DNA from: Acidimicrobiales bacterium
Lineage (GTDB): Bacteria; Actinomycetota; Acidimicrobiia; Acidimicrobiales; JAKAVM01
Assembly: GCA_027452005.1 (NCBI GenBank)
Contig: DAIDHF010000007.1
Span: 15,254-79,253 of the forward strand
DNA length: 64,000 bases
Direction: 5' to 3'
Part shown: piece by piece, positions 1-64,000 of the stretch
Layout: the number at the start of each line of letters is the position of its first letter
How positions within the stretch are numbered: position 1 is the stretch's first letter
Made by a program: the position numbers and the translations under genes
Notes under the pieces: model-generated
What the model was told of the DNA's origin: nothing
The model's input: only the letters and a program-made list of their open reading frames with translations
Database searches by the model: none

Positions 1-76
1 GCGCGATCTTACCGAGGCAGAACACACCAGCACTACTCCCCCGTCGACAAAGAGAAAAGGTGAGGCCACTTCCGGT

Positions 77-895
77 ATGTTCCAAACTTCGGCTTTATCT
101 GGGCGTAATATCTCCAAATCATTTGGTGGGATAAAGGCTCTTGACAACGTATCTTTTTCAGCATATCCAGGCCAAGTACTTGGGATTATTGGGTCAAACG
201 GATCAGGAAAGACGACTCTTTTGGACATCTGCTCGGGTATTTCTCTCCCAGCAACTGGACAGATAAGAATGCTCGACCATCAAGTCACTTTTATGCCTAC
301 CCACCAAAGAGCCACAATGGGAATGGCAAGGTCTTTTCAGAATTCTGATCTATTCCCCAATCTAACCCCTTTTGAAGTTCTCGCTGCCGCCATAGAGACT
401 CCAAATACCCTCGTCGATCCATTGGCCTACGCGATTAGAATCAAGCAAGCTCGGCACCATGAAAAGGCAGTCAAACATCGCACGTTTGAAGTCCTTGAAG
501 AATTTGGAATTGAAGATATTGGGTTTGAAACTATTTCCTCACTTAGCAACCTTCACCGACGTCTCTTAGAACTTGCCTGTGTTCTTGCAAGCAAGCCTCG
601 GATAGTACTGCTCGACGAACCGACGGTAGGAGTCTCCCAGCGCCAACGGGGAGCTCTTGGCGATCTCTTGCAGGTAATAAAGCGCACAACTCGAACGACG
701 ATTGTAATGGTTGAGCATGATATTCCCTTGATCAGCCAGTTAGCTGATTCTCTAGTATGCCTACACCTCGGCAAGGTAATAAGTTCTGGAACTCCGAGTA
801 CGGTGCTAAGGGATAAGGTGGTTCTCGACTCCTATTTAGGTGTTTTGGCAAGGTCGCCAGTAGGCAATTCTCAGCACCAACCATCCAAGTCATGA
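77..895 (+). CDS. ABC transporter ATP-binding protein (LivG/LivF-like)
   Basis: 272-aa ORF with Walker A GSNGSGKTT, Q-loop RSFQ, Walker B IVLLDEPTVGVS and H-loop VMVEHD. The signature motif is divergent (LSNLHRR). No permease gene lies inside the window. Confidence 0.8.
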   Translation: MFQTSALSGRNISKSFGGIKALDNVSFSAYPGQVLGIIGSNGSGKTTLLDICSGISLPATGQIRMLDHQVTFMPTHQRATMGMARSFQNSDLFPNLTPFEVLAAAIETPNTLVDPLAYAIRIKQARHHEKAVKHRTFEVLEEFGIEDIGFETISSLSNLHRRLLELACVLASKPRIVLLDEPTVGVSQRQRGALGDLLQVIKRTTRTTIVMVEHDIPLISQLADSLVCLHLGKVISSGTPSTVLRDKVVLDSYLGVLARSPVGNSQHQPSKS

Positions 896-3825
896 CAATG
901 CAGCCTGGTACTTCTTCTATGCTTTCTGAGCCCGAATACTATCAGCTACTATCAGTATGCGCTTCTCTGATTGAACTATACGCTTCTGAATCCATAACGA
1001 TATGGAAGTTTTATTCAACCAACCGAGATCAGTCGGACGGACTGGTAACGCTCATCGGCGGACTAAACCTAGATGGCACACAAATCACTACTTCACCACA
1101 ATACCAGTCTATTCCGATTACAGAATTTCCTTCTATTGTGAGCTCAATGGACTTAGGTGGATCTATTGGGCCAGGCCTGTCTAGCCTCGGGTCTTTGGCA
1201 GAGGCGCGCTTCAAATTAGAAGCTGGCTTACAATCCCTGGAAGCTGAGCCGGTCCGAGCCAATGGTATGACAGTGGGGTTTATCCTAATTAGTCCTCCCA
1301 GGTTATTTGATACCGATAGATCGGCAATACTTCCTGCTATTGTGGCACCACTTCGTAAACTTTTGAGCCAAGAACTAGTCCCCGATATTCGGAACGACAC
1401 TTACTACTTGGCAAGCCTCGCTGCCCAATGTATTCGGACCGGGTCTTTACAACAATCACTTCAGACGATAGCAAAGTCCGTTTCTAATCGAATGCACTCT
1501 AAAGGTGGATCGATCTGGCTAGTTGATAGTTGGAGAGATTTATTTGACTCATCAACTTCACACATGCTGAAAGATATTCGCCATAGATTTATCATCAATG
1601 AAGTGCTCGACGAGCTAAGTTATAACCGAATTCGACCGGCCGTATTATACTCATCTGTACAGTCCCACTCTTCCACTGAACTAATTGATCTCACCTGTGA
1701 TGATTCAGGAAACATTAGCTGCCTTGAGAAATTCCTGAACTCTCAAGTACCCGTACTCGTAGAGAGCAAACTTCCGTTGGAGCCTGCGGTATGGGTGGAA
1801 ATAGTTGGTATATCAGTTACGTGCTACTCAGTGACTGTTGGCGTTATCGCCTTTGAACTTGGCGGCACTGGATCATTTGGTCCCGCCGACTACTACCTCC
1901 TTAGCGAGGTGTCTCACCTAATTGACTTGCTTATGAGGTATTTTTCATCGGCACAAGGTCTTTCAATGGCATTACAGCCGGAGACTAGCGTTAGTTGGGC
2001 CACCATTGAAAATATTGATCAAAGCGATCTGGGACTTCAAAGAATTGAACGTAATATCTGTGATGTACTTCAATGCAGCAGCGTTGAAGTTCTTCCGAAT
2101 GATTCAACCGTAGGCACCGGTCCTTACGCACTAAGCTGTGTTGTAGATAGCTTTAGGTCACGAACAGTGCACGTCACTAAAGATATGTGGGCGACCGAAG
2201 GGTTTTCGGATAATTCCGGAGAACTCGTTCGAGATGCTGACGGAAACTCCAGATTTATCTATTCCAATCCTCAGATCCAATCAGGACCTAAACCTATTAT
2301 GCGGGGCTGTGTAGCAGTACCAATTTTCAGCAGATCCGATACAAACTTTGTTATCTTGGCCGGAAACCCGACAAAACCACTTGAACTTAATTCATATCAA
2401 ATTGACTATCTTGATTTCGTTTCTGCCGATGGCTCCTTGGCTAATTTTATACTTGACCTTAGAAGACGTTCTTCGATTTCGGACAAACTTTTAGCGTCCG
2501 ATTTAATCTATGACCCGATAGCTGGCTTATCAAATACAGTACTATTCTATGACCGTCTTGAGCATTCAATGAGACATGCTGAACGTGAACAGTCACCCAT
2601 TGCTATGTTGCTCATAGATATCGTCAATTTCTCAGACATAAATTTTACCATGGGATATCGCTCTGGGAATGTTATCTTGAAGGAGCTTGCTGACCGACTG
2701 AAGACTACGCTGCGGGACTGCGACTACTTGTCGCGAGTTTCTGAAGACACTTTCGCGGTGGTGATGACAACCGGCGTCTCAGATGTTGGCTTAGATAAGG
2801 TAGTTACAAGATTAAAGGATGTATTGGGATTACCTTTTTATGTAGATAATCAAGCGATACTACTTTCGTTTTACCTAGCACCTTTTGGCTGGTTGGGAGG
2901 TCCGGTCGATTCGACAGAGTTTTTCAACATGTCCTATAGAGAGTTTCAAGCTACAAAGCTCTCGGTGATGGATTCTGAAAGCGTTAAACGTTTATCGGAC
3001 CAAGAAGATCAATTTGTTCCTCTTCAGCTAGCAATTTCGCATGAGGATATCCTCCAAGGGTTTTCGAACGGTCAATTTATACTCGAGTATCTTCCTCAAA
3101 TAGCACTCGCAAACAAAGACGTATCTACATTTGAAGCTTTGATCCGCTGGAATCATCCTCGTTTTGGTAAACTCTCCCCAGGACAGTTTTTGCACTATAT
3201 TCAAGGTAGCGAGCTGGAATGGGAGTTGACACGGTGGGTCATTGAAACAGCTGCAGACCAGTGTCTGGAGTGGTACTTAGGCGGCCTCACTACAAGTGTG
3301 TCAATCAATCTAACTAGCAATGACATATTGAATTATCCTCTTGCTGAAACCGTTGAAAGAGTTATAGAAATGACCCATTTGGCTCCTCGGCAGATTGTCC
3401 TTGAAATGTCAGAGGAGACCGTTAGAGATCCGGCTATTAGATCATCTGGTTCGTTAAATATACTTAGAACCTTAGGCGTTAGAGTTTCCATTGATAACTG
3501 TGGTAGTGGGCGGGTCGCCCCACTTTACTTAGCTAAAATGCCGGTAGATCAGATTAAACTAGACAACTCGTTACTTACTCTAGACGATCCCAAAGATATT
3601 GATCTCGTTCAAAAGATAGTCCAACTTGGTCACGAGTTTGGAGTTCTTATAGTGGCTGAAGCCATTGAGGAGAACCAAAGAATGGATAAAATGATTGAAC
3701 TTGGAGTCGATGAACTTCAAGGATTTCGAATCTCGGAACCCTTACCCACCGAAACCGTAATTGAGTGGACCCAAAACTATAGGAAACGAGCTGGAATACC
3801 GACGTCAATTGATTGGCGGGGCTAA
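892..3825 (+). CDS. Cytoplasmic c-di-GMP signalling protein: ~530-aa N-terminal sensory region + degenerate GGDEF + EAL domain
   Basis: EAL-domain motifs are present (FEALIRW, SINLT, LEMSEE, SIDNCGSG, IKLD, VAEAIEE, LQGF). In the preceding GGDEF-like domain GGDEF is replaced by SEDTF and GHxxGD by GYRSGN. I saw no TM segment. The start overlaps the upstream stop (ATGA). Confidence 0.8.
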   Translation: MTMQPGTSSMLSEPEYYQLLSVCASLIELYASESITIWKFYSTNRDQSDGLVTLIGGLNLDGTQITTSPQYQSIPITEFPSIVSSMDLGGSIGPGLSSLGSLAEARFKLEAGLQSLEAEPVRANGMTVGFILISPPRLFDTDRSAILPAIVAPLRKLLSQELVPDIRNDTYYLASLAAQCIRTGSLQQSLQTIAKSVSNRMHSKGGSIWLVDSWRDLFDSSTSHMLKDIRHRFIINEVLDELSYNRIRPAVLYSSVQSHSSTELIDLTCDDSGNISCLEKFLNSQVPVLVESKLPLEPAVWVEIVGISVTCYSVTVGVIAFELGGTGSFGPADYYLLSEVSHLIDLLMRYFSSAQGLSMALQPETSVSWATIENIDQSDLGLQRIERNICDVLQCSSVEVLPNDSTVGTGPYALSCVVDSFRSRTVHVTKDMWATEGFSDNSGELVRDADGNSRFIYSNPQIQSGPKPIMRGCVAVPIFSRSDTNFVILAGNPTKPLELNSYQIDYLDFVSADGSLANFILDLRRRSSISDKLLASDLIYDPIAGLSNTVLFYDRLEHSMRHAEREQSPIAMLLIDIVNFSDINFTMGYRSGNVILKELADRLKTTLRDCDYLSRVSEDTFAVVMTTGVSDVGLDKVVTRLKDVLGLPFYVDNQAILLSFYLAPFGWLGGPVDSTEFFNMSYREFQATKLSVMDSESVKRLSDQEDQFVPLQLAISHEDILQGFSNGQFILEYLPQIALANKDVSTFEALIRWNHPRFGKLSPGQFLHYIQGSELEWELTRWVIETAADQCLEWYLGGLTTSVSINLTSNDILNYPLAETVERVIEMTHLAPRQIVLEMSEETVRDPAIRSSGSLNILRTLGVRVSIDNCGSGRVAPLYLAKMPVDQIKLDNSLLTLDDPKDIDLVQKIVQLGHEFGVLIVAEAIEENQRMDKMIELGVDELQGFRISEPLPTETVIEWTQNYRKRAGIPTSIDWRG

Positions 3826-3863
3826 TCACGATGTCCCTTTATCGCCTCACAGTTTAGTCCGGG

Positions 3864-4424
3864 TTAAATTGGGTCAATCCCAAGATCTTGGTAAGTAAGC
3901 AGTGGATAATAGGGAACGTCCAGGCGGTGAAATTCAGCTTTAGCCCGCGATCCTCGGTCCAACAAGGAGGTTGCGGCAACCACATTCGCTTGAGCTTGCT
4001 TTACTGCCCCATAGGCCTGAATGATAGAAGCACCCGAGGTGACCACGTCTTCAACCAATAACACGGCTGAGTTGGGTGTAACTTGAGATCCCTCTATCTT
4101 ATTTCCGGTCCCGTGAGATTTTTCCTGTTTGCGTACTGAAAACCAACCCAATTGACGTTCAATCGCAATCGCGTGAGAAATAGGATCTGCCCCCATAGTT
4201 AGGCCACCAACCAACTCAAAGGTAAGGCCAATGCTATCAAACATTGCCAAAATCGCATTCGCAGCTACCCTCAAATCTGATCCACTACCGAGCGCTTTCC
4301 TGCAGTCCACGTAATCGTGGCTAAATCCGCCAGAAGATAGCTGAAAGGGTTGATCTCGCCTCTGATATCCCTTTCCCAAGATTATAGCTATGACCTGGTC
4401 TTTTAGGTCTTGAACTTCTATCAT
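3864..4424 (-). CDS. pyrE: Orotate phosphoribosyltransferase
   Basis: 186 aa with PRPP-binding loop VLLVEDVVTSGAS, plus FQLSSGGFSHDYVDCR, VGGLTMGADP and VRKQEKSHGTGNKIEGS. It is collinear with the short actinobacterial PyrE as I remember it. Confidence 0.75.
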   Translation of the reverse strand: MIEVQDLKDQVIAIILGKGYQRRDQPFQLSSGGFSHDYVDCRKALGSGSDLRVAANAILAMFDSIGLTFELVGGLTMGADPISHAIAIERQLGWFSVRKQEKSHGTGNKIEGSQVTPNSAVLLVEDVVTSGASIIQAYGAVKQAQANVVAATSLLDRGSRAKAEFHRLDVPYYPLLTYQDLGIDPI

Positions 4425-4453
4425 AACTCTATCCTGATTGAGACTATCTAATT

Positions 4454-5470
4454 TTGCAAATCATCAAGTGCGGTCAAATGAAGCTCACGCCAATTGACAC
4501 CATTTGTCCGGCAAGGCGCCTAAACTTGAGCTTGATGCTAGCTGCAAACCTTGGCCCTGATCCAAACCCCCAATTCCAAGCCCGAACACATTTTCAGGCC
4601 ATCGTTTCAACCGCTCGACCAAAGCAGTGGATAAAGAATGTTCTTGTTTTTGCCGCTCCCGGAGCTGCCGGAGTTCTCTCGCATGGAACAAAACTTTCGC
4701 AAAGCGTTGCGACATTTTTGCTTTTTTGTGCCATGGCCTCGGGAGTATATTTTTTAAACGATTCTTTGGATGCGGCTGCCGACAGATTGCACCACACAAA
4801 ACGCTTTAGACCAGTCGCAAATGGAGAGCTTTCAGTTTCATTAGCAACGACAATTGGGGTAGTCCTAATTATCGTGTCCCTCCTAGCTGGAAGTATATTT
4901 GTAACACCAAGATTACTTTTCGTAATGGGTACTTACGTAGTTATCAATATTAGCTACTGCTTGTGGCTTAAGCATGAACCTGTAGTAGATATGGTCGCGG
5001 TAGCATCCGGATTTGCCCTTAGAGCTATCGCTGGTGGAATTGCGACCGGGGTTATCCTGTCTGACTGGTTTTTGATTGTTACCATGTCCGGCTCCTTATT
5101 TATGGTGGCAGGAAAACGACATGCCGAACATGTGGACCTTGGCGTAGAGCGCGCCAGCCATCGGTCTACACTTTCCCAGTACTCACTTGCCTATCTCAGA
5201 TACGTCAGGGCAGTTTCTTCAGGAGTTACCCTTACCGCTTATTGCCTGTGGGCTTTTGAGAAAGCCGCTCATCCCGGAGACCAGTCTATATTTTTTCGAC
5301 TTTCAATTGTACCGTTTTTGATTATTGTTTTGCGCTATGCACTTATTCTTGACACTGGCAAGGGAGGTGCTCCTGAGGAAATTGTCCTGGGCGACCGCCG
5401 CCTTCAAATTACCGGTCTTATTTGGTTGGCTGTATTTTTGCTTGGAGTATACTGGCCAGGACCGAGATGA
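4454..5470 (+). CDS. UbiA-family polyprenyl-phosphate 5-phosphoribosyltransferase (decaprenyl-phosphate phosphoribosyltransferase-like, Rv3806c type)
   Basis: Polytopic membrane protein with RPKQWIKNVLVF and the Asp-rich motif NDSLDAAADRLHHTKRFRPVANGEL. It sits directly upstream of dprE1/dprE2. The start is uncertain: TTG 4454 in the ORF track, with ATG 4478 or a later Met also possible. Confidence 0.8.
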   Translation: MQIIKCGQMKLTPIDTICPARRLNLSLMLAANLGPDPNPQFQARTHFQAIVSTARPKQWIKNVLVFAAPGAAGVLSHGTKLSQSVATFLLFCAMASGVYFLNDSLDAAADRLHHTKRFRPVANGELSVSLATTIGVVLIIVSLLAGSIFVTPRLLFVMGTYVVINISYCLWLKHEPVVDMVAVASGFALRAIAGGIATGVILSDWFLIVTMSGSLFMVAGKRHAEHVDLGVERASHRSTLSQYSLAYLRYVRAVSSGVTLTAYCLWAFEKAAHPGDQSIFFRLSIVPFLIIVLRYALILDTGKGGAPEEIVLGDRRLQITGLIWLAVFLLGVYWPGPR

Positions 5471-6879
5471 AAGAACAGATGCAAAAATTGTCAGGTTGGG
5501 GACGCACTCCCACGGCCATGAGTAACGTGGTTACTCCAGAAAGCCCTGAGGAGCTTCGATCAGCGTTACGGCACTTTGCCCCTGGAGCACTTAGAAGTGG
5601 AATGATTGCTCGAGGCTTGGGACGGAGTTACGGTGATGCAGCGCAATGCAGTGGGGGCACTGTATTTGACATGTCCGGGCAAGAGGTTTTGCTACGCGAA
5701 GACCTTGAGTCTGGAGTTATTTCAGTTTCATCTGGAATGTCTATAAATTCGTTACTTACCTATTTGATACCAAAAGGGTGGTTTTTACCCGTAACACCTG
5801 GTACAAGCTTTGTCACACTCGGAGGAGCCCTTGCGTGTGACGTCCATGGCAAAAATCACCACCAAGATGGTTCTATAGGGTCTCACGTACGCGAGTTCAA
5901 ACTTCTAACTCCGTCAGGTATCGTTAACGCAAAGCCATCCGACGATACTAGCGAGATTTTTTGGGCCACGGTTGGTGGACTCGGTCTTACCGGAATTGTC
6001 GAGCAAGTTGAGCTTTCCTTGCTGCCAATTGAATCAGACCAAATGCTTGTCACAACCCAGAGGGCCCAAAATCTAGATGAGCTAATTGAACTTATGAGTT
6101 CTACTGACAATCTCTATAGGTACTCGGTAGCTTGGATTGATTGTTTGGCCACTGGAGGGGCCTTGGGAAGGTCGGTCCTTACCCAAGCCAACCATGCCAC
6201 AAGTAGCGACATGCCCCGTAAGACCACTCGGGGAGTTTCAGGACTATTACACCAGTCCATAAGTGGATTTAGAAATTCCACATCAAAACAACTAAGGACC
6301 CGTATTTCCATACCTGTAACACCTCCGGTATCAACACTTAACCGCCTCTCTGTATCTGCATTCAACGAGGTATGGTACCGGAAGTCTCCTGCCAAATCGT
6401 GCACTGAACTAAGTCCTATTCCAAAGTTTTTTTATCCTTTAGACGCAATAGGACACTGGAACCGTCTTTATGGCAAGAATGGATTTATTCAATATCAGTT
6501 CGTAGTACCCTTTGGCTGTGAGCCAGAATTGCGTTCAATACTTGAAATTCTTAGCTCTTCAAGACTGTCTTCGTTTTTGGCAGTTCTAAAACGGTTTGGC
6601 CTTCCTAGTGGAGGCTATCTTTCCTTTCCTACTCCCGGTTGGACACTTGCTGTGGATATCGGTCTGGCCAATCCAAGAGTAGGTTCAATCCTAGATCAGC
6701 TGGATGAAATTGTAGTAGGCGCAAAAGGCAGGGTATATCTTGCTAAAGACTCCCGGCTTGATCCGAGGCATGTCGAAAGGATGTATCCGGAACTTGAAAA
6801 ATGGAGAGCCATCCGAGATCGGCTTGATCCAAAACGTCTTATGGCATCAGATCTGTCAAGGCGACTTGAGCTTATCTGA
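5467..6879 (+). CDS. dprE1: Decaprenylphosphoryl-beta-D-ribose 2'-oxidase (FAD-dependent)
   Basis: Motifs GWGRTP, GRSYGDAAQ, CDVHGKNHH and C-terminal YLAKDSRLD. ATG 5467 overlaps the upstream stop (ATGA), so the ORF-track start at 5422 is probably an over-extension. Confidence 0.85.
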   Translation: MKEQMQKLSGWGRTPTAMSNVVTPESPEELRSALRHFAPGALRSGMIARGLGRSYGDAAQCSGGTVFDMSGQEVLLREDLESGVISVSSGMSINSLLTYLIPKGWFLPVTPGTSFVTLGGALACDVHGKNHHQDGSIGSHVREFKLLTPSGIVNAKPSDDTSEIFWATVGGLGLTGIVEQVELSLLPIESDQMLVTTQRAQNLDELIELMSSTDNLYRYSVAWIDCLATGGALGRSVLTQANHATSSDMPRKTTRGVSGLLHQSISGFRNSTSKQLRTRISIPVTPPVSTLNRLSVSAFNEVWYRKSPAKSCTELSPIPKFFYPLDAIGHWNRLYGKNGFIQYQFVVPFGCEPELRSILEILSSSRLSSFLAVLKRFGLPSGGYLSFPTPGWTLAVDIGLANPRVGSILDQLDEIVVGAKGRVYLAKDSRLDPRHVERMYPELEKWRAIRDRLDPKRLMASDLSRRLELI

Positions 6880-6890
6880 AAGGAAGTGTA

Positions 6891-7706
6891 TTGAAGAATT
6901 CCCTCGGGCAACCCCAAAGCGTTCTGGTATTGGGAGGTTCATCTGATATCGCCAAAGCTACGGTGAAAAGGCTTATTGCCCAACGTTGTAGGCGTGTCCT
7001 ATTAGCGGGACGTCGACAAGATGAACTGGACTCGGCGGCAAATGAGATTTTATCGTCAATTGTTCCAACCCTTAACGCAAGTTCACCCGCACCCGAGATA
7101 TCTGGAAGTCTAACTAATAGTATTCCAGAGGTTTTTACCGGATATTTTGACGCTTTTGATCGGAAGAATCACCACAATATGATTGAGGAGTGTTTTTCCA
7201 AGCTTGGACAAATTGACCTTGTCGTCATTGCATTTGGGCTCCTCGGTGACGAGAATCTAGATGATCCTTCCAGCGTTTTGAACGTAATCGATACCAACTA
7301 TAGTGGAGTAGTTTCGTGCCTCTTACAGGTGGCTCACCAACTGAAAACTCAAGGCGGAGGTGAGATTGTTGTTCTATCATCGGTGGCGGGGGTACGAGTT
7401 CGAGAGTCAAATCTTGTCTACGGATCGTCTAAGGCAGCTATTGACAGCTTCTGTCAGGGATTTGCCGAAAAGATTGAAGGCGATGGCATTCGACTGCACA
7501 TTGTAAGACCCGGTTTTATACATACCAAAATGACCAGAGCTATGAAACCGTCACCACTATCACGACAACCCGAAGATGTGGCTAATGCAATCGTTCAGAC
7601 CCTAGGAACCGACAAGGTGATTATCTGGGTACCACCCGCAATCCGTCTGGTATTTATGATTCTCCAGGCATTACCGAGATCAATTTTTAGAAAGTTACCT
7701 ATATAA
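6891..7706 (+). CDS. dprE2: Decaprenylphospho-2'-keto-ribose reductase (SDR family)
   Basis: Rossmann loop LGGSSDIAKA and SDR catalytic YGSSKAA. It lies immediately downstream of dprE1. It has a TTG start. Confidence 0.8.
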   Translation: MKNSLGQPQSVLVLGGSSDIAKATVKRLIAQRCRRVLLAGRRQDELDSAANEILSSIVPTLNASSPAPEISGSLTNSIPEVFTGYFDAFDRKNHHNMIEECFSKLGQIDLVVIAFGLLGDENLDDPSSVLNVIDTNYSGVVSCLLQVAHQLKTQGGGEIVVLSSVAGVRVRESNLVYGSSKAAIDSFCQGFAEKIEGDGIRLHIVRPGFIHTKMTRAMKPSPLSRQPEDVANAIVQTLGTDKVIIWVPPAIRLVFMILQALPRSIFRKLPI

Positions 7707-7726
7707 GTACTTTGTACTGTCTTGAG

Positions 7727-8490
7727 CTAGTTGCCCACGCGCAATGCAACTGAGGCGATCGTTCCCGAATATCCAGGATCAGGCACTGAAAGATCCCCGT
7801 AAAGCGGGGCATCCCCGAATGCGTGGACCTCGCCGTTTGACGTAGCAATTTCATATCCAAGCCCATCTGGAGTGGTCACCATCGAGGTAGCAGTTGAATA
7901 AACGGCTTCCCCGGGGAGAGAGCCGTAGTATTGCGCGTCACCAAAAGCAAAGATCCCCCCGTCAGATGCCACTAGCCAATACCCCTGGCCGCTGCTCGTC
8001 GAACTCATCGAGATAATGGGTTCGTTCAAAGTCATGGCCCCAGTTGACCCATAGAACTGGGCATCGCCAAAGGCGAAGATTCCTCCGTCGGCAGCCACTA
8101 ACCAATATCCCTTCCCGTCAGGAGTTGAAGTCATTCCAACAATTGGCCGAGTTAGGCTTTTACCACCCATGGACCCATAGAACTGACCATCGCCAAAAGC
8201 AAAGATTCCTCCGTCGCTCGCAACTAACCAATATCCCTTGCCGTCAGGTGTTGACGTTATCGCAACTATAGGATTCAGTGAAAGTCCTTTCACGTTTCCG
8301 TAATCGATCGCATCCCCAAAGGCATACACGGAGCCATCGGTTCCGGCAAGCCAGTAACCGTTCATATCTAGCGTAGGTACGATTCCTACAATAGATCCAT
8401 TTATCGCTTTACCACTGAGTGATCCAAATGACCCGGCCTGACCAAAGGGAAATACGGAGCCCGTAGAGGAGACAAGCCAGTATCCATCAG
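7727..8490 (-). repeat. Coding tandem repeat with a 126-nt (42-aa) period, six units; best conserved units at ~7920-8297
   Basis: The block gacccatagaactg...gccaaa.gc.aagattcctccgtc recurs at 8046 and 8172, an offset of 126 nt. A related unit starts near 7920. The encoded repeats are listed under the CDS. Confidence 0.8.
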
Positions 8491-9808
8491 TGCCGCCACT
8501 TGGAGTTCCGGTAAAAGCAAAAAAATTGGAATTTAGTCCAAAATCAGCTTCAAAAGTAGTTCCACCTACTGTCAGACTTGAATTTGTACCCGTAATTTGG
8601 ACCGTTTTAGCCCTCCCTCCAAAATCCCCATTTCCATCCCGGGAAGTCACCGAGATCGCTACTAGGGTGCCAATTGAAGGCCAGGTAGCTTCGACCTGAG
8701 AAACGGGGATCGACGCCTGCCAGGTGTGATTTGGATTGCAGGCACTTGGCACACAAACCGAGTCGCCAGCGTCTGGTACCGCTGGAAAGCTCCCTCCCGA
8801 TGTATATCCACCCGTAGAGGCTGAAAATTCTGTGTTAGCAATTGCCCCTTGGCCATTTTCAAGAACCTCGCCTGCTGTGTCGGAAATTGCTTCATCTGTG
8901 AGAGGATTTTCAGAACTCAATCCACCGTAGACTTGACACTGTGTTGAATCGCAAATATCTGCGTATCCAAATTCACCTAAATCAGACAGTGCATATGAAC
9001 GTGCCGCCACTGCCTGAGCCTCAAGTTCTTGAAATCCACAGTTTTCCTGCTGTGGACCGCTATTGCCCAAAGTCCCCCAATAGGCCGGAGACTCTGAAGG
9101 GACGACCCCTCTCAAGTAGGATTCTATCGGCAAAACGTTAACGGTCCTAGACGAGCCCTGGTATAAGGCTGGTTCGATATCTCCTCGTAGGTATTCATTG
9201 GCTGGTAATTGACATAGTTGTAAAACTTGACTAGATGTTGCTGTTGTACTGGAACTCGAAGGAGAGATAAGTGGACTGGAGACTGTCTCTAGTGGTTTTG
9301 AGGCCCATGGTCCACCACATCCGGGGCCCTGATATACTGCCCATTGACTGTTGGGTGCCTCAACCAACATCACCGCTTGGTTGGCCGGAACTGTGTAGCT
9401 GTCAACCGTGAAGGGGCTCTGGGACGTCACAATGGTTGTAAGACCGTCCTCACCAGTTATAACGACCCTAATATTTGAGTTTCCCACAATCTTTGGAGAA
9501 GTTCCGCCGTAGTAGTGAGATAAAATCCATGAGTAACTTTCGCCGTCAAGAGCATATCCCAATGCCCCCCACTGACCCATCCCATATCCATGTCCCCAAC
9601 CATGCCCAATAACTCCGACTTGACTGTTGGGATAAACCGCGTGAGGTATGACTTCTCCTACAGACCGACCAACAATCCCGAAGGTGGTTATCAAGAATGC
9701 AAACAACCCTGCGACAAACTGACCAAGTAATCTCTGATTACCTAGTCTCACAAGTGCTCTATCGAGATACTTATGCCTGTAGTTATTCTTTATTCCATGA
9801 TTGGCCAT
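7727..9808 (-). CDS. Membrane-anchored SpoIID/LytB-domain protein with a C-terminal six-unit 42-aa repeat module
   Basis: N-terminal TM segment ([17 protein letters not shown]). SpoIID-type motifs [23 protein letters not shown] and [11 protein letters not shown]. The C-terminus has 6 repeats of the [22 protein letters not shown] type. Confidence 0.75.
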   Translation of the reverse strand: [693 protein letters not shown]

Positions 9809-9823
9809 TTAGATATAACTCTA

Positions 9824-11050
9824 CTACTTGGCGACTGAGACTACTTTCATGGCCACCGGGAAAGCCACCACTCCCACGTCCCTGCCCGGATTTACCACCT
9901 CAAAATGGTCGACCTGCTCTCTCCATGCATACACAGACCCACTCTCGACCCCTCGTACCTCAAAGGTCATCTTATAGACTCCGTCCAGGAGGGGAACAGT
10001 TGCAAAATCAAATACTATCTCACCAGCTCCGTCTAAAATGCCAACGTCAACCCCGTGGCCCTGCGAGGTTGCAGAGAAAAACAGCTCATTGCCAGAATAG
10101 ATCGATACTCCAAATTGAGCATCGTTAATCGCTCTATTCGCATTATAGTGCAAACGAACCCGCATGGGATCTCCTGAAAGAATATGCCCTGACCCGTTGC
10201 TCTCTATCACTACCTCTTCAATGCTAATGTCACCTGTACCTAGGGTTTCCTTCCCTTGATCTACCAAATTGTTTTCAAGCACCTCTCCGAGCTGCGGTGA
10301 ATTGATACCTGAACTTGCCATCATATATTCACGGAATACCCGAATTGCTTCTCCGGGGGCTCCAAATGCCACCACCTTTCCGTGGTCGAGTACGAAGGCT
10401 TTGTCGCATATCTGCCGTACAGAGTCAGCTGCATGTGTAACGAACACGATGGTCTTGCCAGCTTTTTGAAACTGGTTGATCCTGTCAATGCATTTTCGTT
10501 GAAAGTTCTCGTCCCCAACAGCCAATACCTCGTCAATCAGCAAGATGTCAGGGTCAACGTTTACGGCTACAGCGAAACCAAGACGCGCCTGCATGCCCGA
10601 GCTGTAAAATTTCACCTGGTTGTCTATGAACTGTGAAAGCTCAGAAAACTCGACAATCTCTTCGAACTTCGAGTCAATTTGGCGTTTGCTCAATCCCAGT
10701 AAAGAAGCATTTAGATAGATATTGTCTCTTCCTGAAAGGTCGGGATGAAATCCAGCTCCAAGTTCCAAAAGTGCGGCGACTGATCCTCGCAAACATACCT
10801 TTCCGGTAGTCGGCTGTAAAATGCCCGCCATGCACTTTAGCAGGGTAGACTTTCCAGAACCATTGTGCCCTAATAACCCAACGGTTTCCCCAGGCTCAAC
10901 TTGAATATTTACATCCCTAAGAGCCCAAAATTCTTCGTAAGATGATCTCATCCCACGGATAAGTTTTTCCTTAATTGACGTATGCTTCTCTTTGTAAAGC
11001 TTAAAATGCTTAGATAGATCTACAACCTCTAAAGAATATGAGGTCATCAA
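9824..11050 (-). CDS. Polysaccharide/O-antigen-type ABC exporter ATPase (Wzt/TagH-like) with a C-terminal beta-rich extension
   Basis: Walker A GHNGSGKST, signature YSSGMQARL, Walker B ILLIDEVLAVGD and H-loop FVTHA. There are ~155 extra C-terminal residues (coding 9824-10290) that resemble the Wzt C-terminal glycan-binding domain in length and beta-strand pattern. Confidence 0.85.
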   Translation of the reverse strand: MMTSYSLEVVDLSKHFKLYKEKHTSIKEKLIRGMRSSYEEFWALRDVNIQVEPGETVGLLGHNGSGKSTLLKCMAGILQPTTGKVCLRGSVAALLELGAGFHPDLSGRDNIYLNASLLGLSKRQIDSKFEEIVEFSELSQFIDNQVKFYSSGMQARLGFAVAVNVDPDILLIDEVLAVGDENFQRKCIDRINQFQKAGKTIVFVTHAADSVRQICDKAFVLDHGKVVAFGAPGEAIRVFREYMMASSGINSPQLGEVLENNLVDQGKETLGTGDISIEEVVIESNGSGHILSGDPMRVRLHYNANRAINDAQFGVSIYSGNELFFSATSQGHGVDVGILDGAGEIVFDFATVPLLDGVYKMTFEVRGVESGSVYAWREQVDHFEVVNPGRDVGVVAFPVAMKVVSVAK

Positions 11051-11995
11051 CTACAGCTCTTCCGCAAAGTTGCCCTCTAGCTTTCCAAAAAGCTTCAACG
11101 ATAGTACGAAGAGTATCGACGACACCAATATGACTATACCGAAATCCTTGAGATACCAACTCAGATCAAAATTAGCCAAATAATGCGTGTGAGGTGCAGG
11201 TGGCGGGACCTTCATTCCTGCAGTTCGAGCAACTCCAGCTAGTGGGTTGCCATAGAAGGCTCTTTGCATTAGCAAGATAATTGGCGCAATTGGATCGGCC
11301 AAATAAATCCATGTCAAATGATGATGAGTCAAGCCACTAGAGGCAACCTGCCAGGTGTATACAGTTGGCGTAGCCCAGAACCATGCCATTAAGAGAACCT
11401 CAAGGATGTGATAGGTATCTCTGAAATATACGTTTACCGCTGAAAAGAAAATCGAAAGAGTAGACGTGAAGATTATAAGGACCACTAGCGCAAGAGGAAC
11501 TAAATATACGTAAGGCGTCTGTGGTACTAAATGAAAAAGAGCTAGAACAACCGTCAAGATAATCGCTTGAAAGAAGAAAAATACAGCGGCTGTTCCCATT
11601 GAACTCAAAACCAGAATTTCACGCGAAAAAGATACTTTTTTAATGAGACCACTGTTGTTGACAACCGATGCGCAAGCTGTAAGGACCGAATTGAAAAAAA
11701 AGTTCCAAATAACCAGACCACACATTAAATAAATTGCAAAATCCGGAACGGGGTTATGAAGGGCAACAGAGAATACAAAATCGTAAATTGCTAAGGTCAA
11801 AGCTGGATTGAGAAAAGACCATGCAAACCCAAGTGCAGATCCCTTGTACTTTACCGACAGGTCCCTGCTGACCATAAACACTAAAAGTTCACGTTCAGCC
11901 CACATACGTTGAAGTCGAGAAATAACCGAAACTTCAGGCGTTAGGATTCTAACTGGTTTCCCCAGGGGTTTTATCCCATCATCAACAGCGCTCAT
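11051..11995 (-). CDS. ABC-2 type polysaccharide exporter permease (Wzm/TagG-like)
   Basis: 314 aa with ~6 hydrophobic helices and an N-terminal motif VSRDLSVKYKGSALGFAWSFLNP typical of ABC-2 permeases. Its stop abuts the start of the downstream ATPase gene. Confidence 0.85.
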   Translation of the reverse strand: MSAVDDGIKPLGKPVRILTPEVSVISRLQRMWAERELLVFMVSRDLSVKYKGSALGFAWSFLNPALTLAIYDFVFSVALHNPVPDFAIYLMCGLVIWNFFFNSVLTACASVVNNSGLIKKVSFSREILVLSSMGTAAVFFFFQAIILTVVLALFHLVPQTPYVYLVPLALVVLIIFTSTLSIFFSAVNVYFRDTYHILEVLLMAWFWATPTVYTWQVASSGLTHHHLTWIYLADPIAPIILLMQRAFYGNPLAGVARTAGMKVPPPAPHTHYLANFDLSWYLKDFGIVILVSSILFVLSLKLFGKLEGNFAEEL

Positions 11996-12056
11996 CTTTG
12001 AAACACTCTATCTAATTCACTACCTAAAGACGGATCTGAGTGAGCAATATACCTGG

Positions 12057-12830
12057 TCACAGCCTTATTCGCGATCCCAAGTTTGGTGCGTCTCCGAATG
12101 GATAGATTCCACCGGCGCTATCAACCATCCAGTAACCAAGTCCGTCCGGAGTCATTGCAAGTCCGACTATGGGCTTTGAAATCTGCTTGTTCCCTAGTGA
12201 CCCATAAAACTGTGCATCTCCAAATGCAAATATGCCGCCATCTGAGGCAACGAACCAGTATCCTTTGCCATCAGATGTTGCCGTCATACCAACGATCGGC
12301 TTGTTTAGGTTCAGAGATCCGGTTGACCCATAAAACTGTGCATCTCCAAATGCAAATATGCCGCCATCTGAGGCAACAAGCCAGTATCCTTTGCCATCAG
12401 ATGTTGCCGTCATCCCAACGACTGGCTTATTGAGTGGCTTACCCCCCATTGATCCATAGAACTTGGCCGAACCAAATGCAAATATTCCTCCATCGGACGC
12501 GACTAACCAGTATCCAAAATTATTAGCCGCTTCCCCCGCCCCAACTATTGGTTTAGTCAATATGGTTGAATTTGACCCTCCGGCAGGTAAACCAGGATTA
12601 ATCTGGCCAGACGAACCGAAATAAGAAGCGCTACCATAGGTAAAGATAGACCCATCAGCACCTACAAGCACGTATCCAGTGCTACTAGAGTCAACTGCAA
12701 ACGCTGAAATCGGCGCGGATAGTGTCAAATTGCTTGCGGAGCCGTATAAAGTTGCGTCCCCGAATGGGTATACATTTCCTGCGCTATCAACCTCCCAATA
12801 ACCTTTTCCATCTGAGGTTGGGGCCATTGC
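12057..12830 (-). repeat. Coding tandem repeat with a 126-nt (42-aa) period, six units; two adjacent units share a near-identical 102-nt block
   Basis: By my alignment, 12199-12300 and 12325-12426 are identical at 97 of 102 nt. The plus-strand shadow ORF 12083-12433 shows the duplication as a repeated LTHKTVHLQMQICRHLRQ. Confidence 0.85.
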
Positions 12831-14348
12831 AACCACCGCCGGTACTGTCGGGGCTAGCCCAGAAAGCTGTGGATCATGGTGAAACATGGGCCATGCACCC
12901 ACCTCGTTCACCGATGCCCCATTCGAAGAGGGAAGCTCAAAGTGATAGATAACACCTTGATTGGAAGAGTTATAACCTGCCACGGTAATTCCAATAGAAC
13001 CATTGGGATCGTCCGTAATCAATGGGGAGTTCTGAAAGCCAATAAAACTGGTAGCACCTATTACCCCTAAGTCTGAGCCAGTCTTGCCGTCAAAAATATC
13101 TATACCAAGCGTAGTTGGAACTAATAGGTCTTGATACCCCGATCCAGAAAGATCCGCTGTGACTGCCGATCCAATAACTGCGCCAGTCGTTGGGGCCTGC
13201 CAAATGGTACTCCCGTTGTCACCGTCCAGTACCCAGATAGACCCAGAACCTGACCCAATATTTGTCCCTTCGATAACTTGAAGTTGACCGTTACCGAGAA
13301 CATCTGCCAAAGCTGGGCTCGAATTGGTTGCTCCATCAAGTTGTACGCTCCAATCTAGTGAACAGTTACTGGCATTTACAGATATGAGCCTATTTGTATC
13401 ACTCACCCCCTGATAGTACATTCCTGTTCCAGCAATAATTGAATAAGTATTTTGGCTACCCACTATTCCAACGGCTGGCGAGGATTGAACGACCTGATTA
13501 GTGTTGTACTGACAGATTAATCCACCGTTGGGTGTTGGTTGATTTAGGTTGCCGGTTGGTGCCAGGACTCTTATGTGACCACCATTTTGATAAGTTGTGT
13601 TATAAGAAAGTCCTGCAGTGGAGTCTCCCCCTTCAATTATTTGATTCTGCCCATTTCCTAGGACATCTCCAATTGCAGGTGTAGTAAAATTAGAATCAGC
13701 CTCATACCAAGGAAATCCAGGAAGAATCGATCCGCTCTGCGCATTCATTGCAAATTCATTTTCACCCATGGATCCACTGATAACATCGGTCGAGCCCTGG
13801 AGATTGCCGACGGTCATTGAGGACTGGACCCCATTTTGCGTCGTTGGATCAGTGGATGGATTGTATTGAGGGACATACCATTGGCTAGACCCTGTCGGGG
13901 TGATTGCCTGATAACCTCCTACAGTCGGGTTAGCAGAATTGCCTACGCCAACGAATACACTGTCCAAGTTGCCTGGATTAATAGGAGCAACCGATGGAGT
14001 AGCATCAATAGCACCACCTGCGTGAAATGGCCAACCTGACACCGCGGATCCATCTGAAAGATGAAAAGCATACACATTCCCCGCCCTGTCGCCAATGACT
14101 ACAGACGGCTTCCCGTCCAAGTTGGCAACATTGGGCGATGAAAGAGCAACTGGGTAACCAGAGTCATCTAACGTTTGCGACCAGATGGTTTGAATTTGGC
14201 TCACTGCAAATACGTGTGGTCGGACAAACAGCTTCTGATAAATACTAGGCCCGGCAAAAGCATTCGCGAACGATACGTCCTGAATAACAGTCACAATGCA
14301 GGCAAAACTAGCTAGAATAACTCCCAACCTTCGAGTAGTGTGCTTCAT
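12057..14348 (-). CDS. Secreted beta-propeller protein (FG-GAP/PQQ-like repeats) with the same C-terminal six-unit 42-aa repeat module
   Basis: Signal-peptide-like N-terminus ([25 protein letters not shown]). Repeated [28 protein letters not shown] and [14 protein letters not shown] motifs. The C-terminus has 6 repeats of the [22 protein letters not shown] type. Confidence 0.7.
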   Translation of the reverse strand: [763 protein letters not shown]

Positions 14349-15526
14349 CTTCCTACCTTCACAATCCGTTCAGCGAACTCACAATAGCGTTCAATAAGTA
14401 TCTCCCAATTGTATCTGGAAATAGCGTACTCTCGCCCGTTACCAGCAAGCTCATCCCGCAAACCCCGATTGGTCAATATTGCATGAAGCTTTACGCAAAA
14501 CTCCTTGAAATTTTCAAACCATAAGCCCCCTCTTGAGGCTATGCAGTGTTCAAGGGTTACCTCACAGCTTCCATTTACGAGTACGGGAATTGAACTTTTC
14601 CAGGCTTCAAATATCACCAATGAGAACGACTCGTAGGCTGAGGGCGAAATAAGAAGCTCAGCACCGGACAGTAGATCCCATTTATCGGACTCGGTAACTG
14701 GACCGATGCAGACGATATCCTTGTGGCTAGGAAGTTTTACTAGGTCAGGTCCGACAAACAATAGCTTGCACTCTGAAGGAAAAGCCTTTTTGTACTCGAT
14801 AAAAAACTCAGCCAAGAACACCGAACCCTTCATTTCATCTATGCGTCCAAGGGAGACAATATAGGGATCTGTTCCAAGTTGAAACTTGTCCCGAATAATA
14901 CTTCCAGTGCAATGTGGGTCACTAGTACCCAATCCCAATGTAATTTGAGGCTTTTGAGCAATTTGAATAACCCGTTGGGTAAGTTTCCGTTCAGCCGAGG
15001 CATGATAGACAAACCCGTCAAAACTTTTGAACGTCTCGTCAAATACCTTTAGGTAAAACGCGGGCTCATCGTGCACGGCTGGGTGTAGGATCTTTCTGCC
15101 CTTTACCCTTTTGACACCTTCAACCGTCGGGTGAAACAAATACGGGTAAAATGCAACTACTTCACTATCGCACCTGGCAATTTCTTCAAGTAATCCTACG
15201 CTTATTGGCCCTTGAAGCTCTACCCAGTCCTTGGACTCGCCTAACGTAAGACGAAGTGGATCTACCTTGACCTTGGCATCCAATTCAAAAAACTTTTCTT
15301 CTCGACCTCGGTCTACAACAAATCTCTTGACCAACACCCCATTTAGTTCACTCATACCTGCGTTTAGTTTGTTTTCCCAGGTTATGTGGTCTAAGGCACA
15401 CGTTGTAATTACCTCAACTTCCCAGTTCTTTTGAGCAACAAGGTGTTCAGCAATCATACGCGCCGCTGATTCTGCACCTCCCAAGATTTCAGTGCCATAG
15501 CGTGGGACGACAAAGGACATCTTCAT
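14345..15526 (-). CDS. Glycosyltransferase, GT4 (GT-B fold)
   Basis: 393 aa with N-terminal GGAESAARMIAEHL and a C-terminal EX7E-type motif YESFSLVIFEAW. It overlaps both neighbouring genes by 4 nt. Confidence 0.8.
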   Translation of the reverse strand: MKMSFVVPRYGTEILGGAESAARMIAEHLVAQKNWEVEVITTCALDHITWENKLNAGMSELNGVLVKRFVVDRGREEKFFELDAKVKVDPLRLTLGESKDWVELQGPISVGLLEEIARCDSEVVAFYPYLFHPTVEGVKRVKGRKILHPAVHDEPAFYLKVFDETFKSFDGFVYHASAERKLTQRVIQIAQKPQITLGLGTSDPHCTGSIIRDKFQLGTDPYIVSLGRIDEMKGSVFLAEFFIEYKKAFPSECKLLFVGPDLVKLPSHKDIVCIGPVTESDKWDLLSGAELLISPSAYESFSLVIFEAWKSSIPVLVNGSCEVTLEHCIASRGGLWFENFKEFCVKLHAILTNRGLRDELAGNGREYAISRYNWEILIERYCEFAERIVKVGR

Positions 15527-16644
15527 GCCTGTTCAATACCATCTGTGCTAAGCCTATACTCATTGAGTATTCTAGTTGCTACTACTGAAAACCGGTCTTG
15601 TGAATCATCCGTGCAACTCATCACCTGTGCGCTAAATCCGATCTTGTTAAAGAGATACACCCAAGTCTCTGGGTGAATGGGTGCAGAGGAACTCAAGTCT
15701 TTCACAGGGCTTTGAACTTTCTCTCTCCAGGCCTGGTTCGAAATCGACGAAATAATACAAAATCCATTTTCGCCAATAATCCGATCAACATTACCTATAA
15801 ACGTTGCAATCTCAATTGGCCCGAAAATTTCAACGCAGTTCTCAACTATAAGTCCGACGATAGAAGCGTCCCCAACAGAACTCAGGTGCACCAAACAAGA
15901 ATCAACCCTTAGATCCCAAAGGTCAATTTCACTTTGTGAGAAAGAATCTAGACTGCGTACTACACCATAAGAATTCGGGCAGAAGCCATGCAATTTTGAA
16001 ATCGACTCTCGGTCTTGTAACCCAATATGTAATACCCGACCCCAATCTCCACACAAATAACGAACATTTTGAAAGTGTTGACTAGACATTCTCTCATGTG
16101 AAACATCGTCAAAGATCCTCGGCCATGAGGTTTTACCGAGCAACGGAAAAGGAACATCGATGTCAATTCTGTTTTGAATCTGACCAGGGCTACGATTATT
16201 CGATTGCCGATTACTTGCAAGATACTGAATTGATCTAGCGGTTGTTGAAGTAAAATCATTCAACTGATTGCCAACATAGCCGACATACCAGCTCATCAAC
16301 TTTGCAAGTAGTCCTTTCCCCATTGTCCCAGCCGGAATCTGCGAGGCAGTGGGCGCTCGCGTGTCAATATTCGCACTTGCTATAACCTGGGTTACCAAGG
16401 AATCTAGATGCTCATCGACTACAGAACTATCATCACCTCTGTTGGAATAAAATACAAGTAGTTCCTCCAATGTGACTGCACCAGCCTGAATATTCCTTCG
16501 AGAACCCACGCTTGCTTGCTGCATATAAATCTTATTCAGGTACGTTTCATTCTCTGCCAAAAGGTCACCAACATTATCGATTTCCTTTTCAGCCCGATAA
16601 ATGCTCCCCTTTAGTTTTTGTTGAAACAGTTCATCCTTACGCAT
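15523..16644 (-). CDS. Hypothetical protein X1: helical N-terminal region + class I methyltransferase-like fold with degenerate Gly loop
   Basis: 373 aa. It shares the segment LLAKLMSWYVGYVGNQLNDF with X3 (ISKVVAWYMNHVGGQLKDM). C-terminal strand pattern: VLHIGLQD ... VVRSLD ... IVGLIVENCVEIF ... IIGENGFCIISS. Confidence 0.5.
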   Translation of the reverse strand: MRKDELFQQKLKGSIYRAEKEIDNVGDLLAENETYLNKIYMQQASVGSRRNIQAGAVTLEELLVFYSNRGDDSSVVDEHLDSLVTQVIASANIDTRAPTASQIPAGTMGKGLLAKLMSWYVGYVGNQLNDFTSTTARSIQYLASNRQSNNRSPGQIQNRIDIDVPFPLLGKTSWPRIFDDVSHERMSSQHFQNVRYLCGDWGRVLHIGLQDRESISKLHGFCPNSYGVVRSLDSFSQSEIDLWDLRVDSCLVHLSSVGDASIVGLIVENCVEIFGPIEIATFIGNVDRIIGENGFCIISSISNQAWREKVQSPVKDLSSSAPIHPETWVYLFNKIGFSAQVMSCTDDSQDRFSVVATRILNEYRLSTDGIEQA

Positions 16645-16652
16645 AGCCTTGT

Positions 16653-17744
16653 TTACTTTCTCAACGTATCGTCTATTAACTTAATGTACTGGGCCCCAGC
16701 TGAGTCGAGATTGAGTTGAGATAGTCGTTCGTAGTTACTTTCGATTACACTTTTCCATTCTGCACGCTCGCTTATTTCAATAATCTTAGCCGCCAGCTTT
16801 TTAGGATCATGTGCTTCAACAGTGTTGTGGTTCGACCCCAACACCTCTGGGATTGCACCTTCAGCAACTCCAACTATGGGTAGTCCGTGACTCATGGCCT
16901 CTACCAGGGGAAAGCAATACCCTTCGTGTCTAGAACTAACAACCAAGAGATCACTAGTGCAATATAGGTTACTCAGTTCGTTATCTCCAATGCTTCCCAC
17001 AAACACAACTTTGTCCTGTAAACCCAAGTTACGAACAAGTACTCTGAGGGCATTGAGATAAGGTGATATTGAGTTCTTCCCAACAATGGTCAGCTCAGCA
17101 CCAAGACCTGTCATCTCATTGAAATAAAATAGTGCGCCAATTGCGTCTTCAAGTGATTTATTGGGAGACAATCGACCTACGCTCAACCACTTCAGAGGGT
17201 AGTAATTGCTTTCAATTTTCCCACCACTCTTTCGCTCCATGGAAGAACTTCCCACTAATGGTGGGAGTACCCGGCACTCGCGAAACCCAAATTGGTTTAG
17301 TACGCTTTCATTAAACCTCGATACCGTAAGTCCCATTTCGGCAATTGAGGCAAGTTGTCGAAGCTCTATTTGCGCACGCCGTTGGATTTTGGCAACAACT
17401 CGATTCCAAGAATCAAAATATTCGGGTGGAGTTATATTGTGGAAGTTTACCCAAACTCTATACTGGCTCTGTAATAGCCAAGCAACCATATCTGACGATG
17501 TTGCAAACTGATAGATAATTAAACCAGCATTTTTGCGCACATCTTCAAAATCGCTATATAGCTTAGTCTTGTCGACTGTATCATTATCGAAGTGCTCTAC
17601 AAAGATTTCTGAATCATAGCCATTTGAGCGCAAGGCATCTTGGAGTCTCAAAGTATGATTTCCCACGGCGTCATGGGCATGTAGCATTGGAACAAATTGG
17701 TCGATAGAAAACTGGCCCATGATTTTAAAGTACTTTTTTCCCAA
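16653..17744 (-). CDS. Glycosyltransferase, GT4
   Basis: 363 aa with EX7E region SSRHEGYCFPLVEAMSHGLPIV. The N-terminus (FVPMLHAHDAVGNHTLRLQDAL) is paralogous to the 19797-20900 and 18665-19789 products. Confidence 0.8.
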   Translation of the reverse strand: MGKKYFKIMGQFSIDQFVPMLHAHDAVGNHTLRLQDALRSNGYDSEIFVEHFDNDTVDKTKLYSDFEDVRKNAGLIIYQFATSSDMVAWLLQSQYRVWVNFHNITPPEYFDSWNRVVAKIQRRAQIELRQLASIAEMGLTVSRFNESVLNQFGFRECRVLPPLVGSSSMERKSGGKIESNYYPLKWLSVGRLSPNKSLEDAIGALFYFNEMTGLGAELTIVGKNSISPYLNALRVLVRNLGLQDKVVFVGSIGDNELSNLYCTSDLLVVSSRHEGYCFPLVEAMSHGLPIVGVAEGAIPEVLGSNHNTVEAHDPKKLAAKIIEISERAEWKSVIESNYERLSQLNLDSAGAQYIKLIDDTLRK

Positions 17745-18612
17745 AAATTACAGATGATCCAGCAGTAACTGAGAAACCAACTGCATTAAGTATCGACGCG
17801 GTAACTTGATTATCCTCTGCGCTCTCGACCACTACCATCCCCCCAGAAGGCAACCTTGCGTAACAGTGGTCCATAAACTCTAATCGCCTTGCTCTAGTTA
17901 GCCGGAACAGGAATTTACCAATTATCACCGCTCTCATTGGTACCTTGTCAGTTAGTACTAACAAGTTATAAAAGGGGTCACCAACTAGAGCGATATGCCC
18001 CTTTTGAGTTCGTTCAAAGGCCTGTGCTGGATTAAAGTCGATAAAATAGACACTTCCTGCAACTTCCGCCAATACTTGGTCAAGTTGCTCACCCGGTGAA
18101 TCTACTATCAGAATGTTTACACCACTATCAGCTTCAGAAACTTCCTGAAAGAGTACTTCGCAAAACTTGTCAATCCATTCAGGCAACAGTGAGGCCAAAG
18201 TATCTTCGGATGTGCTGCTATAGATATCTTCTTGAATAACCAATTTCTCAACTCTTACTTCGTTGTCAAATTTCGACTCAAGCAGGCGTAAGCGCTGATC
18301 AACTAAGTCTAGACCTTGACGTAATGACAATAATATCTTTTCAACTGACAAGTGAGTGTTTTCAAGTGGAGAGTGGATTTTACTTGATGCGACAAGTCTG
18401 TTGACGACCCTCTCTATATTTGCGTGATACCACCCCCTAAGATTTCTTTGCTTGATCAAGTTGGAGTCAGAATGTTGAACTTGAGCTAATTCCAATTGCT
18501 CAGCATATGTAGCTAGGTCATCAAGTAATAGCCTAAGTTCATGTCGATTTTGGTGATCTATCCAATACTGATAAAACCAGTCTCGCATTGAGTTTTCAAA
18601 GTCATCCATCAA
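17725..18612 (-). CDS. Hypothetical protein X2: helical N-terminal region + class I methyltransferase-like fold with degenerate Gly loop
   Basis: 295 aa with helical, heptad-like N-terminal segments (LSVEKILLSLRQGLDLVDQRLRLLESKF). C-terminal pattern: ILIVDSPGE ... VYFIDFNP ... AVIIGKFLFRL ... RLPSGGMVVVES. Confidence 0.5.
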   Translation of the reverse strand: MMDDFENSMRDWFYQYWIDHQNRHELRLLLDDLATYAEQLELAQVQHSDSNLIKQRNLRGWYHANIERVVNRLVASSKIHSPLENTHLSVEKILLSLRQGLDLVDQRLRLLESKFDNEVRVEKLVIQEDIYSSTSEDTLASLLPEWIDKFCEVLFQEVSEADSGVNILIVDSPGEQLDQVLAEVAGSVYFIDFNPAQAFERTQKGHIALVGDPFYNLLVLTDKVPMRAVIIGKFLFRLTRARRLEFMDHCYARLPSGGMVVVESAEDNQVTASILNAVGFSVTAGSSVIFGKKVL

Positions 18613-18664
18613 AATTTATCCAAGAAACCTAAAAGCCAAAACACCCAAAATGCCTCCGAGGTAG

Positions 18665-19789
18665 TCACGATTGCTTGCCTAGTTTCCCAGCTACTTGCTC
18701 AAAAACATAATCAAGGGCATGTTCTTCCTGAAATACACAATTGGTACTGCTCTTGAGCGCATTCAAACGTGGCGGCAAGTTTAAGACACCAGGAACGTGA
18801 CGATCTTGAATTAGGGCCAGTATTTGGCTTGCCCACTCAGATACTCCCTCAAATACCGGAATCTTGCCTATAACTCCTGCGGAATTGGTGACCTCGACTG
18901 CACTTTTATTTTTCAAACTTACAACGTCATGCTGTACTTGCTGGGAGTCCATTATAAATTCGAATAGATAGTCGACCTGATAACTGGCATCTAAATTGTC
19001 AGGCCTATGACCGAGAATTCTTACCCTTTCACCCAGTCCGAATTTATTGCCAAGACCCATAATAAAGTCTTCATAGTTTTGTTCCCAAAACGTCCCAATA
19101 AGTTCGAGCCCTATTCGTATCCTTGTTGTACGCTCTATTGCTAACACGGCCCCAATGATCTGCTCTAGTCGACAGGCTGGAGAAAATCTCCCAATAAGTA
19201 CTAGTGTAATGTCCTCCTGGGAACCGTTACAGGCTCGATCTTTAGAATCCGATTCGTTCTCATCTAATGCAACATACAATGCGCTCGAAACGGCATTAGC
19301 AATAGGAATAATTGCTCTACGCTCATATCCCAAGCTAACTAACTCTTGATCCAAATGCTCTGAGCTGGAAATCGCCAAGGTTGTCCGCCGAGACAGTACT
19401 TCCAGTTGGGTAACCAAGTAGCTATATTCGTGGAGACTGGACCAAGAAAATTTTTCAAGTGACTGGGTGGCAGGTACTCCGTAGTACCACACCATGAGAG
19501 GCTCTGGACGCCGGTATAAATAGTCAACAAGACGGCTAGTTCTATCGGCGTGATACAACACTCCCGATTTTTGTGCTGCATGGACGTGTTGCAAATATCC
19601 AAGTTCACCAACTCTTGCATCAGAAGTGTCCTCTACAAAGATTTCTGATCTGAGCCCCCTGGAGCGGAAATAAGACTGTAGTTCTAGTACCTTGCTATAG
19701 GATTCACGTCCTGGATCCATAGCTTTAATAAATTGATGGACTCCCTCCATTGATCCTTCTTGAATTATCAAGTGCGTCTTGTCTATCAC
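18665..19789 (-). CDS. GT4-like paralog lacking a recognisable EX7E catalytic motif (possible pseudo-glycosyltransferase)
   Basis: The N-terminus MEGVHQFIKAMDPGRESYSKVLELQSYFRSRGLRSEIFVED aligns with the two flanking GT4 paralogs. The C-terminal third has no HEGF...EAM-type segment. The ORF is intact. Confidence 0.55.
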   Translation of the reverse strand: MIDKTHLIIQEGSMEGVHQFIKAMDPGRESYSKVLELQSYFRSRGLRSEIFVEDTSDARVGELGYLQHVHAAQKSGVLYHADRTSRLVDYLYRRPEPLMVWYYGVPATQSLEKFSWSSLHEYSYLVTQLEVLSRRTTLAISSSEHLDQELVSLGYERRAIIPIANAVSSALYVALDENESDSKDRACNGSQEDITLVLIGRFSPACRLEQIIGAVLAIERTTRIRIGLELIGTFWEQNYEDFIMGLGNKFGLGERVRILGHRPDNLDASYQVDYLFEFIMDSQQVQHDVVSLKNKSAVEVTNSAGVIGKIPVFEGVSEWASQILALIQDRHVPGVLNLPPRLNALKSSTNCVFQEEHALDYVFEQVAGKLGKQS

Positions 19790-19796
19790 GCAAGTA

Positions 19797-20900
19797 TTAG
19801 ATTTTCTCGGAAGCTTGCTCGAGCCCGGCTTGGAATTTCTTTTTTGATATTTCTAAATCAAAATCATCAAGTCTAGCCCTGCCTAAATCGACCATGAGCT
19901 TTGCAAGGGCTTCATCTCTGACTACACGTTCAATAGCAACAGCAACCATGCTTGGAGATTTATTATTCAACAACAGTCCGGCACCACCGAGTGTCTCAGG
20001 GACAGCAGCCGCATTATAGGCAATAATCGGTAAATCGTTATACATTGCTTCCAATAGTGGGACGCAAAATCCCTCATGATCGGACAAACAAATGAACAGA
20101 TCGCACCCTTTGTAATAAGCTGAAAGCTGACCATCATCAACAAAGCCGGCAAAATCAATCGAGTCAGCTACACCTAGTTTCATTGAGTATCTTCTAAGTG
20201 TTGGGAGATACTCTGGAATTGGGCAACCGCCAACAATAAACAAGCGAGCTTTCGCGTCAAAATTCCTCTTGTATAGAGCAAAACCAGCAATTATGTCGTG
20301 CTGGGCCTTGTTTGGGGCAACCCGTCCTACAAATAAGATATTTGACCCACCCTTTTCCTTGAGTCTGGTCAACCAGTCTAATGTTGGCTGATCGGTTTTT
20401 CGGTCAAATTGCCTTGTGTCAAATAAAATTGGTGCAACGCTTGTAGATTTGTACCCTTGAGCTATAAGTTCTTGTTCATTGTAGGTGGAATCCGCAATAG
20501 CGTGTGTCGTCCTTCTGGCTAGTAAGTTCAGCTCATCTCTACCCTCTATCATGGTTTTAGCGGCCATGATATTCCAGGCCTGAAAGTCGTCTGCAGGTGT
20601 AATATTGTGATAGTTCACCAGAAGCGGCTCAGGTCGGTCGAAAAGAAACTTGGCCATTGGACAGCCGGTAGATGAGTGGTACATAAGGATCTCACCGCTA
20701 GGCTTGTGTCGCGCAAACCTACTCGTCCCGTACTTTTCATAGAATTGTGTCTGAATTCCAATTTTGTTATCAACGGCACCGACGTAGGTCTCGGTCTCGA
20801 TACCAAGCTCTAGAAGAAGTTTTCTGACCTCGAGAGTATGAGATCCTATGGCATCACCAGGTACCAGACAAGGAATAAACTGATGAAGGGCCTTAATCAT
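19797..20900 (-). CDS. Glycosyltransferase, GT4
   Basis: 367 aa with FVGRVAPNKAQHD and the EX7E region LSDHEGFCVPLLEAMYNDLPII. Confidence 0.8.
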   Translation of the reverse strand: MIKALHQFIPCLVPGDAIGSHTLEVRKLLLELGIETETYVGAVDNKIGIQTQFYEKYGTSRFARHKPSGEILMYHSSTGCPMAKFLFDRPEPLLVNYHNITPADDFQAWNIMAAKTMIEGRDELNLLARRTTHAIADSTYNEQELIAQGYKSTSVAPILFDTRQFDRKTDQPTLDWLTRLKEKGGSNILFVGRVAPNKAQHDIIAGFALYKRNFDAKARLFIVGGCPIPEYLPTLRRYSMKLGVADSIDFAGFVDDGQLSAYYKGCDLFICLSDHEGFCVPLLEAMYNDLPIIAYNAAAVPETLGGAGLLLNNKSPSMVAVAIERVVRDEALAKLMVDLGRARLDDFDLEISKKKFQAGLEQASEKI

Positions 20901-21924
20901 TTCTAGGAGTACTAGCTCGAATCAGCCAGGGACCATTATCTAAGCCTGAAAGTACCGTGTCTTGAAATGTGCCTGAACTGGCTTGCTCAATGACCAGTTC
21001 ACCGCGGCAATTGAAGAGCGAGATTGAGTGATATCCTTTTGAAAGCATCAAATATAACCACGTTCTACCCGAAACGGGATCACTTTGTACAAGCTCACTT
21101 AGAACTGACCTTCTAGATCTGAAGTCCTCCCCAAAGGCCCAGGTAATGAGAGCTAGTCTACCGTTGCCACGAAGTTTTGATATGCTCTGATCCAACAAAC
21201 GACTCGATTCGACGGGACCGAGATCATCCAAAAACCGGGAGGCGACAAGTAAGCTTAAGGTCTTATCTCCAAGTCTCTTGAGGTGAGACGCAGGATCTTC
21301 AATAAGAAGAACGGATCCAAGAGCTTGCTTGATAACGTTGGAAATCATATAGTCGTCAATGACACGAACTTTTTCACTGGGTGAATTGATAAAAGACTCG
21401 TTCAGGTCAGCAGGTAGCCCCAAGAACTCTACACGACTCTTAGCTTCTTTTAGGTCTTGAGCGATCACGTCATATAACTTGCCAAAGGCAACCGGTTGAG
21501 CACGCGGAGCTTGGGCAAGGATCCCTGGAGATAGTTGATCTTGCTCATTTTTCGATAGTGCCCTAATGCGCTCAGCCAACAGCAAGTTAACTTGGTTGTT
21601 AGCCAAGCCCATGTCTTTAAGCTGACCACCGACATGGTTCATATACCAAGCTACTACCTTCGAAATCGCCAACTTTGCATAGCGAGCAGATTTTTTGTGT
21701 GAGTTTAGAGGTGGCACCAGATCTATCAGCGAAGCCTCTTCTGCCCGCTTAATTGCCCGACTTAAATCCTCATCTGGGTTATTTCCAGGTACGATCTCAA
21801 GGTAGGCACTCCTAATCTCGTTCTCTATTATTTGAGAGATCTCTCCAAGAGAAATCTTCTCTTCAACATCCTTTGATATTTCAGCGACAATTTTGTCTAG
21901 CCCATTTGGGTCAACTTGAGACAT
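20893..21924 (-). CDS. Hypothetical protein X3: helical N-terminal region + class I methyltransferase-like fold with degenerate Gly loop
   Basis: 343 aa and the first gene of the minus-strand run. C-terminal pattern: VEFLGLPAD ... VRVIDDY ... LSLLVASRFLDDL ... KLRGNGRLALITW. Its stop overlaps the downstream GT4 start by 8 nt. Confidence 0.5.
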   Translation of the reverse strand: MSQVDPNGLDKIVAEISKDVEEKISLGEISQIIENEIRSAYLEIVPGNNPDEDLSRAIKRAEEASLIDLVPPLNSHKKSARYAKLAISKVVAWYMNHVGGQLKDMGLANNQVNLLLAERIRALSKNEQDQLSPGILAQAPRAQPVAFGKLYDVIAQDLKEAKSRVEFLGLPADLNESFINSPSEKVRVIDDYMISNVIKQALGSVLLIEDPASHLKRLGDKTLSLLVASRFLDDLGPVESSRLLDQSISKLRGNGRLALITWAFGEDFRSRRSVLSELVQSDPVSGRTWLYLMLSKGYHSISLFNCRGELVIEQASSGTFQDTVLSGLDNGPWLIRASTPRND

Positions 21925-21962
21925 GTAATTTTGGAACTAGTTTTCATCCACCTCTTCAGGTC

Positions 21963-22646
21963 CTAACTAGCGACCTGTAGTAATGAACGTTCTATAACGT
22001 GATCGATGAATCCGTAGTCTTTGGATTCTTGTGCGGTAAACCATCTGTCACGATCAGAATCGGCTTCAATTCGTTCTACGGACTGGCCAGTATGAAACGC
22101 AATTCGTTCAGCCATCATCTTCTTTAGATACGCAATCTGTTCTGCCTCAATGGCAATGTCTGCAGCAGCACCTTGAACCCTGCCAGACGGTTGATGCATT
22201 AAGATCCGCGAGTGAGGAAGGGCGTACCGCTTGCCAGGAGCTCCCGAGCAAAGCAAGAACTGGCCCATTGACGCAGCCAACCCTAAACAAATTGTGGCCA
22301 CGTCGCAGGCTACGTACTGCATGGTGTCGTAGATCGCCAGGCCATCTGTGACTGATCCGCCAGGAGAATTTATATACAGGCTGATATCTTTCGTGGAATC
22401 CTCGGCCTCAAGAAGGAGCAACTGTGCACAGATTAGATTTGCAGCACTCTCATCTACTTGAGTACCCAGAAAAACTATCCTCTCCTTCAAAAGTCGCTGG
22501 TAGACATCCCCCATCATGGCTCCGACGTTCGATCCCAGATCGGCGCCGGTAGGCTTTTGGAGACCACCAAAAGTGGTCGAATTTGCGGTACTTATGTTGG
22601 AACTCACCTGGCTATTATAGACGGGAGAACTACCGGGTACGCGCAT
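21963..22646 (-). CDS. clpP: ATP-dependent Clp protease proteolytic subunit
   Basis: Active-site contexts [17 protein letters not shown] (Ser), RILMHQP (His) and DSDRDRWF (Asp), plus [10 protein letters not shown]. It has a ~40-aa Ser/Thr/Asn-rich N-terminal extension if the first Met is used. Confidence 0.9.
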
Positions 22647-22707
22647 GTATACCTCGCTGCCGGTCTAGGTGGAAACTTCAGGGATTTTATGCGAGTATTT
22701 TACCCTT

Positions 22708-22791
22708 GCGGGCGTGGCGAAATTGGCAGACGCGCCAGGTTTAGGTCCTGGTCCTCGACAGGGGGTGGGAGTTCGAGTCTCCCCGCCCGCA
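22708..22791 (+). tRNA. tRNA-Leu (anticodon UAG), class II with long variable arm
   Basis: Folded by hand. The acceptor stem GCGGGCG/CGCCCGC has 7 bp. The D stem is GCG/CGC. The anticodon stem is CCAGG/CCTGG with loop TT-TAG-GT. The variable arm is CCTC-GACA-GGGG. The T arm is GGGAG-TTCGAGT-CTCCC. The discriminator is A, followed by CC (no encoded final A). Confidence 0.85.
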
Positions 22792-22932
22792 CCGCTGGGG
22801 ACATGCACTCCCAGGGTGGGTTTTACTAGCAGATATGTACCTCTAGCTGGAGCCAACTATAAATTCGGCGTCCTCAACGGGTCCTCGGTGATAGTATTGC
22901 GATTTACGGAATCGGTCAATTAGGAGGAGTGC

Positions 22933-24846
22933 GTGCAAGACAAGGCCGTTGAAAGAGACGAGGATAGCGTCAGCCAAAATGCCCCCGTAACAACTGTCGC
23001 GCTCGACAAGGCAACTGGGATAAAATGGCGACCTGCTGTGCGTAGCGTACTGGCCCTCGTTGCGCTGCTTCCCCTGCTAGGTATCGCTGTTTTGACCGGG
23101 ATTAGCGCCTCTAATAGCTGGTCCAACCGTCAGTTTGCACAAAAGGCAGCTAAGGACGTTGCTCTTCTAAAGGAGATCGCCCAAGCCAGGCTACAGATGA
23201 ACAACGCCGCTGTTCCAATGATTCTAGTTGCATCTGCTAACACTATTGGCATAACCGAGCAGATCGTTAGTCTCCTAGTGGGAATAAACCTTATGAGGGG
23301 GTCGATTTCACTACCCGAGGCCCAGCACCTACTCAGTTCAAGTCAGGTATTCGTGTCCACGCCTACCTTGAAGGCTGATGACCTGGCGACTCTAAAGCTT
23401 AACGCACAGATAGAGGCCGGCCACGGGGATTATGCCACAGCAACGGCAACCCTAGATAAATTTGCGAATGCCCTGGACAGCTACTGGATATCAAAGTATC
23501 AGAAGTTGGAGTCTGACGTTTCAGCGTGGAATCCTCCCGGGACATTTGAAACTCACTTGAGCGCTCTCCGACAAACTTACGCTACCTTTGACGCTGGTAT
23601 CTATAGTGACCGCGATGCAATCGATGTTCTTGAGGGTATTGGAGGAGCCGCTCCGAAGCTACAGCTAACCCAGGAGAGCTACGAATTTCAACAGGCCTCC
23701 CAGCAGTTTCTACCCAACATAGGCGCCAGTGGCCTAGCTGCTTGGAACAAGCTGAATCGTGATCCACATGTTCAGGTGTTCAATCAAGTCATCCAAAACG
23801 CTTTGAAATTGGTTCAAAATGGTGGGCCTGCCCCATTTTTGACCAATGAAAAGGCGGCTGGGGTTGCTGTCAGGGGGGCAATTTACGACGTTGCTGATCT
23901 AAGCAATCTGGTTCAGTCGGCCGCTAACGACCTGGTCAATCAGGCTAACCACGAGGCCAGCGTTGCCAAAGAGGACTTTATCTTGGAGATAGTGTTCCTG
24001 CTAGCGCTCCTGGCATTTAGTATAGGAGGGGTCCTCATTGTTGGACGGAGCCTAACCAAGCCTCTTCAAGCACTTTCTGGGGCCGCCTTGAAGATTCACA
24101 GTGGAGATTTTGATCTTGAAGAACTAGACGATGCTGGCCCCAAGGAGGTTGCAACAACCACCGAGGCATTCAACGTCATGTCAACCACCCTCAAGGCCGT
24201 CGAGCGAAAGACCGTGGCCCTAGCCGAAGAAGATTTGGAGCACGCCGACCTATCCCACCCGCTCCCTGGAAAGACTGGGGCAGCTCTTCAGGCCGCCGTT
24301 GACCAACTGGCCAAGCGTATCAAAGAAAGAGAGGAACAGCGTCAACAACTTTACGAGGCGGCGACCCACGACAGACTGACTAGCTTACTAAACCGAGCCG
24401 CGGTGTTTGACTATTTGACCACAAACGTCACAGAAAGACGAAAGTCAGGTGAGAGTGTTGCGGTTCTCTTCGTCGACATCGACGGGCTCAAACCACTCAA
24501 CGACGAATACGGGCACGAGGCCGGCGATGCCGCCATAAAGGCCACGGGTGAAGCCCTGGTGGAAGCCACCGACTCCTGCGACGTGGTCGGGCGCCTGGGA
24601 GGTGACGAGTTCCTTTCCGTGTTATGTCCTGAACATTCTAAATCTGGAGCAGAAGTTTCCGAGAGAATGCGAGCTCAGGTTGCAAGAAAAACTATTACTG
24701 CAAATGGGAAGTCGGTATCATTGCAAGCTTCCGTTGGGATTGCCCTGGCAGAGTGCGACGCAAGTACCGATCCTATGGAGTTGGTTAAGCTAGCCGACCA
24801 AAGAATGTACGAGGCCAAACGGGCTGCCAGGGTTGCCAGGTCCTAA
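22933..24846 (+). CDS. Membrane diguanylate cyclase: ~285-aa extracytoplasmic sensor between two TM helices + HAMP + GGDEF
   Basis: GTG start 4-6 nt after AGGAGGAG. TM helices at VLALVALLPLLGIAVLTGISA and ILEIVFLLALLAFSIGGVLIVG. HAMP-like segment RSLTKPLQALSGAAL. Intact catalytic motifs DIDGLKPLNDEYGHEAGDAAI and GRLGGDEFLSVL. Confidence 0.85.
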   Translation: MQDKAVERDEDSVSQNAPVTTVALDKATGIKWRPAVRSVLALVALLPLLGIAVLTGISASNSWSNRQFAQKAAKDVALLKEIAQARLQMNNAAVPMILVASANTIGITEQIVSLLVGINLMRGSISLPEAQHLLSSSQVFVSTPTLKADDLATLKLNAQIEAGHGDYATATATLDKFANALDSYWISKYQKLESDVSAWNPPGTFETHLSALRQTYATFDAGIYSDRDAIDVLEGIGGAAPKLQLTQESYEFQQASQQFLPNIGASGLAAWNKLNRDPHVQVFNQVIQNALKLVQNGGPAPFLTNEKAAGVAVRGAIYDVADLSNLVQSAANDLVNQANHEASVAKEDFILEIVFLLALLAFSIGGVLIVGRSLTKPLQALSGAALKIHSGDFDLEELDDAGPKEVATTTEAFNVMSTTLKAVERKTVALAEEDLEHADLSHPLPGKTGAALQAAVDQLAKRIKEREEQRQQLYEAATHDRLTSLLNRAAVFDYLTTNVTERRKSGESVAVLFVDIDGLKPLNDEYGHEAGDAAIKATGEALVEATDSCDVVGRLGGDEFLSVLCPEHSKSGAEVSERMRAQVARKTITANGKSVSLQASVGIALAECDASTDPMELVKLADQRMYEAKRAARVARS

Positions 24847-24905
24847 TCAAGCAGACGATTCAAGTCGTGCAGGGTTTGGTTTTAGGGAGTTCGCCTGTCC
24901 AGGCT

Positions 24906-25748
24906 TCAGGAGTGATTAGACTGACTAATTAACTGACTGATGGCGGCCCGGGTCATTACGTCGAGCGGGGCCTTGAGCCCGGTCCACAACTCAAATGCCA
25001 AGGCGGCCTGATGCACCAACATGGAAATTCCACTGACGACACGGACCCCTCTTTTTTCCAAGGCGACCATCATTTTGGTGGCTGGTGGCCAGTAGATCAG
25101 ATCTACATATATCTGGCCTGGCGAAAATAGCCCAGGATCTACCGGTGTTAGACCTTGGTTCGACCCCATCCCGAGCGGGGTAGCATTGATTACAAGGTCA
25201 CATGAGGCTAGATCGCTGGGCTTACCAACTCGAACTCTACTTGGATCTAGTCCAACCAGTAAATCGCAGCGTTCTGGGGTCCGATTTACCACCACAAGTG
25301 ACTCGATTGGATTATTGAGGAGGCTAAGAGAGACTGCCCGGGCGGCACCCCCAGCACCGAGAATACCAACCTTGAGTCCCTCGGTGTCTATAAACTCCTT
25401 GTTGAGGCACGCTAAAAACCCGGGCCCGTCAGTCGAGTGCCCCTCCAAAGTACCCTCGGAGGTAACTCTAATGGTATTTACTGAACTTATCTTACGGGCA
25501 TCGCCTTCCAAGACATCCACCAACCCGGCAACAGTTTCCTTATAGGGCATCGTTATTGAGGCGCCTTGAAAACCAATGTCGGACAAAATGCTAATGAACG
25601 CCGCTAGATTGGACCTTGATACCTCCAAGGCCACATAGACCCAATCCAATCCAAGGGCCTCGAAAGCACTATTGTGAATTGCAGGCGACACTGAGTGCTT
25701 GACCGGGTCTCCAATCACACAGGCCAGTTTGGTGTGACCTGAGATCAA
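24906..25748 (-). CDS. aroE: Shikimate dehydrogenase
   Basis: Motifs SVSPAIHNSAF, ITMPYKE and GAGGAARAV. Its position next to mltG/ruvX/alaS is conserved. Confidence 0.9.
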   Translation of the reverse strand: MISGHTKLACVIGDPVKHSVSPAIHNSAFEALGLDWVYVALEVSRSNLAAFISILSDIGFQGASITMPYKETVAGLVDVLEGDARKISSVNTIRVTSEGTLEGHSTDGPGFLACLNKEFIDTEGLKVGILGAGGAARAVSLSLLNNPIESLVVVNRTPERCDLLVGLDPSRVRVGKPSDLASCDLVINATPLGMGSNQGLTPVDPGLFSPGQIYVDLIYWPPATKMMVALEKRGVRVVSGISMLVHQAALAFELWTGLKAPLDVMTRAAISQLISQSNHS

Positions 25749-27070
25749 GCCCCGTTCCTCTTCGCAAGGGCTATGTTGGCGTTCTGCTGGGCTAGCGTGC
25801 TCGAGAATGCCTCATCACCTTGTTTGTCAATTGTTACATAGTAAAGCCAGGGCCCCTGAGTGGGGTGAAGGCTCGCTTGAAGAGCCATCTCACCAGGAGC
25901 AGATATTGGACTAGGCGGTAGTCCCGGGTGAAGATACGTGTTATAGGGACTTGGAGTCTTCTCTTGAGAGATGGTTATCTCCGAGGTTACGGTCTGTCCC
26001 ATCGTTGCCAGGGCGTATATCACGGTCGAGTCGATCTGAAGATTCATTTTTGCCTTGAGCCGGTTATAGATTACCTCTGCTACCTTCGCCATATCCGATG
26101 GTGTGATGGCTTCTCGTTGAACAATTGAAGCCACTGTGATGACTTGGTACGGGCTTAGACCGAGCCCGTTAGCCAGAGAATTGAGATTTACCTGCGAGGC
26201 AATCTGATTGAACCTATCTAGCATCTGTTGAGCAATCTCCAGATCGGATTCATCTCTAGAGATAAAGTAGGTATCTGGGAAAAGTAAACCTTCTAGATTT
26301 CCGTTTGCCGGAATGTAGTTTGACTTGAGCTTCCCCGAGGCCAGAGCACTCTCAAAACCACCAGCAGTGTGTCCTGGGAGCTTTCCAACCAACTGCGCTA
26401 TTTGCCCACTAGTGAATCCTTCAGGAACGGTTAGGCGATAGTCAAGAAGTGTCTGGTCAGGTCCCTTTTTTAGCGTGGACTCAATTTCGGAATACTTTTC
26501 GTGCTTGAAAAATGCAAAAGGACCAGGTTGGATCGAGGTAACGGGATACACCCGCATGTAAAGCCGGAAAATCACTGAGCTGGAAATAATCCCCTTTTTG
26601 GCCAGAATATCAGCCACGCTAGCCCCGGTGGCTCCGGTTGGCACGACAACCACGAGAGGCTTGCGCCCTTGATTGGAGGGATCTATTTGCCCGTGTGCCC
26701 AAAAGCCCACACCTGATCCAACTAGGACGATAACGGCTAGAACGATCAGGATAACCTTCAAACGCTTGGCACGGGTACGCCTTTTAGACATTATTGCAGG
26801 CTGACCAGAGTAGTCCCAGTTACCAACCGAGCTATAGCCCTGAGGAGGTGTGAGTCTTTGTCCGACATGTTTCGGGTTAGAGAACTCGATATTGGGGGCC
26901 TTGGGGGCGGTGAGTTTTGACCTACTCTTCTTTGGCTTCTCACGGACATACTCAAATTCATCATTAGTTCCTCCGACACCCTTTCCAGTTGCTAGTCTTC
27001 GAACCCCAGATCGCTCTTGATCTTTGCGCTCCTTGGCTCTAGCTTTAGCCGAGTGGCGCCCACTAGCCAT
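25745..27070 (-). CDS. mltG: Endolytic murein transglycosylase (YceG family)
   Basis: Basic cytoplasmic N-terminus followed by one TM helix (VILIVLAVIVLVGSGVGFW). Motifs LLFPDTYF, ASIVQREA and YNTYLHPGLPPSPISAPG. Confidence 0.85.
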   Translation of the reverse strand: MASGRHSAKARAKERKDQERSGVRRLATGKGVGGTNDEFEYVREKPKKSRSKLTAPKAPNIEFSNPKHVGQRLTPPQGYSSVGNWDYSGQPAIMSKRRTRAKRLKVILIVLAVIVLVGSGVGFWAHGQIDPSNQGRKPLVVVVPTGATGASVADILAKKGIISSSVIFRLYMRVYPVTSIQPGPFAFFKHEKYSEIESTLKKGPDQTLLDYRLTVPEGFTSGQIAQLVGKLPGHTAGGFESALASGKLKSNYIPANGNLEGLLFPDTYFISRDESDLEIAQQMLDRFNQIASQVNLNSLANGLGLSPYQVITVASIVQREAITPSDMAKVAEVIYNRLKAKMNLQIDSTVIYALATMGQTVTSEITISQEKTPSPYNTYLHPGLPPSPISAPGEMALQASLHPTQGPWLYYVTIDKQGDEAFSSTLAQQNANIALAKRNGA

Positions 27071-27491
27071 GGTTAGCGTTACTCCTTGAATCTAGCCAGG
27101 ACTGCAAGATTACAGCTGCAGCCATTGAGTCGATAGTCCTTTTGGTTTTCTTGATTGACTTCCCAGTGTCCTTCATGTAAAGCTCCGCTATCTTGGTAGA
27201 GAAGCGCTCGTCATACACTTCCACCTTCGCGTCCAATAACTTTGTAAAGATCTCAATTACTCTCGTGGCCTCTGTGGCACTGCGGCCAAGTTCACCAGAC
27301 AAAGACCTGGGAAGTCCAACCACAACAGTCTCTACTTGGTTTTCAATAACTACTTTGTTGATGTTTCTGACAACCTGGGCAAGGTCAGCTGTAAGTTCAA
27401 ATACCGTATAGGGTGATGCTAAAGTCCCATTAGCATCACTTAGTGCCACCCCAATTCTCTTAGATCCCAGGTCAATACCTAGACTTCTCAT
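27063..27491 (-). CDS. ruvX: Holliday junction resolvase-like nuclease / pre-16S rRNA nuclease (YqgF)
   Basis: 142 aa with N-terminal GIDLGSKRIGVALSD and VVVGLP. Confidence 0.9.
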   Translation of the reverse strand: MRSLGIDLGSKRIGVALSDANGTLASPYTVFELTADLAQVVRNINKVVIENQVETVVVGLPRSLSGELGRSATEATRVIEIFTKLLDAKVEVYDERFSTKIAELYMKDTGKSIKKTKRTIDSMAAAVILQSWLDSRSNANHG

Positions 27492-27494
27492 ACC

Positions 27495-30179
27495 TTAGAA
27501 ATCTCCACTCAGCGCCTTGGCTCTTGCTAGTTCAAGTGCATCATCTAATTTCTCGTCTTTTTTACCACCGGCAATGGCCAGATCTGATCCCTTGCCAACC
27601 CCACCTCCGAGTAATCGAGCGGCATCACCAATTATATCAGATGCCATACCCTCGACGCCCTTTGAAAGCGCGGACACAAGACTCACCTTGCCGGGTTCGA
27701 CTTTACTGGCAAGCACCACAACCTTGATATCGACCAATGATCGGACCGAAGTCGCGAGCTCGCGAAGATCATTAGCGTCCATGCCATCAAGCCTGGCGAC
27801 AACGACCCCATCTTGTGCCTTTTCTGCCAGGTGTTTAGCTTGATTTTGTAACTTTTGTTGTTGGAGAGTTCTAAGTTCTTTCTCGGCCATTTCTAATCTG
27901 TCAAGCAACTTTTCAAGTGCCTGAGGAACCTGTGATGGAACTACCTTGAGACCTCTGGCTATCTGTTCAAGTTGAGAGTTAACCTCCTGGAAGTAATCCA
28001 TAGACACACTCCCGGAGATGGCCTCGATTCTTCGAATTCCCGATCCAATGGAGCCTTCGTTTACAATCTTGATAGGTCCAATCATCCCCAGAGAATCAAC
28101 ATGGGTGCCTCCGCACAGTTCAACTGACTCGCTTGCCTTGACCACTCTGACTATTTCACCATATTTGTCCCCAAAAAAAGCCATCGCTCCCATTGAAGTG
28201 GCCTGATCCATGGTGGTCTCAAGAGTCTCTACCGGATAGTTGAAGACTACCCGTGAGTTGACCAAGGACTCCACATGTCTTATCTGCTCGGCACCCAGAC
28301 CCTCAAAATGGGAAAAATCAAACCTCAACCGATCGGGGGCGACTAAAGATCCCTGCTGGTGAACGTGGGTTCCGAGGGTCTCTCGTAGGCCCCAGTGAAG
28401 CAAATGGGTCGAAGTGTGGTTACGCCTAAGACTGGCTCGCCGTGTTTGATCAACCTCAAATCTCCCCATTGCACCTACGTGAATGTCACCCTCCTCGACT
28501 ATAGCCGTGTGGCGGATGAGCCCGGGTAGGACAAATGTAGTATCAAATACCTTAGCTCGACCAGTAGAAGTTGAAATAGCTCCTCGATCCCCCAGCTGGC
28601 CTCCAGATTCGGCGTAAAAAGGTGTTGTGATTGCGAACACGTCAACTACCTTACCCACAACCTTCGATTTTCCTTCGCCAGTATCGCCTTGGTCGCTAAA
28701 GCCACCAATCTCGGAAATTGCTTGGTGCTCGTGGTCTCCAGGGTCTCTTATAGAGATCTCGATGATCTCAGATTCGCAATCAAGTTCGCTATATCCAACA
28801 AAAACTGTTGGGCCAAATTTATCTAATATCCGCCGGTACTGATTTATATGGATATTGTCTTGCGTAGTGCCTCTTAGTATGGATGACTTCGTGGCAGAGC
28901 GCGCCCGGCTCTTTTGGTCATCCATTGCCCTTTCGAAACCTTCTAAATCAAGCGTTACGCCACGCTCTCCAGCCAACTCCCGGGTTAGCTCTAAGGGAAA
29001 ACCGTGTGTATCGTGAAGCAGAAAGGCGACTTCTCCAGAGATCTCCCCGTTCTCTTCAATTTCATCTAGGTGGTCTTCTAGAATCTGACTACCCGACCGG
29101 AGAGTCTTTCGAAATACTTCCTCTTCCCTAGAGACCACCTTTTCAATCAGGTCGTGGTGGCTAACAAGCCCCGGGTATGGAGAACCCAACGTGTCCAATA
29201 CGGCCTTCGTCAACAACGTCATCACTCCGTTTTCGATTCCGAGTTGGGCTGACTTGAGAATTGCACGTCGTATAAGCCTCCTGAGAACGTAACCGCGTCC
29301 TTCATTTGAGGGAACAACACCTTCGGAAATCATAAAGCTTACGGCCCTCGCATGGTCGGCCATAATCCTCAGTTTCGAGAAATCTTCAGAAACAATATCT
29401 CTGTTCACAAGCCGTTGTGTTTGAGAGATAATTGGAGAGAACAGGTCAGTCTCAAATACCGAGTCTGCCCCTTGTACAACGGCCAATACCCTCTCTAAAC
29501 CCCCACCAAAATCCACACATGGGGATGGAAGACTTGTCATCGGCCCGTTTGGGACCTGGCGTTCAAACTGCATAAAGACCAGGTTTCCAATCTCAATATA
29601 ACGATCAGAACCACCCCCTCCCGGGCCTCCTTGTGGGCCAAATTGGGGACCTCGATCAAAATAAAGCTCTGAACAAGGCCCACAAGGGCCAATCTCGCCC
29701 ATTTTCCAAAAGTTGTCTTCTTCCAAACGCTGAATCCGGGTTCGATCAACCCCAATGCTTGATGCCCATATCTCCTCGGCGTCATCATCTTGGGTGTGCA
29801 CCGTAATCCAGAGCCGATCTGGGTCTATTCCCAGGATGTCCGTGTAAAACGTCCAAGCCCACTCAATTGACTGTTCCTTGAAATAATCTCCGAAGCTAAA
29901 GTTGCCCAGCATCTCAAAGAGGGTCAGATGGCGGTCGGTGGTCCCAATAATGTCAATGTCAACCGTTCTTACGCACGGCTGAACCGTGGTAACGCGAGAA
30001 TAAGGTGCCACGGATTTTCCAGTAAAGTAGTCTTTGAACTGAACCATCCCGGCAATCGTGAAGAGCATTGTCGGGTCGGCTGGCACGATCCGCGAGTGTG
30101 TCAAGTGTTTATGGCCGCGATCAGTATAGAACTTGCTAAAGGCTCTACGAACCTCTGTTGAGCTAGTTGGCTTTGCCAC
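27495..30179 (-). CDS. alaS: Alanine--tRNA ligase
   Basis: 894 aa with FTIAGMVQFK, HLTLFEMLGNFSFGDYFK, and editing-domain HTSTHLL and CGGTHV. Confidence 0.95.
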   Translation of the reverse strand: MAKPTSSTEVRRAFSKFYTDRGHKHLTHSRIVPADPTMLFTIAGMVQFKDYFTGKSVAPYSRVTTVQPCVRTVDIDIIGTTDRHLTLFEMLGNFSFGDYFKEQSIEWAWTFYTDILGIDPDRLWITVHTQDDDAEEIWASSIGVDRTRIQRLEEDNFWKMGEIGPCGPCSELYFDRGPQFGPQGGPGGGGSDRYIEIGNLVFMQFERQVPNGPMTSLPSPCVDFGGGLERVLAVVQGADSVFETDLFSPIISQTQRLVNRDIVSEDFSKLRIMADHARAVSFMISEGVVPSNEGRGYVLRRLIRRAILKSAQLGIENGVMTLLTKAVLDTLGSPYPGLVSHHDLIEKVVSREEEVFRKTLRSGSQILEDHLDEIEENGEISGEVAFLLHDTHGFPLELTRELAGERGVTLDLEGFERAMDDQKSRARSATKSSILRGTTQDNIHINQYRRILDKFGPTVFVGYSELDCESEIIEISIRDPGDHEHQAISEIGGFSDQGDTGEGKSKVVGKVVDVFAITTPFYAESGGQLGDRGAISTSTGRAKVFDTTFVLPGLIRHTAIVEEGDIHVGAMGRFEVDQTRRASLRRNHTSTHLLHWGLRETLGTHVHQQGSLVAPDRLRFDFSHFEGLGAEQIRHVESLVNSRVVFNYPVETLETTMDQATSMGAMAFFGDKYGEIVRVVKASESVELCGGTHVDSLGMIGPIKIVNEGSIGSGIRRIEAISGSVSMDYFQEVNSQLEQIARGLKVVPSQVPQALEKLLDRLEMAEKELRTLQQQKLQNQAKHLAEKAQDGVVVARLDGMDANDLRELATSVRSLVDIKVVVLASKVEPGKVSLVSALSKGVEGMASDIIGDAARLLGGGVGKGSDLAIAGGKKDEKLDDALELARAKALSGDF

Positions 30180-31953
30180 TTACACCTATCCCGAGTTCTG
30201 CCAGATTCTTTGTTGACAGCTCCTTGGGAGCACCCGTCATAAGGTCTTGCCCAGACTGGGTCTTGGGAAAGGCGATTACCTCACGAATATTGTCCTCTTT
30301 GGCCAAGAGCGCAACCAGGCGGTCCATTCCTACTGCAAAACCCCCGTGCGGAGGAGCGCCATATTTGAAAGCTGATAAAAGAAATCCAAAGCGCTCTTCG
30401 GCCTGTTCTGGGGAGATTCCAAGTGTCCTAAAAACTTTCGATTGAATGTCGGCTGAGTGGATTCTAATGCTCCCTGATCCAAGCTCCCAGCCATTTAACA
30501 CCAAGTCATAGGCTTGCGATCTAACTGCCAGTGGGTCAGAGTCCAAGAGGTCAAGATCTTCAGTATGTGGCATGGTAAAGGGATGATGGGCTGCTTGCAG
30601 ATTTCCCTGATCATCTCGGCCGTCAAACATAGGAAAATCAACCACCCAAACAAAAATCAACGAGTGCTCTTCAAGACCCGGTCTGCCAACTTCTAGTCGG
30701 AGCTGACCCAAGCACTCGCAAGTTATCCGGTACTCACCGGCTACTGCCAATATTAGGTCACCGGAATTGACCTCCAGGACCTGGACTAGGTCACTCTTTT
30801 CAGCATCGGACAAAAATTTGTATATAGGTGACTCAAGAACGACTCTATCTCCAGTAACCGTGGTCAGGTTTGAATTCTCGTCTGGTAAAACCTTTATCCA
30901 TACCAAACCCTGGGCTCCGAGTTCTTTTGAGCGGATAGTTAGATTGTCCAAGCGAGACCGAGAGAGGCTCGCACCGTCTTGCAATACAATGGCCTTTACG
31001 CAGGGAGCTTCAAAGGCTCTAAACGACGTTTTTGAAAATACCTCGCTCAAATCTTTTAGTTCCATCCCGAAGCGCATATCTGGCTTGTCTGACCCAAATC
31101 GATCCATTGCTGCCCGCCAACTAAGTATTGAAATGGAGAATTCCGGGTTGTCCATTACTTCAGTAAGTATCTTCCTGATTACTTCATTGACAATTTCAAT
31201 GATATCGGTGGCTGATACAAATGAGGCCTCAAGGTCCAACTGGGTAAACTCAAACTGACGGTCACTTCTGAGATCTTCATCGCGAAGACACTTGGCAATC
31301 TGAAAATACCTGTCTACGCCAGCTACCATAAGTAGCTGTTTGGCTATCTGGGGGCTTTGGGGCAGAACATAAAAGGCACCCTTTTGAAGGCGCGAGGGAA
31401 CAGCAAACTCGCGAGCGCCTTCCGGGGTCGGGGTCCAAAGAAGGGGTGTTTCAACCTCCACAAAACCCTGATTGACCATAGCAGCTCGGGCAGCGGTGTT
31501 GATCTTAGAGCGTAGGACCAAGTTCCCAAGCATCCTGTCTCGACGCAGGTCAAGATATCGATACCGAAGTCTCACTGTCTCGTCTGACTCTGCATACTTG
31601 TGGATTGAAAACGGTGGAGTATCTGCCCGGTTGAGAACGTCAACCACACAGGACGTAAGCTCGACGTTCCCAGTTGCCAGGTCGTGATTTTCAGTGCCCT
31701 CGGGTCTTGGGCTAACCGTCCCAGTTACTTGAACTACATACTCACTCTTGAGATCTAATGAGGTATCGATTACGCACTGTATGATACCCGTGCGGTCACG
31801 AACATCTAGAAAGGCTAGATGCGAAGAGTGTTCTCGCCTCCGCGAAACCCATCCACAGACTGATACTTGCTGACCAAGGTCATCCCCAGATAGCTCGCCA
31901 CACCACCTAGTGCGCAGTCCGCGTGCCCGGTCAAGACGATCAGGAACGTTCAA
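30163..31953 (-). CDS. aspS: Aspartate--tRNA ligase
   Basis: 596 aa with FLDVRDRTG, QSPQIAKQLLM, FQIAKCLRDEDLRSDRQFEFTQLD and GGFAVGMDRL. Confidence 0.95.
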   Translation of the reverse strand: MNVPDRLDRARGLRTRWCGELSGDDLGQQVSVCGWVSRRREHSSHLAFLDVRDRTGIIQCVIDTSLDLKSEYVVQVTGTVSPRPEGTENHDLATGNVELTSCVVDVLNRADTPPFSIHKYAESDETVRLRYRYLDLRRDRMLGNLVLRSKINTAARAAMVNQGFVEVETPLLWTPTPEGAREFAVPSRLQKGAFYVLPQSPQIAKQLLMVAGVDRYFQIAKCLRDEDLRSDRQFEFTQLDLEASFVSATDIIEIVNEVIRKILTEVMDNPEFSISILSWRAAMDRFGSDKPDMRFGMELKDLSEVFSKTSFRAFEAPCVKAIVLQDGASLSRSRLDNLTIRSKELGAQGLVWIKVLPDENSNLTTVTGDRVVLESPIYKFLSDAEKSDLVQVLEVNSGDLILAVAGEYRITCECLGQLRLEVGRPGLEEHSLIFVWVVDFPMFDGRDDQGNLQAAHHPFTMPHTEDLDLLDSDPLAVRSQAYDLVLNGWELGSGSIRIHSADIQSKVFRTLGISPEQAEERFGFLLSAFKYGAPPHGGFAVGMDRLVALLAKEDNIREVIAFPKTQSGQDLMTGAPKELSTKNLAELGIGVSGKAN

Positions 31954-31963
31954 AGTGAATCTC

Positions 31964-33352
31964 TCACTGGCTGGCCAGGCTAATATGCCTTGAAAACTTT
32001 GGAATAAACACCTTGTTGAAGAACACCTCTATGTCAGAAATATCTATTTCTACTTGGCCACTGCTCTCTAATTCGTCTTGGCGGCCGCAAGATCTTCCAT
32101 CGTATTTCTCTCTAACACTTACTTGCAAAAGAGCCCGAAGTTTTTCCTGATCTCTAAGTGCCCGAATGGTAGCTGAGTTTCGAGAAAGTTCATCGTCACC
32201 GATAATTACCGCCACCCATGCCCCAGAACGATCTGCTGCCTTGAACTGGGCCTTCATCGATCGATCCCCATAATCTCTCGCTACATTGATTCCAGACCTA
32301 CTCAGGTCTCGAAACACTTGGCTGGCTTTACCCGAACTAGTAACGTCGATCAAAAAGATTATCGGTTCATGGGATTGGTGTGCTCTGCCTATTACCACAG
32401 GCGACTGGTTTTCAAGACAGGACACTAAGCGCTCAAGACCAATACTAAACCCAATCGCCGGGGTGTCGGGTCCACCTAGACTTCTCACGAGCCCGTCGTA
32501 ACGCCCTCCTCCACCGATGGCGTTTTGAGCACTCTCTAAGCTCGTGGAGCAGATTTCAAAGGTCGTCCTGTTGTAGTAGTCCAGTCCTCGAACCAGGCGG
32601 GAATCTTGCCGGTAAGAAATGGCGAATCTATCGAGCAACTCAAGAACGGACTTGAAGTGATCTCGGCAATCTTCACATAAGAAATCTCGCTGAAAAGGAG
32701 CATCCTGTGTGGCCTCAAGACACGCCTCAGTCTTGCAGTCAAGTACGCGCAGTGGATTTCTTTGGTAGCTGTCTTGGTGGGCTCCGCAAAGCTTATCTTT
32801 CACTGAGTCTAAAAACTTGGTAAGATCAGCCACGTATCCTGGTCGACAGGCCTCATCGCCCAGAGAGTTCAATCTAAGTTCTAAGTCACTAAGTCCAAGG
32901 TCTACTAGAAAATCCCAAGCCAATGAGATGATCTCCGCGTCAAGGGAGGGATCTGATGACCCAAATGCCTCCAAGCCGAGTTGGTAGAACTGGCGATAAC
33001 GTCCTGCCTGTGGTCGTTCATAACGAAACATCGGACCCCAGTAGTAAACCTTCCAAGGCAGATATTTTGGCCTACTTTCAACGTATGACCTTACAATCGA
33101 TGCCGTTTGCTCCGGACGTAGACTGTAATCTCTACCCGACCTGTCTTGGAACTGGTACATTTCCTTTCTGACCACGTCATTATCAACCCCAACTGCTCTT
33201 TGAAAAACCCCCGATTCCTCGAAGATTGGGGTAATTATCAGATCGTAGTTTGTCCTGACGCACATCCGAGAGAAATGGTCGATTACGTACGACCAGACGC
33301 GTGAACTTGGAGGTAATATGTCATTTGTTCCGACTGGTGTTCTAAAGTTCAT
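31964..33352 (-). CDS. hisS: Histidine--tRNA ligase
   Basis: Motifs GTNDILP, YSLRPEQT, MFRYERPQAGRYRQFYQLGLEAFG and GGGGRYDGL. I place the start at ATG 33352 (MNFRTPVGTNDILP). The ORF-track start at 33478 would overlap relA and adds 42 non-homologous residues. Confidence 0.9.
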   Translation of the reverse strand: MNFRTPVGTNDILPPSSRVWSYVIDHFSRMCVRTNYDLIITPIFEESGVFQRAVGVDNDVVRKEMYQFQDRSGRDYSLRPEQTASIVRSYVESRPKYLPWKVYYWGPMFRYERPQAGRYRQFYQLGLEAFGSSDPSLDAEIISLAWDFLVDLGLSDLELRLNSLGDEACRPGYVADLTKFLDSVKDKLCGAHQDSYQRNPLRVLDCKTEACLEATQDAPFQRDFLCEDCRDHFKSVLELLDRFAISYRQDSRLVRGLDYYNRTTFEICSTSLESAQNAIGGGGRYDGLVRSLGGPDTPAIGFSIGLERLVSCLENQSPVVIGRAHQSHEPIIFLIDVTSSGKASQVFRDLSRSGINVARDYGDRSMKAQFKAADRSGAWVAVIIGDDELSRNSATIRALRDQEKLRALLQVSVREKYDGRSCGRQDELESSGQVEIDISDIEVFFNKVFIPKFSRHISLASQ

Positions 33353-33437
33353 TATTCTTTGGTTAAATTGACGCGCACTCACGACTTGAACTCGTAACCG
33401 TGGGGCTACCAAGCTCGTGCGCCCTGGTCGCTCTAGT

Positions 33438-35648
33438 CTACTTGGATCCCGGCAGGACTCGGTAGGCCTCGTATACACAGTCTAGGCGCTTGAGTGCCCT
33501 GATAACGCTTTCTAAGTGCTCTGCGTCAGCCAGTTCCACCTCAAAGGACATCCTTGACACCCTATCTGGCCCGGCTCTTGACGAGGATGACAAGATGTTG
33601 ATCCGGTATTCAGCCAGAACTCGGGTGACATCAGAGAGCAGGGCCGCCCTGTCAAGTGACCTGACCTCGATTATAGTCACAAATGTGCCCGGATTGGAGT
33701 GGTCCCACTGAACGTCTAGGATCCTCTCACGGCTCTCTGAGGCCAGTAAAAGGGCGTTCGAGCAGTCTTGCCTGTGCACAGATACCCCCCTCCCCCGGGT
33801 CACAAATCCCACGATCGGATCCCCAGGGACCGGCGTGCAACACCTGGCTAGCCTGACCATCATGCCCGAGTCCCCCTCGACGTAGATTCCCGCCCCTCTT
33901 ACCGTGGCAGGTCGGCTTTGACGCCTGGTGGGTATTGTTTGGGGGGCCTCCTCTGGCAAAATCCCGTCAAGTTCCCGGCTGACTTTTTGGGCTACAGACT
34001 TTGAGGAGATATGTCCCTCTCCAATTGCGGCGTGGAGAGCTTCTAGGGTTTGGTACCCGGCCTCTTCGGCCACATGAGTAACCGCATCAGAAGAAGACAG
34101 CTTCCGGCTCGCTAGCCCCTCGCGCCGGAGAGCCTTTACAAGCTCCTCCTTGCCTGTCTCTATTGCGTCTTCACGACGCTCTTTTGAAAACCACTGCCTT
34201 ATCTTGCTCTTGGCTCGAGCCGACCTTACAATCGACATCCAGTCCTGAGAAGGACCTGCGCTCTCTGATTTTGAGACAATGATGTCAACAGTTTGGCCCG
34301 AATGAAGTTCGCTATCGAGCGGGACCAACTTGTCATTCACTTTGGCCCCAACGCAACGGTGACCAACGTCCGTGTGAATCGAATACGCAAAGTCAATTGG
34401 AGTTGCCCCCTTTACTAGCGTGATAACCTTTCCTTTTGGAGTAAAGACGTAGACCTCGTCTTGTTCCAGATCAAGACGCAGTGAATCCAGAAAGTCCTTG
34501 GGGTCTGGAATATCCGATTGCCAGTCAACTATCCTCTGTAGCCAAGCTATCTCGCCGGGACTTGAGCCTTCCTTGTATCCCCAGTGAGCCGCCACACCAT
34601 ATTCGGCGGTCCGGTGCATTTCTTTAGTTCTGATCTGAACCTCGACAGTCTTGCCCCCTGGTCCCATCACCGTGGTATGTAGGGACTGGTACAAGTTGAA
34701 CTTGGGCGAATTTATGTAGTCCTTGAAGCGTCCGTGTACTGGGGGCCAGAGTCCGTGGATAGCCCCAAGGGTAGCCCAACAGTCCTTTTCCGACTCTAGA
34801 ATGATTCGGATTCCCACGAGATCAAAGATCTCATTGAACTCCTTACCTTTTACAACCATCTTCTCGTAGATACTGAAATAGTGCTTGCGACGACCGACAA
34901 CTTCGCTCGGTATCGTGATTTCATCCAGATGATCTTTGGCCGCATGGATTACGCCTTGGATATATACGTCGCGCTCGGGTGCCCGACGTTCTACCAGTTC
35001 AGCAATTTCTCGATATGGTCCTGGGAGAAGGATTTCAAAGCTGAGATCTTCTAGCTGCCACCGGATCTCTTGAATTCCCAGTCGATGGGCCAGCGGGGCA
35101 TAAATGTCTAGGGTCTCTTGTGCCAGGCGCTTCTGTTTAAATTCTGCCAGTGGAGCGGCAGTCCTAATATTGTGTAATCGGTCGGAGAGCTTTATCACGA
35201 GTACCCTCCAGTCACTGGCCATGGCTATTAGAAGTTTTCTGACCGTGGCTGCTTGTTGGGCCTCTTTAGAGTCAAAAGAAAGCCTATCTAACTTAGTTAG
35301 AGACTCAACCAGCTGAGCAATATTATGTCCAAACTCCTTTTCAACATCCTCAATGGCAACCTGAGTGTCTTCAACCGTGTCGTGCAACAAGGCGGCTGCG
35401 ATGGAGACATCATCGAGACCTAGCTCAGATACAATCTTGGCCACGGCTACCGGGTGGGTTATATATGGTTCTCCCGATAGACGAAACTGCCCCTCGTGGG
35501 CTTGGCTGGCAAATCTATAAGCCCGCTCGATTAATTCAACGGTTCTGCCCGGATTACGAGCTAAAAATCCTGATGTTACATCGGCGATGTCGTGAGAGAG
35601 ACCTTTCGAGTCTCGTTTGCCATCAATGACCGTGGAAGCTGGGGTCAT
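33438..35648 (-). CDS. relA: Bifunctional (p)ppGpp synthetase/hydrolase (RelA/SpoT homologue)
   Basis: 736 aa with HD domain (LLHDTVEDT), synthetase domain (YQSLHTTV) and TGS and ACT-like C-terminal regions. Confidence 0.95.
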   Translation of the reverse strand: MTPASTVIDGKRDSKGLSHDIADVTSGFLARNPGRTVELIERAYRFASQAHEGQFRLSGEPYITHPVAVAKIVSELGLDDVSIAAALLHDTVEDTQVAIEDVEKEFGHNIAQLVESLTKLDRLSFDSKEAQQAATVRKLLIAMASDWRVLVIKLSDRLHNIRTAAPLAEFKQKRLAQETLDIYAPLAHRLGIQEIRWQLEDLSFEILLPGPYREIAELVERRAPERDVYIQGVIHAAKDHLDEITIPSEVVGRRKHYFSIYEKMVVKGKEFNEIFDLVGIRIILESEKDCWATLGAIHGLWPPVHGRFKDYINSPKFNLYQSLHTTVMGPGGKTVEVQIRTKEMHRTAEYGVAAHWGYKEGSSPGEIAWLQRIVDWQSDIPDPKDFLDSLRLDLEQDEVYVFTPKGKVITLVKGATPIDFAYSIHTDVGHRCVGAKVNDKLVPLDSELHSGQTVDIIVSKSESAGPSQDWMSIVRSARAKSKIRQWFSKERREDAIETGKEELVKALRREGLASRKLSSSDAVTHVAEEAGYQTLEALHAAIGEGHISSKSVAQKVSRELDGILPEEAPQTIPTRRQSRPATVRGAGIYVEGDSGMMVRLARCCTPVPGDPIVGFVTRGRGVSVHRQDCSNALLLASESRERILDVQWDHSNPGTFVTIIEVRSLDRAALLSDVTRVLAEYRINILSSSSRAGPDRVSRMSFEVELADAEHLESVIRALKRLDCVYEAYRVLPGSK

Positions 35649-35768
35649 AAAAGTACCACCTCAAGCGCACCAGGCTCAGATTTGCCTGGTGATGTGTATA
35701 AAATACCGTCCACGATCAATATTTTACAGCGATATGCAGGCTGACCCGACCACATACCAAAAAATCGG

Positions 35769-37235
35769 TTATCGGTTGCGTTTTGCCCTCTTGGGGCGGA
35801 TGCGATTAGCCCCTTTGTTAGCATTTTCAGCGATACTTTCCAAGGCCTCACCCGTCGAGTCTTTAGATTCTGGCTCGGAAAAGACCTGGGAAACTGACTG
35901 GGACTCAGCTAGGGACTCAGCTAGGTGCTCGGCTAAGCCAGAGCCGCCACTAGGGTCTACGTCTACAGTCAACGCAGCCTTGCCTTGATTTTGGGTCCCG
36001 GAGGCAGGCACCGAAGTCCCTTTGGGAACCAGGGGGGCAGCCTGGGAGTCTCTGGACTTTGCCTTTGATTTACCCGTCGCCTTTGTAGAGACGCCAGCCC
36101 GAGAAACACGCCCTGGGCCTTGTTTGGATCCCTGGATAGATGCCCTGGATTTTTTGGCGTTTTCAATAGCCATCCTAGCCACGTCTGCTGGGGTTAGGAG
36201 CTGACCTTCTCCTCCACGAGCCTCGATCCGTTTGCGAATCGCCGCATAACGAGGTTCTTTTTCTTTCAATACAGCCAAAAGGGGCGAGGCAATAAATATT
36301 GATGAGTAGGCTCCTGAGGTGAGGCCAATAAAGAGGGCCAAACCAAAATACTGGAGCGTGGTTGCTCCAAGCACATAGGCCCCTAAAATAAGAACCGACA
36401 GAATCGGAAGAATTGCGACTAAAGAGGTGTTTATGGATCTCATTAGAACCTGATTCATGGACAGGTTTACCGTGTTTGAGTAGGTCAACTTGCCGGTTTG
36501 ACCAATACCTCTTACGTTCTCTTCTACCCGGTCAAATACCACCACGGTGTCATAGAGCGAATATCCCAGAATAGTTAGGACAGCAATAACCGTATCGGGG
36601 GTGACCTGAAAGTTCCCAATAGCGTAAACGCCAACAGTAACCAAAAGGTCGTGAACTACAGCCGCTATTGCCGCCAGAGCCATGCGCCACTCAAAGCGGA
36701 TTGAAATGTATGCCGCAATTGCCAGAAAGAAAACTATTAAGGCTTCTATTGCCTTAGATGAAATATCTCCGCCCCAAGTTGGACCTACAAAGTTAACAGA
36801 TACCTGAGAGGCCTTAGTGTGGGTAGCCTTAGCCAAGGCGTCAGCTACGGTTGATTCCACTTGGTTTCTCTTGGTGTCATTACCAGAAACTTTGGCGTCT
36901 ATACTTAGAGTTTTACCACCCAAGATCGTAACTGTTGGATTTGTGAGCCCGTCTTTTTCTACAATGGATGTAGCCTTAGCAACACTTACCCCGTTATCGG
37001 TTAGTTGCCATGAGACTCCGCCCTTGAAGTCGATAGAAAAATTAAGGCCTCGATACGCAAAACTTCCAAGGCCAGCGAGTATGACAAGACTCGATATGAC
37101 GAACCAGATCTTTCGTCGACCCACAAAGTCAAAGGAGGTTTCACCACGGTAAAGCCTGCTAACTAACCTTCGTCTGGTTGCCCGCGGTGGAGTGCCCTCT
37201 TTGGTCTTAGCCGGAGAAGTCACTGTGCTAGACAT
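35769..37235 (-). CDS. secF: Protein translocase subunit SecF with a ~150-aa basic low-complexity C-terminal tail
   Basis: SecF core (FDFVGRRKIWFVIS..., six TM helices). The tail is rich in K/S/G/A and ends in RIRPKRAKRNR. Confidence 0.9.
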   Translation of the reverse strand: MSSTVTSPAKTKEGTPPRATRRRLVSRLYRGETSFDFVGRRKIWFVISSLVILAGLGSFAYRGLNFSIDFKGGVSWQLTDNGVSVAKATSIVEKDGLTNPTVTILGGKTLSIDAKVSGNDTKRNQVESTVADALAKATHTKASQVSVNFVGPTWGGDISSKAIEALIVFFLAIAAYISIRFEWRMALAAIAAVVHDLLVTVGVYAIGNFQVTPDTVIAVLTILGYSLYDTVVVFDRVEENVRGIGQTGKLTYSNTVNLSMNQVLMRSINTSLVAILPILSVLILGAYVLGATTLQYFGLALFIGLTSGAYSSIFIASPLLAVLKEKEPRYAAIRKRIEARGGEGQLLTPADVARMAIENAKKSRASIQGSKQGPGRVSRAGVSTKATGKSKAKSRDSQAAPLVPKGTSVPASGTQNQGKAALTVDVDPSGGSGLAEHLAESLAESQSVSQVFSEPESKDSTGEALESIAENANKGANRIRPKRAKRNR

Positions 37236-37292
37236 CTAAAACCTCAAGACCTCTGCTCGGACTAAGAATGTGATTTATGTTCAGCAAATCTC

Positions 37293-38855
37293 TCATACTG
37301 GTTCCAATTCGCCTTGCAACCCGGTCCCCGCACTATCCACCTCGTCGTCGTCTCGACCGTCATCTTCAGGGGTAAGTCCTCGTGCCACCCCAATCCACTT
37401 GGCGTGGGTCAAGAAGTGGTTTTGACCCATCAAAATCACCAAGGGACGAGTAAAGAAATACGCCGTGAATACGTCAAGCAAAGTTGATATACCTAAAAAC
37501 AGGGCAAATCCTCGCACGGGTCCAATTGCAAAGAGATAGAGAATTACAGCACCAATCAACGAAACGGCATCGGCCGCAATAACCGTCCTATATGCCCGAG
37601 CAAAGCCCTTGTCTACTGATGACCTAACCGTTTTACCCTGACGAATGTCGTCTTTTAGTCGTTCGAAATAGACGATATAGGAGTCAACGGTAACACCGAT
37701 GGAAACAATCACACCGGTTACTCCAGCGAGGTCTAGGGTCTCATGTGCCGTGTGAGACAAGATCGACGTAATGGTCCAGAGCATAAGTGCTGTAATTCCC
37801 AGGCCTGTTACCACCACGATTCCCAGGGCCCGATAGTAAAAGATTGTGTACAACATAACCAGGGCCATCCCGAGAAGGCCGGCCAACAGGCCAGCTCTAA
37901 GTGAGGACTTGCCAAGTGATGGGGAGACGGTCTCTAAGGTCTGTTGGTGTAATTGAACCGGTAGAGCGCCGTACTGCATTGCCTCGGCAACACTTTGGGC
38001 TGTGCTAGATGAAATTCCCGAATTACTAGATATCTCGCCTTGACCCCCGAAGCTCGTAAAAGACTTCTGGGTTGGTTGAATCTGAGGAGCTGAAACAACT
38101 TGGCAGTCCAGGGCTATAGCAACCTGCTTGTGAAAGTTGGCTTGTGCAATAGAGTCCCAGGTGGCCGAACCCTTGGAGGTAGTTGTGAACTGGATCACGT
38201 AGCCGGGAGTACCGGTCACGACCCCAGCCTTAGCCGTCTTGATGATGGTCCCATTTGCAGCAAGGGGGCCCAGTAGTTCGCGATAATAAGGCTTTTTGTA
38301 CTTGGTTAGATCGGGCTCTGGGTAGATAACGTCTTGATTGGCGTTGGCCGCTGTATTGTTACAACTCGTAGAAGGAACCTCTTGGGCAATTGCTGCAAGT
38401 TCGTTACTCTGTGAGTTAGTCGACGTGGACTGTTTTGTACAAATTGTATTTAGAATACTCGGCGTCAGCGACGAAGAACTAGTGCTTTTGCCTTTGGAGT
38501 ACGGAGGCAAAGGAGTCGTGCAAATTACCGGCCTAAACTCCACCTGACCTGTCTGGCCTATTTGGTTGACCAGTGCCCGAGGGTTCTTCACACCAGCAAC
38601 TTGCACCACTATGTCTTGGCCTTGGGTTTGTACTTGGGCATTGGCCAACGTGCCGATTCTTTTGTTGATAATATTAGCGGCCTCATTCAAATTTGCAGTC
38701 GTGGTCTTGTGAGCTGGAGTAAAAACAACATAGGCCCCCCCAGCTAGATCAAGACCCAAAGATGGTCCAATACCTGCAAGAAAAACACCTAGAAAACCCC
38801 CCACTGAAATAAACACCACGATGGCCAGCGGCAACCAAAGGGGTCTCTTCTTCAT
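37293..38855 (-). CDS. secD: Protein translocase subunit SecD
   Basis: 520 aa with an N-terminal TM helix, a periplasmic-type domain (LGLDLAGGAYVV) and a C-terminal six-TM bundle. Confidence 0.9.
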   Translation of the reverse strand: MKKRPLWLPLAIVVFISVGGFLGVFLAGIGPSLGLDLAGGAYVVFTPAHKTTTANLNEAANIINKRIGTLANAQVQTQGQDIVVQVAGVKNPRALVNQIGQTGQVEFRPVICTTPLPPYSKGKSTSSSSLTPSILNTICTKQSTSTNSQSNELAAIAQEVPSTSCNNTAANANQDVIYPEPDLTKYKKPYYRELLGPLAANGTIIKTAKAGVVTGTPGYVIQFTTTSKGSATWDSIAQANFHKQVAIALDCQVVSAPQIQPTQKSFTSFGGQGEISSNSGISSSTAQSVAEAMQYGALPVQLHQQTLETVSPSLGKSSLRAGLLAGLLGMALVMLYTIFYYRALGIVVVTGLGITALMLWTITSILSHTAHETLDLAGVTGVIVSIGVTVDSYIVYFERLKDDIRQGKTVRSSVDKGFARAYRTVIAADAVSLIGAVILYLFAIGPVRGFALFLGISTLLDVFTAYFFTRPLVILMGQNHFLTHAKWIGVARGLTPEDDGRDDDEVDSAGTGLQGELEPV

Positions 38856-39314
38856 CTAACGATCGTCCTCGTTGTTAGCCTGGTCTAGGTCGTGCATAAT
38901 CTCATCGCTGTGGGCATTTTGCTCGAACCCCTGGTCCACAGTGTCAAGGCTACCTGGGGCGGGTTCCAACTTTCTAGCAATGGCCTGTCTCAAAAATGTA
39001 AGCTCCACTCCAAGTTGAGCAGGGTTTGCCCTATCTGAGTTACTCACCCTTAGAACCATCCGATCGTCAACAATTTCAACCACGGTTCCAATAATGCCAC
39101 CGATAGTCACGACCTCATCGCCGGGCTCGATCTGACTTGTTTGTTGGGCCATTTTTCTCTGCCGATTCTTTTGAGGCCTTATTATTCCAAACCAGGCAAT
39201 AACTCCGAACAGAATGAGCATGATAAAAAAGGTGGACGTTGACGACGAGGATGCAGTTGTCTTAGACGAACTTGCCGCCAAAATCGTAGATAGGTGTAGG
39301 TAGTAGTTATGCAT
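38856..39314 (-). CDS. yajC: Preprotein translocase subunit YajC
   Basis: Single TM helix followed by IEPGDEVVTIGGIIGTVVEIVDD. Its stop abuts the secD start. Confidence 0.8.
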   Translation of the reverse strand: MHNYYLHLSTILAASSSKTTASSSSTSTFFIMLILFGVIAWFGIIRPQKNRQRKMAQQTSQIEPGDEVVTIGGIIGTVVEIVDDRMVLRVSNSDRANPAQLGVELTFLRQAIARKLEPAPGSLDTVDQGFEQNAHSDEIMHDLDQANNEDDR

Positions 39315-39364
39315 AGGTCCTCTAAATTTGGGCTAGCTCACCTGGAAACCGAGCAGATCACGGT

Positions 39365-40495
39365 CTAACAATCTAGGCGACCTTCTCCCTCGAACGCACC
39401 TTTCACCTGAGAAATCAGACCAGTGAGTGAGCCAGCCTCAATAGCATAGCGTGCCCGTGTCATCAGCCTGTACATCCATGCCAAATTATGGATGGAGGCT
39501 AGTCTAAGGGCCGTTGGGTCCCCAACATTAAACAGGTGACGGATATATCCCCGGGAACAGTTGGCGCAACCCTCGCACGTGCACCCTTCTTCCATGGGAT
39601 CATCCCGAGATCCATTATCCCGGGCTTTTAGATGAACTTTCCCAAGGTCGGTTAAAACCGTCCCATGACGGGCCAATCTTGTTGGCAGCACGCAGTCGAA
39701 CATATCAATCCCCCGAGAGACGGCTTCTAGGATTCCCACCGGATCGCCCACACCCATCAAGTACCTTGGCCTAGGGTCAAAGTCTAGTTGCCCAACAACT
39801 ACTTCGATCATGTTGGTCATCACCTGCCTTGGCTCACCAACTGATAGCCCCCCGATCGCCAGGCCGTCGAAAGCCCTGGCCCGAGTCTGGCGGGTGGCCC
39901 AGGCGCGCAAGTCGCTATCATCCCCACCTTGAACTATTCCAAAGAGTAGCGGGTTAGATTCTCCGTGGTCCCTGGAAGTGGCATGAAAGAACCTAAGAGC
40001 TCTGTCCCCCCAGGCAACTGAGAGTTCAGCCGCTCCCCTTAGGGTCCCAGGGTCTGAGGGAAGCTCGCTACACACATCTAGTGCCATCTGGATATCGGAC
40101 CCGAGCATCAGCTGAATCTCACAGGCCCGCTCAGGAGTAAGTTCGTGCCGGGATCCATCATAAACCGACTTGAAGTGAACCCCATGGGCACTATAGCTGG
40201 ACTTCAGGGAAAACACTTGATATCCACCTGAGTCGGTTAGAACAGCTCGGGGCCACCGTCCAAAACTCCCCACACCTCCCAGATCTTTCACAATTTGTGC
40301 CCCCGGGCGGAGCATCAAGTGGTAAGTGTTGGCCAACATGACCTCAAATCCAAGGGAAGTAAGATCTGAGCCCGACAACGACTTTACCCCACCACGGGTT
40401 CCAACGGGCATAAAGCACGGGACGTGAATGGTCTTTCCATTTGCCTGAAAGAACCCCACGCGCCCATTACCGTCTCTGGCGGTAACCGTGAGCAT
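39365..40495 (-). CDS. tgt: Queuine tRNA-ribosyltransferase
   Basis: Motifs FMPVGT, LTDSGGYQVFSL, and zinc site CTCEGC...RGYIRHL. I prefer the start at ATG 40495 (MLTVTARDG), because the ORF-track start at 40594 overlaps queA by 91 nt. Confidence 0.9.
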   Translation of the reverse strand: MLTVTARDGNGRVGFFQANGKTIHVPCFMPVGTRGGVKSLSGSDLTSLGFEVMLANTYHLMLRPGAQIVKDLGGVGSFGRWPRAVLTDSGGYQVFSLKSSYSAHGVHFKSVYDGSRHELTPERACEIQLMLGSDIQMALDVCSELPSDPGTLRGAAELSVAWGDRALRFFHATSRDHGESNPLLFGIVQGGDDSDLRAWATRQTRARAFDGLAIGGLSVGEPRQVMTNMIEVVVGQLDFDPRPRYLMGVGDPVGILEAVSRGIDMFDCVLPTRLARHGTVLTDLGKVHLKARDNGSRDDPMEEGCTCEGCANCSRGYIRHLFNVGDPTALRLASIHNLAWMYRLMTRARYAIEAGSLTGLISQVKGAFEGEGRLDC

Positions 40496-40503
40496 ATTGG
40501 ACA

Positions 40504-41526
40504 CTATCTCTGTGACCTTCCCACGATCATGGCATCCCCAAAGGACAAAAATCGATATTTTGACTCTAAGGCGTATCGGTAAATATTGCGCCAACTATTA
40601 CCACAGAACGCTTGTAGCATTACAAGCAGGGTCGATCTAGGAACGTGAAAGTTAGTTAACATGACGTCAACCACCTTGAAATCGTAGTCTCCGTATATGT
40701 ATAAGTTCGTTGACCCTGATAATTGCTCGAAAGTAGCTGCACTCTCTAGAGCCCTAGTGGTGGTAGTCCCAATTGCAAGTACCCGGTTGGCCGATAAAAT
40801 TTCCTCAAAATCACGTTCATCTATGAAATAATTTTCTGAGTGGATGTGATGAAGGGACGGGTCATCAACCACAATCGGCCGGAACGTATCAAGCCCAATC
40901 TGAAGCTCGACCGTGACTATTTTTGCTCCCCTAGTCACAATTTTGCGCATTAGGCTATCTGTAAAGTGTAAACCAGCCGTGGGAGCAGCCACAGACCCGG
41001 GTTGGCGAGCAAAAACCGTCTGATATCTTTCTGGAGTAATATCCTTGGTGTGAATGTAGGGCGGGAACGCAACACTAGCGAGCCTGTGGGGATCTATATC
41101 TTTTTCAAACTCAACTACGGCGAGGTCCCGACCGTCTGGCACCGATTTACGACCGACGACCTTACACACCTTTTCACCACTTTGATCCAACAGCTCTGTT
41201 GAACTAGGACATCTCTTCATGGGGCGAATGAGCACCTCCCAGATCTGGCCCACCAGGCTTGATCCTTCTAGGTGGCGGACCAAGAGAACCTCTACTAATC
41301 CACCAGTACCTTTGAATAGCTCAAGTCTGCACGGCATTACCTTAGAGTTGTTAACTACCACAACGTCACCTGGACCTATCAGATCCGAAAAATCGCTAAC
41401 CTGGCGATCAATATAGGAACCAGGTTTACTTAGCGCGTCAAGTAATCTCGCGGAATCTCTTGGTTCGATCGGAACCTGGGCAATTAACTCAGGCGGTAGC
41501 TCATAGTCAAAATCTGAAACATGCAC
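40504..41526 (-). CDS. queA: S-adenosylmethionine:tRNA ribosyltransferase-isomerase
   Basis: Motifs FDYELPPELIAQ, SVAAPTAGLHFT and GTTTTRALES. Confidence 0.9.
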   Translation of the reverse strand: MHVSDFDYELPPELIAQVPIEPRDSARLLDALSKPGSYIDRQVSDFSDLIGPGDVVVVNNSKVMPCRLELFKGTGGLVEVLLVRHLEGSSLVGQIWEVLIRPMKRCPSSTELLDQSGEKVCKVVGRKSVPDGRDLAVVEFEKDIDPHRLASVAFPPYIHTKDITPERYQTVFARQPGSVAAPTAGLHFTDSLMRKIVTRGAKIVTVELQIGLDTFRPIVVDDPSLHHIHSENYFIDERDFEEILSANRVLAIGTTTTRALESAATFEQLSGSTNLYIYGDYDFKVVDVMLTNFHVPRSTLLVMLQAFCGNSWRNIYRYALESKYRFLSFGDAMIVGRSQR

Positions 41527-41560
41527 GGCTACAGTTGTTTGCCAACCACCACCACGACCA

Positions 41561-42052
41561 TTAAAGACGGCATATTAGATTCATGCGAGTCTTGAGAGCT
41601 ATCTGTGAGGTAGCCTCGTTGACAAACGTGGTCTCGGTGACCAAGAACCGCATCGTGCGACCCTTTGACTCTTTCTCATACATATCCACTATCTCGGTCG
41701 CGGACACTAGAACGTCACCCACCACTACAGGGTTGAAATACTCAAAGGATTGTTCTCCGTGTAGCATCAGTCCCCCATCTTTGGTCAACTCACCCATAGC
41801 TCGACCCATAGCACTCTGGTCCACGTCGTCACCCACTTCGGGCTGAATCTCAGAAAAAGTCCCGAAGTTGGCCCAGGCAAACCCAAAAGTGGGAGGTGTT
41901 GGTATAGAATTAAATCCGTTAGACTTGGCTACGTCTAAATTGAAGTAGTTATCGTTCTTATCCAGTACCGCCCTAGCAAAATTTGAGGTCGGACTTCTCT
42001 CGATAACGATCTTCGATATTCCGGTCTTTTTACCCACAAAACTTGTATCCAC
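41561..42052 (-). CDS. Hotdog-fold protein (MaoC N-terminal / FAS1-like dehydratase type, UPF0336-like)
   Basis: 163 aa with a GTG start. The PPTFGF and LHGEQSFEYF pattern is typical of the non-catalytic dehydratase partner subunit. Confidence 0.65.
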   Translation of the reverse strand: MDTSFVGKKTGISKIVIERSPTSNFARAVLDKNDNYFNLDVAKSNGFNSIPTPPTFGFAWANFGTFSEIQPEVGDDVDQSAMGRAMGELTKDGGLMLHGEQSFEYFNPVVVGDVLVSATEIVDMYEKESKGRTMRFLVTETTFVNEATSQIALKTRMNLICRL

Positions 42053-42247
42053 GCTATGACTCTAAAGCTTGACTTTGGCTTGATGCAATCTGGACATATT
42101 TTTGCTGAGCGTGGGATAGTTCCGAAAATAAATTCCTAGACTAATCGATATATATATATTGAGTTTTACAACTGCTGTGCTGGCTATACCTATTCAACCA
42201 ATGCACTTGCATATATCTCGGTCCTGAAATTGTCTTTGTAGTTTTAG

Positions 42248-42261
42248 ACCAGAGGTCTGGT
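42248..42261. promoter_or_regulatory. Candidate operator: inverted repeat ACCAGA-GG-TCTGGT, 9 nt upstream of a TATAAT hexamer (42271-42276)
   Basis: Perfect 6-bp arms read directly from the sequence. It lies in the 388-bp AT-rich divergent intergenic region upstream of the GH3 gene. The half-sites resemble GntR/HutC-type TGGTCT/AGACCA elements, but in everted order. Confidence 0.3.
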
Positions 42262-42440
42262 TGCCCGATTTATAATACTTACAACTATTGGCCAATCTCT
42301 CATAAGATCTCAATTTTTAGATCATGATAAAGTCCTAAACAACGACCCGTCGTCCCATTTTAAGGCGGAGCTAGAAAGGAGAATTCGAGATACAGATCAC
42401 TACCTTTGAACAAGCTCGACAGGCCGTTGAGAGTGGGATA

Positions 42441-44558
42441 TTGCCAGATGATGTTGCTCGGGCGCTCACGTCAGAGATGACCCAGAAAGAACGTCTGTGG
42501 TGCCTAGATGGGGATGCTCCGACTTGGGCTGGAGTTGAATTTCTGGCAAATGATGGGTATCACATGGCACCTTTTCTGGCTGGACGCGTAGAAAGGATTG
42601 GTCTGCCAGGGATTAGTTTTGCCGACGGTCCACGTGGATGTGTGGTGGGCAACGCCACATGTTTTCCGGTGTCAATGGCACGCGGTGCTACCTGGGATCC
42701 AGACTTAGAAGAACAAGTCGGCCAAGCCATAGGTCGGGAGACCCGTGCGCTTGGCGCAACCCTTTCCGGGGCGGTATGCGTAAACTTACTACGCCACCCG
42801 GCCTGGGGACGAGCACAAGAAACATACGGCGAGGACCCATTTCATGTTGGAGAGATGGGGGCAGCACTTACCCGGGGACTTCAAGAACACGTCATGGCTT
42901 GTGTAAAGCATTTTGCCTGTAATTCTATTGAGAATGCCCGCTTTAGTGTTGACGTAAAAGTAGACGAGGTAGCCCTACACGAGATCTATCTCCCCCAATT
43001 TCGCCGGATTGTCGACGAGGGGGTTGCCTGCGTCATGTCGGCCTATAACTCGGTCAACGGACAGTGGTGTGGCCAAAATCACAACTTGCTTACGGAAACA
43101 CTACGTGATGAGTGGGGATTTTTAGGTTTTACAATCTCGGACTGGATCTTTGGGATTCGCGACGCCACTCTGTCCTTGGCCGCCGGGTTAGATATCGAGA
43201 TGCCTTACCGTATGATTAGAGCCCAGCATCTCGAGACGGCCCTGGCTTCTACAAAGGCCATTTGGGACGACGTTGACCAATCGGTTCAACGAATTGTTTC
43301 AACGCTCCTACGGTTCGATTCAGTACTTTCAACTCCTCCACCCGCAGTCTCACAGGTGGGATGTCGTGCCCATCGAGAACTGGCCAGGAATGTAGCCGCA
43401 AAGTCCGTTGTTGTCTTGAAGAATAGCCCTGTTGATGGCAAAGAGATATTGCCGCTTGAAAACATCATAAGAGTTGGCGTAATCGGCCAGCTGGCAAACG
43501 TGGCAAACCTTGGCGACTCTGGCTCCAGTGACGTATGGGATCCCGAGTGCACTAGCGTTCTCGATGCACTTCGTCATGAATTTCTTCATGTCGTATATGA
43601 CGATGGGTCTAATCTTGAACGTAGCGCTCAAATATGTTCGCAGGTGGACGCTGTAATTGTTGTGGTCGGCTATAGCTATCTTGATGAAGGTGAGTATATA
43701 GGTGCTAGCGACCCAGAACTTGGGGCACTGTTCCCCGAGAGTGACGATCAAAATACCATAGACCGATTCAAGGGATGGATTGCACAACAACCGGTTACAA
43801 CAAAGCCGGACCGACTTTTTGAGCGTCCGAGAGGATTTGGAACCGGGGGCGACCGGACCTCATTGAGGCTACCGGACTCTCAGGTAGATCTTATCTCAAC
43901 AGTGGCGGATTCGAATCCGAGAACAATTGTTGTAATACAGTCTGGAAGCGCCGTAATTACAACCGAGTGGATTGACAAGGTTCCAGCGGTCTTGATGGCC
44001 TGGTATGGAGGATGCCAAGCTGGCCCGGGACTAGTGGACGCACTAGTCGGGAACATAAATCCCTCTGCCCGCTTGCCCTTTAGTATCCCGAAAGATGAAG
44101 CCGATCTGCCTCCCTTCGATAGCCAGGCAAGAGAGTTCACCTATGACAGATGGCACGGCTGGTGGCATCTCATGCGTAATGGTACTAGCCCCCATTTTCC
44201 GTTTGGATTTGGGCTTTCCTACACGTCATTTCGTCTGGAGTCATGCAAGGTAACTACAGGAGACTTGATTTCGATTGAAGGAACTTTATCAAATACGGGC
44301 CCTCTGGACGGGACCGACGTGATACAGGTTTATGTTCACTTCCCAGATCCTGACACTCCACCTCGCCTGGTTGGGTTTTCAAACATAAAGGTCGCGCCAG
44401 GTCAAGTAGTCAGTTTTGAGATCTCGATTCCTAAAAGTAGATTGGCCCGGCGCGACCCTGGGTTGCACCTTTGGACCCAGCCCAGTGGTCCTCACCTGGT
44501 TAGAGTGGGACGATACTGTGGGGACCCACAGTCCTACACCTGTGAGCTAGAGCTGTAA
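42441..44558 (+). CDS. Glycoside hydrolase family 3 (beta-glucosidase/beta-hexosaminidase-like)
   Basis: 705 aa with KHFACNS, nucleophile context GFTISDW and a C-terminal FnIII-like beta-sandwich. The first canonical start is TTG 42441. The frame stays open back to 42375, with AGGAG at 42377-42381, so the true start may be upstream and non-canonical. Confidence 0.85.
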   Translation: MPDDVARALTSEMTQKERLWCLDGDAPTWAGVEFLANDGYHMAPFLAGRVERIGLPGISFADGPRGCVVGNATCFPVSMARGATWDPDLEEQVGQAIGRETRALGATLSGAVCVNLLRHPAWGRAQETYGEDPFHVGEMGAALTRGLQEHVMACVKHFACNSIENARFSVDVKVDEVALHEIYLPQFRRIVDEGVACVMSAYNSVNGQWCGQNHNLLTETLRDEWGFLGFTISDWIFGIRDATLSLAAGLDIEMPYRMIRAQHLETALASTKAIWDDVDQSVQRIVSTLLRFDSVLSTPPPAVSQVGCRAHRELARNVAAKSVVVLKNSPVDGKEILPLENIIRVGVIGQLANVANLGDSGSSDVWDPECTSVLDALRHEFLHVVYDDGSNLERSAQICSQVDAVIVVVGYSYLDEGEYIGASDPELGALFPESDDQNTIDRFKGWIAQQPVTTKPDRLFERPRGFGTGGDRTSLRLPDSQVDLISTVADSNPRTIVVIQSGSAVITTEWIDKVPAVLMAWYGGCQAGPGLVDALVGNINPSARLPFSIPKDEADLPPFDSQAREFTYDRWHGWWHLMRNGTSPHFPFGFGLSYTSFRLESCKVTTGDLISIEGTLSNTGPLDGTDVIQVYVHFPDPDTPPRLVGFSNIKVAPGQVVSFEISIPKSRLARRDPGLHLWTQPSGPHLVRVGRYCGDPQSYTCELEL

Positions 44559-44576
44559 CTGAGGGTTCCAGCTAGT

Positions 44577-45518
44577 GTGGCCGTAGAACAACCTGGGTGG
44601 AAGACTTTCTGGCCTTCTAATAGAGTCTATGACGTGGATTACCATGAACCCATAGCCAATAGGAACTTTGAGACGATCACCTGTGAACAGGTAGATAGCG
44701 TCTGTCTGGTAACCCTGAATCGGCCCGAGGTCCACAACGCATTCAACTCGACCATGCAGTGTGAACTAAGGGTCCTGTGGCGGACTCTGCGATATGACAA
44801 TTCGGTACGTGGAGTAGTTATTACCGGCGCTGGCGATAGGGCGTTTTGCACTGGGATTGACAGGTCCGAGATTGCCCAAGACGACTCGCCAAGTCAGCAA
44901 GGTACAACTGATCCACTTATGTCGGCCCCAGGTAACAGGATCAATGTTGGCCAGGCAGGTGAGACACCCTTTATGTTTGATGATCCCGGTGAGTCACTTG
45001 GACCCAAGAGCTGTGGACTCTTCAAACCGGTAATAGCTGCCGTTAACGGGATTGCGTGCGGTGGAGCCTTTTACATCCTCGGCGAGGTAGATTTTATTGT
45101 TGCAAGCGACGATGCAACCTTTTTTGACCCGCACGTGACATACGGGATGACGGCGGCTTTCGAACCAATGCTGATGCTCTCCAAGATGCCCTTTGGGGAG
45201 TTGGTAAGAATGTCACTCATGGGCATTGCCGAGCGAGTATCTGCCAAACGGGCCCATGAGATAGGGCTAGTTAGCGAAGTCGTTGATAAAGACACTGTAG
45301 TTTCTCGGTCTATGGACCTGGCCCAGATGATAGCTTCGAACCCTCCCCTAGCGGTGCAAGGAACCCTCCGGGCAATCTGGGCGGCTCGTGAGCTATCGCC
45401 TTCCCAAGCGGTTGCTCTTGGGTACGCCTTTGTTGGACTAGGCACGAGCCCGGATTCCCTGATGCAGGGGCAGGAAAGTTTTCAGAGCAAGAATCGTCCT
45501 AAGTGGACCCTTCGCTAG
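44577..45518 (+). CDS. Enoyl-CoA hydratase/isomerase family protein (crotonase fold)
   Basis: Motifs VTLNRPEVHNAF, VVITGAGDRAFCTGID and AAVNGIACGGAF. GTG start. Confidence 0.8.
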   Translation: MAVEQPGWKTFWPSNRVYDVDYHEPIANRNFETITCEQVDSVCLVTLNRPEVHNAFNSTMQCELRVLWRTLRYDNSVRGVVITGAGDRAFCTGIDRSEIAQDDSPSQQGTTDPLMSAPGNRINVGQAGETPFMFDDPGESLGPKSCGLFKPVIAAVNGIACGGAFYILGEVDFIVASDDATFFDPHVTYGMTAAFEPMLMLSKMPFGELVRMSLMGIAERVSAKRAHEIGLVSEVVDKDTVVSRSMDLAQMIASNPPLAVQGTLRAIWAARELSPSQAVALGYAFVGLGTSPDSLMQGQESFQSKNRPKWTLR

Positions 45519-45549
45519 TAAATTCGCCTTAGGATAGAGAGGCTATACG

Positions 45550-46788
45550 ATGACAAGTTCCTGGGTACTATTGGCGGTGTCGGTTGTGGGGCTCCTGTTT
45601 GCCCTAAATGCCCTAGTTCCACTCAAGGTTGGACCGTTTTCAGTTGTATCGTTTTTTGCTGGCTGGCTTACCTCAGAGATGCCTCTTTTGCACGTACTCT
45701 GGCAGGCTATTGGCCTGGTGGTCTTCTTTGTCTTGGGTGCTATGAACCACTGGCCCGGGCTGGTTGGCCTGGCTATCGTGGCCCTTGAGTGGGCCATTTT
45801 GGTCATCTTGGAGATCTCTTCACAGCGCTCTTGGGCATATATCTCAAAAGGACTCGGTCCCCTTGCAGAAGGTTTGTCGCCCCCAAAAATCAGATTTAGC
45901 CAATCGCATATCCCGGTCCCCAAGAAAGGCAAAGACCTCGAAAAGCTCGCCAACCTGGACTACTGGGGAGATGCAATCCACAAACACAAGCTCGACATAT
46001 ACCGCCAGAAAATAAACCCACAAAGCAGTGCTCTCAAGCCAGTACTATTTTACATACACGGAGGGGCATGGATTTTGGGTGATAAACGCGAACAGGGCCT
46101 ACCAATGATGTATCACATGGCCAAAAATGGTTGGGTGGCCGTCACGGTCAACTATCGACTAAGCCCCAGGTCATCTTGGCCTGATCATATTGTAGACTGT
46201 AAAAGAGCCCTTGTCTGGGTCAAAGAGAATATCGCCAACTATGGCGGAGACCCTTCCACGATCGTTGTTTCAGGGGGCTCAGCCGGGGGGCATCTAGCGG
46301 CCTTGGTTGGGCTAAGTGAAAATGATCCCACCTTTCAACCTGGTTTTGAAACTGCAAATACTCAGGTGCAAGGATGTGTTCCAATCTACGGTGTTTACGA
46401 TTTTACCAACCAAGACAAGGTATTTGCCCCCGGTTTTGTAAGGTTTATCGAAAAGTCGGTCTTCAAGAAGAAGCTGGATAATGAACCCGAAGTGTTCCAA
46501 CAGGCCTCACCGTATTTTCGAATTCACAAAAACGCCCCACCTTTTTTGGTAGTGGCAGGGCGAAACGATACCCTGGTTCCAATCCGCGAGGCTCGAAGAT
46601 TTCAGGCCAAACTCAAAGACACATCTGAGTCAGATGTGTACTATTATGAACTCCCTCTAGCTCAACATGCTTTTGAGATCTTTCCATCAGTTAGGTGTGT
46701 TCAGTCTGTACTTGGTATTGAGTTGTTCTTGAACTACGTCGCGCAAAAAGACACTCAGGTTTCAAAACCAGAAACTGCTGAGAGATGA
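45550..46788 (+). CDS. Membrane-anchored alpha/beta hydrolase (Abhydrolase_3 / HSL-type esterase)
   Basis: ~95-aa N-terminal region with 3 hydrophobic helices, followed by the oxyanion motif FYIHGGAWILGDK and the nucleophile elbow GGSAGGHLA. Confidence 0.75.
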   Translation: MTSSWVLLAVSVVGLLFALNALVPLKVGPFSVVSFFAGWLTSEMPLLHVLWQAIGLVVFFVLGAMNHWPGLVGLAIVALEWAILVILEISSQRSWAYISKGLGPLAEGLSPPKIRFSQSHIPVPKKGKDLEKLANLDYWGDAIHKHKLDIYRQKINPQSSALKPVLFYIHGGAWILGDKREQGLPMMYHMAKNGWVAVTVNYRLSPRSSWPDHIVDCKRALVWVKENIANYGGDPSTIVVSGGSAGGHLAALVGLSENDPTFQPGFETANTQVQGCVPIYGVYDFTNQDKVFAPGFVRFIEKSVFKKKLDNEPEVFQQASPYFRIHKNAPPFLVVAGRNDTLVPIREARRFQAKLKDTSESDVYYYELPLAQHAFEIFPSVRCVQSVLGIELFLNYVAQKDTQVSKPETAER

Positions 46789-47657
46789 ATTCTAATTACC
46801 CCAGCGATGAGAAAGAATCGCAAGACGATCCTATTCTAGTCCACCTAGACCATGGCGTACTTAGTGTAACGCTCAACAGACCAGAGCTGGGAAATTCACT
46901 ATCTCCAAGTCTACGAGATCACCTTGCCGCAATCTTCCAAGAGGCCTCGGGTGACCTTCGGGTGAGGTCTATCCTGCTTGGAGCTAACGGCAAAGCTTTC
47001 TGTACCGGGGCAGATCTGCGGTCCAAGCAACAGATTCCACTATCGGTACTTCCCCAAGGAGAACCGTCCGGCTTTGACCTGCCTGATAGGCCTGCTGGTT
47101 CTATTGCCCGGATGCTTCGAGACGGCTGGCAGAATCTAATTCTGTCGGTGTTCAACTGTGAAAAGCCGGTCGTGTGTGCACTTTCGGGTACAGCCGCCGG
47201 TGGAGGTGCAAATTTGGCCTTAGCCTGTGATCTTATTGTTATGAGCGATCAGGCGAGACTAATAGAGATTTTCATCAAAAGAGCTATAGTTCCAGACGCT
47301 GGCGGATGTTATCTTTTACCTCGTCTTGTTGGCCTGTCAAGGGCTAAAGAGATCATGTATTTCGGTGACGACATTTCCTCGTCGCGGGCCTTGGAATTCG
47401 GTCTAGTCAACAAAGTGGTCGATCATGATAAGACCACACAACACGCCTTTGATTGGGCCCTGAGACTTGCCCAGGGGCCAACTAGAACCCTGTCACTCAC
47501 CAAGCATCTCCTAAATAGATCTCTAGATGGCGACATCTACAGGGCACTAGAAGATGAGGCCTCCGCCCAAGAAGCGGCAATGCTCACTACGAGCGACGCC
47601 AACGAGGGTGTGGCGGCCTTCGTGGAACGTCGAGATCCTACTTATAAGGGCTTCTAA
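46785..47657 (+). CDS. Enoyl-CoA hydratase/isomerase family protein
   Basis: Motifs VTLNRPELGNSL, GKAFCTGADL and ALSGTAAGGGANLALACD. The start overlaps the upstream stop by 4 nt. Confidence 0.85.
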   Translation: MNSNYPSDEKESQDDPILVHLDHGVLSVTLNRPELGNSLSPSLRDHLAAIFQEASGDLRVRSILLGANGKAFCTGADLRSKQQIPLSVLPQGEPSGFDLPDRPAGSIARMLRDGWQNLILSVFNCEKPVVCALSGTAAGGGANLALACDLIVMSDQARLIEIFIKRAIVPDAGGCYLLPRLVGLSRAKEIMYFGDDISSSRALEFGLVNKVVDHDKTTQHAFDWALRLAQGPTRTLSLTKHLLNRSLDGDIYRALEDEASAQEAAMLTTSDANEGVAAFVERRDPTYKGF

Positions 47658-47690
47658 GAGGTATTTTTAGCCTGTTTTCTGCTAGGTGCT

Positions 47691-48404
47691 TTAGGAGATA
47701 CGTCCCTTTTGAATAAAGTTCCTCAGTGACTCTCTAGCCCGGTCAAAAATTGGCGGTCCATGTGTAAAGGCGGCCACGTCGTAGTCACACTCACCCAGCC
47801 TTGTCGCGGTGTCCTTGCACATGTCTGGATCGTAACAAAATGCACTGAAAGCATAACTTAGCTTGTCGCGAAAGTTCATGATTGCGTCACCGGTAATGAG
47901 TACACCTGACTTCTCGAGCAAGAAGGAGCAATGCCCCGGGGAGTGACCGGGGGTATGTAGAACCTGCAAGCCTCCGCCAATATCAAGGCGGTCCCCGTCG
48001 GCCAGTTCGACATCAATCTGACAGGAAGGAATTCGAGATCCGGCTAAGGCCAACACCTTTCCCAGGGGCCCCGGGACAGATATGGGAGGATTTTTCCCGC
48101 TCTGGGCATAGGTCCTATCGTGCGCGTGAATATGGGTCTTGGCACCGGTGGCACTGCGCACTCTAGATGCCCCGCCAAGGTGGTCAAAGTGGGCATGAGT
48201 AATAAGGATCTCCCTCACACTACCGGGAGATTTGTCGATTGAACTCATCGCCGACAAGAGTCGCTTCGACGTGGACTTGAGACCACAGTCAACTAGGGAC
48301 ACGGTGCTGTCATCGTTCTCAATAATGTAGGAATTAATTAAATCTCTTCCAAGAGTTGGGACACGCCAGAGGCCTTTGGCAATCTCCACGGGTAGGATGG
48401 GCAT
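47691..48404 (-). CDS. MBL-fold metallo-hydrolase
   Basis: Metal-binding motif ITHAHFDHLGG, plus later HTPGHSPGH and FTHG. Confidence 0.8.
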   Translation of the reverse strand: MPILPVEIAKGLWRVPTLGRDLINSYIIENDDSTVSLVDCGLKSTSKRLLSAMSSIDKSPGSVREILITHAHFDHLGGASRVRSATGAKTHIHAHDRTYAQSGKNPPISVPGPLGKVLALAGSRIPSCQIDVELADGDRLDIGGGLQVLHTPGHSPGHCSFLLEKSGVLITGDAIMNFRDKLSYAFSAFCYDPDMCKDTATRLGECDYDVAAFTHGPPIFDRARESLRNFIQKGRIS

Positions 48405-48418
48405 GTAAATTCTCCTAG

Positions 48419-48931
48419 CTATAGGTCTGGGTGGTCATTACTGGAACCCTCCGCAATTTCTAGGGGTTGTCGGACTTCTACCACCATTCCCGCAAAATCT
48501 GCACTTGCAATTAGCCGGCCATCTCGATCGGTTACTCCACAGTCAACCACAATCATCTGACGACCAGCCCGCACGACGTTGGCTTGAGCTTCAATTCGAT
48601 CGCCGTGAGGACGACCTAGGTATCTGATGTGAAGATCGGCCGTGACCAGGTGATTTAGCCCCGGGATAAATCTTCCGGCAGTAGCGGCGGCCGAGCCACA
48701 TGCCACGTCAATGAGTGTAGCAATTGCCCCACCGTGTAGGTTGCCGGTGGAGTTGAATGCCTCAATGGCCACCGGCATGGAAGCCCTAGCCATTCCCTTG
48801 TCAATTGTGTCGAGCCTGATTGAGAGAAGGCTGTGGATAGGCGTGGTCGCAAATGCCTGCCTCATTCCTTCAAGCATTACTTGACGAACTTGGGGGTCTG
48901 ATGGATCGAGAGCAATGGGTTGATCGTTCAT
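48419..48931 (-). CDS. PaaI-family (hotdog) thioesterase
   Basis: 170 aa with the GNLHGGAIATLIDVACG motif. Confidence 0.75.
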   Translation of the reverse strand: MNDQPIALDPSDPQVRQVMLEGMRQAFATTPIHSLLSIRLDTIDKGMARASMPVAIEAFNSTGNLHGGAIATLIDVACGSAAATAGRFIPGLNHLVTADLHIRYLGRPHGDRIEAQANVVRAGRQMIVVDCGVTDRDGRLIASADFAGMVVEVRQPLEIAEGSSNDHPDL

Positions 48932-49017
48932 AGTTCCACCGAGGTGAATCGCCCCGCTACTAAAGTCGATTGGGCCTGCTTTCGGTTCGATAACTCGTTC
49001 AAAGATGGCTAACTTTC

Positions 49018-49446
49018 TCAGTTATAAATCTGCGCGGTGGCTTGCCCGCTGACTTTTACCTCACCGACATCGTTCAACATCTCGCAGTCCAGGTCTACTA
49101 GATTGTCCCCTCCCTCGGTTCGCTTGCCCGTAACCACGATCTTTGTCACAAAGGTCTCGCCTGGCCAGGTTTGCTTGACAAATCTGATCCTGTAGGATTT
49201 GAGGTTTCCAACTCCAACCCAGGAAGTAATTGCTGTAGCCAAAAACCCGGCAGAGAACATTCCATGGCCAAATACCGAAGGGAGTCCAGCCTTATTGGCC
49301 ATTATCTCGTCGTGGTGCATTGGGTTGTAGTCACCTGACGCCCCAGCATATCTGACTAGATCTGTACGATTGAGTTCGTGGCGCATTTCGGGAGCCAAAT
49401 CACCAATCTCTATTTCACTAAAATTAATTTTCGACTTCTCTGTCAT
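49018..49446 (-). CDS. MaoC-like (R)-specific enoyl-CoA hydratase/dehydratase
   Basis: Motifs YAGASGDYNPMHHD and HGMFSAGF. I place the start at ATG 49446 (MTEKSKINF), because the ORF-track start at 49596 overlaps the upstream gene by 73 nt. Confidence 0.75.
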   Translation of the reverse strand: MTEKSKINFSEIEIGDLAPEMRHELNRTDLVRYAGASGDYNPMHHDEIMANKAGLPSVFGHGMFSAGFLATAITSWVGVGNLKSYRIRFVKQTWPGETFVTKIVVTGKRTEGGDNLVDLDCEMLNDVGEVKVSGQATAQIYN

Positions 49447-49523
49447 GTGTCCTTGATAGCAACGCAGGCCAATCCGGTCAAACTGGAGAGATGATTCTAA
49501 ATAAAAAACTTCTAAGAGATGAT

Positions 49524-51374
49524 CTAGGCGTCTGAAAGTGCCTGGTCGCCGCTCTCGACAACCGCTGGCACAGAAATCTGGGTACTTTCTTCCCACTCCC
49601 CGTCTAAAAATCTCTTAGCATAGCCTTTTCTATCAATCTTCCCGGCATCATCTCGCTCGAGATGGTCAACTCGAAGTACCAATGAAGGAAGTCGATGGGC
49701 TGGGAGGTACTTGCGGCAGTGTTCAGAGATCTCCCGGTCACAGTCCTTGGACTTAGTTACAACCAACGCAACCAGCCGCATATCATTGGCATTATCAGAA
49801 ACCGAAAACACCACACAATCCAAGATCTCACGGTGGCCGTGGATTACGTTTTCTACCTCCCAGGGATACACGGTCGTATTTCCGACCCGAATCCGGTCCG
49901 ATGCTTTATCGGTTATGTACAGATAGCCCCCGTCATCCACATGACCGATATAACGACCTCCAAAAACAGGGTCCGACTTTTGCCGTGATGAAGTCTTAGA
50001 CATGGTCACGCCGTGCGACTTTTCACGAAGTCTCCACATCACTCTGCCAGAAACCCCCGGCGGGCAAGGCTTATCATCTTCGGAGAGAATGTCAATCGAT
50101 ATTCCATTTACGGGACGTCCGACGCTCCCTGGATGTTCAATCCACTCTGATGAAGAGATCCGGCTCACCAGTCGATCAGAGTCTCCGAAGATACCCCAAA
50201 GAGTTACAGGGGCAAGTCGCTCAATCACTCTAAGTTTGAGTGCTGCCGAGCACTGGGTCCCACCGTGGACTACCGTCCTCAAAGAAGACAGGTCAGCTTG
50301 ATTCCAGGTGACACTGTCAAGGTCAACCAAATCTGACAATTGGCCGGGGGTAAGAAAAGACCTGGTTACACCGAATCTTTCGACCAATTCCAACCAGGAC
50401 TTGGCACTCCAGGTATCCATAACTACCACCGTTCCACCACAGTAAAGGGTGAGCTGAGCCCATCCACCGGCACCGGGGTGATGTGCTCCGCTTGAAAGTA
50501 GGTAGATGTCTTTTTCGTTTAGCATCCACAACCGGACCTGCTCTTGCTGGGCCGTGGCAATGGCTTCTTGGTCAACCCAACTCTCTTTCAGGACGCCACC
50601 TGCACCATATGCCTCTGGGTTGTATATACTCAATCGAGCTCCGGCATAGGCAGGCATGAAGCCGATACCTGGACCTGCTGACCGAATTGAACTTTCATAC
50701 TCTTCGCACGACCCAGGACGAGCCAGAGATCCAATGGCACGATCTGGCCCTACTACTAGTAGGCACTTAATCGAAGACAGTTCTGGCTTATGATCCAAGA
50801 GTTGGTTCCAACTGACCTCATCACTGACGACCAAGCAAGGCTTAATATCACTAATTGCTCGTGCAAAGTCCTCCGGCTTGAGATTTGGATTCAGTGGTAC
50901 AACTGAAGATCCCAACTTGGCTACCGCTACAGTTGTTTCTAGCTGCTCGAAGGACCGAGGCAACTTCATGACAATCCGGTCAGTTGCCTTTACGCCAATT
51001 CGCTGGAGTGAGTGCGCTAGCTTTGATGCTCGACTCTCTAGCTCTCCATAGGTTAGCGACCGACTACGGTCAACTAGCGCAACTGCCTCTGGAGATGAGC
51101 TTGCTCTCGCTGAGACACCAAACAATGGTTTCGTACTCGGTGCGTTTGTGCTGCCAATCTGGCCCGTCGCCACGTTAGACTCTGCCCCCACAGATCTCTT
51201 TGTTTGCCTACCAAACACTTTGACCACCTGTTCCCCTCGAAGGATCTTCCCCAGAGAATCCATTATAAGGTATTTGCGAGTTGGACGATCTGAACTTCCA
51301 TTTAGCGCTTCTCGTCCGTTACTACTTCCAGTACTACTCTCGACAGTATATCCCCACGTAAAGTGGGTTAGCAA
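49524..51374 (-). CDS. Acyl-CoA synthetase-like adenylate-forming enzyme with divergent core motifs
   Basis: Family pattern SLTYGELESRASKLAHSL, GYLYITDKASDRIRVGNTTVYPWEVE and AGKIDRK. The P-loop position reads YNPEAYGAGGVLK instead of TSGTTGxPK. The start is uncertain: TTG 51374 is the longest option and ATG 51263 is plausible. Confidence 0.7.
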   Translation of the reverse strand: MLTHFTWGYTVESSTGSSNGREALNGSSDRPTRKYLIMDSLGKILRGEQVVKVFGRQTKRSVGAESNVATGQIGSTNAPSTKPLFGVSARASSSPEAVALVDRSRSLTYGELESRASKLAHSLQRIGVKATDRIVMKLPRSFEQLETTVAVAKLGSSVVPLNPNLKPEDFARAISDIKPCLVVSDEVSWNQLLDHKPELSSIKCLLVVGPDRAIGSLARPGSCEEYESSIRSAGPGIGFMPAYAGARLSIYNPEAYGAGGVLKESWVDQEAIATAQQEQVRLWMLNEKDIYLLSSGAHHPGAGGWAQLTLYCGGTVVVMDTWSAKSWLELVERFGVTRSFLTPGQLSDLVDLDSVTWNQADLSSLRTVVHGGTQCSAALKLRVIERLAPVTLWGIFGDSDRLVSRISSSEWIEHPGSVGRPVNGISIDILSEDDKPCPPGVSGRVMWRLREKSHGVTMSKTSSRQKSDPVFGGRYIGHVDDGGYLYITDKASDRIRVGNTTVYPWEVENVIHGHREILDCVVFSVSDNANDMRLVALVVTKSKDCDREISEHCRKYLPAHRLPSLVLRVDHLERDDAGKIDRKGYAKRFLDGEWEESTQISVPAVVESGDQALSDA

Positions 51375-51422
51375 CCTGTTTGAGTAATAGCAAAATTATC
51401 CAATACTCACTTTTGGCAGATC

Positions 51423-52565
51423 CTAGATAATCGACTCTAGGGTTAGCTGCTTGTCCATAATCGAGTCTGAAAGTGTGTCCACGGACAGACTAAGGTGTTG
51501 AAAGGCCCGCCTAGTGGCTACTCTTCCCCGAGGCGTGCGCTGTATGAGCCCCTGACGCACCAGGTATGGCTCGTAGGCGTCCTCAATTGTCTCGGGCTCC
51601 TCTCCAATTGATATGGCCAGAGTACTAACCCCAACCGGCCGTCCAGAAAAATTTACACAGAGGGTCTCGAGGATTGTCCGGTCCAGCTTGTCTAGACCAA
51701 GATGGTCAATTCCAAATAGTTCGAGCCCTTGTTTTGCCATCTCTAGGTTGACCACATTCTCGCCGTTCATCTGAGCAAAGTCCCGAACTCTTCTAAGTAG
51801 CCGGTTAGAAATTCTCGGGGTTCCCCGAGATCGCCTAGCAATTTCGCCAGCAGCCGGTTGATCAATCTCGATTCCGTAGATCGTCGAGGCCCTGACAACA
51901 ATCTGCTCTAGCTCTTGAGGGCTGTAATAGTCGAGTCTTGCAACTATCCCAAACCTGTCTCGAAGTGGTCCGGTAATCATACCAGTTCTGGTCGTGGCCC
52001 CAACTAGGGTAAACCTTGGAAGATCAAGACGAACCGACTTTGCAGCCGGACCTTTCCCAAGGACTATGTCAATCTTGTAGTCCTCTATTGCCGGATAGAG
52101 AACTTCTTCAACGACCTTTGAAAGTCGGTGAATTTCGTCTATAAAAATAACGTCACCATTATTTAGGTCACTTAGAATCGCTGCCAAGTCTCCGGGTCTA
52201 GCCAGAGACGGTCCAGATGTAACTGTTATCTCTGATCCCATCTCATGGGCAATTATTCCGGCCAGTGAAGTCTTGCCAAGCCCGGGTGGACCGGCAAACA
52301 GAATATGATCAGAAGGTTCTTCTCGCTTTCGAGCTGCTCCCAATACAATCTTGAGGTGTTCTTTCAGCTCACCCTGGCCGATAAAATCCTCTAGAAACTT
52401 CGGCCGAAGGCCAGGCTCAAAGGATTCGTCGGTTCTCAAGCGTCTAGGGTCTAGATAGGTTGACTCTGGTCGATCCGAATTGTCAAGCGAACTAGCAAGG
52501 TCGATCGACCCGATTGAACTGTTGCTAGAAGCTGTCTCGTCTACAATCAACTCTTTGCGGGCCAC
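51423..52565 (-). CDS. ruvB: Holliday junction branch migration ATPase RuvB
   Basis: Motifs LRPKFLEDFIGQ, Walker A GPPGLGKTS and Walker B IFIDEIHRL. It has a ~40-aa N-terminal extension relative to typical RuvB if Met1 is used. Confidence 0.95.
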   Translation of the reverse strand: MARKELIVDETASSNSSIGSIDLASSLDNSDRPESTYLDPRRLRTDESFEPGLRPKFLEDFIGQGELKEHLKIVLGAARKREEPSDHILFAGPPGLGKTSLAGIIAHEMGSEITVTSGPSLARPGDLAAILSDLNNGDVIFIDEIHRLSKVVEEVLYPAIEDYKIDIVLGKGPAAKSVRLDLPRFTLVGATTRTGMITGPLRDRFGIVARLDYYSPQELEQIVVRASTIYGIEIDQPAAGEIARRSRGTPRISNRLLRRVRDFAQMNGENVVNLEMAKQGLELFGIDHLGLDKLDRTILETLCVNFSGRPVGVSTLAISIGEEPETIEDAYEPYLVRQGLIQRTPRGRVATRRAFQHLSLSVDTLSDSIMDKQLTLESII

Positions 52566-52567
52566 GG

Positions 52568-53158
52568 CTATCCAGCCCTTCGTAGATGCCTGAGGGCCTC
52601 TTTGATAATCTCGGGAACTGGAGCATCTAAAGAAATCATTCCAAGCGCCGTCTTGATCTCATCGTGAGAGAATCCCAAGCCGGCGAGGGCTTCTCTCACC
52701 TGTACTGATGAACTTGACGAGCCTTCGAGGACCGAAATGTTTGAAATGCTTTCAGGAGTTAACTTTGATTCTAGTTCAATAACGAGGCGTTCTGCGGTCT
52801 TTTTGCCCACCCCAGGTACCGCAGTGAGCTGGGCTAAGTCTCTTCCTAGTACTGCCTGGGTAAGTTCGTCTACGTTCAGTACCGAGAGGATGCTAAGAGC
52901 TAGGGAGGGTCCAATTCCATGCGTTTGAATGAGAAGCTCAAAACAGTCTCGCTCATCTGGGCGTTCAAAGCCATACAGGGATATTGCATCCTCTTTTACG
53001 TGGGTGTGAATCCACAAATCATGTTCAGTTCCCAGTGGGCTTCCCGTGAGGGCTTCGGAGGATTTCATTACAACACGGTACCCGACCCCACCGACAAGAA
53101 CAGTTGCCAGACCGTTTTGGTCTAGGTGAATGAGTTTTCCGGAAAGATACCCAATCAT
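52568..53158 (-). CDS. ruvA: Holliday junction DNA helicase subunit RuvA
   Basis: N-terminal MIGYLSGKL and HhH motif VPGVGKKTAERL. Confidence 0.9.
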   Translation of the reverse strand: MIGYLSGKLIHLDQNGLATVLVGGVGYRVVMKSSEALTGSPLGTEHDLWIHTHVKEDAISLYGFERPDERDCFELLIQTHGIGPSLALSILSVLNVDELTQAVLGRDLAQLTAVPGVGKKTAERLVIELESKLTPESISNISVLEGSSSSSVQVREALAGLGFSHDEIKTALGMISLDAPVPEIIKEALRHLRRAG

Positions 53159-53727
53159 GACCTGTCTCCAAGGTCAACTTTGTCACGGGCAGTTTCTTGA
53201 GTCGACCACGACCTGGGTGTAGGAGGTTTGGCTAAGGCACTCTTTATAGCGCCCTGGAGTTTGGCTGAACCCAGATAACAGATTGCCAGTGCCAGGGCGT
53301 CGATTGCGTCGGGTTGTTTAGGGAGCTGGTCTACCCCGAGTAACTTCCCAACCATGGTGGCAACTTCAGATTTAGACGCCGCCCCGTTGCCAGCCACTGC
53401 CAGCTTCACCTCATTTGGGGTGAACTGGTGAACTTCAATCCCGTTAGCTGCCGCGGTAGCTAGAGCCAGCCCACTGGCCTGTCCGACCGACATTGCCGTC
53501 TTGGCATTCACCTGAAAGAAAACTCGCTCGACAACCACCACACTGGGGCGGAAGTCCTCAAATAGCGCCCTGAGGTCGGCAGACATTATGGCGAGTCGGC
53601 AGGGCAGATCAATTTCTAACGAGGTGGTCAAGATACCAGCAGCCGTGGCCCGATAACCGTGGTTTGTGCGGGTAACTATCCCGTATCCCAGACGAGACAG
53701 CCCCGGGTCGATACCCATTACGAACAT
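53155..53727 (-). CDS. ruvC: Crossover junction endodeoxyribonuclease RuvC
   Basis: Motifs GIDPGLSRLGYGIV, VVVERVFF and DAIDALALAI. Confidence 0.9.
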   Translation of the reverse strand: MFVMGIDPGLSRLGYGIVTRTNHGYRATAAGILTTSLEIDLPCRLAIMSADLRALFEDFRPSVVVVERVFFQVNAKTAMSVGQASGLALATAAANGIEVHQFTPNEVKLAVAGNGAASKSEVATMVGKLLGVDQLPKQPDAIDALALAICYLGSAKLQGAIKSALAKPPTPRSWSTQETARDKVDLGDRS

Positions 53728-53825
53728 TAGTTCGTTAGTTTAGCCCCTTGGAGCGCCCCTTTGGTGGATGGCTGAAAGTTCGGGCAATCTTGCATGAACC
53801 AGCACTAGACCAGGGAAGATTGGAT

Positions 53826-54578
53826 CTAGTCCTGGAGCACCTTCTCCATTACCTCGTCAGGGGTTTCAAAGTTAGAATACACGTTTTGGACATCGTCATG
53901 GTCTTCAAGGAGATCTATAACTTTGAGAACCTTTCTGAGATCCACCTCCGAGTCAACTGGCACGGTTGAAGTGGCAATCATGGTAAGTTCAAGCCCGGAT
54001 GTGGCAATCCCTTGGGCCTCGATGGCGGCTTTAACCTGAACGGCCTGATCGGGGGAGCTAATTATGTGCCAGTCGTCGTCTACCTTTACCACGTCGTCGG
54101 CACCTGCCTCGGCCCCGGCCAGTGTAATTTCATCTTCATCAATGATTCCAGGCGAGGTTATCAGGCCGACCCTTTTGAACTGCCAAGCCACAGCCCCCGG
54201 TTCAGCTAACGATCCCCCGGCCTTTGAGAAGATGCTCTTGATCTCGGCCCCGGTGCGATTGCGGTTATCGGTCAAACAGTCCACATAAACTGCAACCCCG
54301 CTTCCAGCATATCCCTCGTAAGTTACCGACTCATATCTAACCCCTTCGAGTTCTCCAGTACCTCGTTTGATCGCCCTCTCAATTGTGTCAAGAGGAACAC
54401 TAGCGTCTCGAGCCTTTTGGAACATGGTTCTAAGGGCCGAGTTTCCATCAAGGTCTCCCCCTCCCTCACGCGCAGCCACCTCGACTTGACGGATCAGCTT
54501 AGCAAAAAGCTTTCCGCGGGTTTTGTCGATCTGAGCTTTCTTATGTTTGGTGGTTGCCCATTTTGAATGGCCCGACAT
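53826..54578 (-). CDS. yebC: YebC/PmpR family DNA-binding transcriptional regulator
   Basis: 250 aa with the hallmark N-terminus MSGHSKWATTKHKKA. Confidence 0.9.
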   Translation of the reverse strand: MSGHSKWATTKHKKAQIDKTRGKLFAKLIRQVEVAAREGGGDLDGNSALRTMFQKARDASVPLDTIERAIKRGTGELEGVRYESVTYEGYAGSGVAVYVDCLTDNRNRTGAEIKSIFSKAGGSLAEPGAVAWQFKRVGLITSPGIIDEDEITLAGAEAGADDVVKVDDDWHIISSPDQAVQVKAAIEAQGIATSGLELTMIATSTVPVDSEVDLRKVLKVIDLLEDHDDVQNVYSNFETPDEVMEKVLQD

Positions 54579-54692
54579 CTATGGGTCCTCCTTGAAAATG
54601 TTATCTTGATCTGGCATACGAGTCGCTAATCTAAGTTTCTGTGCTGAATTGATACCGACGGCCTCCTTGGAGCGTACCGAGGACGTAAGCTG

Positions 54693-55346
54693 CTAGCTCT
54701 TTGAAAACGGCAACACGGTATTGTTAGCACTTTTTACGATACTCAAAAATAGTTGATGGATCCGAAGATCGCCAGTGAGCTCAGGGTGAAACGCACAACC
54801 CAGGGCGCTACCTTGACGCAAGACTACTGGTACCCCGGTGGCCGTGGTGGCCAAGACCTGGGTGTTGGGCCCTATGCCATCTACGAACGGTGCCCTGATA
54901 AACACTCCGGGGAACAGATCGGGACCTACTGTTTCAATTTCAAGCATTTCCTCAAAAGAGTCAACCTGGCGACCAAATCCGTTTCTCTTGACCACGGCAT
55001 CAATAACCCCAAACTTCAACTGGTCGTCTCGCCCGTCTAACACCTTAGAGGCCAGCAAGATAAGCCCAGCGCAGGTTCCAAGCACGGGCATGTCGTTCCT
55101 GAGCATCTTCGATAGGGGATCTTCAAGTCCACAAGAGACAATCAATCTCGATATAGTCGTGGACTCACCACCTGGAATTATCAGTCCGTCTATATCGATT
55201 AGGTCCTTGGGATCGGTTACTTCAACCGAGTTAACACCCAATTCCCTAAGGCGCTCACCGTGTCTGGCCCAATCCCCCTGGAGTGCCAGAATCCCAATTT
55301 TAGGAGCCACCTCGTTCAACCCAGCCCTACCAACCTCTACTTGCAA
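54693..55346 (-). CDS. pdxT: Pyridoxal 5'-phosphate synthase glutaminase subunit
   Basis: Motifs GILALQGD, nucleophile context LGTCAG and FHPELT. A GTG at 55310 is an alternative start that removes the 20-nt overlap with pdxS. Confidence 0.9.
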
Positions 55347-56244
55347 GCTTTACGTCTAGGCTATCTATAGACTCACCAGCCATCGCCTTGCCAAGTCCAC
55401 GCGACACCTTGGCAACAATATGGGGGTCTCGAAAGTGGGCCGTGGCTTCTACAATTGCAATTGCCCGAGACTCGGGATTGTCGGTCTTGAAAATTCCCGA
55501 CCCCACAAATACGGCCTCAGCACCCAGTTGCATTACAAGAGCTGCATCAGATGGAGTCGCAATACCCCCAGCACAAAACAGTGGAACAGGGAGCTTTCGC
55601 AGCTCGCGAACTTGGCGTACTAGGTCAACTGGAACCCGAAGATCTTTGGCCCATCCATATAACTCGGCCGAGCTTGCTTGAGAAATTGCCCGAATATCGC
55701 GACCAATTGCCCGTAGGTGCCGAACAGCCTCGACCACGTTACCCGTACCGGCCTCGCCTTTTGAACGGATCATTGCGGCGCCTTCGGATACTCTTCTAAG
55801 GGCCTCACCGAGGTTAGTGGCTCCGCACACAAATGGAACTGAAAACCCCCACTTGTCGATGTGATACTCCTCATCGGCTGGAGTCAACACTTCACTTTCG
55901 TCAATAAAATCAACCCGAAGGACCTCTAGGACCTGTGCCTCGGCAAAGTGCCCTATCCGAACTTTGGCCATGACCGGAATCGTGACCGTCTCTTGAATCT
56001 CCTCGATCAGGTGGGGGTCACTCATCCGGGCTACCCCCCCATCTCGGCGTATATCAGCTGGAACGCGCTCTAGGGCCATGACCGCCACAGCTCCCGCGTC
56101 CTCGGCAATTTTCGCCTGTTTAGCGTCCACTACGTCCATGATTACCCCTCCAACCAACATCTCGGCTAGTCCCTTTTTTACGTCAAAAGATCCGGTCTTA
56201 GCCTCAATATCTCGGTTGTCATCCAAGTCAATAGTAGCGCTCAC
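55327..56244 (-). CDS. pdxS: Pyridoxal 5'-phosphate synthase lyase subunit
   Basis: Motifs [29 protein letters not shown] and [12 protein letters not shown]. Confidence 0.95.
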
Positions 56245-56339
56245 GCCATCAATCCTAGCTCATTGAGGGCGCCGTCTAGAAATGGCACTAAAATCCAGGT
56301 CGTGGCACGCCCGATCGTCATACGCCAGCATTCGTCAAT

Positions 56340-59300
56340 TTAGAACTTTATTGCACCCACAATCAACAGGGCGGCAACACACACGGCCACCGCACCAGAA
56401 ATACGGTATGTCCAGGTTACCTTCCACTTATGACGCTTATGGGCCAAAAGGGTGGCGAAATCAACCAAATAACTTGGTAACGAAAGTACAACAAAGCCGA
56501 CTGCCATAATCTCAAATCCCCCGTGGATCGAGTACTTCAAGACAGCCCCGAGAGCAGTACCCACCGCTAACAGAACGAGAGTCTTTACAATTCCCTTTGG
56601 AATATAGCGAGACAGGGGCTTTACTTTAGGCAGCTTACTGGAGTAAATAGACATGACCCCCACGGCAAGTCCGATTGCAGTTCCAAGATAAAGCTCCCAC
56701 ACATTGCCCAAGTAGGCGTACGCCACAAACCCAATCAACCCTCCCCTGATCAAGTTTGAGATATGTTGTTGGCGTACACTCGGCTTTGGAAGCTCTCTTG
56801 GCATTACCGATTTAATTCTCAGGGGATAGTGGTGAACCGCCACGGTCTCCAATAACATTCTGGCTATCACGGCAAGCAAGACCGCGAGCGCGACAGTCGA
56901 CTCCTTCGAAGTGATCCCAAAAGATACTCCGGCGAGTGACGGAAGGGTTCCGATCATCTTTTCAATACCCCATGCGGCTACGAGTCCACCGATTATTAGA
57001 TCGCCAAACCTGTCAGTCCACTCACCTACATCTTTGGCCGGGAGCCTTCGCGCTGGCCTGGCTTGAGACATCACTACTGGGGCAGCAAAGAAAATTATGC
57101 ATAGACCAAGCAAGGTCCTCAAGGCGCTTGCTGAATCGATTCCCCCAGAACACAACACGCCAAGCCCGAAGACCAAACCTCCTAGAAGCCCCGATAAACC
57201 ATCAAATGCCGAAAGTACGACCAAGGCAGTAAAGATGCCAAATGAAGGTGGCACTGGCTGGCCCGAGGTCGATACCAGGGCTAGAGCTCCTAGTGCTACC
57301 CCGAAAAGTGGAAGCAAGAGTGAACCAGGCCCGGCCATTGCACGGGCATATACCCCATCATTTGATAACTTTCCAATCATTGGAGACCAAGGATTTAGCT
57401 TCTCGGGAATCTTCTTGCTCCACTCATCAAAGATGGCAATCCCCATCCAACTCCAGAACCGAGAGTGATCACCCCTTCCCTTTGATTCGTGGGTCACATT
57501 TGAATGTTCAATCTCAAATGACGCAAGTGAGGCCCCGGCATGACTGGATTCGCTTGTGTTGCCATGACCAATCTGGCCATGATGTCCACTTTGGGAGACC
57601 CCGGCCGTTACTAATTTCCCTCGGTAACCTTCAGCCCCACCTTGCCCCCCTGGTTCTCTTGTTCGCCCGGAACCTTGACCTTCCGAACTGCCATCACTAC
57701 CCGACGAAGATCCTCCACTACCGTCTTGTTCTTCGCCGTCATCGCCTCCACTCGATCCACCAGAACCAGCACCAATGCCGCCGGCACCCATAAGTCCCAT
57801 GATCGCAAAAGCCCCAACCAACGAGGAAACTACAGTTGAGGTATGCGAAGCCGGAATGTAAGTGGAATAGACCTGACCCCCTATTACCTTGGTTCCCGAT
57901 AAGGGTTGACTTACCTGGGGCTGCGGTGGGAAGAGGACGGTTGGGGAAGCTACCATTTTTGCCACAGATCCATCAGGGCTTACAGTGAGAGGCCACTGAT
58001 CAGATACCGAGGTTCCAGTCGGGCCTTGCCCGTCTACCAAGATGTGATGGGATCCATCCACCACGCCTCCTGGCACCGAGACTGATTGTGCAAAGCCTCC
58101 ACTCGAATCTACTGGAATTTCTGCCATAACAGTTGGGTTCGAGTGCAAGACGACCTTGGCCATAGAACCTGGCTTGAGTCCATTGCCCGATACGGCAAAA
58201 TGACTCCCACTAAAAACGCTCCCTATGGAAAAATTAAACTGGAGAGCAATCGAGGCTGATTTCTCCCCGGGAATCCTAACTATCTTAGAAGATGAACTTC
58301 CCGTACCAGAAGCCAAAGCATTCATCGTTACTTTGAGCCCTTGAGTTGCTAAGGTTTGAGCCTTGGAAAGCGTAGGCTGTGCGCTTGACTTTGAAGAGCT
58401 TTTTGTCTTGACGGTAACGGACTTGGACTGGACTCTAGACTTCGAGTTAGGTGAAGACTTCCCAGGTGACACCTTAGAGTTCTTCGTCAATGATAGATAT
58501 TTGGATGCCTGATGATTTGCGTTCGCAAGGCTAGAACCAGAAGCCTTGCTAACCGAAACCCGTTGGTTGGCACTCTGGGCAAGTAGAGTATCTTTAGCCG
58601 CCAGAGCCTCATATTGGCTTGCTGCCGCAGCTGAATTGTTGGCTGCTAGCTTTGTCTTCGAGATTAACACCTGAGCATTTTTCTCGCGCAAGGCCACTGC
58701 TAGTTTTGCCTTGTTGGTGGCAGACTGTGCCTTCTTGACTAATGTGCCAGCAACGCTCTTAGCACGGTTTGCACTGGAGATCGCCTTCTTCTCAGATTGC
58801 TCGACCTGTGTGAGTTTACTTTCATAAAATGCATACTTCTTGGAATTTGGAATGAGAGTTTGGAGAGCCTGCTTTAGCTTGTCCACTGTTAGTGCGTCTG
58901 CTCTAGCTACCTTGTCAAGATGTGTGGCATCCGTGAGCAATTTGCTTGCAGCAATCTGGGCCTTTTTCTGGGCTACTTGCGCATTGTGCAAGGAGTTTTT
59001 AGCCTGAGAGACTAGAAGGTTTACTTTTAGCGTTATTTCATTTAGTGCCTTTTGAGTACTGTATGATTTTTCACTGGCTTTCAAAGCACTTAACTGGGTC
59101 GAAGTTGCGCTCGATTGACTGTTCAAAATATTTAATACTCTTTTTGAACTGGTCGCCTGTAGGCGCAATTTGATCGCCGAACGAACATCCGGTGGCGATT
59201 TGGCAAGCTTAGATTTCGCTAAAGCCATATCCGCAGCCCTTTGCTCTTTAACTGCGACTATTTCTTCTTTTGCTGCAGCTTTTACATATTTTGTGGCAGA

Positions 59301-62300
59301 GATTGCCGACTTCACCGATTTAATCTGTTGTGCTAATGAACGATCTACTGTTTTGAGGACCGTTGCTCTAGCTTTTTCGTATTGAACCCGGTAAGTGACT
59401 ATCTTTTTATTCAAGGCCTTCTCGGCGTTGAGGACACGCCCTAGTTCCTTTTCAAGTTTCACAGGAATACGCTTGCTACGTGGAGTGAGTCGGTGAACCT
59501 TCAAATAGGCCTCAAGCTTTACGTTGAGTCTAGCAACTTGCCTAGACATTCTGGCCTTTTGAGTACCGTCTTTGGCAATCTTACCGGCAACTTTCATCAC
59601 GCTAGACTCGTGTGACTGAGCTGACTTCATAGCATTCCTGGCGAGCTTACGTTCTGAAGAAGCTTTGGTTGCAGCGCTCTTTGCGGACTGGTTGAGCGAT
59701 TTTGCAGATCCCAATGCTCTTTTAGCCAAAGCCTCATCACGAACTGCAAGCTGTGCTTGACGCTCAGAAGCCTTTGTAGGACGGAAAGTAGGCGCCTTGA
59801 TAGTGCGTATATTTCCTGACCGGGGATGTCTTACTGGTATATGGCTTCCAGAGACGTTTGAACCACTTCCTAGTCTTGTCGACGAACTAGCACCTGGCGT
59901 TTTTGTTGAACTTCCACCTTTGACCGCCGTACTCGATTGGCTTGGCCCATTTGCCGTACTTCCCCCAGCACTAGATTGCCCTGAATTTGGGGCCCCACTT
60001 CCTTGGGTCGATCCACCAGTAGGACCACCGGGGCTGATTCCTGTCCCCCCAGGGTTACCTCCACCTAATGGTGGGCCATTTACGGGCGGGTTAGTTGTAG
60101 ACGTAACCGGTGGCAAGGTTGTTGTGGTTGAGTTCGGGGGTAGCGTTGTAGATGTAGTAGTAGTCGGGGGTAGCGTTGTAGATGTAGTAGTAGTCGGGGG
60201 TAGCGTTGTAGATGTAGTGGTCGACGGTAGAGTTGTCGAGGTCGTTGTAGTCGTCGGCGGTAGAGTTGTGGAGGTAGTAGTAGTAGTTGGAGTACCGGTT
60301 GGAGACGACACTGTTACGTCGACAGAAGAACTCGACGATGCCGTAAACAACCCGGTTCCGTTATAGGTCGCAGTAATTGAATAAGTTCCACTTCCCGAAA
60401 AACTGGTGGTACAACTCACCAAACCGGAAGATCCTAATGGATCGCTTATACAACCGGAAATGGGTGATCCATTTGAATAGAAATTTACAGTTCCCGATGG
60501 TGTACCCGATCCTGACGATACGGTTGCCTCAAAGATTACTGATTGACCAGTGTCAAGTGTTGAAGCCGAGGTAGTTAGAGAAGTCGACGTCGGCTGAGGC
60601 GGAGGCGGTGGCGAAATCGCCGTAGCGGATGCCTCATTTGAATATCCTGAAGTACCCGATGGATCCACCGCTTTTACTTTAAAATACGTCGGTGATGAAT
60701 AGTTCGAGACGAAAGCCACATAGCTCGTCCCGGTAACCGGCGAAGCATTTATTGGTGTTGAAGACTCGCCTCCCGATGACGGACCCATATAGATGTTGTA
60801 GCCAGTTACAGTTGACGCCCCATTGGTCGACGGAGGAGACCAGGACAACGAAACACTCCCAACGCTACCTGATGCACTAAGGGAGCTAGGGGGAGCCGTT
60901 GTCGACGCAACAAACAGAGAACCTATCGTGCAGTTCTCATCATTGGACTTCGCTCCAGTTTGGTCGATTTCCGGACACAGACCAGAGGTCGCATTTGCTA
61001 TAGCACCAATTTCAGGAGCACCCGTATTGGGCTTGACACTTAGAGTAGGTCCCCCATTATTGGCAAGTGAACCAAGATCACCGGGCAATCCGGTATCTGT
61101 TATGTCACCAGTGGCGCCATTGACGCAAGCCGACCCGGACCTTGCAGCGTTGTAGCCGTAGTCGTGAAGGGTGCCATAAACCTTGCAAGCACCAGCATCG
61201 GCAAAAATCGTTGCCGATGGGGCGAGTGTCATTCCAGGATATGTATTGACGTCGTATCCACCGGCAAGGCTGGCGCTTGAGTTGCCGACAAAAGTATCGC
61301 CGATAAGAGTCAGAGTTCCGCTGGTACCCCCGTCGACAATCGCACCTCCATTGCCACCGGTTGTCTGGTTCGAGTAAAATGTGGAATAGGTAATTGATGC
61401 TGATCCTGCGATTGATAATGCGCCACCGGCTCCGCAGTTACAGCCGCCATTATCGAGATTGGATGAGAAGGTCGAACCGCTTATGGAGATAGTTGCTCCA
61501 GTAGAACTGTCAATTGCACTTCCCCATTGAGAGTTGTTGTCGTTATTGCTAGAAAATGTAGAGTTTGTCACCGTAGCAGTTCCCGTATTGTAAAGCCCAG
61601 CACTTGCCGATGAGACGCCATCGACGTCCTTGTTGTTTGTAACGGTGGAGTTCTCAATTTTCAATGTTCCGGCATTACCAATTCCTGCAGCCGGACCGCT
61701 CGAATATCCGTTCTCGATCGTCAGGCCATTTATGGTCACATTAGACCCTGAAGCTATGCTGATTACCTGGACTAGATTGCCCCCACTAATAACGGGAGTT
61801 GCTCCAGATTCGCCTTGAAGTGTCAGTGAACCTGCCAGGGAAACTGCAAGGGTTGCCGTTAGACTATAGGTACCGGTTGCGAAATTTACAGTGTCGCCCG
61901 TAGCTTTAGCAACTGCAATTGCATTCTGAACGGTGCATGGATCACTAGTGTCGCCACAGGTGTCGGTTCCGCCCGAGGTAGGCGCGACATAGTAGGTTGA
62001 AATTGGAACAACAAATACTGCACCCATAGAGCACGGCGAAGTACCCGATGAAGTCCCGGTTTGATCAGTAGAAGGGCACAGGGCATTGGGAAATCCACTT
62101 GGTGCAGACGTAGAATCGGGAATCGCCCCAACCCCAGCACTGGAGGTCAGTGGCTTAATCGTTTGTGTTGGTCCACCGTTGCTAGCCAGAGTTCCAAGGT
62201 TGACAAACGGGGAATTGCTTATGCTACCTGTAGCTGAAAGTCCGCAGGTTGAGTCATTTGCAATGTTATAGCCCTTGTCAGAGATCGTACCACCATTGCT

Positions 62301-63203
62301 CGCACAATCACTAGAGCCAGAACCAGTAATGATTGATCCGGCAATATATACAGTCCCAGATGCCTGCGCAAAGATGGCGTTTCCGCCATTGGTTGATGCG
62401 CCGGTCGTATTGTTAGCTAGGGTTGAAGACTCAATATATACAGTACCTTGGTAGTTATTGATTCCAGCGCCAAAGTGACCGGTTGCATTTGTTGTAATAG
62501 CGTTTGCCGTAATTGTCGAGTTTTCAATTTTCATGTTGCCATAAAAATTCTGGAACCCGCCTCCGACCCAAACGGCATTATTATTTTCAATCGTAGAATC
62601 TTCAACGGTCATAGAAGAAGCACTGCCGTTATTGAATAGGGCACCACCCGAGTTAGTAACAGAGTTGCCCGTAAAGGTTGAGTTCATTACGGTTAGATGA
62701 CCCGAATTACTAATTCCTCCACCGTTTATTGCGACGCCGTTCTCTATCGTAACCCCTTCTACGGTGGCAGTCGTCGTCGAGGCGATGGTCATGACTTGCA
62801 CGGTGCTATTTCCGTTCAATACTGGCGATGCACCCGTGTCAGCTTGAATGGTGATACTGCCCGTCGGTGACACGGCAAGGGTTGACCCTAAGGAGTAAGT
62901 ACCGGACTCCAAGATGACCGTGCCTCCACCTGCAGTATTTGCATCCGAGATAGCCGTTGAGATTGAGCAGGTGTCGGTGCTCGAAGTACATCCTCCACTT
63001 CCAGTAGGTGATGCATACCAAGGTCCAGTTGCCGAGGCTAAACCAATAGTGACAGCAAGGGTGATTGTAGAAGTTAGAGAGACCGCCAGGAGGACCGCCC
63101 ATATAGACCTCCACCTAAATGTCGCCCTAGCTTGAAGATCACGCTGTTGGGCTACTTTGCGCCAAAAAGAAGAAAGAAGCCTGACCGATACAGTCTTACC
63201 CAA
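56340..63203 (-). CDS. Giant (2287-aa) multidomain surface/membrane protein of unknown function
   Basis: TTG start 8 nt after GGAGGA, with a signal-like N-terminus ending in LASA. Two right-handed beta-helix modules each end in an LG(T/S)LA(S/N)NGGPT motif. These are followed by FN3-like and Ig-like domains, a TTTTSTTLPP tandem repeat, a Gly/Pro/Ser linker and a ~460-aa K/A/S-rich helical region. After that come an Ig-like domain, a TM helix, an acidic Gly/Ser and His-rich linker, and ~10-11 predicted TM helices. Confidence 0.8.
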   Translation of the reverse strand: MGKTVSVRLLSSFWRKVAQQRDLQARATFRWRSIWAVLLAVSLTSTITLAVTIGLASATGPWYASPTGSGGCTSSTDTCSISTAISDANTAGGGTVILESGTYSLGSTLAVSPTGSITIQADTGASPVLNGNSTVQVMTIASTTTATVEGVTIENGVAINGGGISNSGHLTVMNSTFTGNSVTNSGGALFNNGSASSMTVEDSTIENNNAVWVGGGFQNFYGNMKIENSTITANAITTNATGHFGAGINNYQGTVYIESSTLANNTTGASTNGGNAIFAQASGTVYIAGSIITGSGSSDCASNGGTISDKGYNIANDSTCGLSATGSISNSPFVNLGTLASNGGPTQTIKPLTSSAGVGAIPDSTSAPSGFPNALCPSTDQTGTSSGTSPCSMGAVFVVPISTYYVAPTSGGTDTCGDTSDPCTVQNAIAVAKATGDTVNFATGTYSLTATLAVSLAGSLTLQGESGATPVISGGNLVQVISIASGSNVTINGLTIENGYSSGPAAGIGNAGTLKIENSTVTNNKDVDGVSSASAGLYNTGTATVTNSTFSSNNDNNSQWGSAIDSSTGATISISGSTFSSNLDNGGCNCGAGGALSIAGSASITYSTFYSNQTTGGNGGAIVDGGTSGTLTLIGDTFVGNSSASLAGGYDVNTYPGMTLAPSATIFADAGACKVYGTLHDYGYNAARSGSACVNGATGDITDTGLPGDLGSLANNGGPTLSVKPNTGAPEIGAIANATSGLCPEIDQTGAKSNDENCTIGSLFVASTTAPPSSLSASGSVGSVSLSWSPPSTNGASTVTGYNIYMGPSSGGESSTPINASPVTGTSYVAFVSNYSSPTYFKVKAVDPSGTSGYSNEASATAISPPPPPQPTSTSLTTSASTLDTGQSVIFEATVSSGSGTPSGTVNFYSNGSPISGCISDPLGSSGLVSCTTSFSGSGTYSITATYNGTGLFTASSSSSVDVTVSSPTGTPTTTTTSTTLPPTTTTTSTTLPSTTTSTTLPPTTTTSTTLPPTTTTSTTLPPNSTTTTLPPVTSTTNPPVNGPPLGGGNPGGTGISPGGPTGGSTQGSGAPNSGQSSAGGSTANGPSQSSTAVKGGSSTKTPGASSSTRLGSGSNVSGSHIPVRHPRSGNIRTIKAPTFRPTKASERQAQLAVRDEALAKRALGSAKSLNQSAKSAATKASSERKLARNAMKSAQSHESSVMKVAGKIAKDGTQKARMSRQVARLNVKLEAYLKVHRLTPRSKRIPVKLEKELGRVLNAEKALNKKIVTYRVQYEKARATVLKTVDRSLAQQIKSVKSAISATKYVKAAAKEEIVAVKEQRAADMALAKSKLAKSPPDVRSAIKLRLQATSSKRVLNILNSQSSATSTQLSALKASEKSYSTQKALNEITLKVNLLVSQAKNSLHNAQVAQKKAQIAASKLLTDATHLDKVARADALTVDKLKQALQTLIPNSKKYAFYESKLTQVEQSEKKAISSANRAKSVAGTLVKKAQSATNKAKLAVALREKNAQVLISKTKLAANNSAAAASQYEALAAKDTLLAQSANQRVSVSKASGSSLANANHQASKYLSLTKNSKVSPGKSSPNSKSRVQSKSVTVKTKSSSKSSAQPTLSKAQTLATQGLKVTMNALASGTGSSSSKIVRIPGEKSASIALQFNFSIGSVFSGSHFAVSGNGLKPGSMAKVVLHSNPTVMAEIPVDSSGGFAQSVSVPGGVVDGSHHILVDGQGPTGTSVSDQWPLTVSPDGSVAKMVASPTVLFPPQPQVSQPLSGTKVIGGQVYSTYIPASHTSTVVSSLVGAFAIMGLMGAGGIGAGSGGSSGGDDGEEQDGSGGSSSGSDGSSEGQGSGRTREPGGQGGAEGYRGKLVTAGVSQSGHHGQIGHGNTSESSHAGASLASFEIEHSNVTHESKGRGDHSRFWSWMGIAIFDEWSKKIPEKLNPWSPMIGKLSNDGVYARAMAGPGSLLLPLFGVALGALALVSTSGQPVPPSFGIFTALVVLSAFDGLSGLLGGLVFGLGVLCSGGIDSASALRTLLGLCIIFFAAPVVMSQARPARRLPAKDVGEWTDRFGDLIIGGLVAAWGIEKMIGTLPSLAGVSFGITSKESTVALAVLLAVIARMLLETVAVHHYPLRIKSVMPRELPKPSVRQQHISNLIRGGLIGFVAYAYLGNVWELYLGTAIGLAVGVMSIYSSKLPKVKPLSRYIPKGIVKTLVLLAVGTALGAVLKYSIHGGFEIMAVGFVVLSLPSYLVDFATLLAHKRHKWKVTWTYRISGAVAVCVAALLIVGAIKF
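60103..60300 (-). repeat. 30-nt coding tandem repeat (6-7 units) encoding TTTTSTTLPP
   Basis: Units 60136-60165 and 60166-60195 are identical. Flanking units are progressively degenerate, with some of 27 nt. Confidence 0.85.
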
Positions 63204-63343
63204 AATTCATATCCTCCACACCGAATATTCCAAGAGGACAATACCACATAGGGTGCTCAGGTCATAAGAACTACGGTGAGATTAATTCCGCTCCCCCAAT
63301 TCCAGTTGGATCGGGCAGGTCTATGAGGTCAATCCCTGGCGAA

Positions 63344-64000
63344 CTAACAGGTACTTGATAGCTGGTAGGTTGTAGTTGGACTCTGAAGTTGAGCCGCCTG
63401 ACAGGTGGGCTCGGGTTGGCTTAGGGGAAGTAGCTCGACCCAGGTTTTTCCAGGCTCGAGGGCGATCTGATGGCCCTTTGAGTCGATAAATTTAGTGACA
63501 GAAAATTCGCTGGGCTTAGACCAGGTAGCCTTGACTATCTCTCCCCCACTTAATACGTAGGCCTGACCGTTCCCGACCGTGTTGGCATCCGGAACGGGAT
63601 TTCCAGCTGGATCAATATAACCAGTATTAGAGTACGGGACGATCTCAACTATTACGTTCGTTGCTGTTATTGGAACTCCCGCTGCGTCGACTGATGGGGT
63701 CCCCTGCGTACGGTCCCACACCTTAGCAATAGGGTCCCATGCCCATTCAACTGTTGTTACCCCGCTCAAATCTAGGTTGATCTTTGCAATTCCAAGTTCA
63801 CCTGGGGCACTAAAGGGCGACCCGGAAGTAAGGAACTTGAAAAGTTGTGGCGGGGCCTTGGCTGGCGCAGTGTTGTTCTTCCTAAGAGTAATGGTTGACG
63901 TGTACAGATTGTCGGGGATTAGCCTGGAGTTATCCCGGTAGTATGCACCAGGTTCACCCGTTGAGGCCCCCACATCGACAACCCCGGTTTTCATGACGTC
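63344..64000 (-). CDS. Secreted protein, C-terminal part only (DUF3048-like); the 5' end lies beyond the window
   Basis: The frame is open to the window edge. The pattern YYRDNSRLIPDNLYTS ... VEWAWD ... NVIVEIVPY ... GNGQAYVLSGGEIVKATWSK ... LEPGKTWVELLP matches my memory of the C-terminal half of the YerB/DUF3048 family. Confidence 0.55.
   Translation of the reverse strand, partial: DVMKTGVVDVGASTGEPGAYYRDNSRLIPDNLYTSTITLRKNNTAPAKAPPQLFKFLTSGSPFSAPGELGIAKINLDLSGVTTVEWAWDPIAKVWDRTQGTPSVDAAGVPITATNVIVEIVPYSNTGYIDPAGNPVPDANTVGNGQAYVLSGGEIVKATWSKPSEFSVTKFIDSKGHQIALEPGKTWVELLPLSQPEPTCQAAQLQSPTTTYQLSSTC

Follow-up and report, generated by a model that had tools for sequence, protein, structure and literature searches.

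The window, by which we mean the whole 64-kb stretch of DNA that was analysed, contains a minus-strand gene string with glycosyltransferase and glycan-exporter genes, in which two further genes (ORF A and ORF B) encode proteins with a common domain of ~260 residues and six repeats, hereafter called the module. The features are listed below in window coordinates.

4454..7706, plus strand: convergent genes for a UbiA-family prenyl/phosphoribosyl transferase, a DprE1-like FAD oxidoreductase and a DprE2-like short-chain reductase
7727..9808, minus strand: ORF A, 693 aa, membrane-anchored SpoIID/LytB-type peptidoglycan enzyme with a C-terminal six-unit module; final gene of the operon
9668..9730, minus strand: ORF A, hydrophobic N-terminal anchor of 21 residues (aa ~27-47), read off the translation
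8528..9628, minus strand: ORF A, SpoIID/LytB catalytic region (aa 61-427; PF08486, TIGR02669)
7730..8518, minus strand: module A, six 42-aa units and a closing C-terminal strand (unit HMM, AF2, Foldseek)
9824..11050, minus strand: Wzt, ABC ATPase with C-terminal carbohydrate-binding Wzt_C (PF00005, 2.5e-22; PF14524, 5.9e-14)
11051..11995, minus strand: Wzm, ABC-2 type permease (PF01061, 2e-11)
12057..14348, minus strand: ORF B, 763 aa, secreted, putative PQQ/BamB-like eight-bladed propeller with a C-terminal six-unit module
14256..14348, minus strand: ORF B, signal-peptide-like N-terminus of 31 residues (aa 1-31), read off the translation
12849..14204, minus strand: ORF B, predicted N-terminal propeller (aa 49-500; sub-threshold Pfam, AF2, Foldseek)
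12060..12839, minus strand: module B, six units (unit HMM)
14345..21924, minus strand: upstream stretch of the same gene string, seven ORFs
14345-15526, 16653-17744 and 19797-20900, minus strand: three GT4 glycosyltransferases
18665-19789, minus strand: one weak GT4-like ORF
15523-16644, 17725-18612 and 20893-21924, minus strand: three ORFs without family matches

Both ORFs proved to be built as a sequence-only reading of this DNA had described them, with an anchor and SpoIID domain or a signal peptide and propeller followed by six repeats of ~42 aa. The glycan exporter does lie between them: the matches of Wzm and Wzt to PF01061, PF00005 and PF14524 exceed the cut-offs, and GT4 genes adjoin. 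ORF A belongs to the SpoIID/LytB family according to both Pfam (PF08486, 1.1e-19, 71.3 bits against a cut-off of 23) and TIGR02669 (3.5e-39, 135.4 bits against 83.3). It contains a 15-residue motif at aa 68-82 and a 14-residue motif at aa 226-239, the latter of which we take to be the catalytic-Glu motif known from B. subtilis SpoIID. For the N-terminal part of ORF B, the Pfam matches to PQQ_2 (3.1e-05; 24.2 bits against a cut-off of 27.6), Beta-prop_ACSF4 (3.6e-08) and FG-GAP_3 (0.0023) were all under the curated cut-offs. Its AF2 model (pLDDT 86.1, pTM 0.88) had BamB, quinoprotein alcohol dehydrogenases and tetrathionate hydrolase as top PDB matches in Foldseek, with E ~1e-12 and a target-normalised TM of up to 0.76 for BamB and the quinoprotein dehydrogenases. 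This part is predicted to be a propeller, putatively of the PQQ/BamB-like, eight-bladed kind.

In the upstream stretch the genes overlap or are separated by gaps of at most ~60 nt, and the same gene order was found in two other loci (L164 and L167). The convergent UbiA/DprE1-like/DprE2-like trio resembles the decaprenyl-phospho-arabinose (DPA) pathway, and these genes also adjoin the SpoIID-module gene in L003, L164, L165 and L167.

The repeat array and its predicted fold

The units of the two modules, all on the minus strand, were delimited as follows.

Module A, aa: 431-471, 472-512, 513-554, 555-596, 597-638, 639-680; closing strand 681-693
Module A, window: 8396-8518, 8273-8395, 8147-8272, 8021-8146, 7895-8020, 7769-7894; tail 7730-7768
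Module B, aa: 504-545, 546-587, 600-641, 642-683, 684-725, 726-763; insertion 588-599
Module B, window: 12714-12839, 12588-12713, 12426-12551, 12300-12425, 12174-12299, 12060-12173; insertion 12552-12587

The period is 42 aa in both arrays, with a 12-aa insertion between units 2 and 3 of B as the sole exception, and the units score 32-88 bits each in A and 38-84 bits in B with the unit HMM. The repeat is absent from all other ORFs of the window. The closest pair of units between the proteins is A4/B4; the near-match noted earlier was borne out, at 34 instead of 33 of 42 residues. Different, synonymous codons encode 22 of these 34 residues, the nucleotide identity of the pair is 89/126, and no exact DNA match between module A and module B exceeds 14 nt. 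When A units were compared with B units, dS was saturated at a dN of 0.10-0.35 (NG86). The codon differences, the saturated dS and the short exact match indicate that the likeness is kept at the protein level and not by recent DNA exchange, as the sequence-only reading had argued; the units of A and B are under purifying selection. Within B, units 4 and 5 have a 231-nt stretch in common at 95% identity, which points to a recent intragenic duplication or conversion. The unit sequence is extremely conserved throughout the class and over all six blades, which in many genomes are nearly identical to one another and to the family consensus.

The array of module A was modelled by AF2 with a pLDDT of 88.7 and a pTM of 0.86. 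DSSP assigned three strands to each unit of the model, and the last strand (model residues 257-263) is placed so as to close the ring. Foldseek matched the model exclusively to beta-propellers, with a probability of 1.0. The propeller proposed from the letters is therefore predicted with high confidence, with a blade number of six taken from the unit count. The top Foldseek matches were WD40-type scaffolds, at a TM of ~0.6 and 12-18% identity, and are generic to the propeller fold. Such scaffolds, together with viral forms of two and three units that imply oligomerisation (see below), would fit a platform for protein-protein interaction or self-assembly, which would bind no glycan but dock, for example, on the S-layer or a shared partner in the envelope. 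We consider this improbable, since the structural matches are generic and both the position at the C-terminus of phage endolysins and the exchange with CWB2 indicate wall binding.

No model or sequence relative covering the module was found in Pfam, NCBIfam or the PDB sequences, in line with the earlier failure to recognise a named family. The kinship with RCC1/BLIP-II that had been suggested is visible as a local D-G-x-hydrophobic-aromatic-x-aromatic-G ... G pattern, but it does not extend to family membership: when RCC1 and RCC1_2 (PF00415/PF13540) were tried, RCC1_2 matched one of 30 members, at a summed 25.6 bits and with no single significant stretch. RCC1 and BLIP-II are, moreover, seven-bladed. 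Many members of the module family carry the JGI label ribosomal protein L24E. The module of the window reached 13.6 bits (E 0.083) with the corresponding model PF01246, against a 27-bit cut-off; at E<=1 this model matched 14 of 30 members (best E 3.2e-06), and the best PDB sequence match of the module was an eL24 chain (E 0.46) over a G-x-G...A-x-D-G-x-aromatic-x-F patch. Because these matches sit on secreted enzymes, the L24e name is spurious. A family definition would correct thousands of annotations. With E<=1 as the limit, neither A nor B had a Pfam match to CWB2, SLH, LysM, SH3b, choline-binding, LGFP or GW repeats, so that any resemblance to these wall anchors would be one of action and not of family. 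Neither the repeat motif nor the module as a whole was found in the literature searched.

Carriers in cells and phages

The module family comprises ~19,400 clusters at 50% identity, nearly all from Acidimicrobiia. Units were counted with the unit HMM in 99 cellular and 67 viral proteins. In support of the six-unit number first read from A and B, exactly six units were present in 87 of the 99 cellular carriers, and 12 in one. The viral carriers have two (26 proteins), three (34), five (1), six (4) or 12 units (2), and nearly all counts, cellular and viral, are divisors or multiples of six.

Of 99 carriers, 62 bear the module at the C-terminus and 18 at the N-terminus. Among its fusion partners are CHAP, NlpC/P60, M23, VanY, YkuD, PG_binding_1, Amidase_2/3 and SpoIID as well as beta-lactamase-like proteins, sedolisin, subtilase, GH16/43/99, esterases or lipases, and TIG and other Ig-like domains. 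This pattern of partners and positions is the same as for SLH and CWB2. By a crude index, a strongly hydrophobic N-terminal stretch was present in 67 of 98 carriers; the remaining third or so probably reflect crude ORF starts.

The repeat is also encoded on 93 IMG/VR stretches. In 46 of the 67 viral carriers an N-terminal Amidase_2 domain is followed by C-terminal repeats, which is the standard layout of endolysins, and by this layout these viral relatives of the module are placed as the putative wall-binding domains of endolysin-type proteins. In one locus (L092) the carrier lies directly downstream of tape-measure, Dit and minor-tail genes, and in the GenBank phage GX15bay the module is part of a 'GH25' protein beside a minor tail protein.

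As partners such as GH16, GH43, GH99 and proteases act on external substrates, some members of the family may bind environmental polymers. It is very improbable, however, that the module as such is a carbohydrate-binding module that steers secreted hydrolases to food polysaccharides: the glycoside hydrolases and the esterases or lipases would fit this role, but the SpoIID, L,D-transpeptidase, amidase and CHAP partners, the use in phage endolysins and the exchange with CWB2 would be left unexplained.

Exchange with CWB2 and linkage to the glycan locus

Some close homologs of A and B carry CWB2 at exactly the position of the module. The B homolog P0270 shares 68% identity with residues 49-505 of B; the likeness ends exactly at the start of the module and three CWB2 repeats follow (E ~1e-38). 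Among the best 120 homologs of B, 110 have the module and six have CWB2 in its place. For the SpoIID homologs the module was found in 118 of 120 and a single swap was observed, in P0435 from Acidimicrobiales. The exchange shows the same position in the protein, not the same ligand. In C. difficile, CWB2 holds surface proteins on the polysaccharide PSII, and the PSII synthesis locus has the genes of CWB2 proteins as its immediate neighbours (PMC4973711). Like the module, CWB2 (PF04122) is fused to many unrelated secreted enzymes and has been taken up by phage endolysins, in which CWB2 binds the cell wall (PMC9045149). In contrast to the module, it consists of three ~90-aa repeats that form no propeller, it has no sequence similarity to the module, and its ligand is PSII.

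In every locus with enough flanking sequence (L003, L006, L039, L066, L073, L081, L164/L165 and L167), the orthologs of A and B remain linked to GT4, Wzm, Wzt and UbiA-DprE1-DprE2. A Wzm gene was nevertheless found within 10 kb of only three of 80 module loci, all of them A or B orthologs. The linkage is thus a property of these two genes and not of the module, and the co-occurrence with glycan loci that the sequence-only reading had anticipated does not hold as a general rule.

Owing to the conserved synteny of A and B, the polymer of the adjacent operon stays one candidate ligand. The module would then be a lectin for the polysaccharide built and exported by the GT4/Wzm/Wzt (and possibly DPA) genes, on which A and B would act or to which they would bind. 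Besides the synteny, the exchange with a binder of secondary wall polysaccharide whose genes in C. difficile adjoin the PSII locus (PMC4973711) and the binding of wall teichuronic acids by actinobacterial six-bladed propeller lectins (bioRxiv 10.1101/2025.04.24.650519) are in favour of this view. We nevertheless find it rather doubtful, given the scarcity of Wzm near other module loci, the position of the CWB2-bearing B paralogs outside any glycan locus, and the near-identity of the blades. In the Streptomyces protein UmbA4, whose C-terminal six-bladed propeller binds teichuronic acid and is a lectin for a variable wall polymer, the blades have diverged at the pocket positions (bioRxiv 10.1101/2025.04.24.650519). 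UmbA4 is comparable to the module as an actinobacterial six-bladed propeller; its sites for a Gram-positive wall glycopolymer lie on the blades or between them. The module, however, has near-identical blades and no detectable sequence relation to any PDB chain, and it seems to hold enzymes of its own cell in place, whereas UmbA targets the walls of other species.

Probable surface retention and candidate ligands

We favour, at a probability of about 0.7, the reading that the array is a closed six-bladed beta-propeller that acts as a non-covalent cell-wall-binding, surface-retaining module of exported Acidimicrobiia proteins. Its use by phage lysis enzymes and the presence of CWB2 instead in close relatives make retention of enzymes at the wall its most likely role, and the partner census likewise backs the wall targeting proposed earlier. 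The unit counts in cells and viruses, the hydrophobic N-termini and the purifying selection are further points in favour. In ORF A the module would keep the membrane-anchored SpoIID/LytB-type peptidoglycan enzyme at the wall, and in ORF B the secreted, putative PQQ/BamB-like propeller. Both genes belong to a conserved 11-gene operon that would build a wall glycan (GT4 enzymes) and export it (Wzm/Wzt). As the six blades are nearly the same in sequence, the ligand of the module is probably a wall glycan that is repetitive and invariant, bound at several equivalent sites; the candidates are the peptidoglycan backbone and a conserved secondary wall polysaccharide.

Binding to peptidoglycan itself (glycan strand or stem peptide), in the manner of LysM or SH3b and with the glycan operon merely as a neighbour, is a real possibility, though we would put it below even odds. 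The conservation of the unit over the class and over all blades fits an invariant ligand, and CHAP, NlpC/P60, M23, amidases, SpoIID, YkuD, VanY and phage Amidase_2 proteins use the module heavily. However, it would be left unexplained why A and B keep their place within the glycan operon, and the swaps observed bring in the polysaccharide-binding CWB2 and not LysM or PG_binding_1.

SLH, CWB2, LysM and choline-binding repeats are the non-covalent anchors that organise the Gram-positive cell surface, and such anchors are handles for surface display and endolysin engineering. SLH domains bind pyruvylated secondary cell wall polysaccharide. Similar to what is suggested for the module, SLH is a non-covalent anchor in which a set number of tandem repeats make up a single pseudo-symmetric unit, and its carriers include proteases, glycosidases, amidases and adhesin-like proteins; it differs in fold and repeat number, and the module has no SLH Pfam match. 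Soils, freshwater, oceans and acid mine sites all harbour abundant Acidimicrobiia, and to our knowledge little has been described of how their envelope is organised. The module is a candidate for their principal non-covalent anchor. A family definition would mark their exported proteome, and the repeat-bearing endolysins would provide a host marker for Acidimicrobiia phages.

A more far-reaching proposal, which we regard as unlikely, is that the module is the main non-covalent surface display of Acidimicrobiia and a six-site propeller lectin that reads the GT4/Wzm/Wzt (plus DPA) polysaccharide of the A/B operon, and that phages captured two- and three-blade fragments which rebuild the propeller as trimers or dimers for endolysins and tail proteins. 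We infer that the phage forms of two and three units may assemble as trimeric and dimeric propellers, respectively. Lectins of the RSL/BambL type have two blades per chain and form a trimer; like the viral carriers they are made of partial repeats, and three chains of two units or two chains of three units would likewise add up to six blades. The forms of two, three and six units would represent a natural experiment on the assembly of repeat proteins in a symmetric propeller.

Repeat arrays and domains of the two secreted proteins

Two proteins of the window, a SpoIID/LytB protein (ORF A) and a secreted propeller protein (ORF B), had been read from the sequence alone as ending in six copies of the same repeat, and this was confirmed:

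7727-9808, minus strand: ORF A, 693 aa, with six tandem 42-aa units at the C-terminus
12057-14348, minus strand: ORF B, 763 aa, with six tandem 42-aa units at the C-terminus

All twelve units scored 32-88 bits with a unit HMM built from homologs, and the sole irregularity of the arrays is a 12-aa insertion between units 2 and 3 of B. The repeat was absent from all other ORFs of the 64-kb window. The 42-residue consensus derived from 424 distinct family units has more than 20 positions conserved at ≥80%. In the best A/B unit pair (A4/B4), 34 of 42 residues are identical, with different codons at 22 of these 34 and a nucleotide identity of 89/126. Between A and B units dS is saturated while dN is 0.10-0.35, and exact DNA matches between the modules of A and B reach at most 14 nt. 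We therefore rejected recent exchange of DNA between the two genes; the data point to conservation at the protein level, in line with the selection on the protein suggested by the sequence-only reading. Units 4-5 of B (12198-12428) share 95% identity over 231 nt with a 126-nt period and a 54-nt exact match, which indicates that part of the gene was recently duplicated or converted; gene A harbours no comparable internal DNA repeat. The mechanically listed antisense ORFs 9697-10128 (+), over Wzt/A, and 12083-12433 (+), over the B repeats, are probably not genes; the latter is repetitive because it is the antisense mirror of the B units.

Outside the module, ORF A consists of a hydrophobic anchor and a SpoIID/LytB domain that scores above curated cut-offs. 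In its residues 61-427 (window 8528-9628), a GHGxGHGxGMxQxGA motif (aa 68-82) lies N-terminal of the SpoIID core (aa 217-427), and this motif aligns to the C-terminal end of SpoIID models (TIGR02870 positions 291-333). This order looks like a circular permutation. It was found in 77 of 120 homologs, and in the GTDB orthologs at loci L001 and L006 the motif apparently follows the core. ORF B starts with a signal-peptide-like stretch, and the matches of its N-terminal domain to PQQ_2, Beta-prop_ACSF4 and FG-GAP_3 are all sub-threshold. This domain was modelled with confidence from a 41-sequence alignment (pLDDT 86.1, pTM 0.88), and the model best matched BamB, quinoprotein dehydrogenases and tetrathionate hydrolase.

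A large family of predicted six-bladed propellers

In line with the sequence-only reading, which recognised no named family in it, the module does not belong to one: Pfam and NCBIfam hold no model for it, and PDB sequence searches with the module or a 30-sequence profile found no relative, only a chance match to eL24. In Foldseek searches of PDB and BFVD, all matches were generic propellers of WD40 or RCC1-like type, with TM ~0.5-0.65. Full-text literature searches for the repeat motif and for wall-binding propellers of Acidimicrobiia revealed no description of the family. The suspected kinship with RCC1/BLIP-II was rejected, as only one of 30 members gave a weak RCC1_2 match, which is peculiar to the window's module A. 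The commonest weak Pfam match was Ribosomal_L24e (14/30 members), caused by a short chance G-x-G...D-G-x-aromatic-x-F patch. This patch has led to the JGI label 'ribosomal protein L24E' on many members (e.g. P0011, P0017, P0278 and P0352); the misannotation is systematic across the family.

When 1.84 billion cluster representatives were searched exhaustively with HMMER, 19,413 proteins passed E≤1e-3, of which 9,311 also passed E≤1e-30. The best 80 loci (one genome per GTDB species) were nearly all from Acidimicrobiia, Acidithrix ferrooxidans and Acidiferrimicrobium sp. IK among them, and the window is therefore assigned to an Acidimicrobiia chromosome. The MAGs of two module loci bear the labels 'Thermoplasmata archaeon' (L034, with a 12-unit carrier protein) and 'Candidatus Angelobacter' (L065); both loci are probably Acidimicrobiia sequences that contaminate these bins. 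For ORF A, an exact-sequence look-up returned no record. ORF B has a 99% identical copy (P0266) on a metagenome contig that keeps the gene order, and a 78% ortholog in an NCBI MAG with the gene order of the window.

According to the unit HMM, 87 of 99 cellular carriers contain exactly six units and one contains twelve. Among 67 viral carriers, 26 have two units, 34 three, one five, four six and two twelve. The counts are thus divisors or multiples of six, save a few lower ones, for which truncation of the ORF or divergence of units could be the reason. Such numbers would be expected of a closed six-bladed ring if the short viral forms were to assemble, the two-unit proteins as trimers and the three-unit proteins as dimers. 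The counts support the six-bladed propeller that had been proposed, a fold that is itself predicted.

Fusion partners, phage carriers and exchange with CWB2

Among the top 120 homologs, precomputed Pfam assignments comprised CHAP, NlpC/P60, M23, CAP, PG_binding_1, YkuD and VanY, and further beta-lactamase-like, GH43, GDSL lipase and TIG domains. Outside the module, 99 carriers from GTDB genomes contained TIG (8), SpoIID (7), He_PIG, pro-kumamolisin and PQQ_2 (4 each), GH43 and NlpC/P60 (3 each), S8, GH16 and Amidase_2 (2 each) and others. In 62 carriers the module lies at the C-terminus; 18 have it at the N-terminus and 18 in the interior. Such a range of partners, with wall enzymes, proteases, glycosidases and Ig-like proteins, is also carried by the SLH anchors of Firmicutes and by their CWB2 anchors (PMC4973711).

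The repeat was also present in 93 confirmed stretches of IMG/VR. The 67 viral ORFs are mostly 220-330 aa long with C-terminal repeats, and 46 of them have an N-terminal Amidase_2 domain, which is the classical endolysin order, catalytic domain first and wall-binding domain second. L092 comes from a true siphovirus: its tape measure, Dit and minor tail genes precede the carrier. In the GenBank phage GX15bay, the module is part of a 1304-aa protein annotated 'GH25' directly after a minor tail protein. The twelve-unit viral proteins are ~1,000 aa long. Large viral proteins of ~1,000-1,300 aa with 5-12 units were seen in L084 (4978-8046), L085 (4927-8061), L090, L124 and L162 (2055-5969); these may function in receptor binding or as lysins attached to the tail, rather than as endolysins.

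CWB2 repeats (PF04122) are mainly known from Firmicutes. When the 120 best homologs of the N-terminal propeller of B were inspected, 110 carried the module, six had three CWB2 repeats instead and four were short. P0270, one of the CWB2 proteins, is 68% identical to ORF B over residues 49-505; the alignment stops exactly at the module boundary and CWB2 begins at residue 512. For the SpoIID part of A, 118 of 120 homologs carried the module and one (P0435, named 'cell wall-binding repeat-containing protein [Acidimicrobiales]' at NCBI) carried CWB2. The CWB2 proteins P0270-P0276, from metagenome contigs, and P0435 are closely related to module proteins of Acidimicrobiia. The CWB2 loci L163 and L166 are transposase-rich, with a second CWB2 protein nearby in L166. 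CWB2, an established wall anchor, binds the wall polysaccharide PSII (PMC4973711) and also serves as wall-binding domain of endolysins (PMC9045149). Fusion partners, the Amidase_2 layout in phages and the swap with CWB2 all support the targeting role suggested in the sequence-only reading. We regard the module as a very large family, new and unnamed, of probable wall anchors with a predicted six-bladed propeller fold in Acidimicrobiia and their phages. It would serve a well-known kind of function in a new structural form.

The glycan locus and a possible ligand of the module

Wzt (with a Wzt_C domain) and Wzm are encoded between ORF A and ORF B. Three GT4 glycosyltransferases are encoded upstream on this strand, along with one weak GT4-like and three unannotated ORFs; the minus-strand genes from 21924 to 7727 overlap or are closely spaced. 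A promoter/terminator scan of 7000-23000 gave the same counts as shuffled sequence, so that it is only the spacing of the genes and their conserved order that speak for a single operon. In lenient Pfam scans, the four unannotated operon ORFs had no usable match except the weak GT4 one of 18665-19789. The ORFs 15523-16644, 17725-18612 and 20893-21924 have no family assignment, with a faint O-methyltransferase hint for 17725-18612. Systems of ABC-dependent glycan export would be expected to include a modifier that terminates the chain for the Wzt_C domain; the equivalent cluster of L081 includes a Methyltransf_11-like gene.

From the other side, genes for a UbiA-family transferase, a DprE1-like oxidase and a DprE2-like reductase (4454-7706) converge on ORF A and adjoin the exporter region. 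This layout resembles that of the mycobacterial arabinogalactan cluster and by analogy suggests a wall polymer with arabinofuranose in a member of the Acidimicrobiia. No GT-C arabinosyltransferase was seen within the window.

A Wzm gene was found within 10 kb in only 3 of the 80 module loci, all of them A or B orthologs. The module as such is thus not tied to glycan loci, and the co-occurrence with Wzm/Wzt-GT4 loci that had been anticipated for it holds only for A- and B-type genes. All A- and B-type orthologs whose flanks were long enough (L003, L006, L039, L066, L073, L081, L164/L165 and L167) adjoin GT4, Wzm/Wzt or UbiA-DprE1-DprE2 genes, and L164, L165 and L167 share the exact gene order B-Wzm-Wzt-A. 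This conserved neighbourhood fits a putative role of A and B in wall remodelling tied to polymer insertion. It is also compatible with the idea that the polymer of the adjacent operon is the module's ligand, for which C. difficile offers a parallel, as its CWB2 genes adjoin the PSII locus (PMC4973711). All blades of the module are nearly identical, which argues against a variable, strain-specific ligand; in the UmbA4 propeller, which reads a polymer, the pockets diverge (bioRxiv 10.1101/2025.04.24.650519). We consider it rather unlikely that the module reads the polymer of the adjacent operon.

Otherwise the window contains chromosomal housekeeping genes (ClpP, AlaRS, AspRS, HisRS, RelA, SecDF, Tgt and RuvB) and a 2,287-aa ORF (56340-63203, minus strand) that has no Pfam match even at E≤1. 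The whole glycan region is flanked by a GGDEF-EAL protein (892-3825) and a HAMP-GGDEF protein (22933-24846). These flanks are retained in L164 and L167, and the envelope locus may be under c-di-GMP control.

What the first reader, a model, noticed from the sequence alone, without database searches (positions are those of the whole stretch)
56340..63203. 2287-aa protein joining an adhesin-like ectodomain, a long helical stalk and a polytopic membrane domain in one chain
Seen: a single uninterrupted ORF with a good RBS. From N to C it has a signal-like segment and two tandem beta-helix modules. Each module opens with a Cys-containing cap (DTCSISTAISDANTAGGGTVILESGTYSL / DPCTVQNAIAVAKATGDTVNFATGTYSL) and closes with LGTLASNGGPTQTIKP / LGSLANNGGPTLSVKP. 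Next come an FN3-like domain, PPPPPQP, an Ig-like domain, TTTTSTTLPP repeats and a G/P/S linker. These are followed by ~460 aa of K/A/S-rich helix, another Ig-like domain and one TM helix (57781-57840). After that come an acidic Gly/Ser stretch, a His-rich stretch and ~10-11 hydrophobic helices to the C-terminus. Known: beta-helix modules ending in an NGGPT motif are, from memory, the choice-of-anchor Q type, normally found on secreted or wall-anchored proteins. Inferred: the roughly 1750 residues between the signal segment and the first TM helix would be extracytoplasmic, so the enzyme- or adhesin-like heads would be held on a stalk by the protein's own integral membrane domain. I know of no described family with this whole architecture. 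It could be a self-anchored surface fibril or an ectodomain coupled to a transporter- or sensor-like membrane module.
Basis: partly seen in the sequence, partly recalled or inferred. Interest (0 to 1): 0.75.

Follow-up and report, generated by a model that had tools for sequence, protein, structure and literature searches.

The report
Surface fibril with its own membrane base
This real 2287-residue actinobacterial gene encodes a long cell-surface fibril rooted in the cell membrane by its own conserved ten-helix domain, and it belongs to a large, so far unnamed protein family whose membrane domain matches nothing in the libraries searched.

Summary
ORF 56340-63203(-) is intact, has a GGAGGA ribosome-binding site, and is also intact in an independent assembly (99.6% nucleotide identity, one repeat unit fewer).

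From N to C the protein has:
- a Sec-type signal peptide;
- two paralogous PMP / choice-of-anchor-Q beta-helix heads;
- a weak FN3 match and a clear Big_3_5 domain;
- a T/P-rich repeat;
- a ~415-residue basic coiled-coil stalk;
- an Ig-like domain, one TM helix and a disordered linker;
- a ten-helix membrane domain.

The last ~650 residues are a module shared by a whole family. The membrane domain alone has 642 clusters (50% identity), almost always at the C-terminus of 0.4-6 kb proteins. The Ig-like/TM part was found in 73 of 99 representatives long enough to hold it. Ectodomains vary freely. Every locus recovered carries an Actinomycetota label except one, and many come from freshwater metagenomes. 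Members are named "hypothetical protein" or nothing.

The membrane domain has no convincing Pfam, NCBIfam or PDB match, by sequence or Foldseek. It evolves more slowly than the ectodomain and keeps invariant Asp/Arg/Glu residues.

Most likely this is a self-anchored, sortase-independent surface fibril, probably an adhesin. Whether the base only anchors or also transduces or transports is open. I rate it a new variant of a known kind, interest about 0.65.

The parts
63212..63217 (-). Ribosome-binding site GGAGGA, 8 nt upstream of the TTG start
   Evidence: Read directly from the sequence
56340..63203 (-). Whole ORF, 2287 aa plus stop codon
   Evidence: Intact in independent assembly L001
63030..63203 (-). 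Signal peptide, residues 1-58: long basic n-region, h-region 37-55, ASA|TG cleavage site by the -3/-1 rule
   Evidence: Kyte-Doolittle peak 2.07. The cleavage site is inferred by rule; no predictor was run
62004..63029 (-). Beta-helix head module 1 (residues 59-400): Cys cap DTCSISTAISDAN, GGA[ILV]/FxxN motifs, closing choice-of-anchor-Q motif LGTLASNGGPTQTIKP
   Evidence: NCBIfam NF041518 stretch at 335-396. Homologues are named choice-of-anchor Q, CSLREA or PMP-repeat / Beta_helix proteins. Motif counts
60909..62003 (-). Beta-helix head module 2 (residues 401-765), a paralogue of module 1
   Evidence: 35% identity to module 1, E=3e-43. NF041518 26.3 bits
60636..60893 (-). FN3-like domain (residues ~771-856), weak match
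   Evidence: Pfam fn3 E=2.9e-4, 21.4 bits, below the gathering score of 25
60306..60578 (-). Bacterial Ig-like domain Big_3_5 (residues 876-966), preceded by PPPPPQP
   Evidence: Pfam PF16640 E=7.9e-17, 62 bits
60134..60284 (-). TTTTSTTLPP mucin-like repeat: 30-bp unit x 5, copy number varies between assemblies
   Evidence: Tandem Repeats Finder. L001 lacks one unit
59772..60098 (-). Gly/Pro/Ser-rich low-complexity linker (residues ~1036-1144)
   Evidence: Read from the translation
58524..59771 (-). Basic helical stalk (residues 1145-1560), heptad-type periodicity; about 60 nm if fully extended as a helix
   Evidence: 3.5-residue hydrophobic period, power 3.57 against a shuffle 99th percentile of 1.40. 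K+R 93 against D+E 29 and few Pro/Gly over 1140-1620
57954..58253 (-). Family-conserved membrane-proximal Ig-like domain (residues ~1651-1750), with invariant HSxP, G-x-F, LP and G-x-H
   Evidence: AF2 beta-sandwich, block-mean pLDDT 72-89. Invariant columns in A4. Weak NCBIfam GxPGS_dom hit, E=9.7e-5. Only generic Ig-like Foldseek hits
57855..57893 (-). Juxtamembrane beta-hairpin (residues 1771-1783, VIGGQVYSTYIPA) carrying the family motif Y-x-P
   Evidence: AF2 strands E135-138 and E141-145. Conservation
57774..57854 (-). Single TM helix 'TM0' (residues 1784-1810), rich in Gly/Ala, running outside to inside
   Evidence: Kyte-Doolittle peak 1.76 at 1792-1810. AF2 helix at 1784-1807, pLDDT ~80. 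Conserved across the family
57474..57773 (-). Disordered linker (residues 1811-1910), inferred cytoplasmic: acidic Gly/Ser stretch, His-rich stretch, then the family motif SLASxxxxH
   Evidence: pLDDT ~30. Length varies across the family; homologues are K/R-rich here
56343..57473 (-). Conserved membrane domain (residues 1911-2287): GDxSxxW motif, amphipathic lead-in and ten long helices. At least 90% conserved: D1912 D1926 D1949 R1954 D2001 R2049 R2052 R2053 R2065 D2068 R2115 E2119 R2129
   Evidence: 642 clusters at E<=1e-3, 310 at <=1e-30. Conservation. AF2 pLDDT 84.7, pTM 0.80. No convincing Pfam, NCBIfam or PDB match
57150..57242 (-). Helix-kink-helix 1988-2000 / D2001 / 2002-2018, with near-invariant Asp (98%) and Gly2005; proposed re-entrant hairpin entering from the outer face
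   Evidence: AF2 shows a single-residue helix break. K/R parity argument. Covariation fits the re-entrant model better. This is inference, not shown

Best explanation
**What it is.** The gene encodes a Sec-exported cell-surface fibril of an actinobacterium, held in the cytoplasmic membrane by its own polytopic C-terminal domain. It is one member of a large, unannotated family found almost only in Actinomycetota. In this family a conserved C-terminal module is joined to freely exchangeable, adhesin-type ectodomains. The module runs: Ig-like domain, beta-hairpin, one TM helix, disordered linker, ten-helix membrane domain.

**Proposed working (each step is inferred unless marked shown).**
1. The N-terminal signal peptide sends the chain through Sec.
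2. About 1750 residues fold outside the cell. These are two PMP/choice-of-anchor-Q beta-helix heads, FN3/Big_3_5 spacers and a probably glycosylated T/P-rich hinge. A ~415-residue basic coiled-coil stalk then spans the wall zone. The domain identities are shown; the location outside is inferred.
3. TM0 stops transfer, and the linker and the basic lead-in stay in the cytoplasm.
4. The ten-helix domain inserts with its K/R-rich loops inside, probably with a re-entrant hairpin that carries the near-invariant Asp2001.
5. The result is a sortase-independent, non-covalent membrane root for a long fibril whose tips bind ligands such as polysaccharides, particles or other cells.

**The base is probably more than a passive anchor.** It is the slowest-evolving part of the protein and keeps a set of invariant charged residues. 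Most of these lie on the face that charge bias assigns to the cytoplasm, and one lies within a hydrophobic helix. I take it to be a structured base for anchoring and probably for oligomerising the coiled-coil stalk, possibly with a ligand- or ion-binding site.
For: **The gene is real.** The ORF is intact with a ribosome-binding site, and an independent assembly carries the same intact ORF.

**The ectodomain looks extracellular.**
- There is a signal-like N-terminus.
- All 16 Cys in the ectodomain lie in close pairs.
- The heads match choice-of-anchor-Q, and their homologues are named choice-of-anchor Q, CSLREA or PMP-repeat proteins.
- Big_3_5 is a clear match.
- The stalk shows heptad periodicity.

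**It belongs to a family.**
- The membrane domain has 642 clusters, and in 115 of the 150 best hits it ends within 30 residues of the C-terminus.
- In every complete locus it ends a single long ORF of 845 to more than 3700 aa that starts with a signal-like segment.
- Forty-one members carry fn3, Big_3_5, FG-GAP, MBG, BNR, RCC1, TSP3 or lectin domains, and none has a Pfam hit on the C-domain.
- The Ig-like/TM0 region was found in 73 of 99 representatives long enough to contain it.
- Forty of 41 genome loci carry an Actinomycetota label.
- Four MAGs each gave two loci, at least some with different ectodomains.
- No partner gene was shared in the flanks of the four loci scanned.

**The base is under constraint.**
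- In seven of eight orthologue pairs the C-domain is more conserved than the ectodomain, for example 0.89 against 0.58 and 0.53 against 0.28.
- There are 14 invariant columns among sequences only 29-42% identical to the query.

**Structure and topology.** The C-domain is confidently predicted as helical. K/R bias places four loops and the pre-TM1 region on one side.
Against: - Nothing has been tested experimentally, and export, surface display and binding are all inferred.
- A single TM helix would be enough for anchoring, so "anchor" does not explain ten more helices or the invariant Asp/Arg/Glu set.
- No oligomer prediction was run, so the oligomerisation role is speculation.
- The topology is unresolved. 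With ten full crossings, the charge bias conflicts with the orientation that TM0 imposes. The proposed re-entrant hairpin is shown by AlphaFold2 as a helix with only a one-residue break.
- The heads could be enzymes such as polysaccharide lyases or hydrolases rather than adhesins. There is a weak N-terminal hit to a rhamnogalacturonidase model (E about 2e-4).
Confidence: 0.6

Rival explanations
1. **Adhesion-coupled transducer, channel or transporter.** The ten-helix domain is the functional core, and the ectodomain is its sensor or tether. Binding or mechanical pull on the fibril moves TM0 against the bundle. This gates an ion or solute path, or changes a cytoplasmic binding surface formed by the conserved Asp/Arg/Glu cluster. 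In plan it would be a bacterial counterpart of adhesion receptors such as adhesion GPCRs or polycystin-1.
For: - The membrane domain is the most constrained part of the protein.
- Charged residues conserved at 90% or more include an Asp at a helix break within a hydrophobic helix (D2001, with G2005) and an R-x-x-x-E pair in TM5.
- Covariation puts residue 1999 next to TM5 residue 2108, close to R2115/E2119.
- A re-entrant hairpin with a conserved polar tip is typical of channels and transporters (my own knowledge). It is the better fit to charge bias and covariation here.
- The conserved surface lies on the side assigned to the cytoplasm, while the loops assigned to the outside are only 3-10 residues long.
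- Thirteen of 100 members add an eleventh TM helix plus a long charged tail.
Against: - There is no similarity to any transporter, channel or receptor family: no convincing Pfam or NCBIfam match, and Foldseek against PDB gives TM-scores of 0.22 or less.
- No internal repeat was detected of the kind many secondary transporters have.
- No signalling domain is fused, and no partner gene was shared in the flanks of the four loci scanned.
- The linker between TM0 and the bundle is disordered and varies in length, which fits poorly with tight mechanical coupling through the chain.
Confidence: 0.25
2. **Processing or modifying machine acting in cis.** The membrane domain would be an enzyme or carrier that acts on its own ectodomain. 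Examples are a sorting enzyme that cleaves at the conserved juxtamembrane Y-x-P motif and hands the fibril to the wall, or a lipid-linked sugar carrier that feeds O-glycosylation of the T/P-rich hinge.
For: - The arrangement of conserved motif, TM helix and basic flank just upstream resembles a C-terminal sorting signal.
- Strongly P/T-rich segments lie upstream of the module in 22 of 70 members, usually within ~230 residues of it.
- Clusters of conserved Arg could bind phosphate head groups. That reading is my inference.
Against: - No His, Cys or Ser is invariant, so the catalytic sets of exosortase/archaeosortase (Cys/Arg/His), rhomboid (Ser/His) and CPBP proteases (Glu/His) are absent.
- The loops assigned to the outside are tiny, unlike GT-C glycosyltransferases or O-antigen ligases.
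- There is no Pfam hit to any such family.
- P/T linkers are not universal in the family.
- A one-enzyme-per-substrate fusion would be unusual.
Confidence: 0.1
3. **Artefact.** The ORF would be an assembly chimera, or a fusion created by a frameshift, of a secreted protein gene and a separate membrane protein gene.
For: None found. Several short "membrane-domain-only" database entries exist.
Against: - An independent assembly has the same uninterrupted ORF in the same gene neighbourhood.
- More than 20 loci from other genomes carry the same fusion as one ORF.
- The one short entry that could be checked (P0124, 579 aa) is a mis-called start inside an 1100-aa ORF that has a signal peptide. Several others visibly begin within or just after TM0.
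Confidence: 0.02

Closest known systems
Sortase-anchored LPXTG surface proteins of Gram-positive bacteria (MSCRAMM-type adhesins)
   Same: Both have a signal peptide, modular adhesin-type ectodomains (Ig-like, FN3, beta-helix), a Pro/Thr-rich wall-spanning region, and a conserved motif followed by a hydrophobic helix near the C-terminal end of the ectodomain.
   Different: There is no LPXTG motif. The helix is followed by ~480 more residues, including a conserved ten-helix domain, not by a short basic tail. Retention would therefore be non-covalent in the membrane rather than covalent on peptidoglycan.
EsaA / YueB / PIP (YhgE-Pip family) of Bacillota
   Same: [quoted passage not shown] They are the nearest described case of a fibre on its own polytopic base.
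   Different: In EsaA the extracellular region lies between N- and C-terminal TM segments and folds back on itself. Here a signal peptide (cleavage inferred) precedes a linear ectodomain, and all the membrane helices are C-terminal. No Pfam or NCBIfam model of that family matches. EsaA is part of the T7SSb locus, whereas no partner gene was seen next to this gene or in the four other loci scanned.
Choice-of-anchor domain proteins (NCBIfam NF041518, choice-of-anchor Q) and PMP-repeat / CSLREA beta-helix proteins
   Same: Both head modules match NF041518 and have the GGA[ILV]/FxxN motifs. Their homologues carry these names.
   Different: From my own knowledge, such heads are usually followed by short sorting signals (PEP-CTERM, LPXTG, T9SS C-terminal domain) or by an autotransporter barrel. 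Here the "anchor of choice" is a ~650-residue helical membrane module not listed among those anchors.
Autotransporters (type V secretion; chlamydial Pmp proteins)
   Same: Both put a beta-helix passenger and the protein's own membrane domain in one chain.
   Different: The autotransporter membrane domain is a C-terminal beta-barrel in an outer membrane. Here it is an alpha-helical bundle in the cytoplasmic membrane of what is presumably a monoderm.
Eukaryotic adhesion GPCRs and polycystin-1 (analogy only)
   Same: Both combine a large, variable adhesive ectodomain, a conserved juxtamembrane domain and a polytopic helical domain. In polycystin-1, as here, the first TM helix is separated from the remaining helices by a cytoplasmic segment (my own knowledge).
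   Different: There is no sequence or fold similarity: GPCR hits in Foldseek have TM-scores of 0.19 or less with E above 0.7. No GAIN/GPS domain is present, and no signalling partner is known.

Membership tests
Choice-of-anchor Q domain proteins (NCBIfam NF041518) | A match to the 58-position domain model above its curated cutoff of 25 bits | tested here: met
   Whole protein scores 44.5 bits in two stretches. Module 2 alone scores 26.3 bits and module 1 alone 24.0 bits.
Chlamydia PMP repeat (Pfam PF02415) / Beta_helix (PF13229) | A Pfam match above the gathering score; GGA[ILV] and FxxN motifs | tested here: inconclusive
   PF02415 gives E=0.07, 13.9 bits, below the gathering score of 20.6. 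Motifs are present: four GG[AG][ILV] and six FxxN in the heads. Many homologues carry PF02415 or PF13229.
Bacterial Ig-like domain group 3 (Pfam Big_3_5) | A Pfam match above the gathering score of 35.5 | tested here: met
   62.1 bits, E=7.9e-17, residues 876-966.
Fibronectin type III (Pfam fn3) | A Pfam match above the gathering score of 25 | tested here: inconclusive
   21.4 bits, E=2.9e-4.
LPXTG / sortase substrates | LPXTG-type motif, then a hydrophobic helix, then a short basic tail at the extreme C-terminus | tested here: not met
   No LP.T[GASN], L[AP].TG or NP[QK]T[GN] motif anywhere. The helix is followed by ~480 residues.
YhgE/Pip / EsaA / ABC-2-type membrane domains | A match to the family's Pfam or NCBIfam models; an N-terminal TM helix plus C-terminal TM helices flanking the ectodomain | tested here: not met
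   No such hit for the whole protein, for its pieces, or for 21 C-domain homologues.
Autotransporter (type V) | A C-terminal beta-barrel translocator domain | tested here: not met
   The C-terminal 388 residues are predicted all-helical with pLDDT 84.7. No autotransporter Pfam hit.
Known transporter/channel superfamilies (MFS, RND, CPA, others) | Sequence-profile or fold similarity; for many of them an internal structural repeat | tested here: not met
Intramembrane sorting enzymes and proteases (exosortase/archaeosortase, rhombosortase, CPBP) | Conserved catalytic Cys/Arg/His, Ser/His or Glu/His residues in the membrane domain | tested here: not met
   No His, Cys or Ser is among the invariant columns. 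The only Ser conserved at 90% or more are in the polar lead-in before the first membrane helix. The conserved charged residues are Asp, Arg and Glu.
The unnamed actinobacterial family defined here (variable ectodomain plus Ig-like/TM0/ten-helix C-terminal module) | A full-length match to the ~390-residue C-domain at the C-terminus, preceded by TM0 and the Ig-like domain, with an N-terminal signal peptide | tested here: met
   The window protein is the query. It aligns end to end with homologues at up to 6e-90, scores 6.5e-145 against the family HMM, and carries 33 of the 34 columns conserved at 90% or more, with K1945 in place of the usual Arg.

The most novel reading that the evidence does not exclude
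The conserved ten-helix domain is a new kind of membrane transducer or channel, with a re-entrant hairpin carrying a near-invariant Asp and a charged face assigned to the cytoplasm. It would be gated or loaded by the adhesive fibril it carries. The family would then be a bacterial, Actinomycetota-wide class of adhesion receptors or mechanosensors, analogous in plan to adhesion GPCRs and polycystin-1 but unrelated to them. It would let wall-enclosed planktonic cells sense contact with particles, prey, grazers or phages.
Probability: 0.25. Interest if true: 0.85.

Novelty: new variant of a known kind. Interest (0 to 1): 0.65.

Why it matters
Surface proteins of Gram-positive bacteria are normally described as held by sortase/LPXTG, lipid anchors, wall-binding repeats or a single TM helix. 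This gene adds a further recurrent solution: a conserved ~650-residue module ending in a ten-helix membrane domain. The module carries interchangeable adhesin-type ectodomains of up to about 6000 residues.

The family is large (642 clusters at 50% identity) and occurs in several freshwater bacterioplankton lineages: Luna-type Microbacteriaceae, Nanopelagicales and Acidimicrobiia. It is named "hypothetical protein" or nothing, and it matches no Pfam or NCBIfam model and, by sequence or Foldseek, no solved structure.

Naming it would improve annotation of many actinobacterial genomes. It would also mark likely phage-receptor, grazing-defence or attachment proteins in these organisms.

The membrane domain is more constrained than the rest of the protein and keeps charged residues within its membrane helices. 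It may therefore do more than anchor. At least one cultured strain (Frankineae bacterium MT45) carries a member, so this can be tested.

Tried and rejected
**Searches that were blind or returned little.**
- A Pfam scan of the whole 2287-aa protein returned nothing, although the pieces give clear hits. The full-length scan was simply blind, so I scanned segments instead.
- The word-indexed homologue search with the C-domain found nothing. With a 21-sequence profile it found only one protein. The exhaustive HMMER search was needed.
- An exact look-up of the whole protein found no record. I reached the independent contig through the neighbouring YebC gene instead.

**Comparisons that found nothing.**
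- Foldseek against PDB with both models gave no significant match to the membrane domain, and only generic Ig-like hits for the Ig-like domain.
- A profile search against PDB sequences gave only chance-level aldolase hits.
- Weak single hits (Frag1, SpoIIM, CrcB, PEP-CTERM) each occurred in one member only, so I rejected them as noise.
- hhalign found no internal repeat.

**Context checks.**
- The flanks of four other loci hold unrelated genes (aldo-keto reductase, EamA, glutathione peroxidase, SDR, Lsr2, Fic), so no system partner emerged.
- The family was not found in IMG/VR viral contigs.
- Seven literature searches found no description of this family.

**Ideas rejected.**
- A sortase/exosortase/rhomboid-like reading, because no Cys, His or Ser is invariant.
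- A GT-C or O-antigen-ligase-like reading, because the loops assigned to the outside are tiny and there is no Pfam hit.
- Stand-alone membrane-domain proteins. The one checkable case is a truncated start call, and several other short entries begin within or just after TM0.

**Covariation, only partly informative.** I ran my own mean-field covariation analysis on 225 sequences (Neff 171).
- Its top pair reproduces the AF2 loop-loop bridge, and it favours the re-entrant topology. Mean depth mismatch for the top 15 pairs is 5.5 Å against 11.0 Å, and for the top 30 pairs 6.9 Å against 9.7 Å.
- Lower-ranked pairs contradict one another, so this is only a modest indication.


Full report
**1. The observation**

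The ORF at 56340..63203 on the minus strand is real and uninterrupted: 2287 codons with a TTG start. GGAGGA lies at 63217-63212, 8 nt upstream. An open frame of this length cannot arise by chance in ~50% GC DNA (composition).

A metagenome contig from a different assembly (ENA ERZ27233573, 17 kb, locus L001) carries the same gene order: DUF3048, giant gene, pdxS, pdxT, yebC, ruvC, ruvA, ruvB. It is 99.6% identical in DNA over 12.4 kb. Its copy is intact and differs by one missing TTTTSTTLPP unit and ten substitutions spread along the protein. An assembly chimera or frameshift fusion is therefore excluded for practical purposes.

The flanking genes are ordinary chromosome core genes: pdxST, yebC, ruvCAB, secDF, relA, aspS and alaS. 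From my own knowledge this gene order is typical of Actinomycetota.

**2. Anatomy, N to C**

- **Signal peptide.** Residues 1-58 have a long basic n-region, a hydrophobic core at 37-55 and ASA|TG. The cleavage site is inferred by rule only.
- **Two beta-helix heads.** Residues 59-400 and 401-765 are paralogous, 35% identical, E=3e-43.
  - Each opens with a Cys-containing cap and closes with the choice-of-anchor-Q motif. NCBIfam NF041518 scores 44.5 bits for the whole protein in two stretches.
  - The heads carry GGA[ILV] and FxxN motifs.
  - Their database relatives are named choice-of-anchor Q, CSLREA domain, "predicted outer membrane repeat protein" or right-handed beta-helix proteins, and many carry Pfam PMP-repeat or Beta_helix domains.
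- **Spacers and hinge.**
  - There is a weak FN3 match below Pfam's threshold, then PPPPPQP, then a clear Big_3_5 Ig-like domain.
  - Next comes a T/P-rich repeat encoded by a 30-bp x 5 tandem array, followed by a Gly/Pro/Ser linker.
- **Stalk.**
  - Residues ~1145-1560 show a hydrophobic period of 3.5 residues that stays coherent over ~415 residues: power 3.57 against a 99th-percentile shuffle of 1.40.
  - Over 1140-1620 there are few Pro/Gly and a strong net positive charge, K+R 93 against D+E 29.
  - This is what a coiled-coil stalk looks like.
- **Cysteines.** All 16 Cys of the ectodomain sit in close pairs. This fits an oxidising, extracytoplasmic location.

**3. The C-terminal module**

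AlphaFold2 was run on a 15-sequence alignment of residues 1637-2287. It predicts:
- a beta-sandwich at ~1651-1750 (block-mean pLDDT 72-89);
- a short beta-hairpin over VIGGQVYSTYIP;
- a helix at 1784-1807, called TM0 here (pLDDT ~80);
- about 100 disordered residues (pLDDT ~30), which are the acidic Gly/Ser and His-rich stretches;
- the helical membrane domain.

The membrane domain alone (residues 1900-2287, 21-sequence alignment) gives pLDDT 84.7 and pTM 0.80, with ten long helices. The only caveat is that the FN3 assignment is weak.

**4. It is a family, not a one-off**

- **Finding the family.**
  - The word-indexed search missed the family.
  - An exhaustive HMMER search with the membrane domain found 642 clusters at 50% identity, 310 of them below 1e-30.
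- **Position and length.**
  - In 115 of the 150 best hits the match ends within 30 residues of the C-terminus.
  - These proteins range from 280 to 5995 residues, with a median of about 800.
  - In more than 20 complete genomic loci, one ORF of 845 to more than 3700 residues carries a signal-like N-terminus and ends with this domain.
- **Short entries.**
  - Short "membrane-domain-only" entries look like fragments or mis-called starts.
  - The one that could be checked, an NCBI protein of 579 aa (P0124), lies inside an 1100-aa ORF with a signal peptide, FN3-like domains and a P/T linker.
- **How far conservation reaches.**
  - Conservation extends upstream of the membrane domain.
  - The Ig-like domain (invariant HSxP, GxF, LP, GxH), the Y-x-P hairpin and TM0 were detected in 73 of 99 representatives long enough to contain them.
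  - A basic SLASAKVKHxKF-like stretch and GDRSxTWRWPG are shared by most members aligned.
- **Ectodomains vary freely.**
  - Among 41 members, fn3 occurs in 14 and Big_3_5 in 11. FG-GAP, MBG, Big_13, BNR, RCC1, TSP3, lectin and other domains also occur.
  - No Pfam family ever covers the C-domain.
- **Names.** Of the 20 representative clusters looked up, 9 carry the name "hypothetical protein" and 11 carry none. One comes from a cultured strain, Frankineae bacterium MT45.
- **Taxonomy and habitat.**
  - Forty of 41 loci from species-representative genomes carry an Actinomycetota label. They include Microbacteriaceae such as Aquiluna, Rhodoluna, Aurantimicrobium and Glaciihabitans, plus Acidimicrobiia.
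  - A Nanopelagicales member turned up separately. One "Acidobacteriota" bin is probably mis-binned.
  - Forty-two more loci come from metagenomes, several of them recognisably from lakes. None comes from viral contigs.
- **Copies and neighbours.**
  - Four MAGs each gave two loci.
  - Neighbours in the four other loci scanned are unrelated housekeeping genes, so the gene appears to act alone.

**5. What the membrane domain is not**

- No significant Pfam or NCBIfam model matches the query or any of 21 homologues. The only hits are isolated and weak, and they differ from member to member.
- A family profile finds nothing among PDB sequences beyond chance-level aldolase hits.
- Foldseek of the confident model against PDB gives a best E of 0.34 and TM-scores of 0.22 or less, which is background for helical bundles.
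- No internal repeat is detectable.
- No His or Cys is conserved, and the only conserved Ser lie in the polar lead-in. This argues against exosortase-, rhomboid- or CPBP-type catalysis.
- Thirteen charged positions are conserved at 90% or more: D1912, D1926, D1949, R1954, D2001, R2049, R2052, R2053, R2065, D2068, R2115, E2119 and R2129.

**6. Constraint and topology**

- **Constraint.** In seven of eight orthologue pairs from Microbacteriaceae, the C-domain is more conserved than the ectodomain, for example 0.89 against 0.58, 0.66 against 0.41 and 0.53 against 0.28.
- **Charge bias.**
  - Across 101 sequences, K/R-rich loops alternate cleanly with uncharged ones. L3-4, L5-6, L7-8 and L9-10 are basic. 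L1-2, L2-3, L4-5, L6-7 and L8-9 are nearly free of K/R.
  - In 13 members an eleventh helix follows. In most of them a basic residue comes right after it, followed by a long charged tail. This agrees with the basic loops being cytoplasmic and the end of helix 10 being outside.
  - The flank after TM0 and the region before helix 1 are also basic in most homologues, as expected if TM0 runs from outside to inside.
- **The conflict.**
  - These facts cannot all hold if all ten helices cross the membrane.
  - They fit if the helix-kink-helix 1988-2000 / D2001 / 2002-2018 enters and leaves on the outer side, with the near-invariant Asp at its buried tip.
- **Covariation.**
  - My own covariation analysis (225 sequences, Neff 171) gives some support for that.
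  - Its best pair reproduces the AF2 bridge between L7-8 and L9-10. The second pair links the GDxSxxW region to L5-6.
  - The re-entrant model has about half the depth mismatch of the all-crossing model for the top 15 pairs: 5.5 Å against 11.0 Å.
- **Against the re-entrant model.** AF2 shows only a one-residue helix break. Weaker covariation pairs conflict with one another.
- I report the re-entrant model as the better-fitting inference, not as shown.

**7. How it most likely works**

*Shown:*
- an intact gene;
- domain identities typical of surface proteins, with disulfide-type Cys pairing;
- a periodic basic stalk;
- a conserved C-terminal module ending in a confidently helical, strongly constrained domain;
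- wide recurrence of that module under exchangeable ectodomains.

*Inferred:*
- Export is Sec-dependent, and the ectodomain folds outside.
- TM0 acts as a stop-transfer signal.
- The linker and the basic lead-in are cytoplasmic.
- The ten-helix domain forms the root.
- The stalk, about 60 nm if fully extended, carries the two beta-helix heads through and beyond the wall.

The simplest reading is a sortase-independent, self-anchored fibril or adhesin. The heads could instead be polysaccharide-active enzymes.

The membrane domain is unlikely to be a mere anchor, because one helix would be enough for that. It may be an oligomerising, force-bearing base. Alternatively it may couple events at the fibril to the cytoplasm or to ion or solute movement. 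I put the fibril-on-a-structural-base reading at about 0.6, a transducer/channel/transporter core at about 0.25, a cis-acting processing or modification role at about 0.1, and an artefact at 0.02 or less.

**8. Comparison with known systems and novelty**

- **By function**, the protein resembles LPXTG adhesins. However, it has no LPXTG motif, and its helix is followed by ~480 residues.
- **By architecture**, the nearest described case is EsaA/YueB/PIP, whose elongated extracellular region is flanked by TM domains (paper read). Topology, genomic context and sequence family all differ, and no family model matches.
- **The heads** are true choice-of-anchor-Q / PMP-type modules. The "anchor" chosen here is one that is not on the usual list.
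- **Autotransporters** share the idea of a beta-helix passenger plus own membrane domain, but use a beta-barrel in an outer membrane.
- **Adhesion GPCRs and polycystin-1** are only an analogy of plan.

I class this as a new variant of a known kind: a surface fibril or adhesin with a previously undescribed, family-defining polytopic membrane module. If the module turns out to be a transducer or channel, it would be a new kind of system.

Noticed in passing
window 60134-60284 versus L001: The 30-bp TTTTSTTLPP tandem array differs by exactly one unit between two otherwise 99.6% identical assemblies. This is a copy-number polymorphism in the hinge of the fibril.
   Followed up: yes
L043:6438-9740 (NCBI GCA_053484615.1, Ca. 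Nanopelagicales MAG): The deposited protein (P0124, 579 aa, "hypothetical protein") starts at an internal Met. The real ORF is 1100 aa, with a signal peptide, FN3-like domains and a long P/T linker. Short membrane-domain-only entries in databases are probably artefacts of this kind.
   Followed up: yes
Family members P0042, P0047, P0049, P0055, P0075, P0078, P0088, P0092, P0098, P0109, P0111 and others: About 13 of 100 members have an eleventh TM helix after the domain, with a conserved W-W pair. In most of them a basic residue follows, and then a charged tail of up to ~110 residues. This is a subfamily whose tail is probably cytoplasmic.
   Followed up: partly
window 58344-59786 (residues 1140-1620): The stalk is strongly basic, with a net charge of about +64. 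A cationic coiled coil threading an anionic wall (teichoic acids or similar polymers) may itself contribute to retention. This was not tested.
   Followed up: no
window 892-3825(+) and 22933-24846(+): The window holds two c-di-GMP turnover genes: a GGDEF-EAL protein (977 aa) and a HAMP-GGDEF protein (637 aa). In other bacteria c-di-GMP often controls adhesin display. No link to the giant gene was examined.
   Followed up: no
window 63344-64000(-), L001:108-1262: A DUF3048 gene of unknown function lies directly upstream on the same strand in both assemblies. I did not check whether it is a regular neighbour elsewhere. It was not among the flanking genes scanned in four other loci.
   Followed up: partly
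L005 (JAGWSF010000081.1): This contig is labelled as an Acidobacteriota MAG but carries a family member 40% identical to the query, while every other genome hit is labelled Actinomycetota. It is probably a mis-binned contig.
   Followed up: no
L026:12893-20779(+): A second giant ORF (2629 aa) lies just downstream of a family member in a Microbacteriaceae MAG. It lacks the membrane domain according to the family HMM.
   Followed up: partly
window 56343-63203, whole-protein Pfam scan: Scanning the full 2287-aa protein against Pfam returned no families, although the Big_3_5 domain scores 62 bits when scanned as a fragment. Long low-complexity-rich proteins can be silently missed by whole-protein scans.
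   Followed up: yes
window 12057-14348(-): A 763-aa ORF has only a weak partial beta-propeller hit and is otherwise unannotated.
   Followed up: no

What the first reader, a model, noticed from the sequence alone, without database searches (positions are those of the whole stretch)
56340..57840. Unassigned ~10-11-helix membrane domain preceded by acidic Gly/Ser and His-rich linkers
Seen: after the TM helix VVSSLVGAFAIMGLMGAGGIG come GSGGSSGGDDGEEQDGSGGSSSGSDGSSEGQGSG and a His-rich stretch (SGHHGQIGHGNTSESSHAGASLASFEIEHSNVTHESKGRGDH). These are followed by about ten to eleven hydrophobic helices with short loops. I could not match any transporter, GT-C, sortase/exosortase or rhomboid signature by eye. 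Inferred: this is a distinct membrane module of unknown function fused to the giant ectodomain. The His-rich linker suggests metal binding.
Basis: partly seen in the sequence, partly recalled or inferred. Interest (0 to 1): 0.55.

Follow-up and report, generated by a model that had tools for sequence, protein, structure and literature searches.

The report
Undescribed actinobacterial multi-pass surface-protein membrane module
The last ~380 residues of this 2,287-residue surface protein are a real, strongly conserved multi-pass membrane domain that matches no curated family or solved structure and always ends adhesin-like surface proteins of Actinomycetota, so it looks like an undescribed way of holding such proteins in the membrane.

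Summary
The ORF at 56340-63203 (-) ends with TM0, a Gly/Ser/acidic linker, a His-containing stretch and a multi-pass domain.

The domain is neither chance nor an orphan. An exhaustive HMMER search found 644 cluster representatives (328 at E<1e-30). In the 150 listed, the domain lies at or near the C-terminus of 282-5,995-aa proteins.

No known family matches. Pfam-A, NCBIfam and PDB sequence searches gave nothing. A confident AlphaFold2 model (pLDDT 84.9, pTM 0.82) has no Foldseek match in PDB or BFVD (TM <=0.21).

Every named source is Actinomycetota. Neighbouring genes are not conserved. Ectodomains are adhesin-type (fn3, Big_3_5, FG-GAP, beta-helix).

About a third of the listed members also share a membrane-proximal Ig-like domain; a Y-x-P-x-x-H motif often precedes TM0.

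The inferred topology is N-in/C-out: nine full helices plus a kinked hairpin. Twelve Asp/Glu/Arg positions are 94-100% conserved, eleven of them assigned to the cytoplasmic side.

His-richness is specific to this protein, so metal binding is unsupported.

Best reading: a sortase-independent membrane base that is itself functionally constrained. Its activity is unknown.

The parts
56340..63203 (-). Whole gene: 2,287-codon ORF plus stop. An adhesin-like surface protein ending in the conserved membrane module.
   Evidence: ORF list and translation. A contig with an identical yebC carries a 2,277-aa call of the corresponding gene.
63030..63107 (-). N-terminal basic region plus hydrophobic segment (aa ~33-58, ...IWAVLLAVSLTSTITLAVTIGLASA/TG). 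Inferred Sec-type signal peptide or signal anchor that puts the ectodomain outside.
   Evidence: Hydropathy peak at aa 42-49 and the sequence itself. 64 of 92 homologues have an N-terminal hydrophobic segment. Cleavage is inferred only.
60894..63026 (-). Two G/S/T/N-rich regions that look like beta-helix repeats. Includes a choice-of-anchor Q match at aa 335-396.
   Evidence: NCBIfam NF041518 choice_anch_Q, E=1.3e-11, 44.5 bits against a cut-off of 25. Composition. The beta-helix assignment is by eye.
60024..60251 (-). Thr/Pro-rich spacer (TTTTSTTLPP repeats).
   Evidence: Composition T 41%, P 20%. Tandem 30-nt repeat at 60134-60284.
58509..59831 (-). 441-aa Ala/Lys/Ser/Leu-rich, strongly basic segment (net charge +57). 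Probably an alpha-helical stalk.
   Evidence: Composition. The helical or coiled-coil character is inferred by eye and was not tested.
57948..58271 (-). Membrane-proximal Ig-like domain (aa ~1645-1752), conserved in about a third of the 150 listed homologues. Invariant HS-P...G...P...G-H...G.
   Evidence: Homology extends upstream to aa ~1650 in about 50-60 of 150 representatives. Alignment A4. The profile matches the repeats of a large adhesion protein, PDB 6xi3, at E=2.8e-9. Weak Big_6 and Big_13 hits.
57843..57860 (-). Juxtamembrane motif YIPASH (family form roughly Y-[DEV]-P-x-x-H-P), lying before TM0.
   Evidence: Upstream alignments: a loose Y-x-P pattern is present in 36 of 92. An LPXTG-like motif is present in 1 of 92 and absent here.
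57771..57833 (-). TM0: a Gly/Ala-rich single helix (aa 1791-1811) that returns the chain to the cytoplasm.
   Evidence: Hydropathy. Conserved as V..FALL...G in homologues.
57507..57770 (-). Low-complexity Gly/Ser/acidic linker with a His-containing tail (aa 1812-1899). Inferred cytoplasmic and disordered.
   Evidence: Composition G 29.5%, S 20.5%. pLDDT <50 for fragment residues 1-45. Family linker median 46 aa, range 2-227, G/A/S-rich.
57354..57506 (-). Conserved membrane-adjacent N-terminal segment of the domain (aa 1900-1950), inferred cytoplasmic. Motifs SLAS-x-K-V-K-H, GD[RK]S-x-TW-x-W, SPL-x-AR and DG-x-Y-L-RA. Short helices.
   Evidence: Alignment A1. pLDDT 87-92 and helices H49-87. D1912 is 98% and D1949 99% conserved. 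K+R-rich.
56343..57353 (-). Multi-pass membrane domain (aa 1951-2287). Nine full TM helices plus a kinked hairpin, broken at D2001. C-terminus inferred outside.
   Evidence: AlphaFold2 with alignment: pLDDT 84.9, pTM 0.82. Alternating K/R-rich and K/R-poor loops across 31 sequences. 644 homologues. Near-invariant D2001, R2049, R2052, R2053, R2065, D2068, R2115, E2119, R2129.

Best explanation
The finding is the C-terminal part of a conserved, previously undescribed membrane module that ends adhesin-like cell-surface proteins of Actinomycetota.

Proposed sequence of events:
1. An N-terminal Sec-type signal exports the variable ectodomain (inferred).
2. In about a third of listed members, the ectodomain ends in a conserved membrane-proximal Ig-like domain and a Pro-rich stalk; a Y-x-P-x-x-H motif often precedes TM0 (shown by alignment).
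3. TM0 returns the chain to the cytoplasm (inferred).
4. A disordered Gly/Ser-rich linker of variable length follows (shown).
5. The ~380-residue conserved domain then inserts N-in/C-out. It has nine full helices plus a kinked hairpin (inferred from the positive-inside pattern and the AlphaFold2 secondary structure).

The domain folds as one compact bundle that resembles no solved structure (shown).

I propose it is a sortase-independent, non-covalent membrane base that holds long surface fibres on the cell. It takes the place that LPXTG or other C-terminal sorting signals occupy in other surface proteins.

It is not an inert anchor. Twelve Asp/Glu/Arg positions are 94-100% conserved. By the inferred topology, eleven lie in the cytoplasmic loops or cytoplasmic helix ends. 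The twelfth (D2001) is at the hairpin break, at a depth that could not be fixed. So the base most likely binds or acts on something at the inner leaflet. Candidates are an anionic lipid head group, a phosphate-bearing lipid carrier, or a cytoplasmic partner. Which activity it has is not known.
For: - Family and position. 644 representatives at E<=1e-3 and 328 at <=1e-30. In the 150 listed, the match lies at or near the C-terminus of proteins of 282-5,995 aa. It ends within 3 residues of the C-terminus in most of the 81 full-coverage cases.
- No known family. Pfam-A and NCBIfam find nothing for the query or for 10 homologues. No family is hit by more than 1 of 31 members even at E<=1. PDB sequence and profile searches give 0 hits at E<=10.
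- Structure. pLDDT 84.9 and pTM 0.82 with a 31-sequence alignment. Best Foldseek result is E=0.15 with TM <=0.21 in PDB, and E=0.13 with TM <=0.20 in BFVD.
- Cargo is adhesin-type. Of 39 full-length members, fn3 occurs in 14 and Big_3_5 in 9. FG-GAP, MBG, Big_13, TIG, Beta_helix, RCC1 and TSP_3 also occur. No sensor or catalytic domain is hit. BNR, fn3 and Big_3_5 appear in a separate set.
- The shared Ig-like domain matches adhesin repeats (6xi3, E=2.8e-9).
- No LPXTG-like motif (1 of 92).
- All apparently stand-alone short members that I examined are frameshifted or truncated genes whose upstream ORF carries signal peptide, Ig domain and PT spacer. The shortest members returned that look intact are 614-646 aa.
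- Not inert. D1912, D1949, R1954, D2001, R2049, R2052, R2053, R2065, D2068, R2115, E2119 and R2129 are 94-100% conserved in 176 sequences.
- Topology. Loops alternate between K+R-rich (means 2.0-6.1) and K+R-poor (<=0.2).
- The gene acts alone. No neighbouring gene family is shared by more than 3 of 21 loci.
- Taxonomy. Every named source is Actinomycetota.
- Context. A survey of fibrillar adhesins found no known anchor in nearly half of candidates and suggested undiscovered anchors exist (PMC8286594).
Against: - No experiment or homology links the domain to anchoring; the role is inferred from position and cargo.
- A single helix (TM0) would already tether the protein. A ~380-residue domain with near-invariant charged residues is more than anchoring needs, which favours an additional or different activity.
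- Topology and the hairpin are inferred.
- Only the top 150 of 644 hits were inspected. Taxonomy is known for only about a dozen.
- No AlphaFold DB or HHpred-type profile-profile search against Pfam was possible, so a very remote relationship could have been missed.
Confidence: 0.5

Rival explanations
1. Receptor or transducer. The multi-pass domain is a channel, transporter or signalling unit, and the ectodomain acts as its sensor, for example for attachment or mechanical load. The layout resembles polycystin-1 or adhesion GPCRs, which pair a giant adhesive ectodomain with a multi-pass domain.
For: - The multi-pass domain is the constant, most conserved part, while ectodomains vary.
- There are near-invariant charges inside membrane helices: D2001 at the hairpin break and R2115/E2119 on one helix face.
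- The conserved cytoplasmic face could contact a partner.
Against: - Ectodomains are stalk or adhesin types, not known bacterial ligand-sensor domains.
- There is no cytoplasmic output domain and no conserved neighbouring signalling gene.
- No internal repeat of the kind typical of many transporters.
- No fold match to any channel or transporter.
Confidence: 0.2
2. Sorting enzyme fused to its own substrate. The Y-x-P-x-x-H motif plus TM0 would be a sorting signal. The fused multi-pass domain would be its processing enzyme, cleaving the ectodomain and/or transferring it to the wall or a lipid. This would be analogous to exosortase, archaeosortase or rhombosortase systems, in which signal and enzyme are separate proteins.
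For: - A juxtamembrane motif lies before TM0 in many members.
- The layout of motif, helix and then a multi-pass domain mirrors sorting signal plus sorting enzyme.
- No partner gene is encoded nearby.
- Conserved acidic residues lie within membrane helices.
Against: - No invariant Cys, His or Ser, as used by sortases, exosortases and rhomboids.
- No Pfam hit to any intramembrane protease or sortase family.
- No fold match to presenilin-like, Rce1-like or rhomboid structures in PDB.
- The conserved charges face the cytoplasm by inference, while the motif is outside.
- A loose Y-x-P pattern is found in only 36 of 92 members.
Confidence: 0.1
3. Highly diverged member of a known membrane enzyme or transporter superfamily (for example GT-C, acyltransferase-3, MFS or a flippase). 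Its activity would serve the envelope in general, and the ectodomain would merely be fused to it.
For: - About 10 helices with conserved Asp/Arg is a common theme in lipid-linked-substrate enzymes.
- One locus has GT87 and GT2 genes upstream.
- The top, non-significant Foldseek rows are SLC19A1/MFS and HHAT.
Against: - All sequence tests are negative.
- Foldseek TM-scores are <=0.21 despite a confident model.
- Extracytoplasmic loops are 3-10 residues and carry no conserved acidic motif.
- No two-fold internal repeat.
- The Frag1 (13.9 bits against a cut-off of 30.3) and CrcB (18.5 against 132) hits occur in only 1 of 31 members.
Confidence: 0.1
4. Artefact. The ectodomain and membrane domain would be joined by misassembly or a read-through, or the hydrophobic stretch would be non-coding.
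For: The window is uncultured-type sequence. Some database homologues are visibly frameshifted.
Against: - The same fused architecture recurs in hundreds of independent clusters.
- One is a complete isolate genome, Frankineae bacterium MT45 (SDI76882.1), where the called gene translates exactly to the protein.
- An independent contig carries the corresponding gene as a single 2,277-aa call.
- Frameshifts split the gene; they do not create the fusion.
Confidence: 0.01

Closest known systems
Sortase-dependent LPXTG cell-wall anchor (Gram_pos_anchor, PF00746)
   Same: - C-terminal position on Sec-exported, adhesin-like, multi-domain surface proteins of monoderm bacteria.
- Preceded by Pro/Thr-rich wall-spanning spacers.
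- Highly variable cargo.
   Different: - No LPXTG-like motif (1 of 92, and none here).
- The helix is followed not by a short basic tail but by a G/S-rich linker and a ~380-residue conserved multi-pass domain.
- No evidence of cleavage or covalent wall attachment.
- No sequence relationship.
Sorting signals with a separate multi-pass sorting enzyme (PEP-CTERM/exosortase, PGF-CTERM/archaeosortase, GlyGly-CTERM/rhombosortase)
   Same: - A short conserved motif directly before a C-terminal helix on diverse surface proteins.
- A multi-pass membrane protein is involved.
   Different: - Here the multi-pass domain is fused to the same polypeptide.
- It lacks the catalytic Cys/Arg/His or Ser/His residues.
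- No Pfam or fold similarity.
- Processing is not shown.
Polycystin-1 and adhesion-GPCR type architecture (eukaryotic)
   Same: A giant adhesive ectodomain rich in Ig-like or FN3-type repeats, joined to a multi-pass membrane domain in one polypeptide.
   Different: - No homology and no fold match (GPCR rows in Foldseek have TM <=0.21).
- No GAIN/GPS autoproteolysis site.
- Bacterial, with an extra helix and a disordered cytoplasmic linker between ectodomain and multi-pass domain.
Fibrillar adhesins (Monzon, Lafita and Bateman 2021, PMC8286594); repeats of the large adhesion protein in PDB 6xi3
   Same: - The ectodomain is built from stalk-type domains (Ig-like, FN3, beta-helix).
- The membrane-proximal Ig-like domain matches 6xi3 repeats at E=2.8e-9.
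   Different: - Known fibrillar adhesins use LPXTG, SLH, LysM, autotransporter or LapG-type retention.
- None is described with a conserved multi-pass C-terminal domain.
Acyltransferase-3 fused to SGNH (OafA/OafB type)
   Same: A multi-pass domain joined through an extra helix and a linker to an extracytoplasmic domain in one protein.
   Different: - The order is reversed there: membrane domain first.
- The AT3 Pfam model does not match.
- The extracytoplasmic part here is adhesin-like, not an SGNH esterase.
- The resemblance is recalled from memory. It was tested only through the Pfam and Foldseek negatives.

Membership tests
LPXTG sortase anchor (PF00746) | LPXTG-type motif within about 50 residues of the C-terminus | tested here: not met
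   No such motif before TM0 in the query. An LP.[TSA][GAS] pattern occurs in 1 of 92 homologues. No Pfam hit.
LPXTG sortase anchor (PF00746) | A single hydrophobic helix followed by a short basic tail that ends the protein | tested here: not met
   TM0 is followed by an acidic Gly/Ser linker (net charge -8) and about 390 more residues.
Exosortase/archaeosortase and rhomboid/rhombosortase | Profile match and catalytic residues conserved (Cys/Arg/His, or Ser/His) | tested here: not met
   No Pfam or NCBIfam hit for any of 31 members. The invariant columns contain no Cys, His or Ser. No Foldseek match.
GT-C glycosyltransferases | Acidic motif in the first extracytoplasmic loop, large extracytoplasmic loops or domain, and the GT-C fold | tested here: not met
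   The inferred outside loops are 3-10 residues with mean D+E <=0.5. No Pfam hit. Foldseek against PDB gives TM <=0.21.
MFS and other repeat-built secondary transporters | Internal structural repeat, and a family profile or fold match | tested here: not met
   hhalign of the two halves gives probability 0.6%, E=0.093. Best Foldseek rows are SLC19A1 at E=0.15 with TM 0.16-0.21. No Pfam hit.
Frag1/DRAM/Sfk1 (PF10277) | Score at or above the gathering threshold of 30.3 bits | tested here: not met
   13.5-13.9 bits, E=0.04-0.05. Matched by 1 of 31 family members.
CrcB fluoride channel (NF010810) | Score at or above the cut-off of 132 bits over the 118-position model | tested here: not met
   18.2-18.5 bits over 29 residues. 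Matched by 1 of 31 members.
Fibrillar-adhesin-like surface proteins (functional class, PMC8286594) | Exported protein built from stalk-type repeat domains | tested here: met
   N-terminal hydrophobic signal. choice-of-anchor Q match. Ig-like domain matching adhesin repeats. fn3, Big_3_5 and FG-GAP in homologues.
Fibrillar-adhesin-like surface proteins (functional class, PMC8286594) | Demonstrated adhesion and surface location | not testable with these tools
   Needs experiments.
The new family itself (C-terminal multi-pass module) | Motifs GD[RK]S, DG-x-Y-x-RA, F-D-x-x-x-G, RP-x-RR, DR-x-x-D, R-x-x-x-E and YP-x-R, in order, at the C-terminus after a helix and a linker | tested here: met
   The query carries all 16 invariant positions of alignment A1. 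It scores 524.5 bits against the family profile.

The most novel reading that the evidence does not exclude
The module is an active transmembrane device with a new fold, not a tether. Its cytoplasm-facing cluster of near-invariant Asp/Glu/Arg residues and the membrane-embedded D2001, R2115 and E2119 would carry out chemistry or conduction that is coupled to the extracellular fibre. Two versions are not excluded:
- a bacterial adhesion or mechano-receptor;
- a sorting enzyme fused to its own sorting signal (Y-x-P-x-x-H plus TM0).

Either would be a new principle of surface-protein handling in Actinomycetota.
Probability: 0.25. Interest if true: 0.85.

Novelty: new variant of a known kind. Interest (0 to 1): 0.6.

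Why it matters
Many long adhesin-like proteins of Gram-positive bacteria have no recognisable anchor. A published survey found none in nearly half of candidates (PMC8286594).

This module would account for one such group across Actinomycetota. Named sources include abundant freshwater and soil lineages: Nanopelagicales, Acidimicrobiales, Microbacteriaceae and Frankineae.

It also gives a sequence signature for annotating hundreds of 'hypothetical' proteins.

The domain has a confidently predicted fold with no counterpart among solved structures, and a dozen near-invariant charged residues. That makes it a well-defined target for structure determination and mutagenesis. A cultured carrier exists (Frankineae bacterium MT45).

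If the domain proves to be catalytic or signalling, it would be a new mechanism linking surface fibres to the cell interior.

Tried and rejected
- Word-indexed homologue search with the single sequence found nothing. With alignment A1 it returned only one member, and I suspect the low-complexity linker words swamped the candidates. With the trimmed core it returned 15. The exhaustive HMMER search was what revealed the family.
- The single-sequence AlphaFold2 model was useless (pLDDT 43). The alignment-based model replaced it.
- Pfam, NCBIfam, PDB sequence, PDB profile, Foldseek PDB and Foldseek BFVD searches were all negative. The Frag1 and CrcB hits were rejected as noise: far below cut-off and seen in 1 of 31 members.
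- Internal duplication was rejected (hhalign probability 0.6%).
- Stand-alone forms of the membrane domain were rejected. P0004, P0021 and P0166 are frameshift fragments. The P0055 and P0083 reading frames run to the contig edge.
- A conserved operon partner was rejected. The apparent shared clusters were shadow ORFs overlapping the gene. After masking, at most 3 of 21 loci share a neighbour, a MarR regulator. One candidate pair of small neighbours is unrelated.
- The first genome scan with the 31-sequence alignment failed for lack of a conserved 7-10-column stretch. It was rerun with 6 sequences.
- Metal binding by the His stretch was rejected as a family property.
- A CDP-alcohol-phosphotransferase-like motif (DG-x-x-AR) was considered by eye for DG-x-Y-x-RA. 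I rejected it because the spacing differs, the downstream Asp pair is absent and there is no fold match.
- Three literature searches found no description of this domain.
Full report
**1. What is in the sequence**

Window 56340-63203 on the minus strand is one ORF of 2,287 codons plus stop.
- TM0 (VVSSLVGAFAIMGLMGAGGIG) is aa 1791-1811, nt 57771-57833.
- It is followed by a Gly/Ser/acidic low-complexity stretch and a His-containing stretch.
- Then comes a hydrophobic region running to the stop codon.

The rest of the protein reads as an exported, adhesin-like ectodomain.
- A basic-plus-hydrophobic N-terminus.
- Two G/S/T/N-rich regions with a choice-of-anchor Q match (NF041518, E=1.3e-11).
- An FN3/Ig-looking Ser/Thr-rich part, then a Thr/Pro tandem-repeat spacer.
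- A 441-aa Ala/Lys-rich basic segment with net charge +57.
- An Ig-like domain just before TM0.

The neighbours are housekeeping genes. Downstream are pdxS, pdxT, yebC, ruvC, ruvA and ruvB. Upstream is a DUF3048 protein.

**2. It is a large family, always at the C-terminus**

The word-indexed search found nothing with the single sequence.

The exhaustive HMMER search of 1.84 billion cluster representatives found 644 proteins at E<=1e-3, 557 at <=1e-10 and 328 at <=1e-30. The best is E=7.8e-94 at 42% identity.

In the 150 listed, the match covers query residues ~20-425 and sits at or near the end of proteins of 282-5,995 aa. Of 81 with full coverage, most end within 3 residues of the domain's end.

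Sources that carry a name are all Actinomycetota:
- Frankineae bacterium MT45, a cultured isolate with a complete genome (SDI76882.1).
- Glaciihabitans and Microbacteriaceae.
- Acidimicrobiales, Ilumatobacter and Microthrixaceae.
- Nanopelagicales and Actinomycetales.

All are annotated 'hypothetical' or named only after an ectodomain domain.

**3. No known family or fold**

- Pfam-A and NCBIfam give nothing for the C-terminal 517 aa beyond noise: Frag1 at 13.5 bits against a cut-off of 30.3, and CrcB at 18.2 against 132.
- Ten full-length homologues have Pfam hits only in their ectodomains.
- When all 31 members of alignment A1 are scanned at E<=1, no family is hit by more than one member.
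- PDB sequence and profile searches return 0 hits at E<=10.
- AlphaFold2 with A1 gives mean pLDDT 84.9 and pTM 0.82, with 269 residues at pLDDT >=90. The single-sequence run gave only 43.
- Foldseek of that model finds nothing at E<=0.001. The best is E=0.15 with TM <=0.21 in PDB, and E=0.13 with TM <=0.20 in BFVD.
- The two halves of the domain are unrelated (hhalign probability 0.6%).

**4. Anatomy of the conserved unit**

Alignment A1 shows ordered motifs:
- SLAS-x-KVKH
- GD[RK]S-x-TW-x-WPG
- SPL-x-AR
- DG-x-YLRA
- a PP loop
- F-D-x-x-x-G
- RP-L-RR-x-P
- DR-x-AD
- R-x-x-L-E-T
- YP-x-RL
- G-x-x-W-x-L
- LP-x-G
- GR[DE]G...W

The sixteen invariant positions map to G1911, D1912, P1941, D1949, R1954, P1986, D2001, G2005, R2049, R2053, R2065, D2068, R2115, E2119, R2129 and W2169.

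In a wider set of 176 sequences, twelve charged positions remain 94-100% conserved: the eleven charged residues above plus R2052.

The model's helices and the loop charge statistics across the family alternate cleanly.
- K+R-rich segments: the N-terminal segment and loops 188-197, 265-281, 326-342 and 393-402 (fragment numbering).
- K+R-poor segments (<=0.2 per sequence): loops 118-126, 158-163, 225-234, 305-307, 365-367 and the C-terminus.

This fits an N-in/C-out topology with nine full helices. The 31-residue helix broken only at D2001 (fragment 127-139/141-157) must then start and end on the outside, so it is a kinked or re-entrant hairpin.

On that topology, eleven of the twelve conserved charges sit in the cytoplasmic loops or the cytoplasmic ends of helices. 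D2001 sits at the hairpin break, at a depth I could not fix. This step is inference, because model coordinates could not be inspected.

**5.

With the full protein as query, about 50-60 of the 150 representatives also align over aa ~1650-1860. That region holds three features.
- An Ig-like domain with invariant HS-P...G...P...G-H...G. Its profile matches the repeats of a large adhesion protein (PDB 6xi3, E=2.8e-9). It weakly matches Big_6 (9 of 20) and Big_13 (4 of 20).
- A Pro-rich stalk.
- A Y-[DEV]-P-x-x-H-P motif before TM0, which is YIPASH here. A loose Y-x-P pattern is found in 36 of 92. LPXTG-like motifs are essentially absent, at 1 of 92.

The TM0-to-GD linker is G/A/S-rich. Its length is variable: median 46 aa, range 2-227.

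**6. The His-rich stretch**

His makes up 2.7% of the 45 residues before the GD motif across 92 homologues, against 1.1% overall. The median is one His, and the query is the extreme with six.

One His (KVKH) is semi-conserved. Closer relatives show some extra His.

The stretch is inferred to be cytoplasmic. Metal binding is therefore not supported as a property of the family. It remains possible for this lineage.

**7. No stand-alone forms and no partner genes**

Short database members that looked like free membrane proteins are artefacts.
- In L007, L011 and L012, an upstream ORF in another frame carries the signal peptide, Ig-like domain and PT spacer. In L007 and L011 it also carries the Y-x-P motif.
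- In L008 and L009, the reading frame runs to the contig edge.

The shortest members returned that look intact are 614-646 aa. By the architecture seen in the split genes, these would comprise signal peptide, one Ig-like domain, a spacer, TM0, the linker and the multi-pass domain. I did not inspect them individually.

Each of 21 loci holds one copy. After masking the gene itself, no neighbouring gene family is shared by more than 3 of 21 loci, and that one is a MarR regulator.

**8. Cargo**

In 39 full-length members the ectodomains carry the following:
- fn3 (14 members) and Big_3_5 (9).
- FG-GAP, MBG, Big_13 and ALK_LTK_GRD.
- HYDIN-type Ig, NIDO, RCC1, TSP_3 and YDG.
- NHL, TIG, Beta_helix and PKD.

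BNR, fn3 and Big_3_5 appear in a further set. These are stalk, adhesin and propeller domains. No classical sensor or hydrolase catalytic domain was hit.

**9. Interpretation**

The position, the variable adhesin-type cargo, the absence of LPXTG and the restriction to one monoderm phylum all fit a C-terminal surface-retention module. It is an alternative to sortase anchoring.

Near-invariance of twelve charged residues over sequences that are otherwise 30-40% identical is far more constraint than an anchor needs. The domain is thus likely to bind or act on something at the inner leaflet or in the cytoplasm.

My confidences are:
- 0.5 for a membrane base with an unknown additional activity.
- 0.2 for a receptor or transducer.
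- 0.1 for a sorting enzyme fused to its own substrate.
- 0.1 for a diverged member of a known superfamily.
- About 0.01 for an artefact.

**10. Novelty and score**

As a protein family and fold, it is absent from Pfam-A (2025 copy), NCBIfam 20.0 and the PDB. Three full-text literature searches found no description.

A survey of fibrillar adhesins noted that nearly half lack any known anchor and that new anchors probably await discovery (PMC8286594).

As a kind of thing, a C-terminal retention module of surface proteins, it has functional precedents. I therefore rate it a new variant of a known kind, with a 0.25 chance that it is something mechanistically new.

Interest is 0.6. The finding is solid, widespread, unannotated and experimentally tractable, but its function is still inferred.

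Noticed in passing
window 60134-60284: Tandem 30-nt repeat (5 copies, 81% matches) that encodes the TTTTSTTLPP Thr/Pro spacer of the ectodomain. Such spacers are typical O-glycosylated wall-spanning linkers in Actinomycetota (from general knowledge).
   Followed up: partly
window 58509-59831: A 441-aa Ala/Lys/Ser/Leu-rich segment with net charge +57 inside the ectodomain. It has no homologue among the 150 representatives (coverage 0). It may be an alpha-helical stalk or a wall-polymer-binding region.
   Followed up: no
window 62016-62201: choice-of-anchor Q domain (NF041518, 44.5 bits). By its name, this domain occurs on proteins with differing C-terminal anchors, which fits the anchor reading. 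Pfam found nothing in the whole 2,287-aa protein apart from noise.
   Followed up: partly
window 51423-56244: Directly downstream on the same strand lies the housekeeping run pdxS, pdxT, yebC, ruvC, ruvA, ruvB. I recall this order as common in Actinomycetota; that was not tested. The giant gene sits in core chromosome, not in an island.
   Followed up: partly
window 63344-63994: The upstream gene on the same strand encodes a DUF3048 C-terminal domain protein. It is not found next to homologues elsewhere.
   Followed up: partly
L007 2413-4391; L011 5720-9272; L012 7421-9320: In several metagenome assemblies, the family's genes are split by frameshifts near or in the stalk and TM0 region. I suspect long-read indel errors, but this is unverified. 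Databases therefore hold false 'stand-alone' ~410-440-aa membrane proteins and opposite-strand shadow gene calls.
   Followed up: yes
L010 (ENA ERZ27233573, contig k141_1792795, 17,350 bp): A public metagenome contig carries an identical YebC and a 2,277-aa call of the giant gene in the same gene order. The same or a near-identical organism has therefore been assembled independently.
   Followed up: partly
L006 4333-8758; L011 10653-12407; L016 ~3365-5150: MarR-family regulators and MFS transporters lie near the gene in 3-4 loci. This is probably lineage synteny rather than a functional link.
   Followed up: partly
L013 1266-6504: One ~640-aa member lies downstream of GT87 and GT2 glycosyltransferase genes and unannotated membrane-protein-sized genes. 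This is an envelope-biogenesis context, seen in this locus only.
   Followed up: no
window 56936-57793 (+ strand): ORFs of 98-183 aa on the opposite strand inside the membrane-domain coding region. Opposite-strand ORFs over the target gene also cluster across homologous loci, as expected for shadow ORFs of a conserved gene. The window ORFs were not examined individually.
   Followed up: partly
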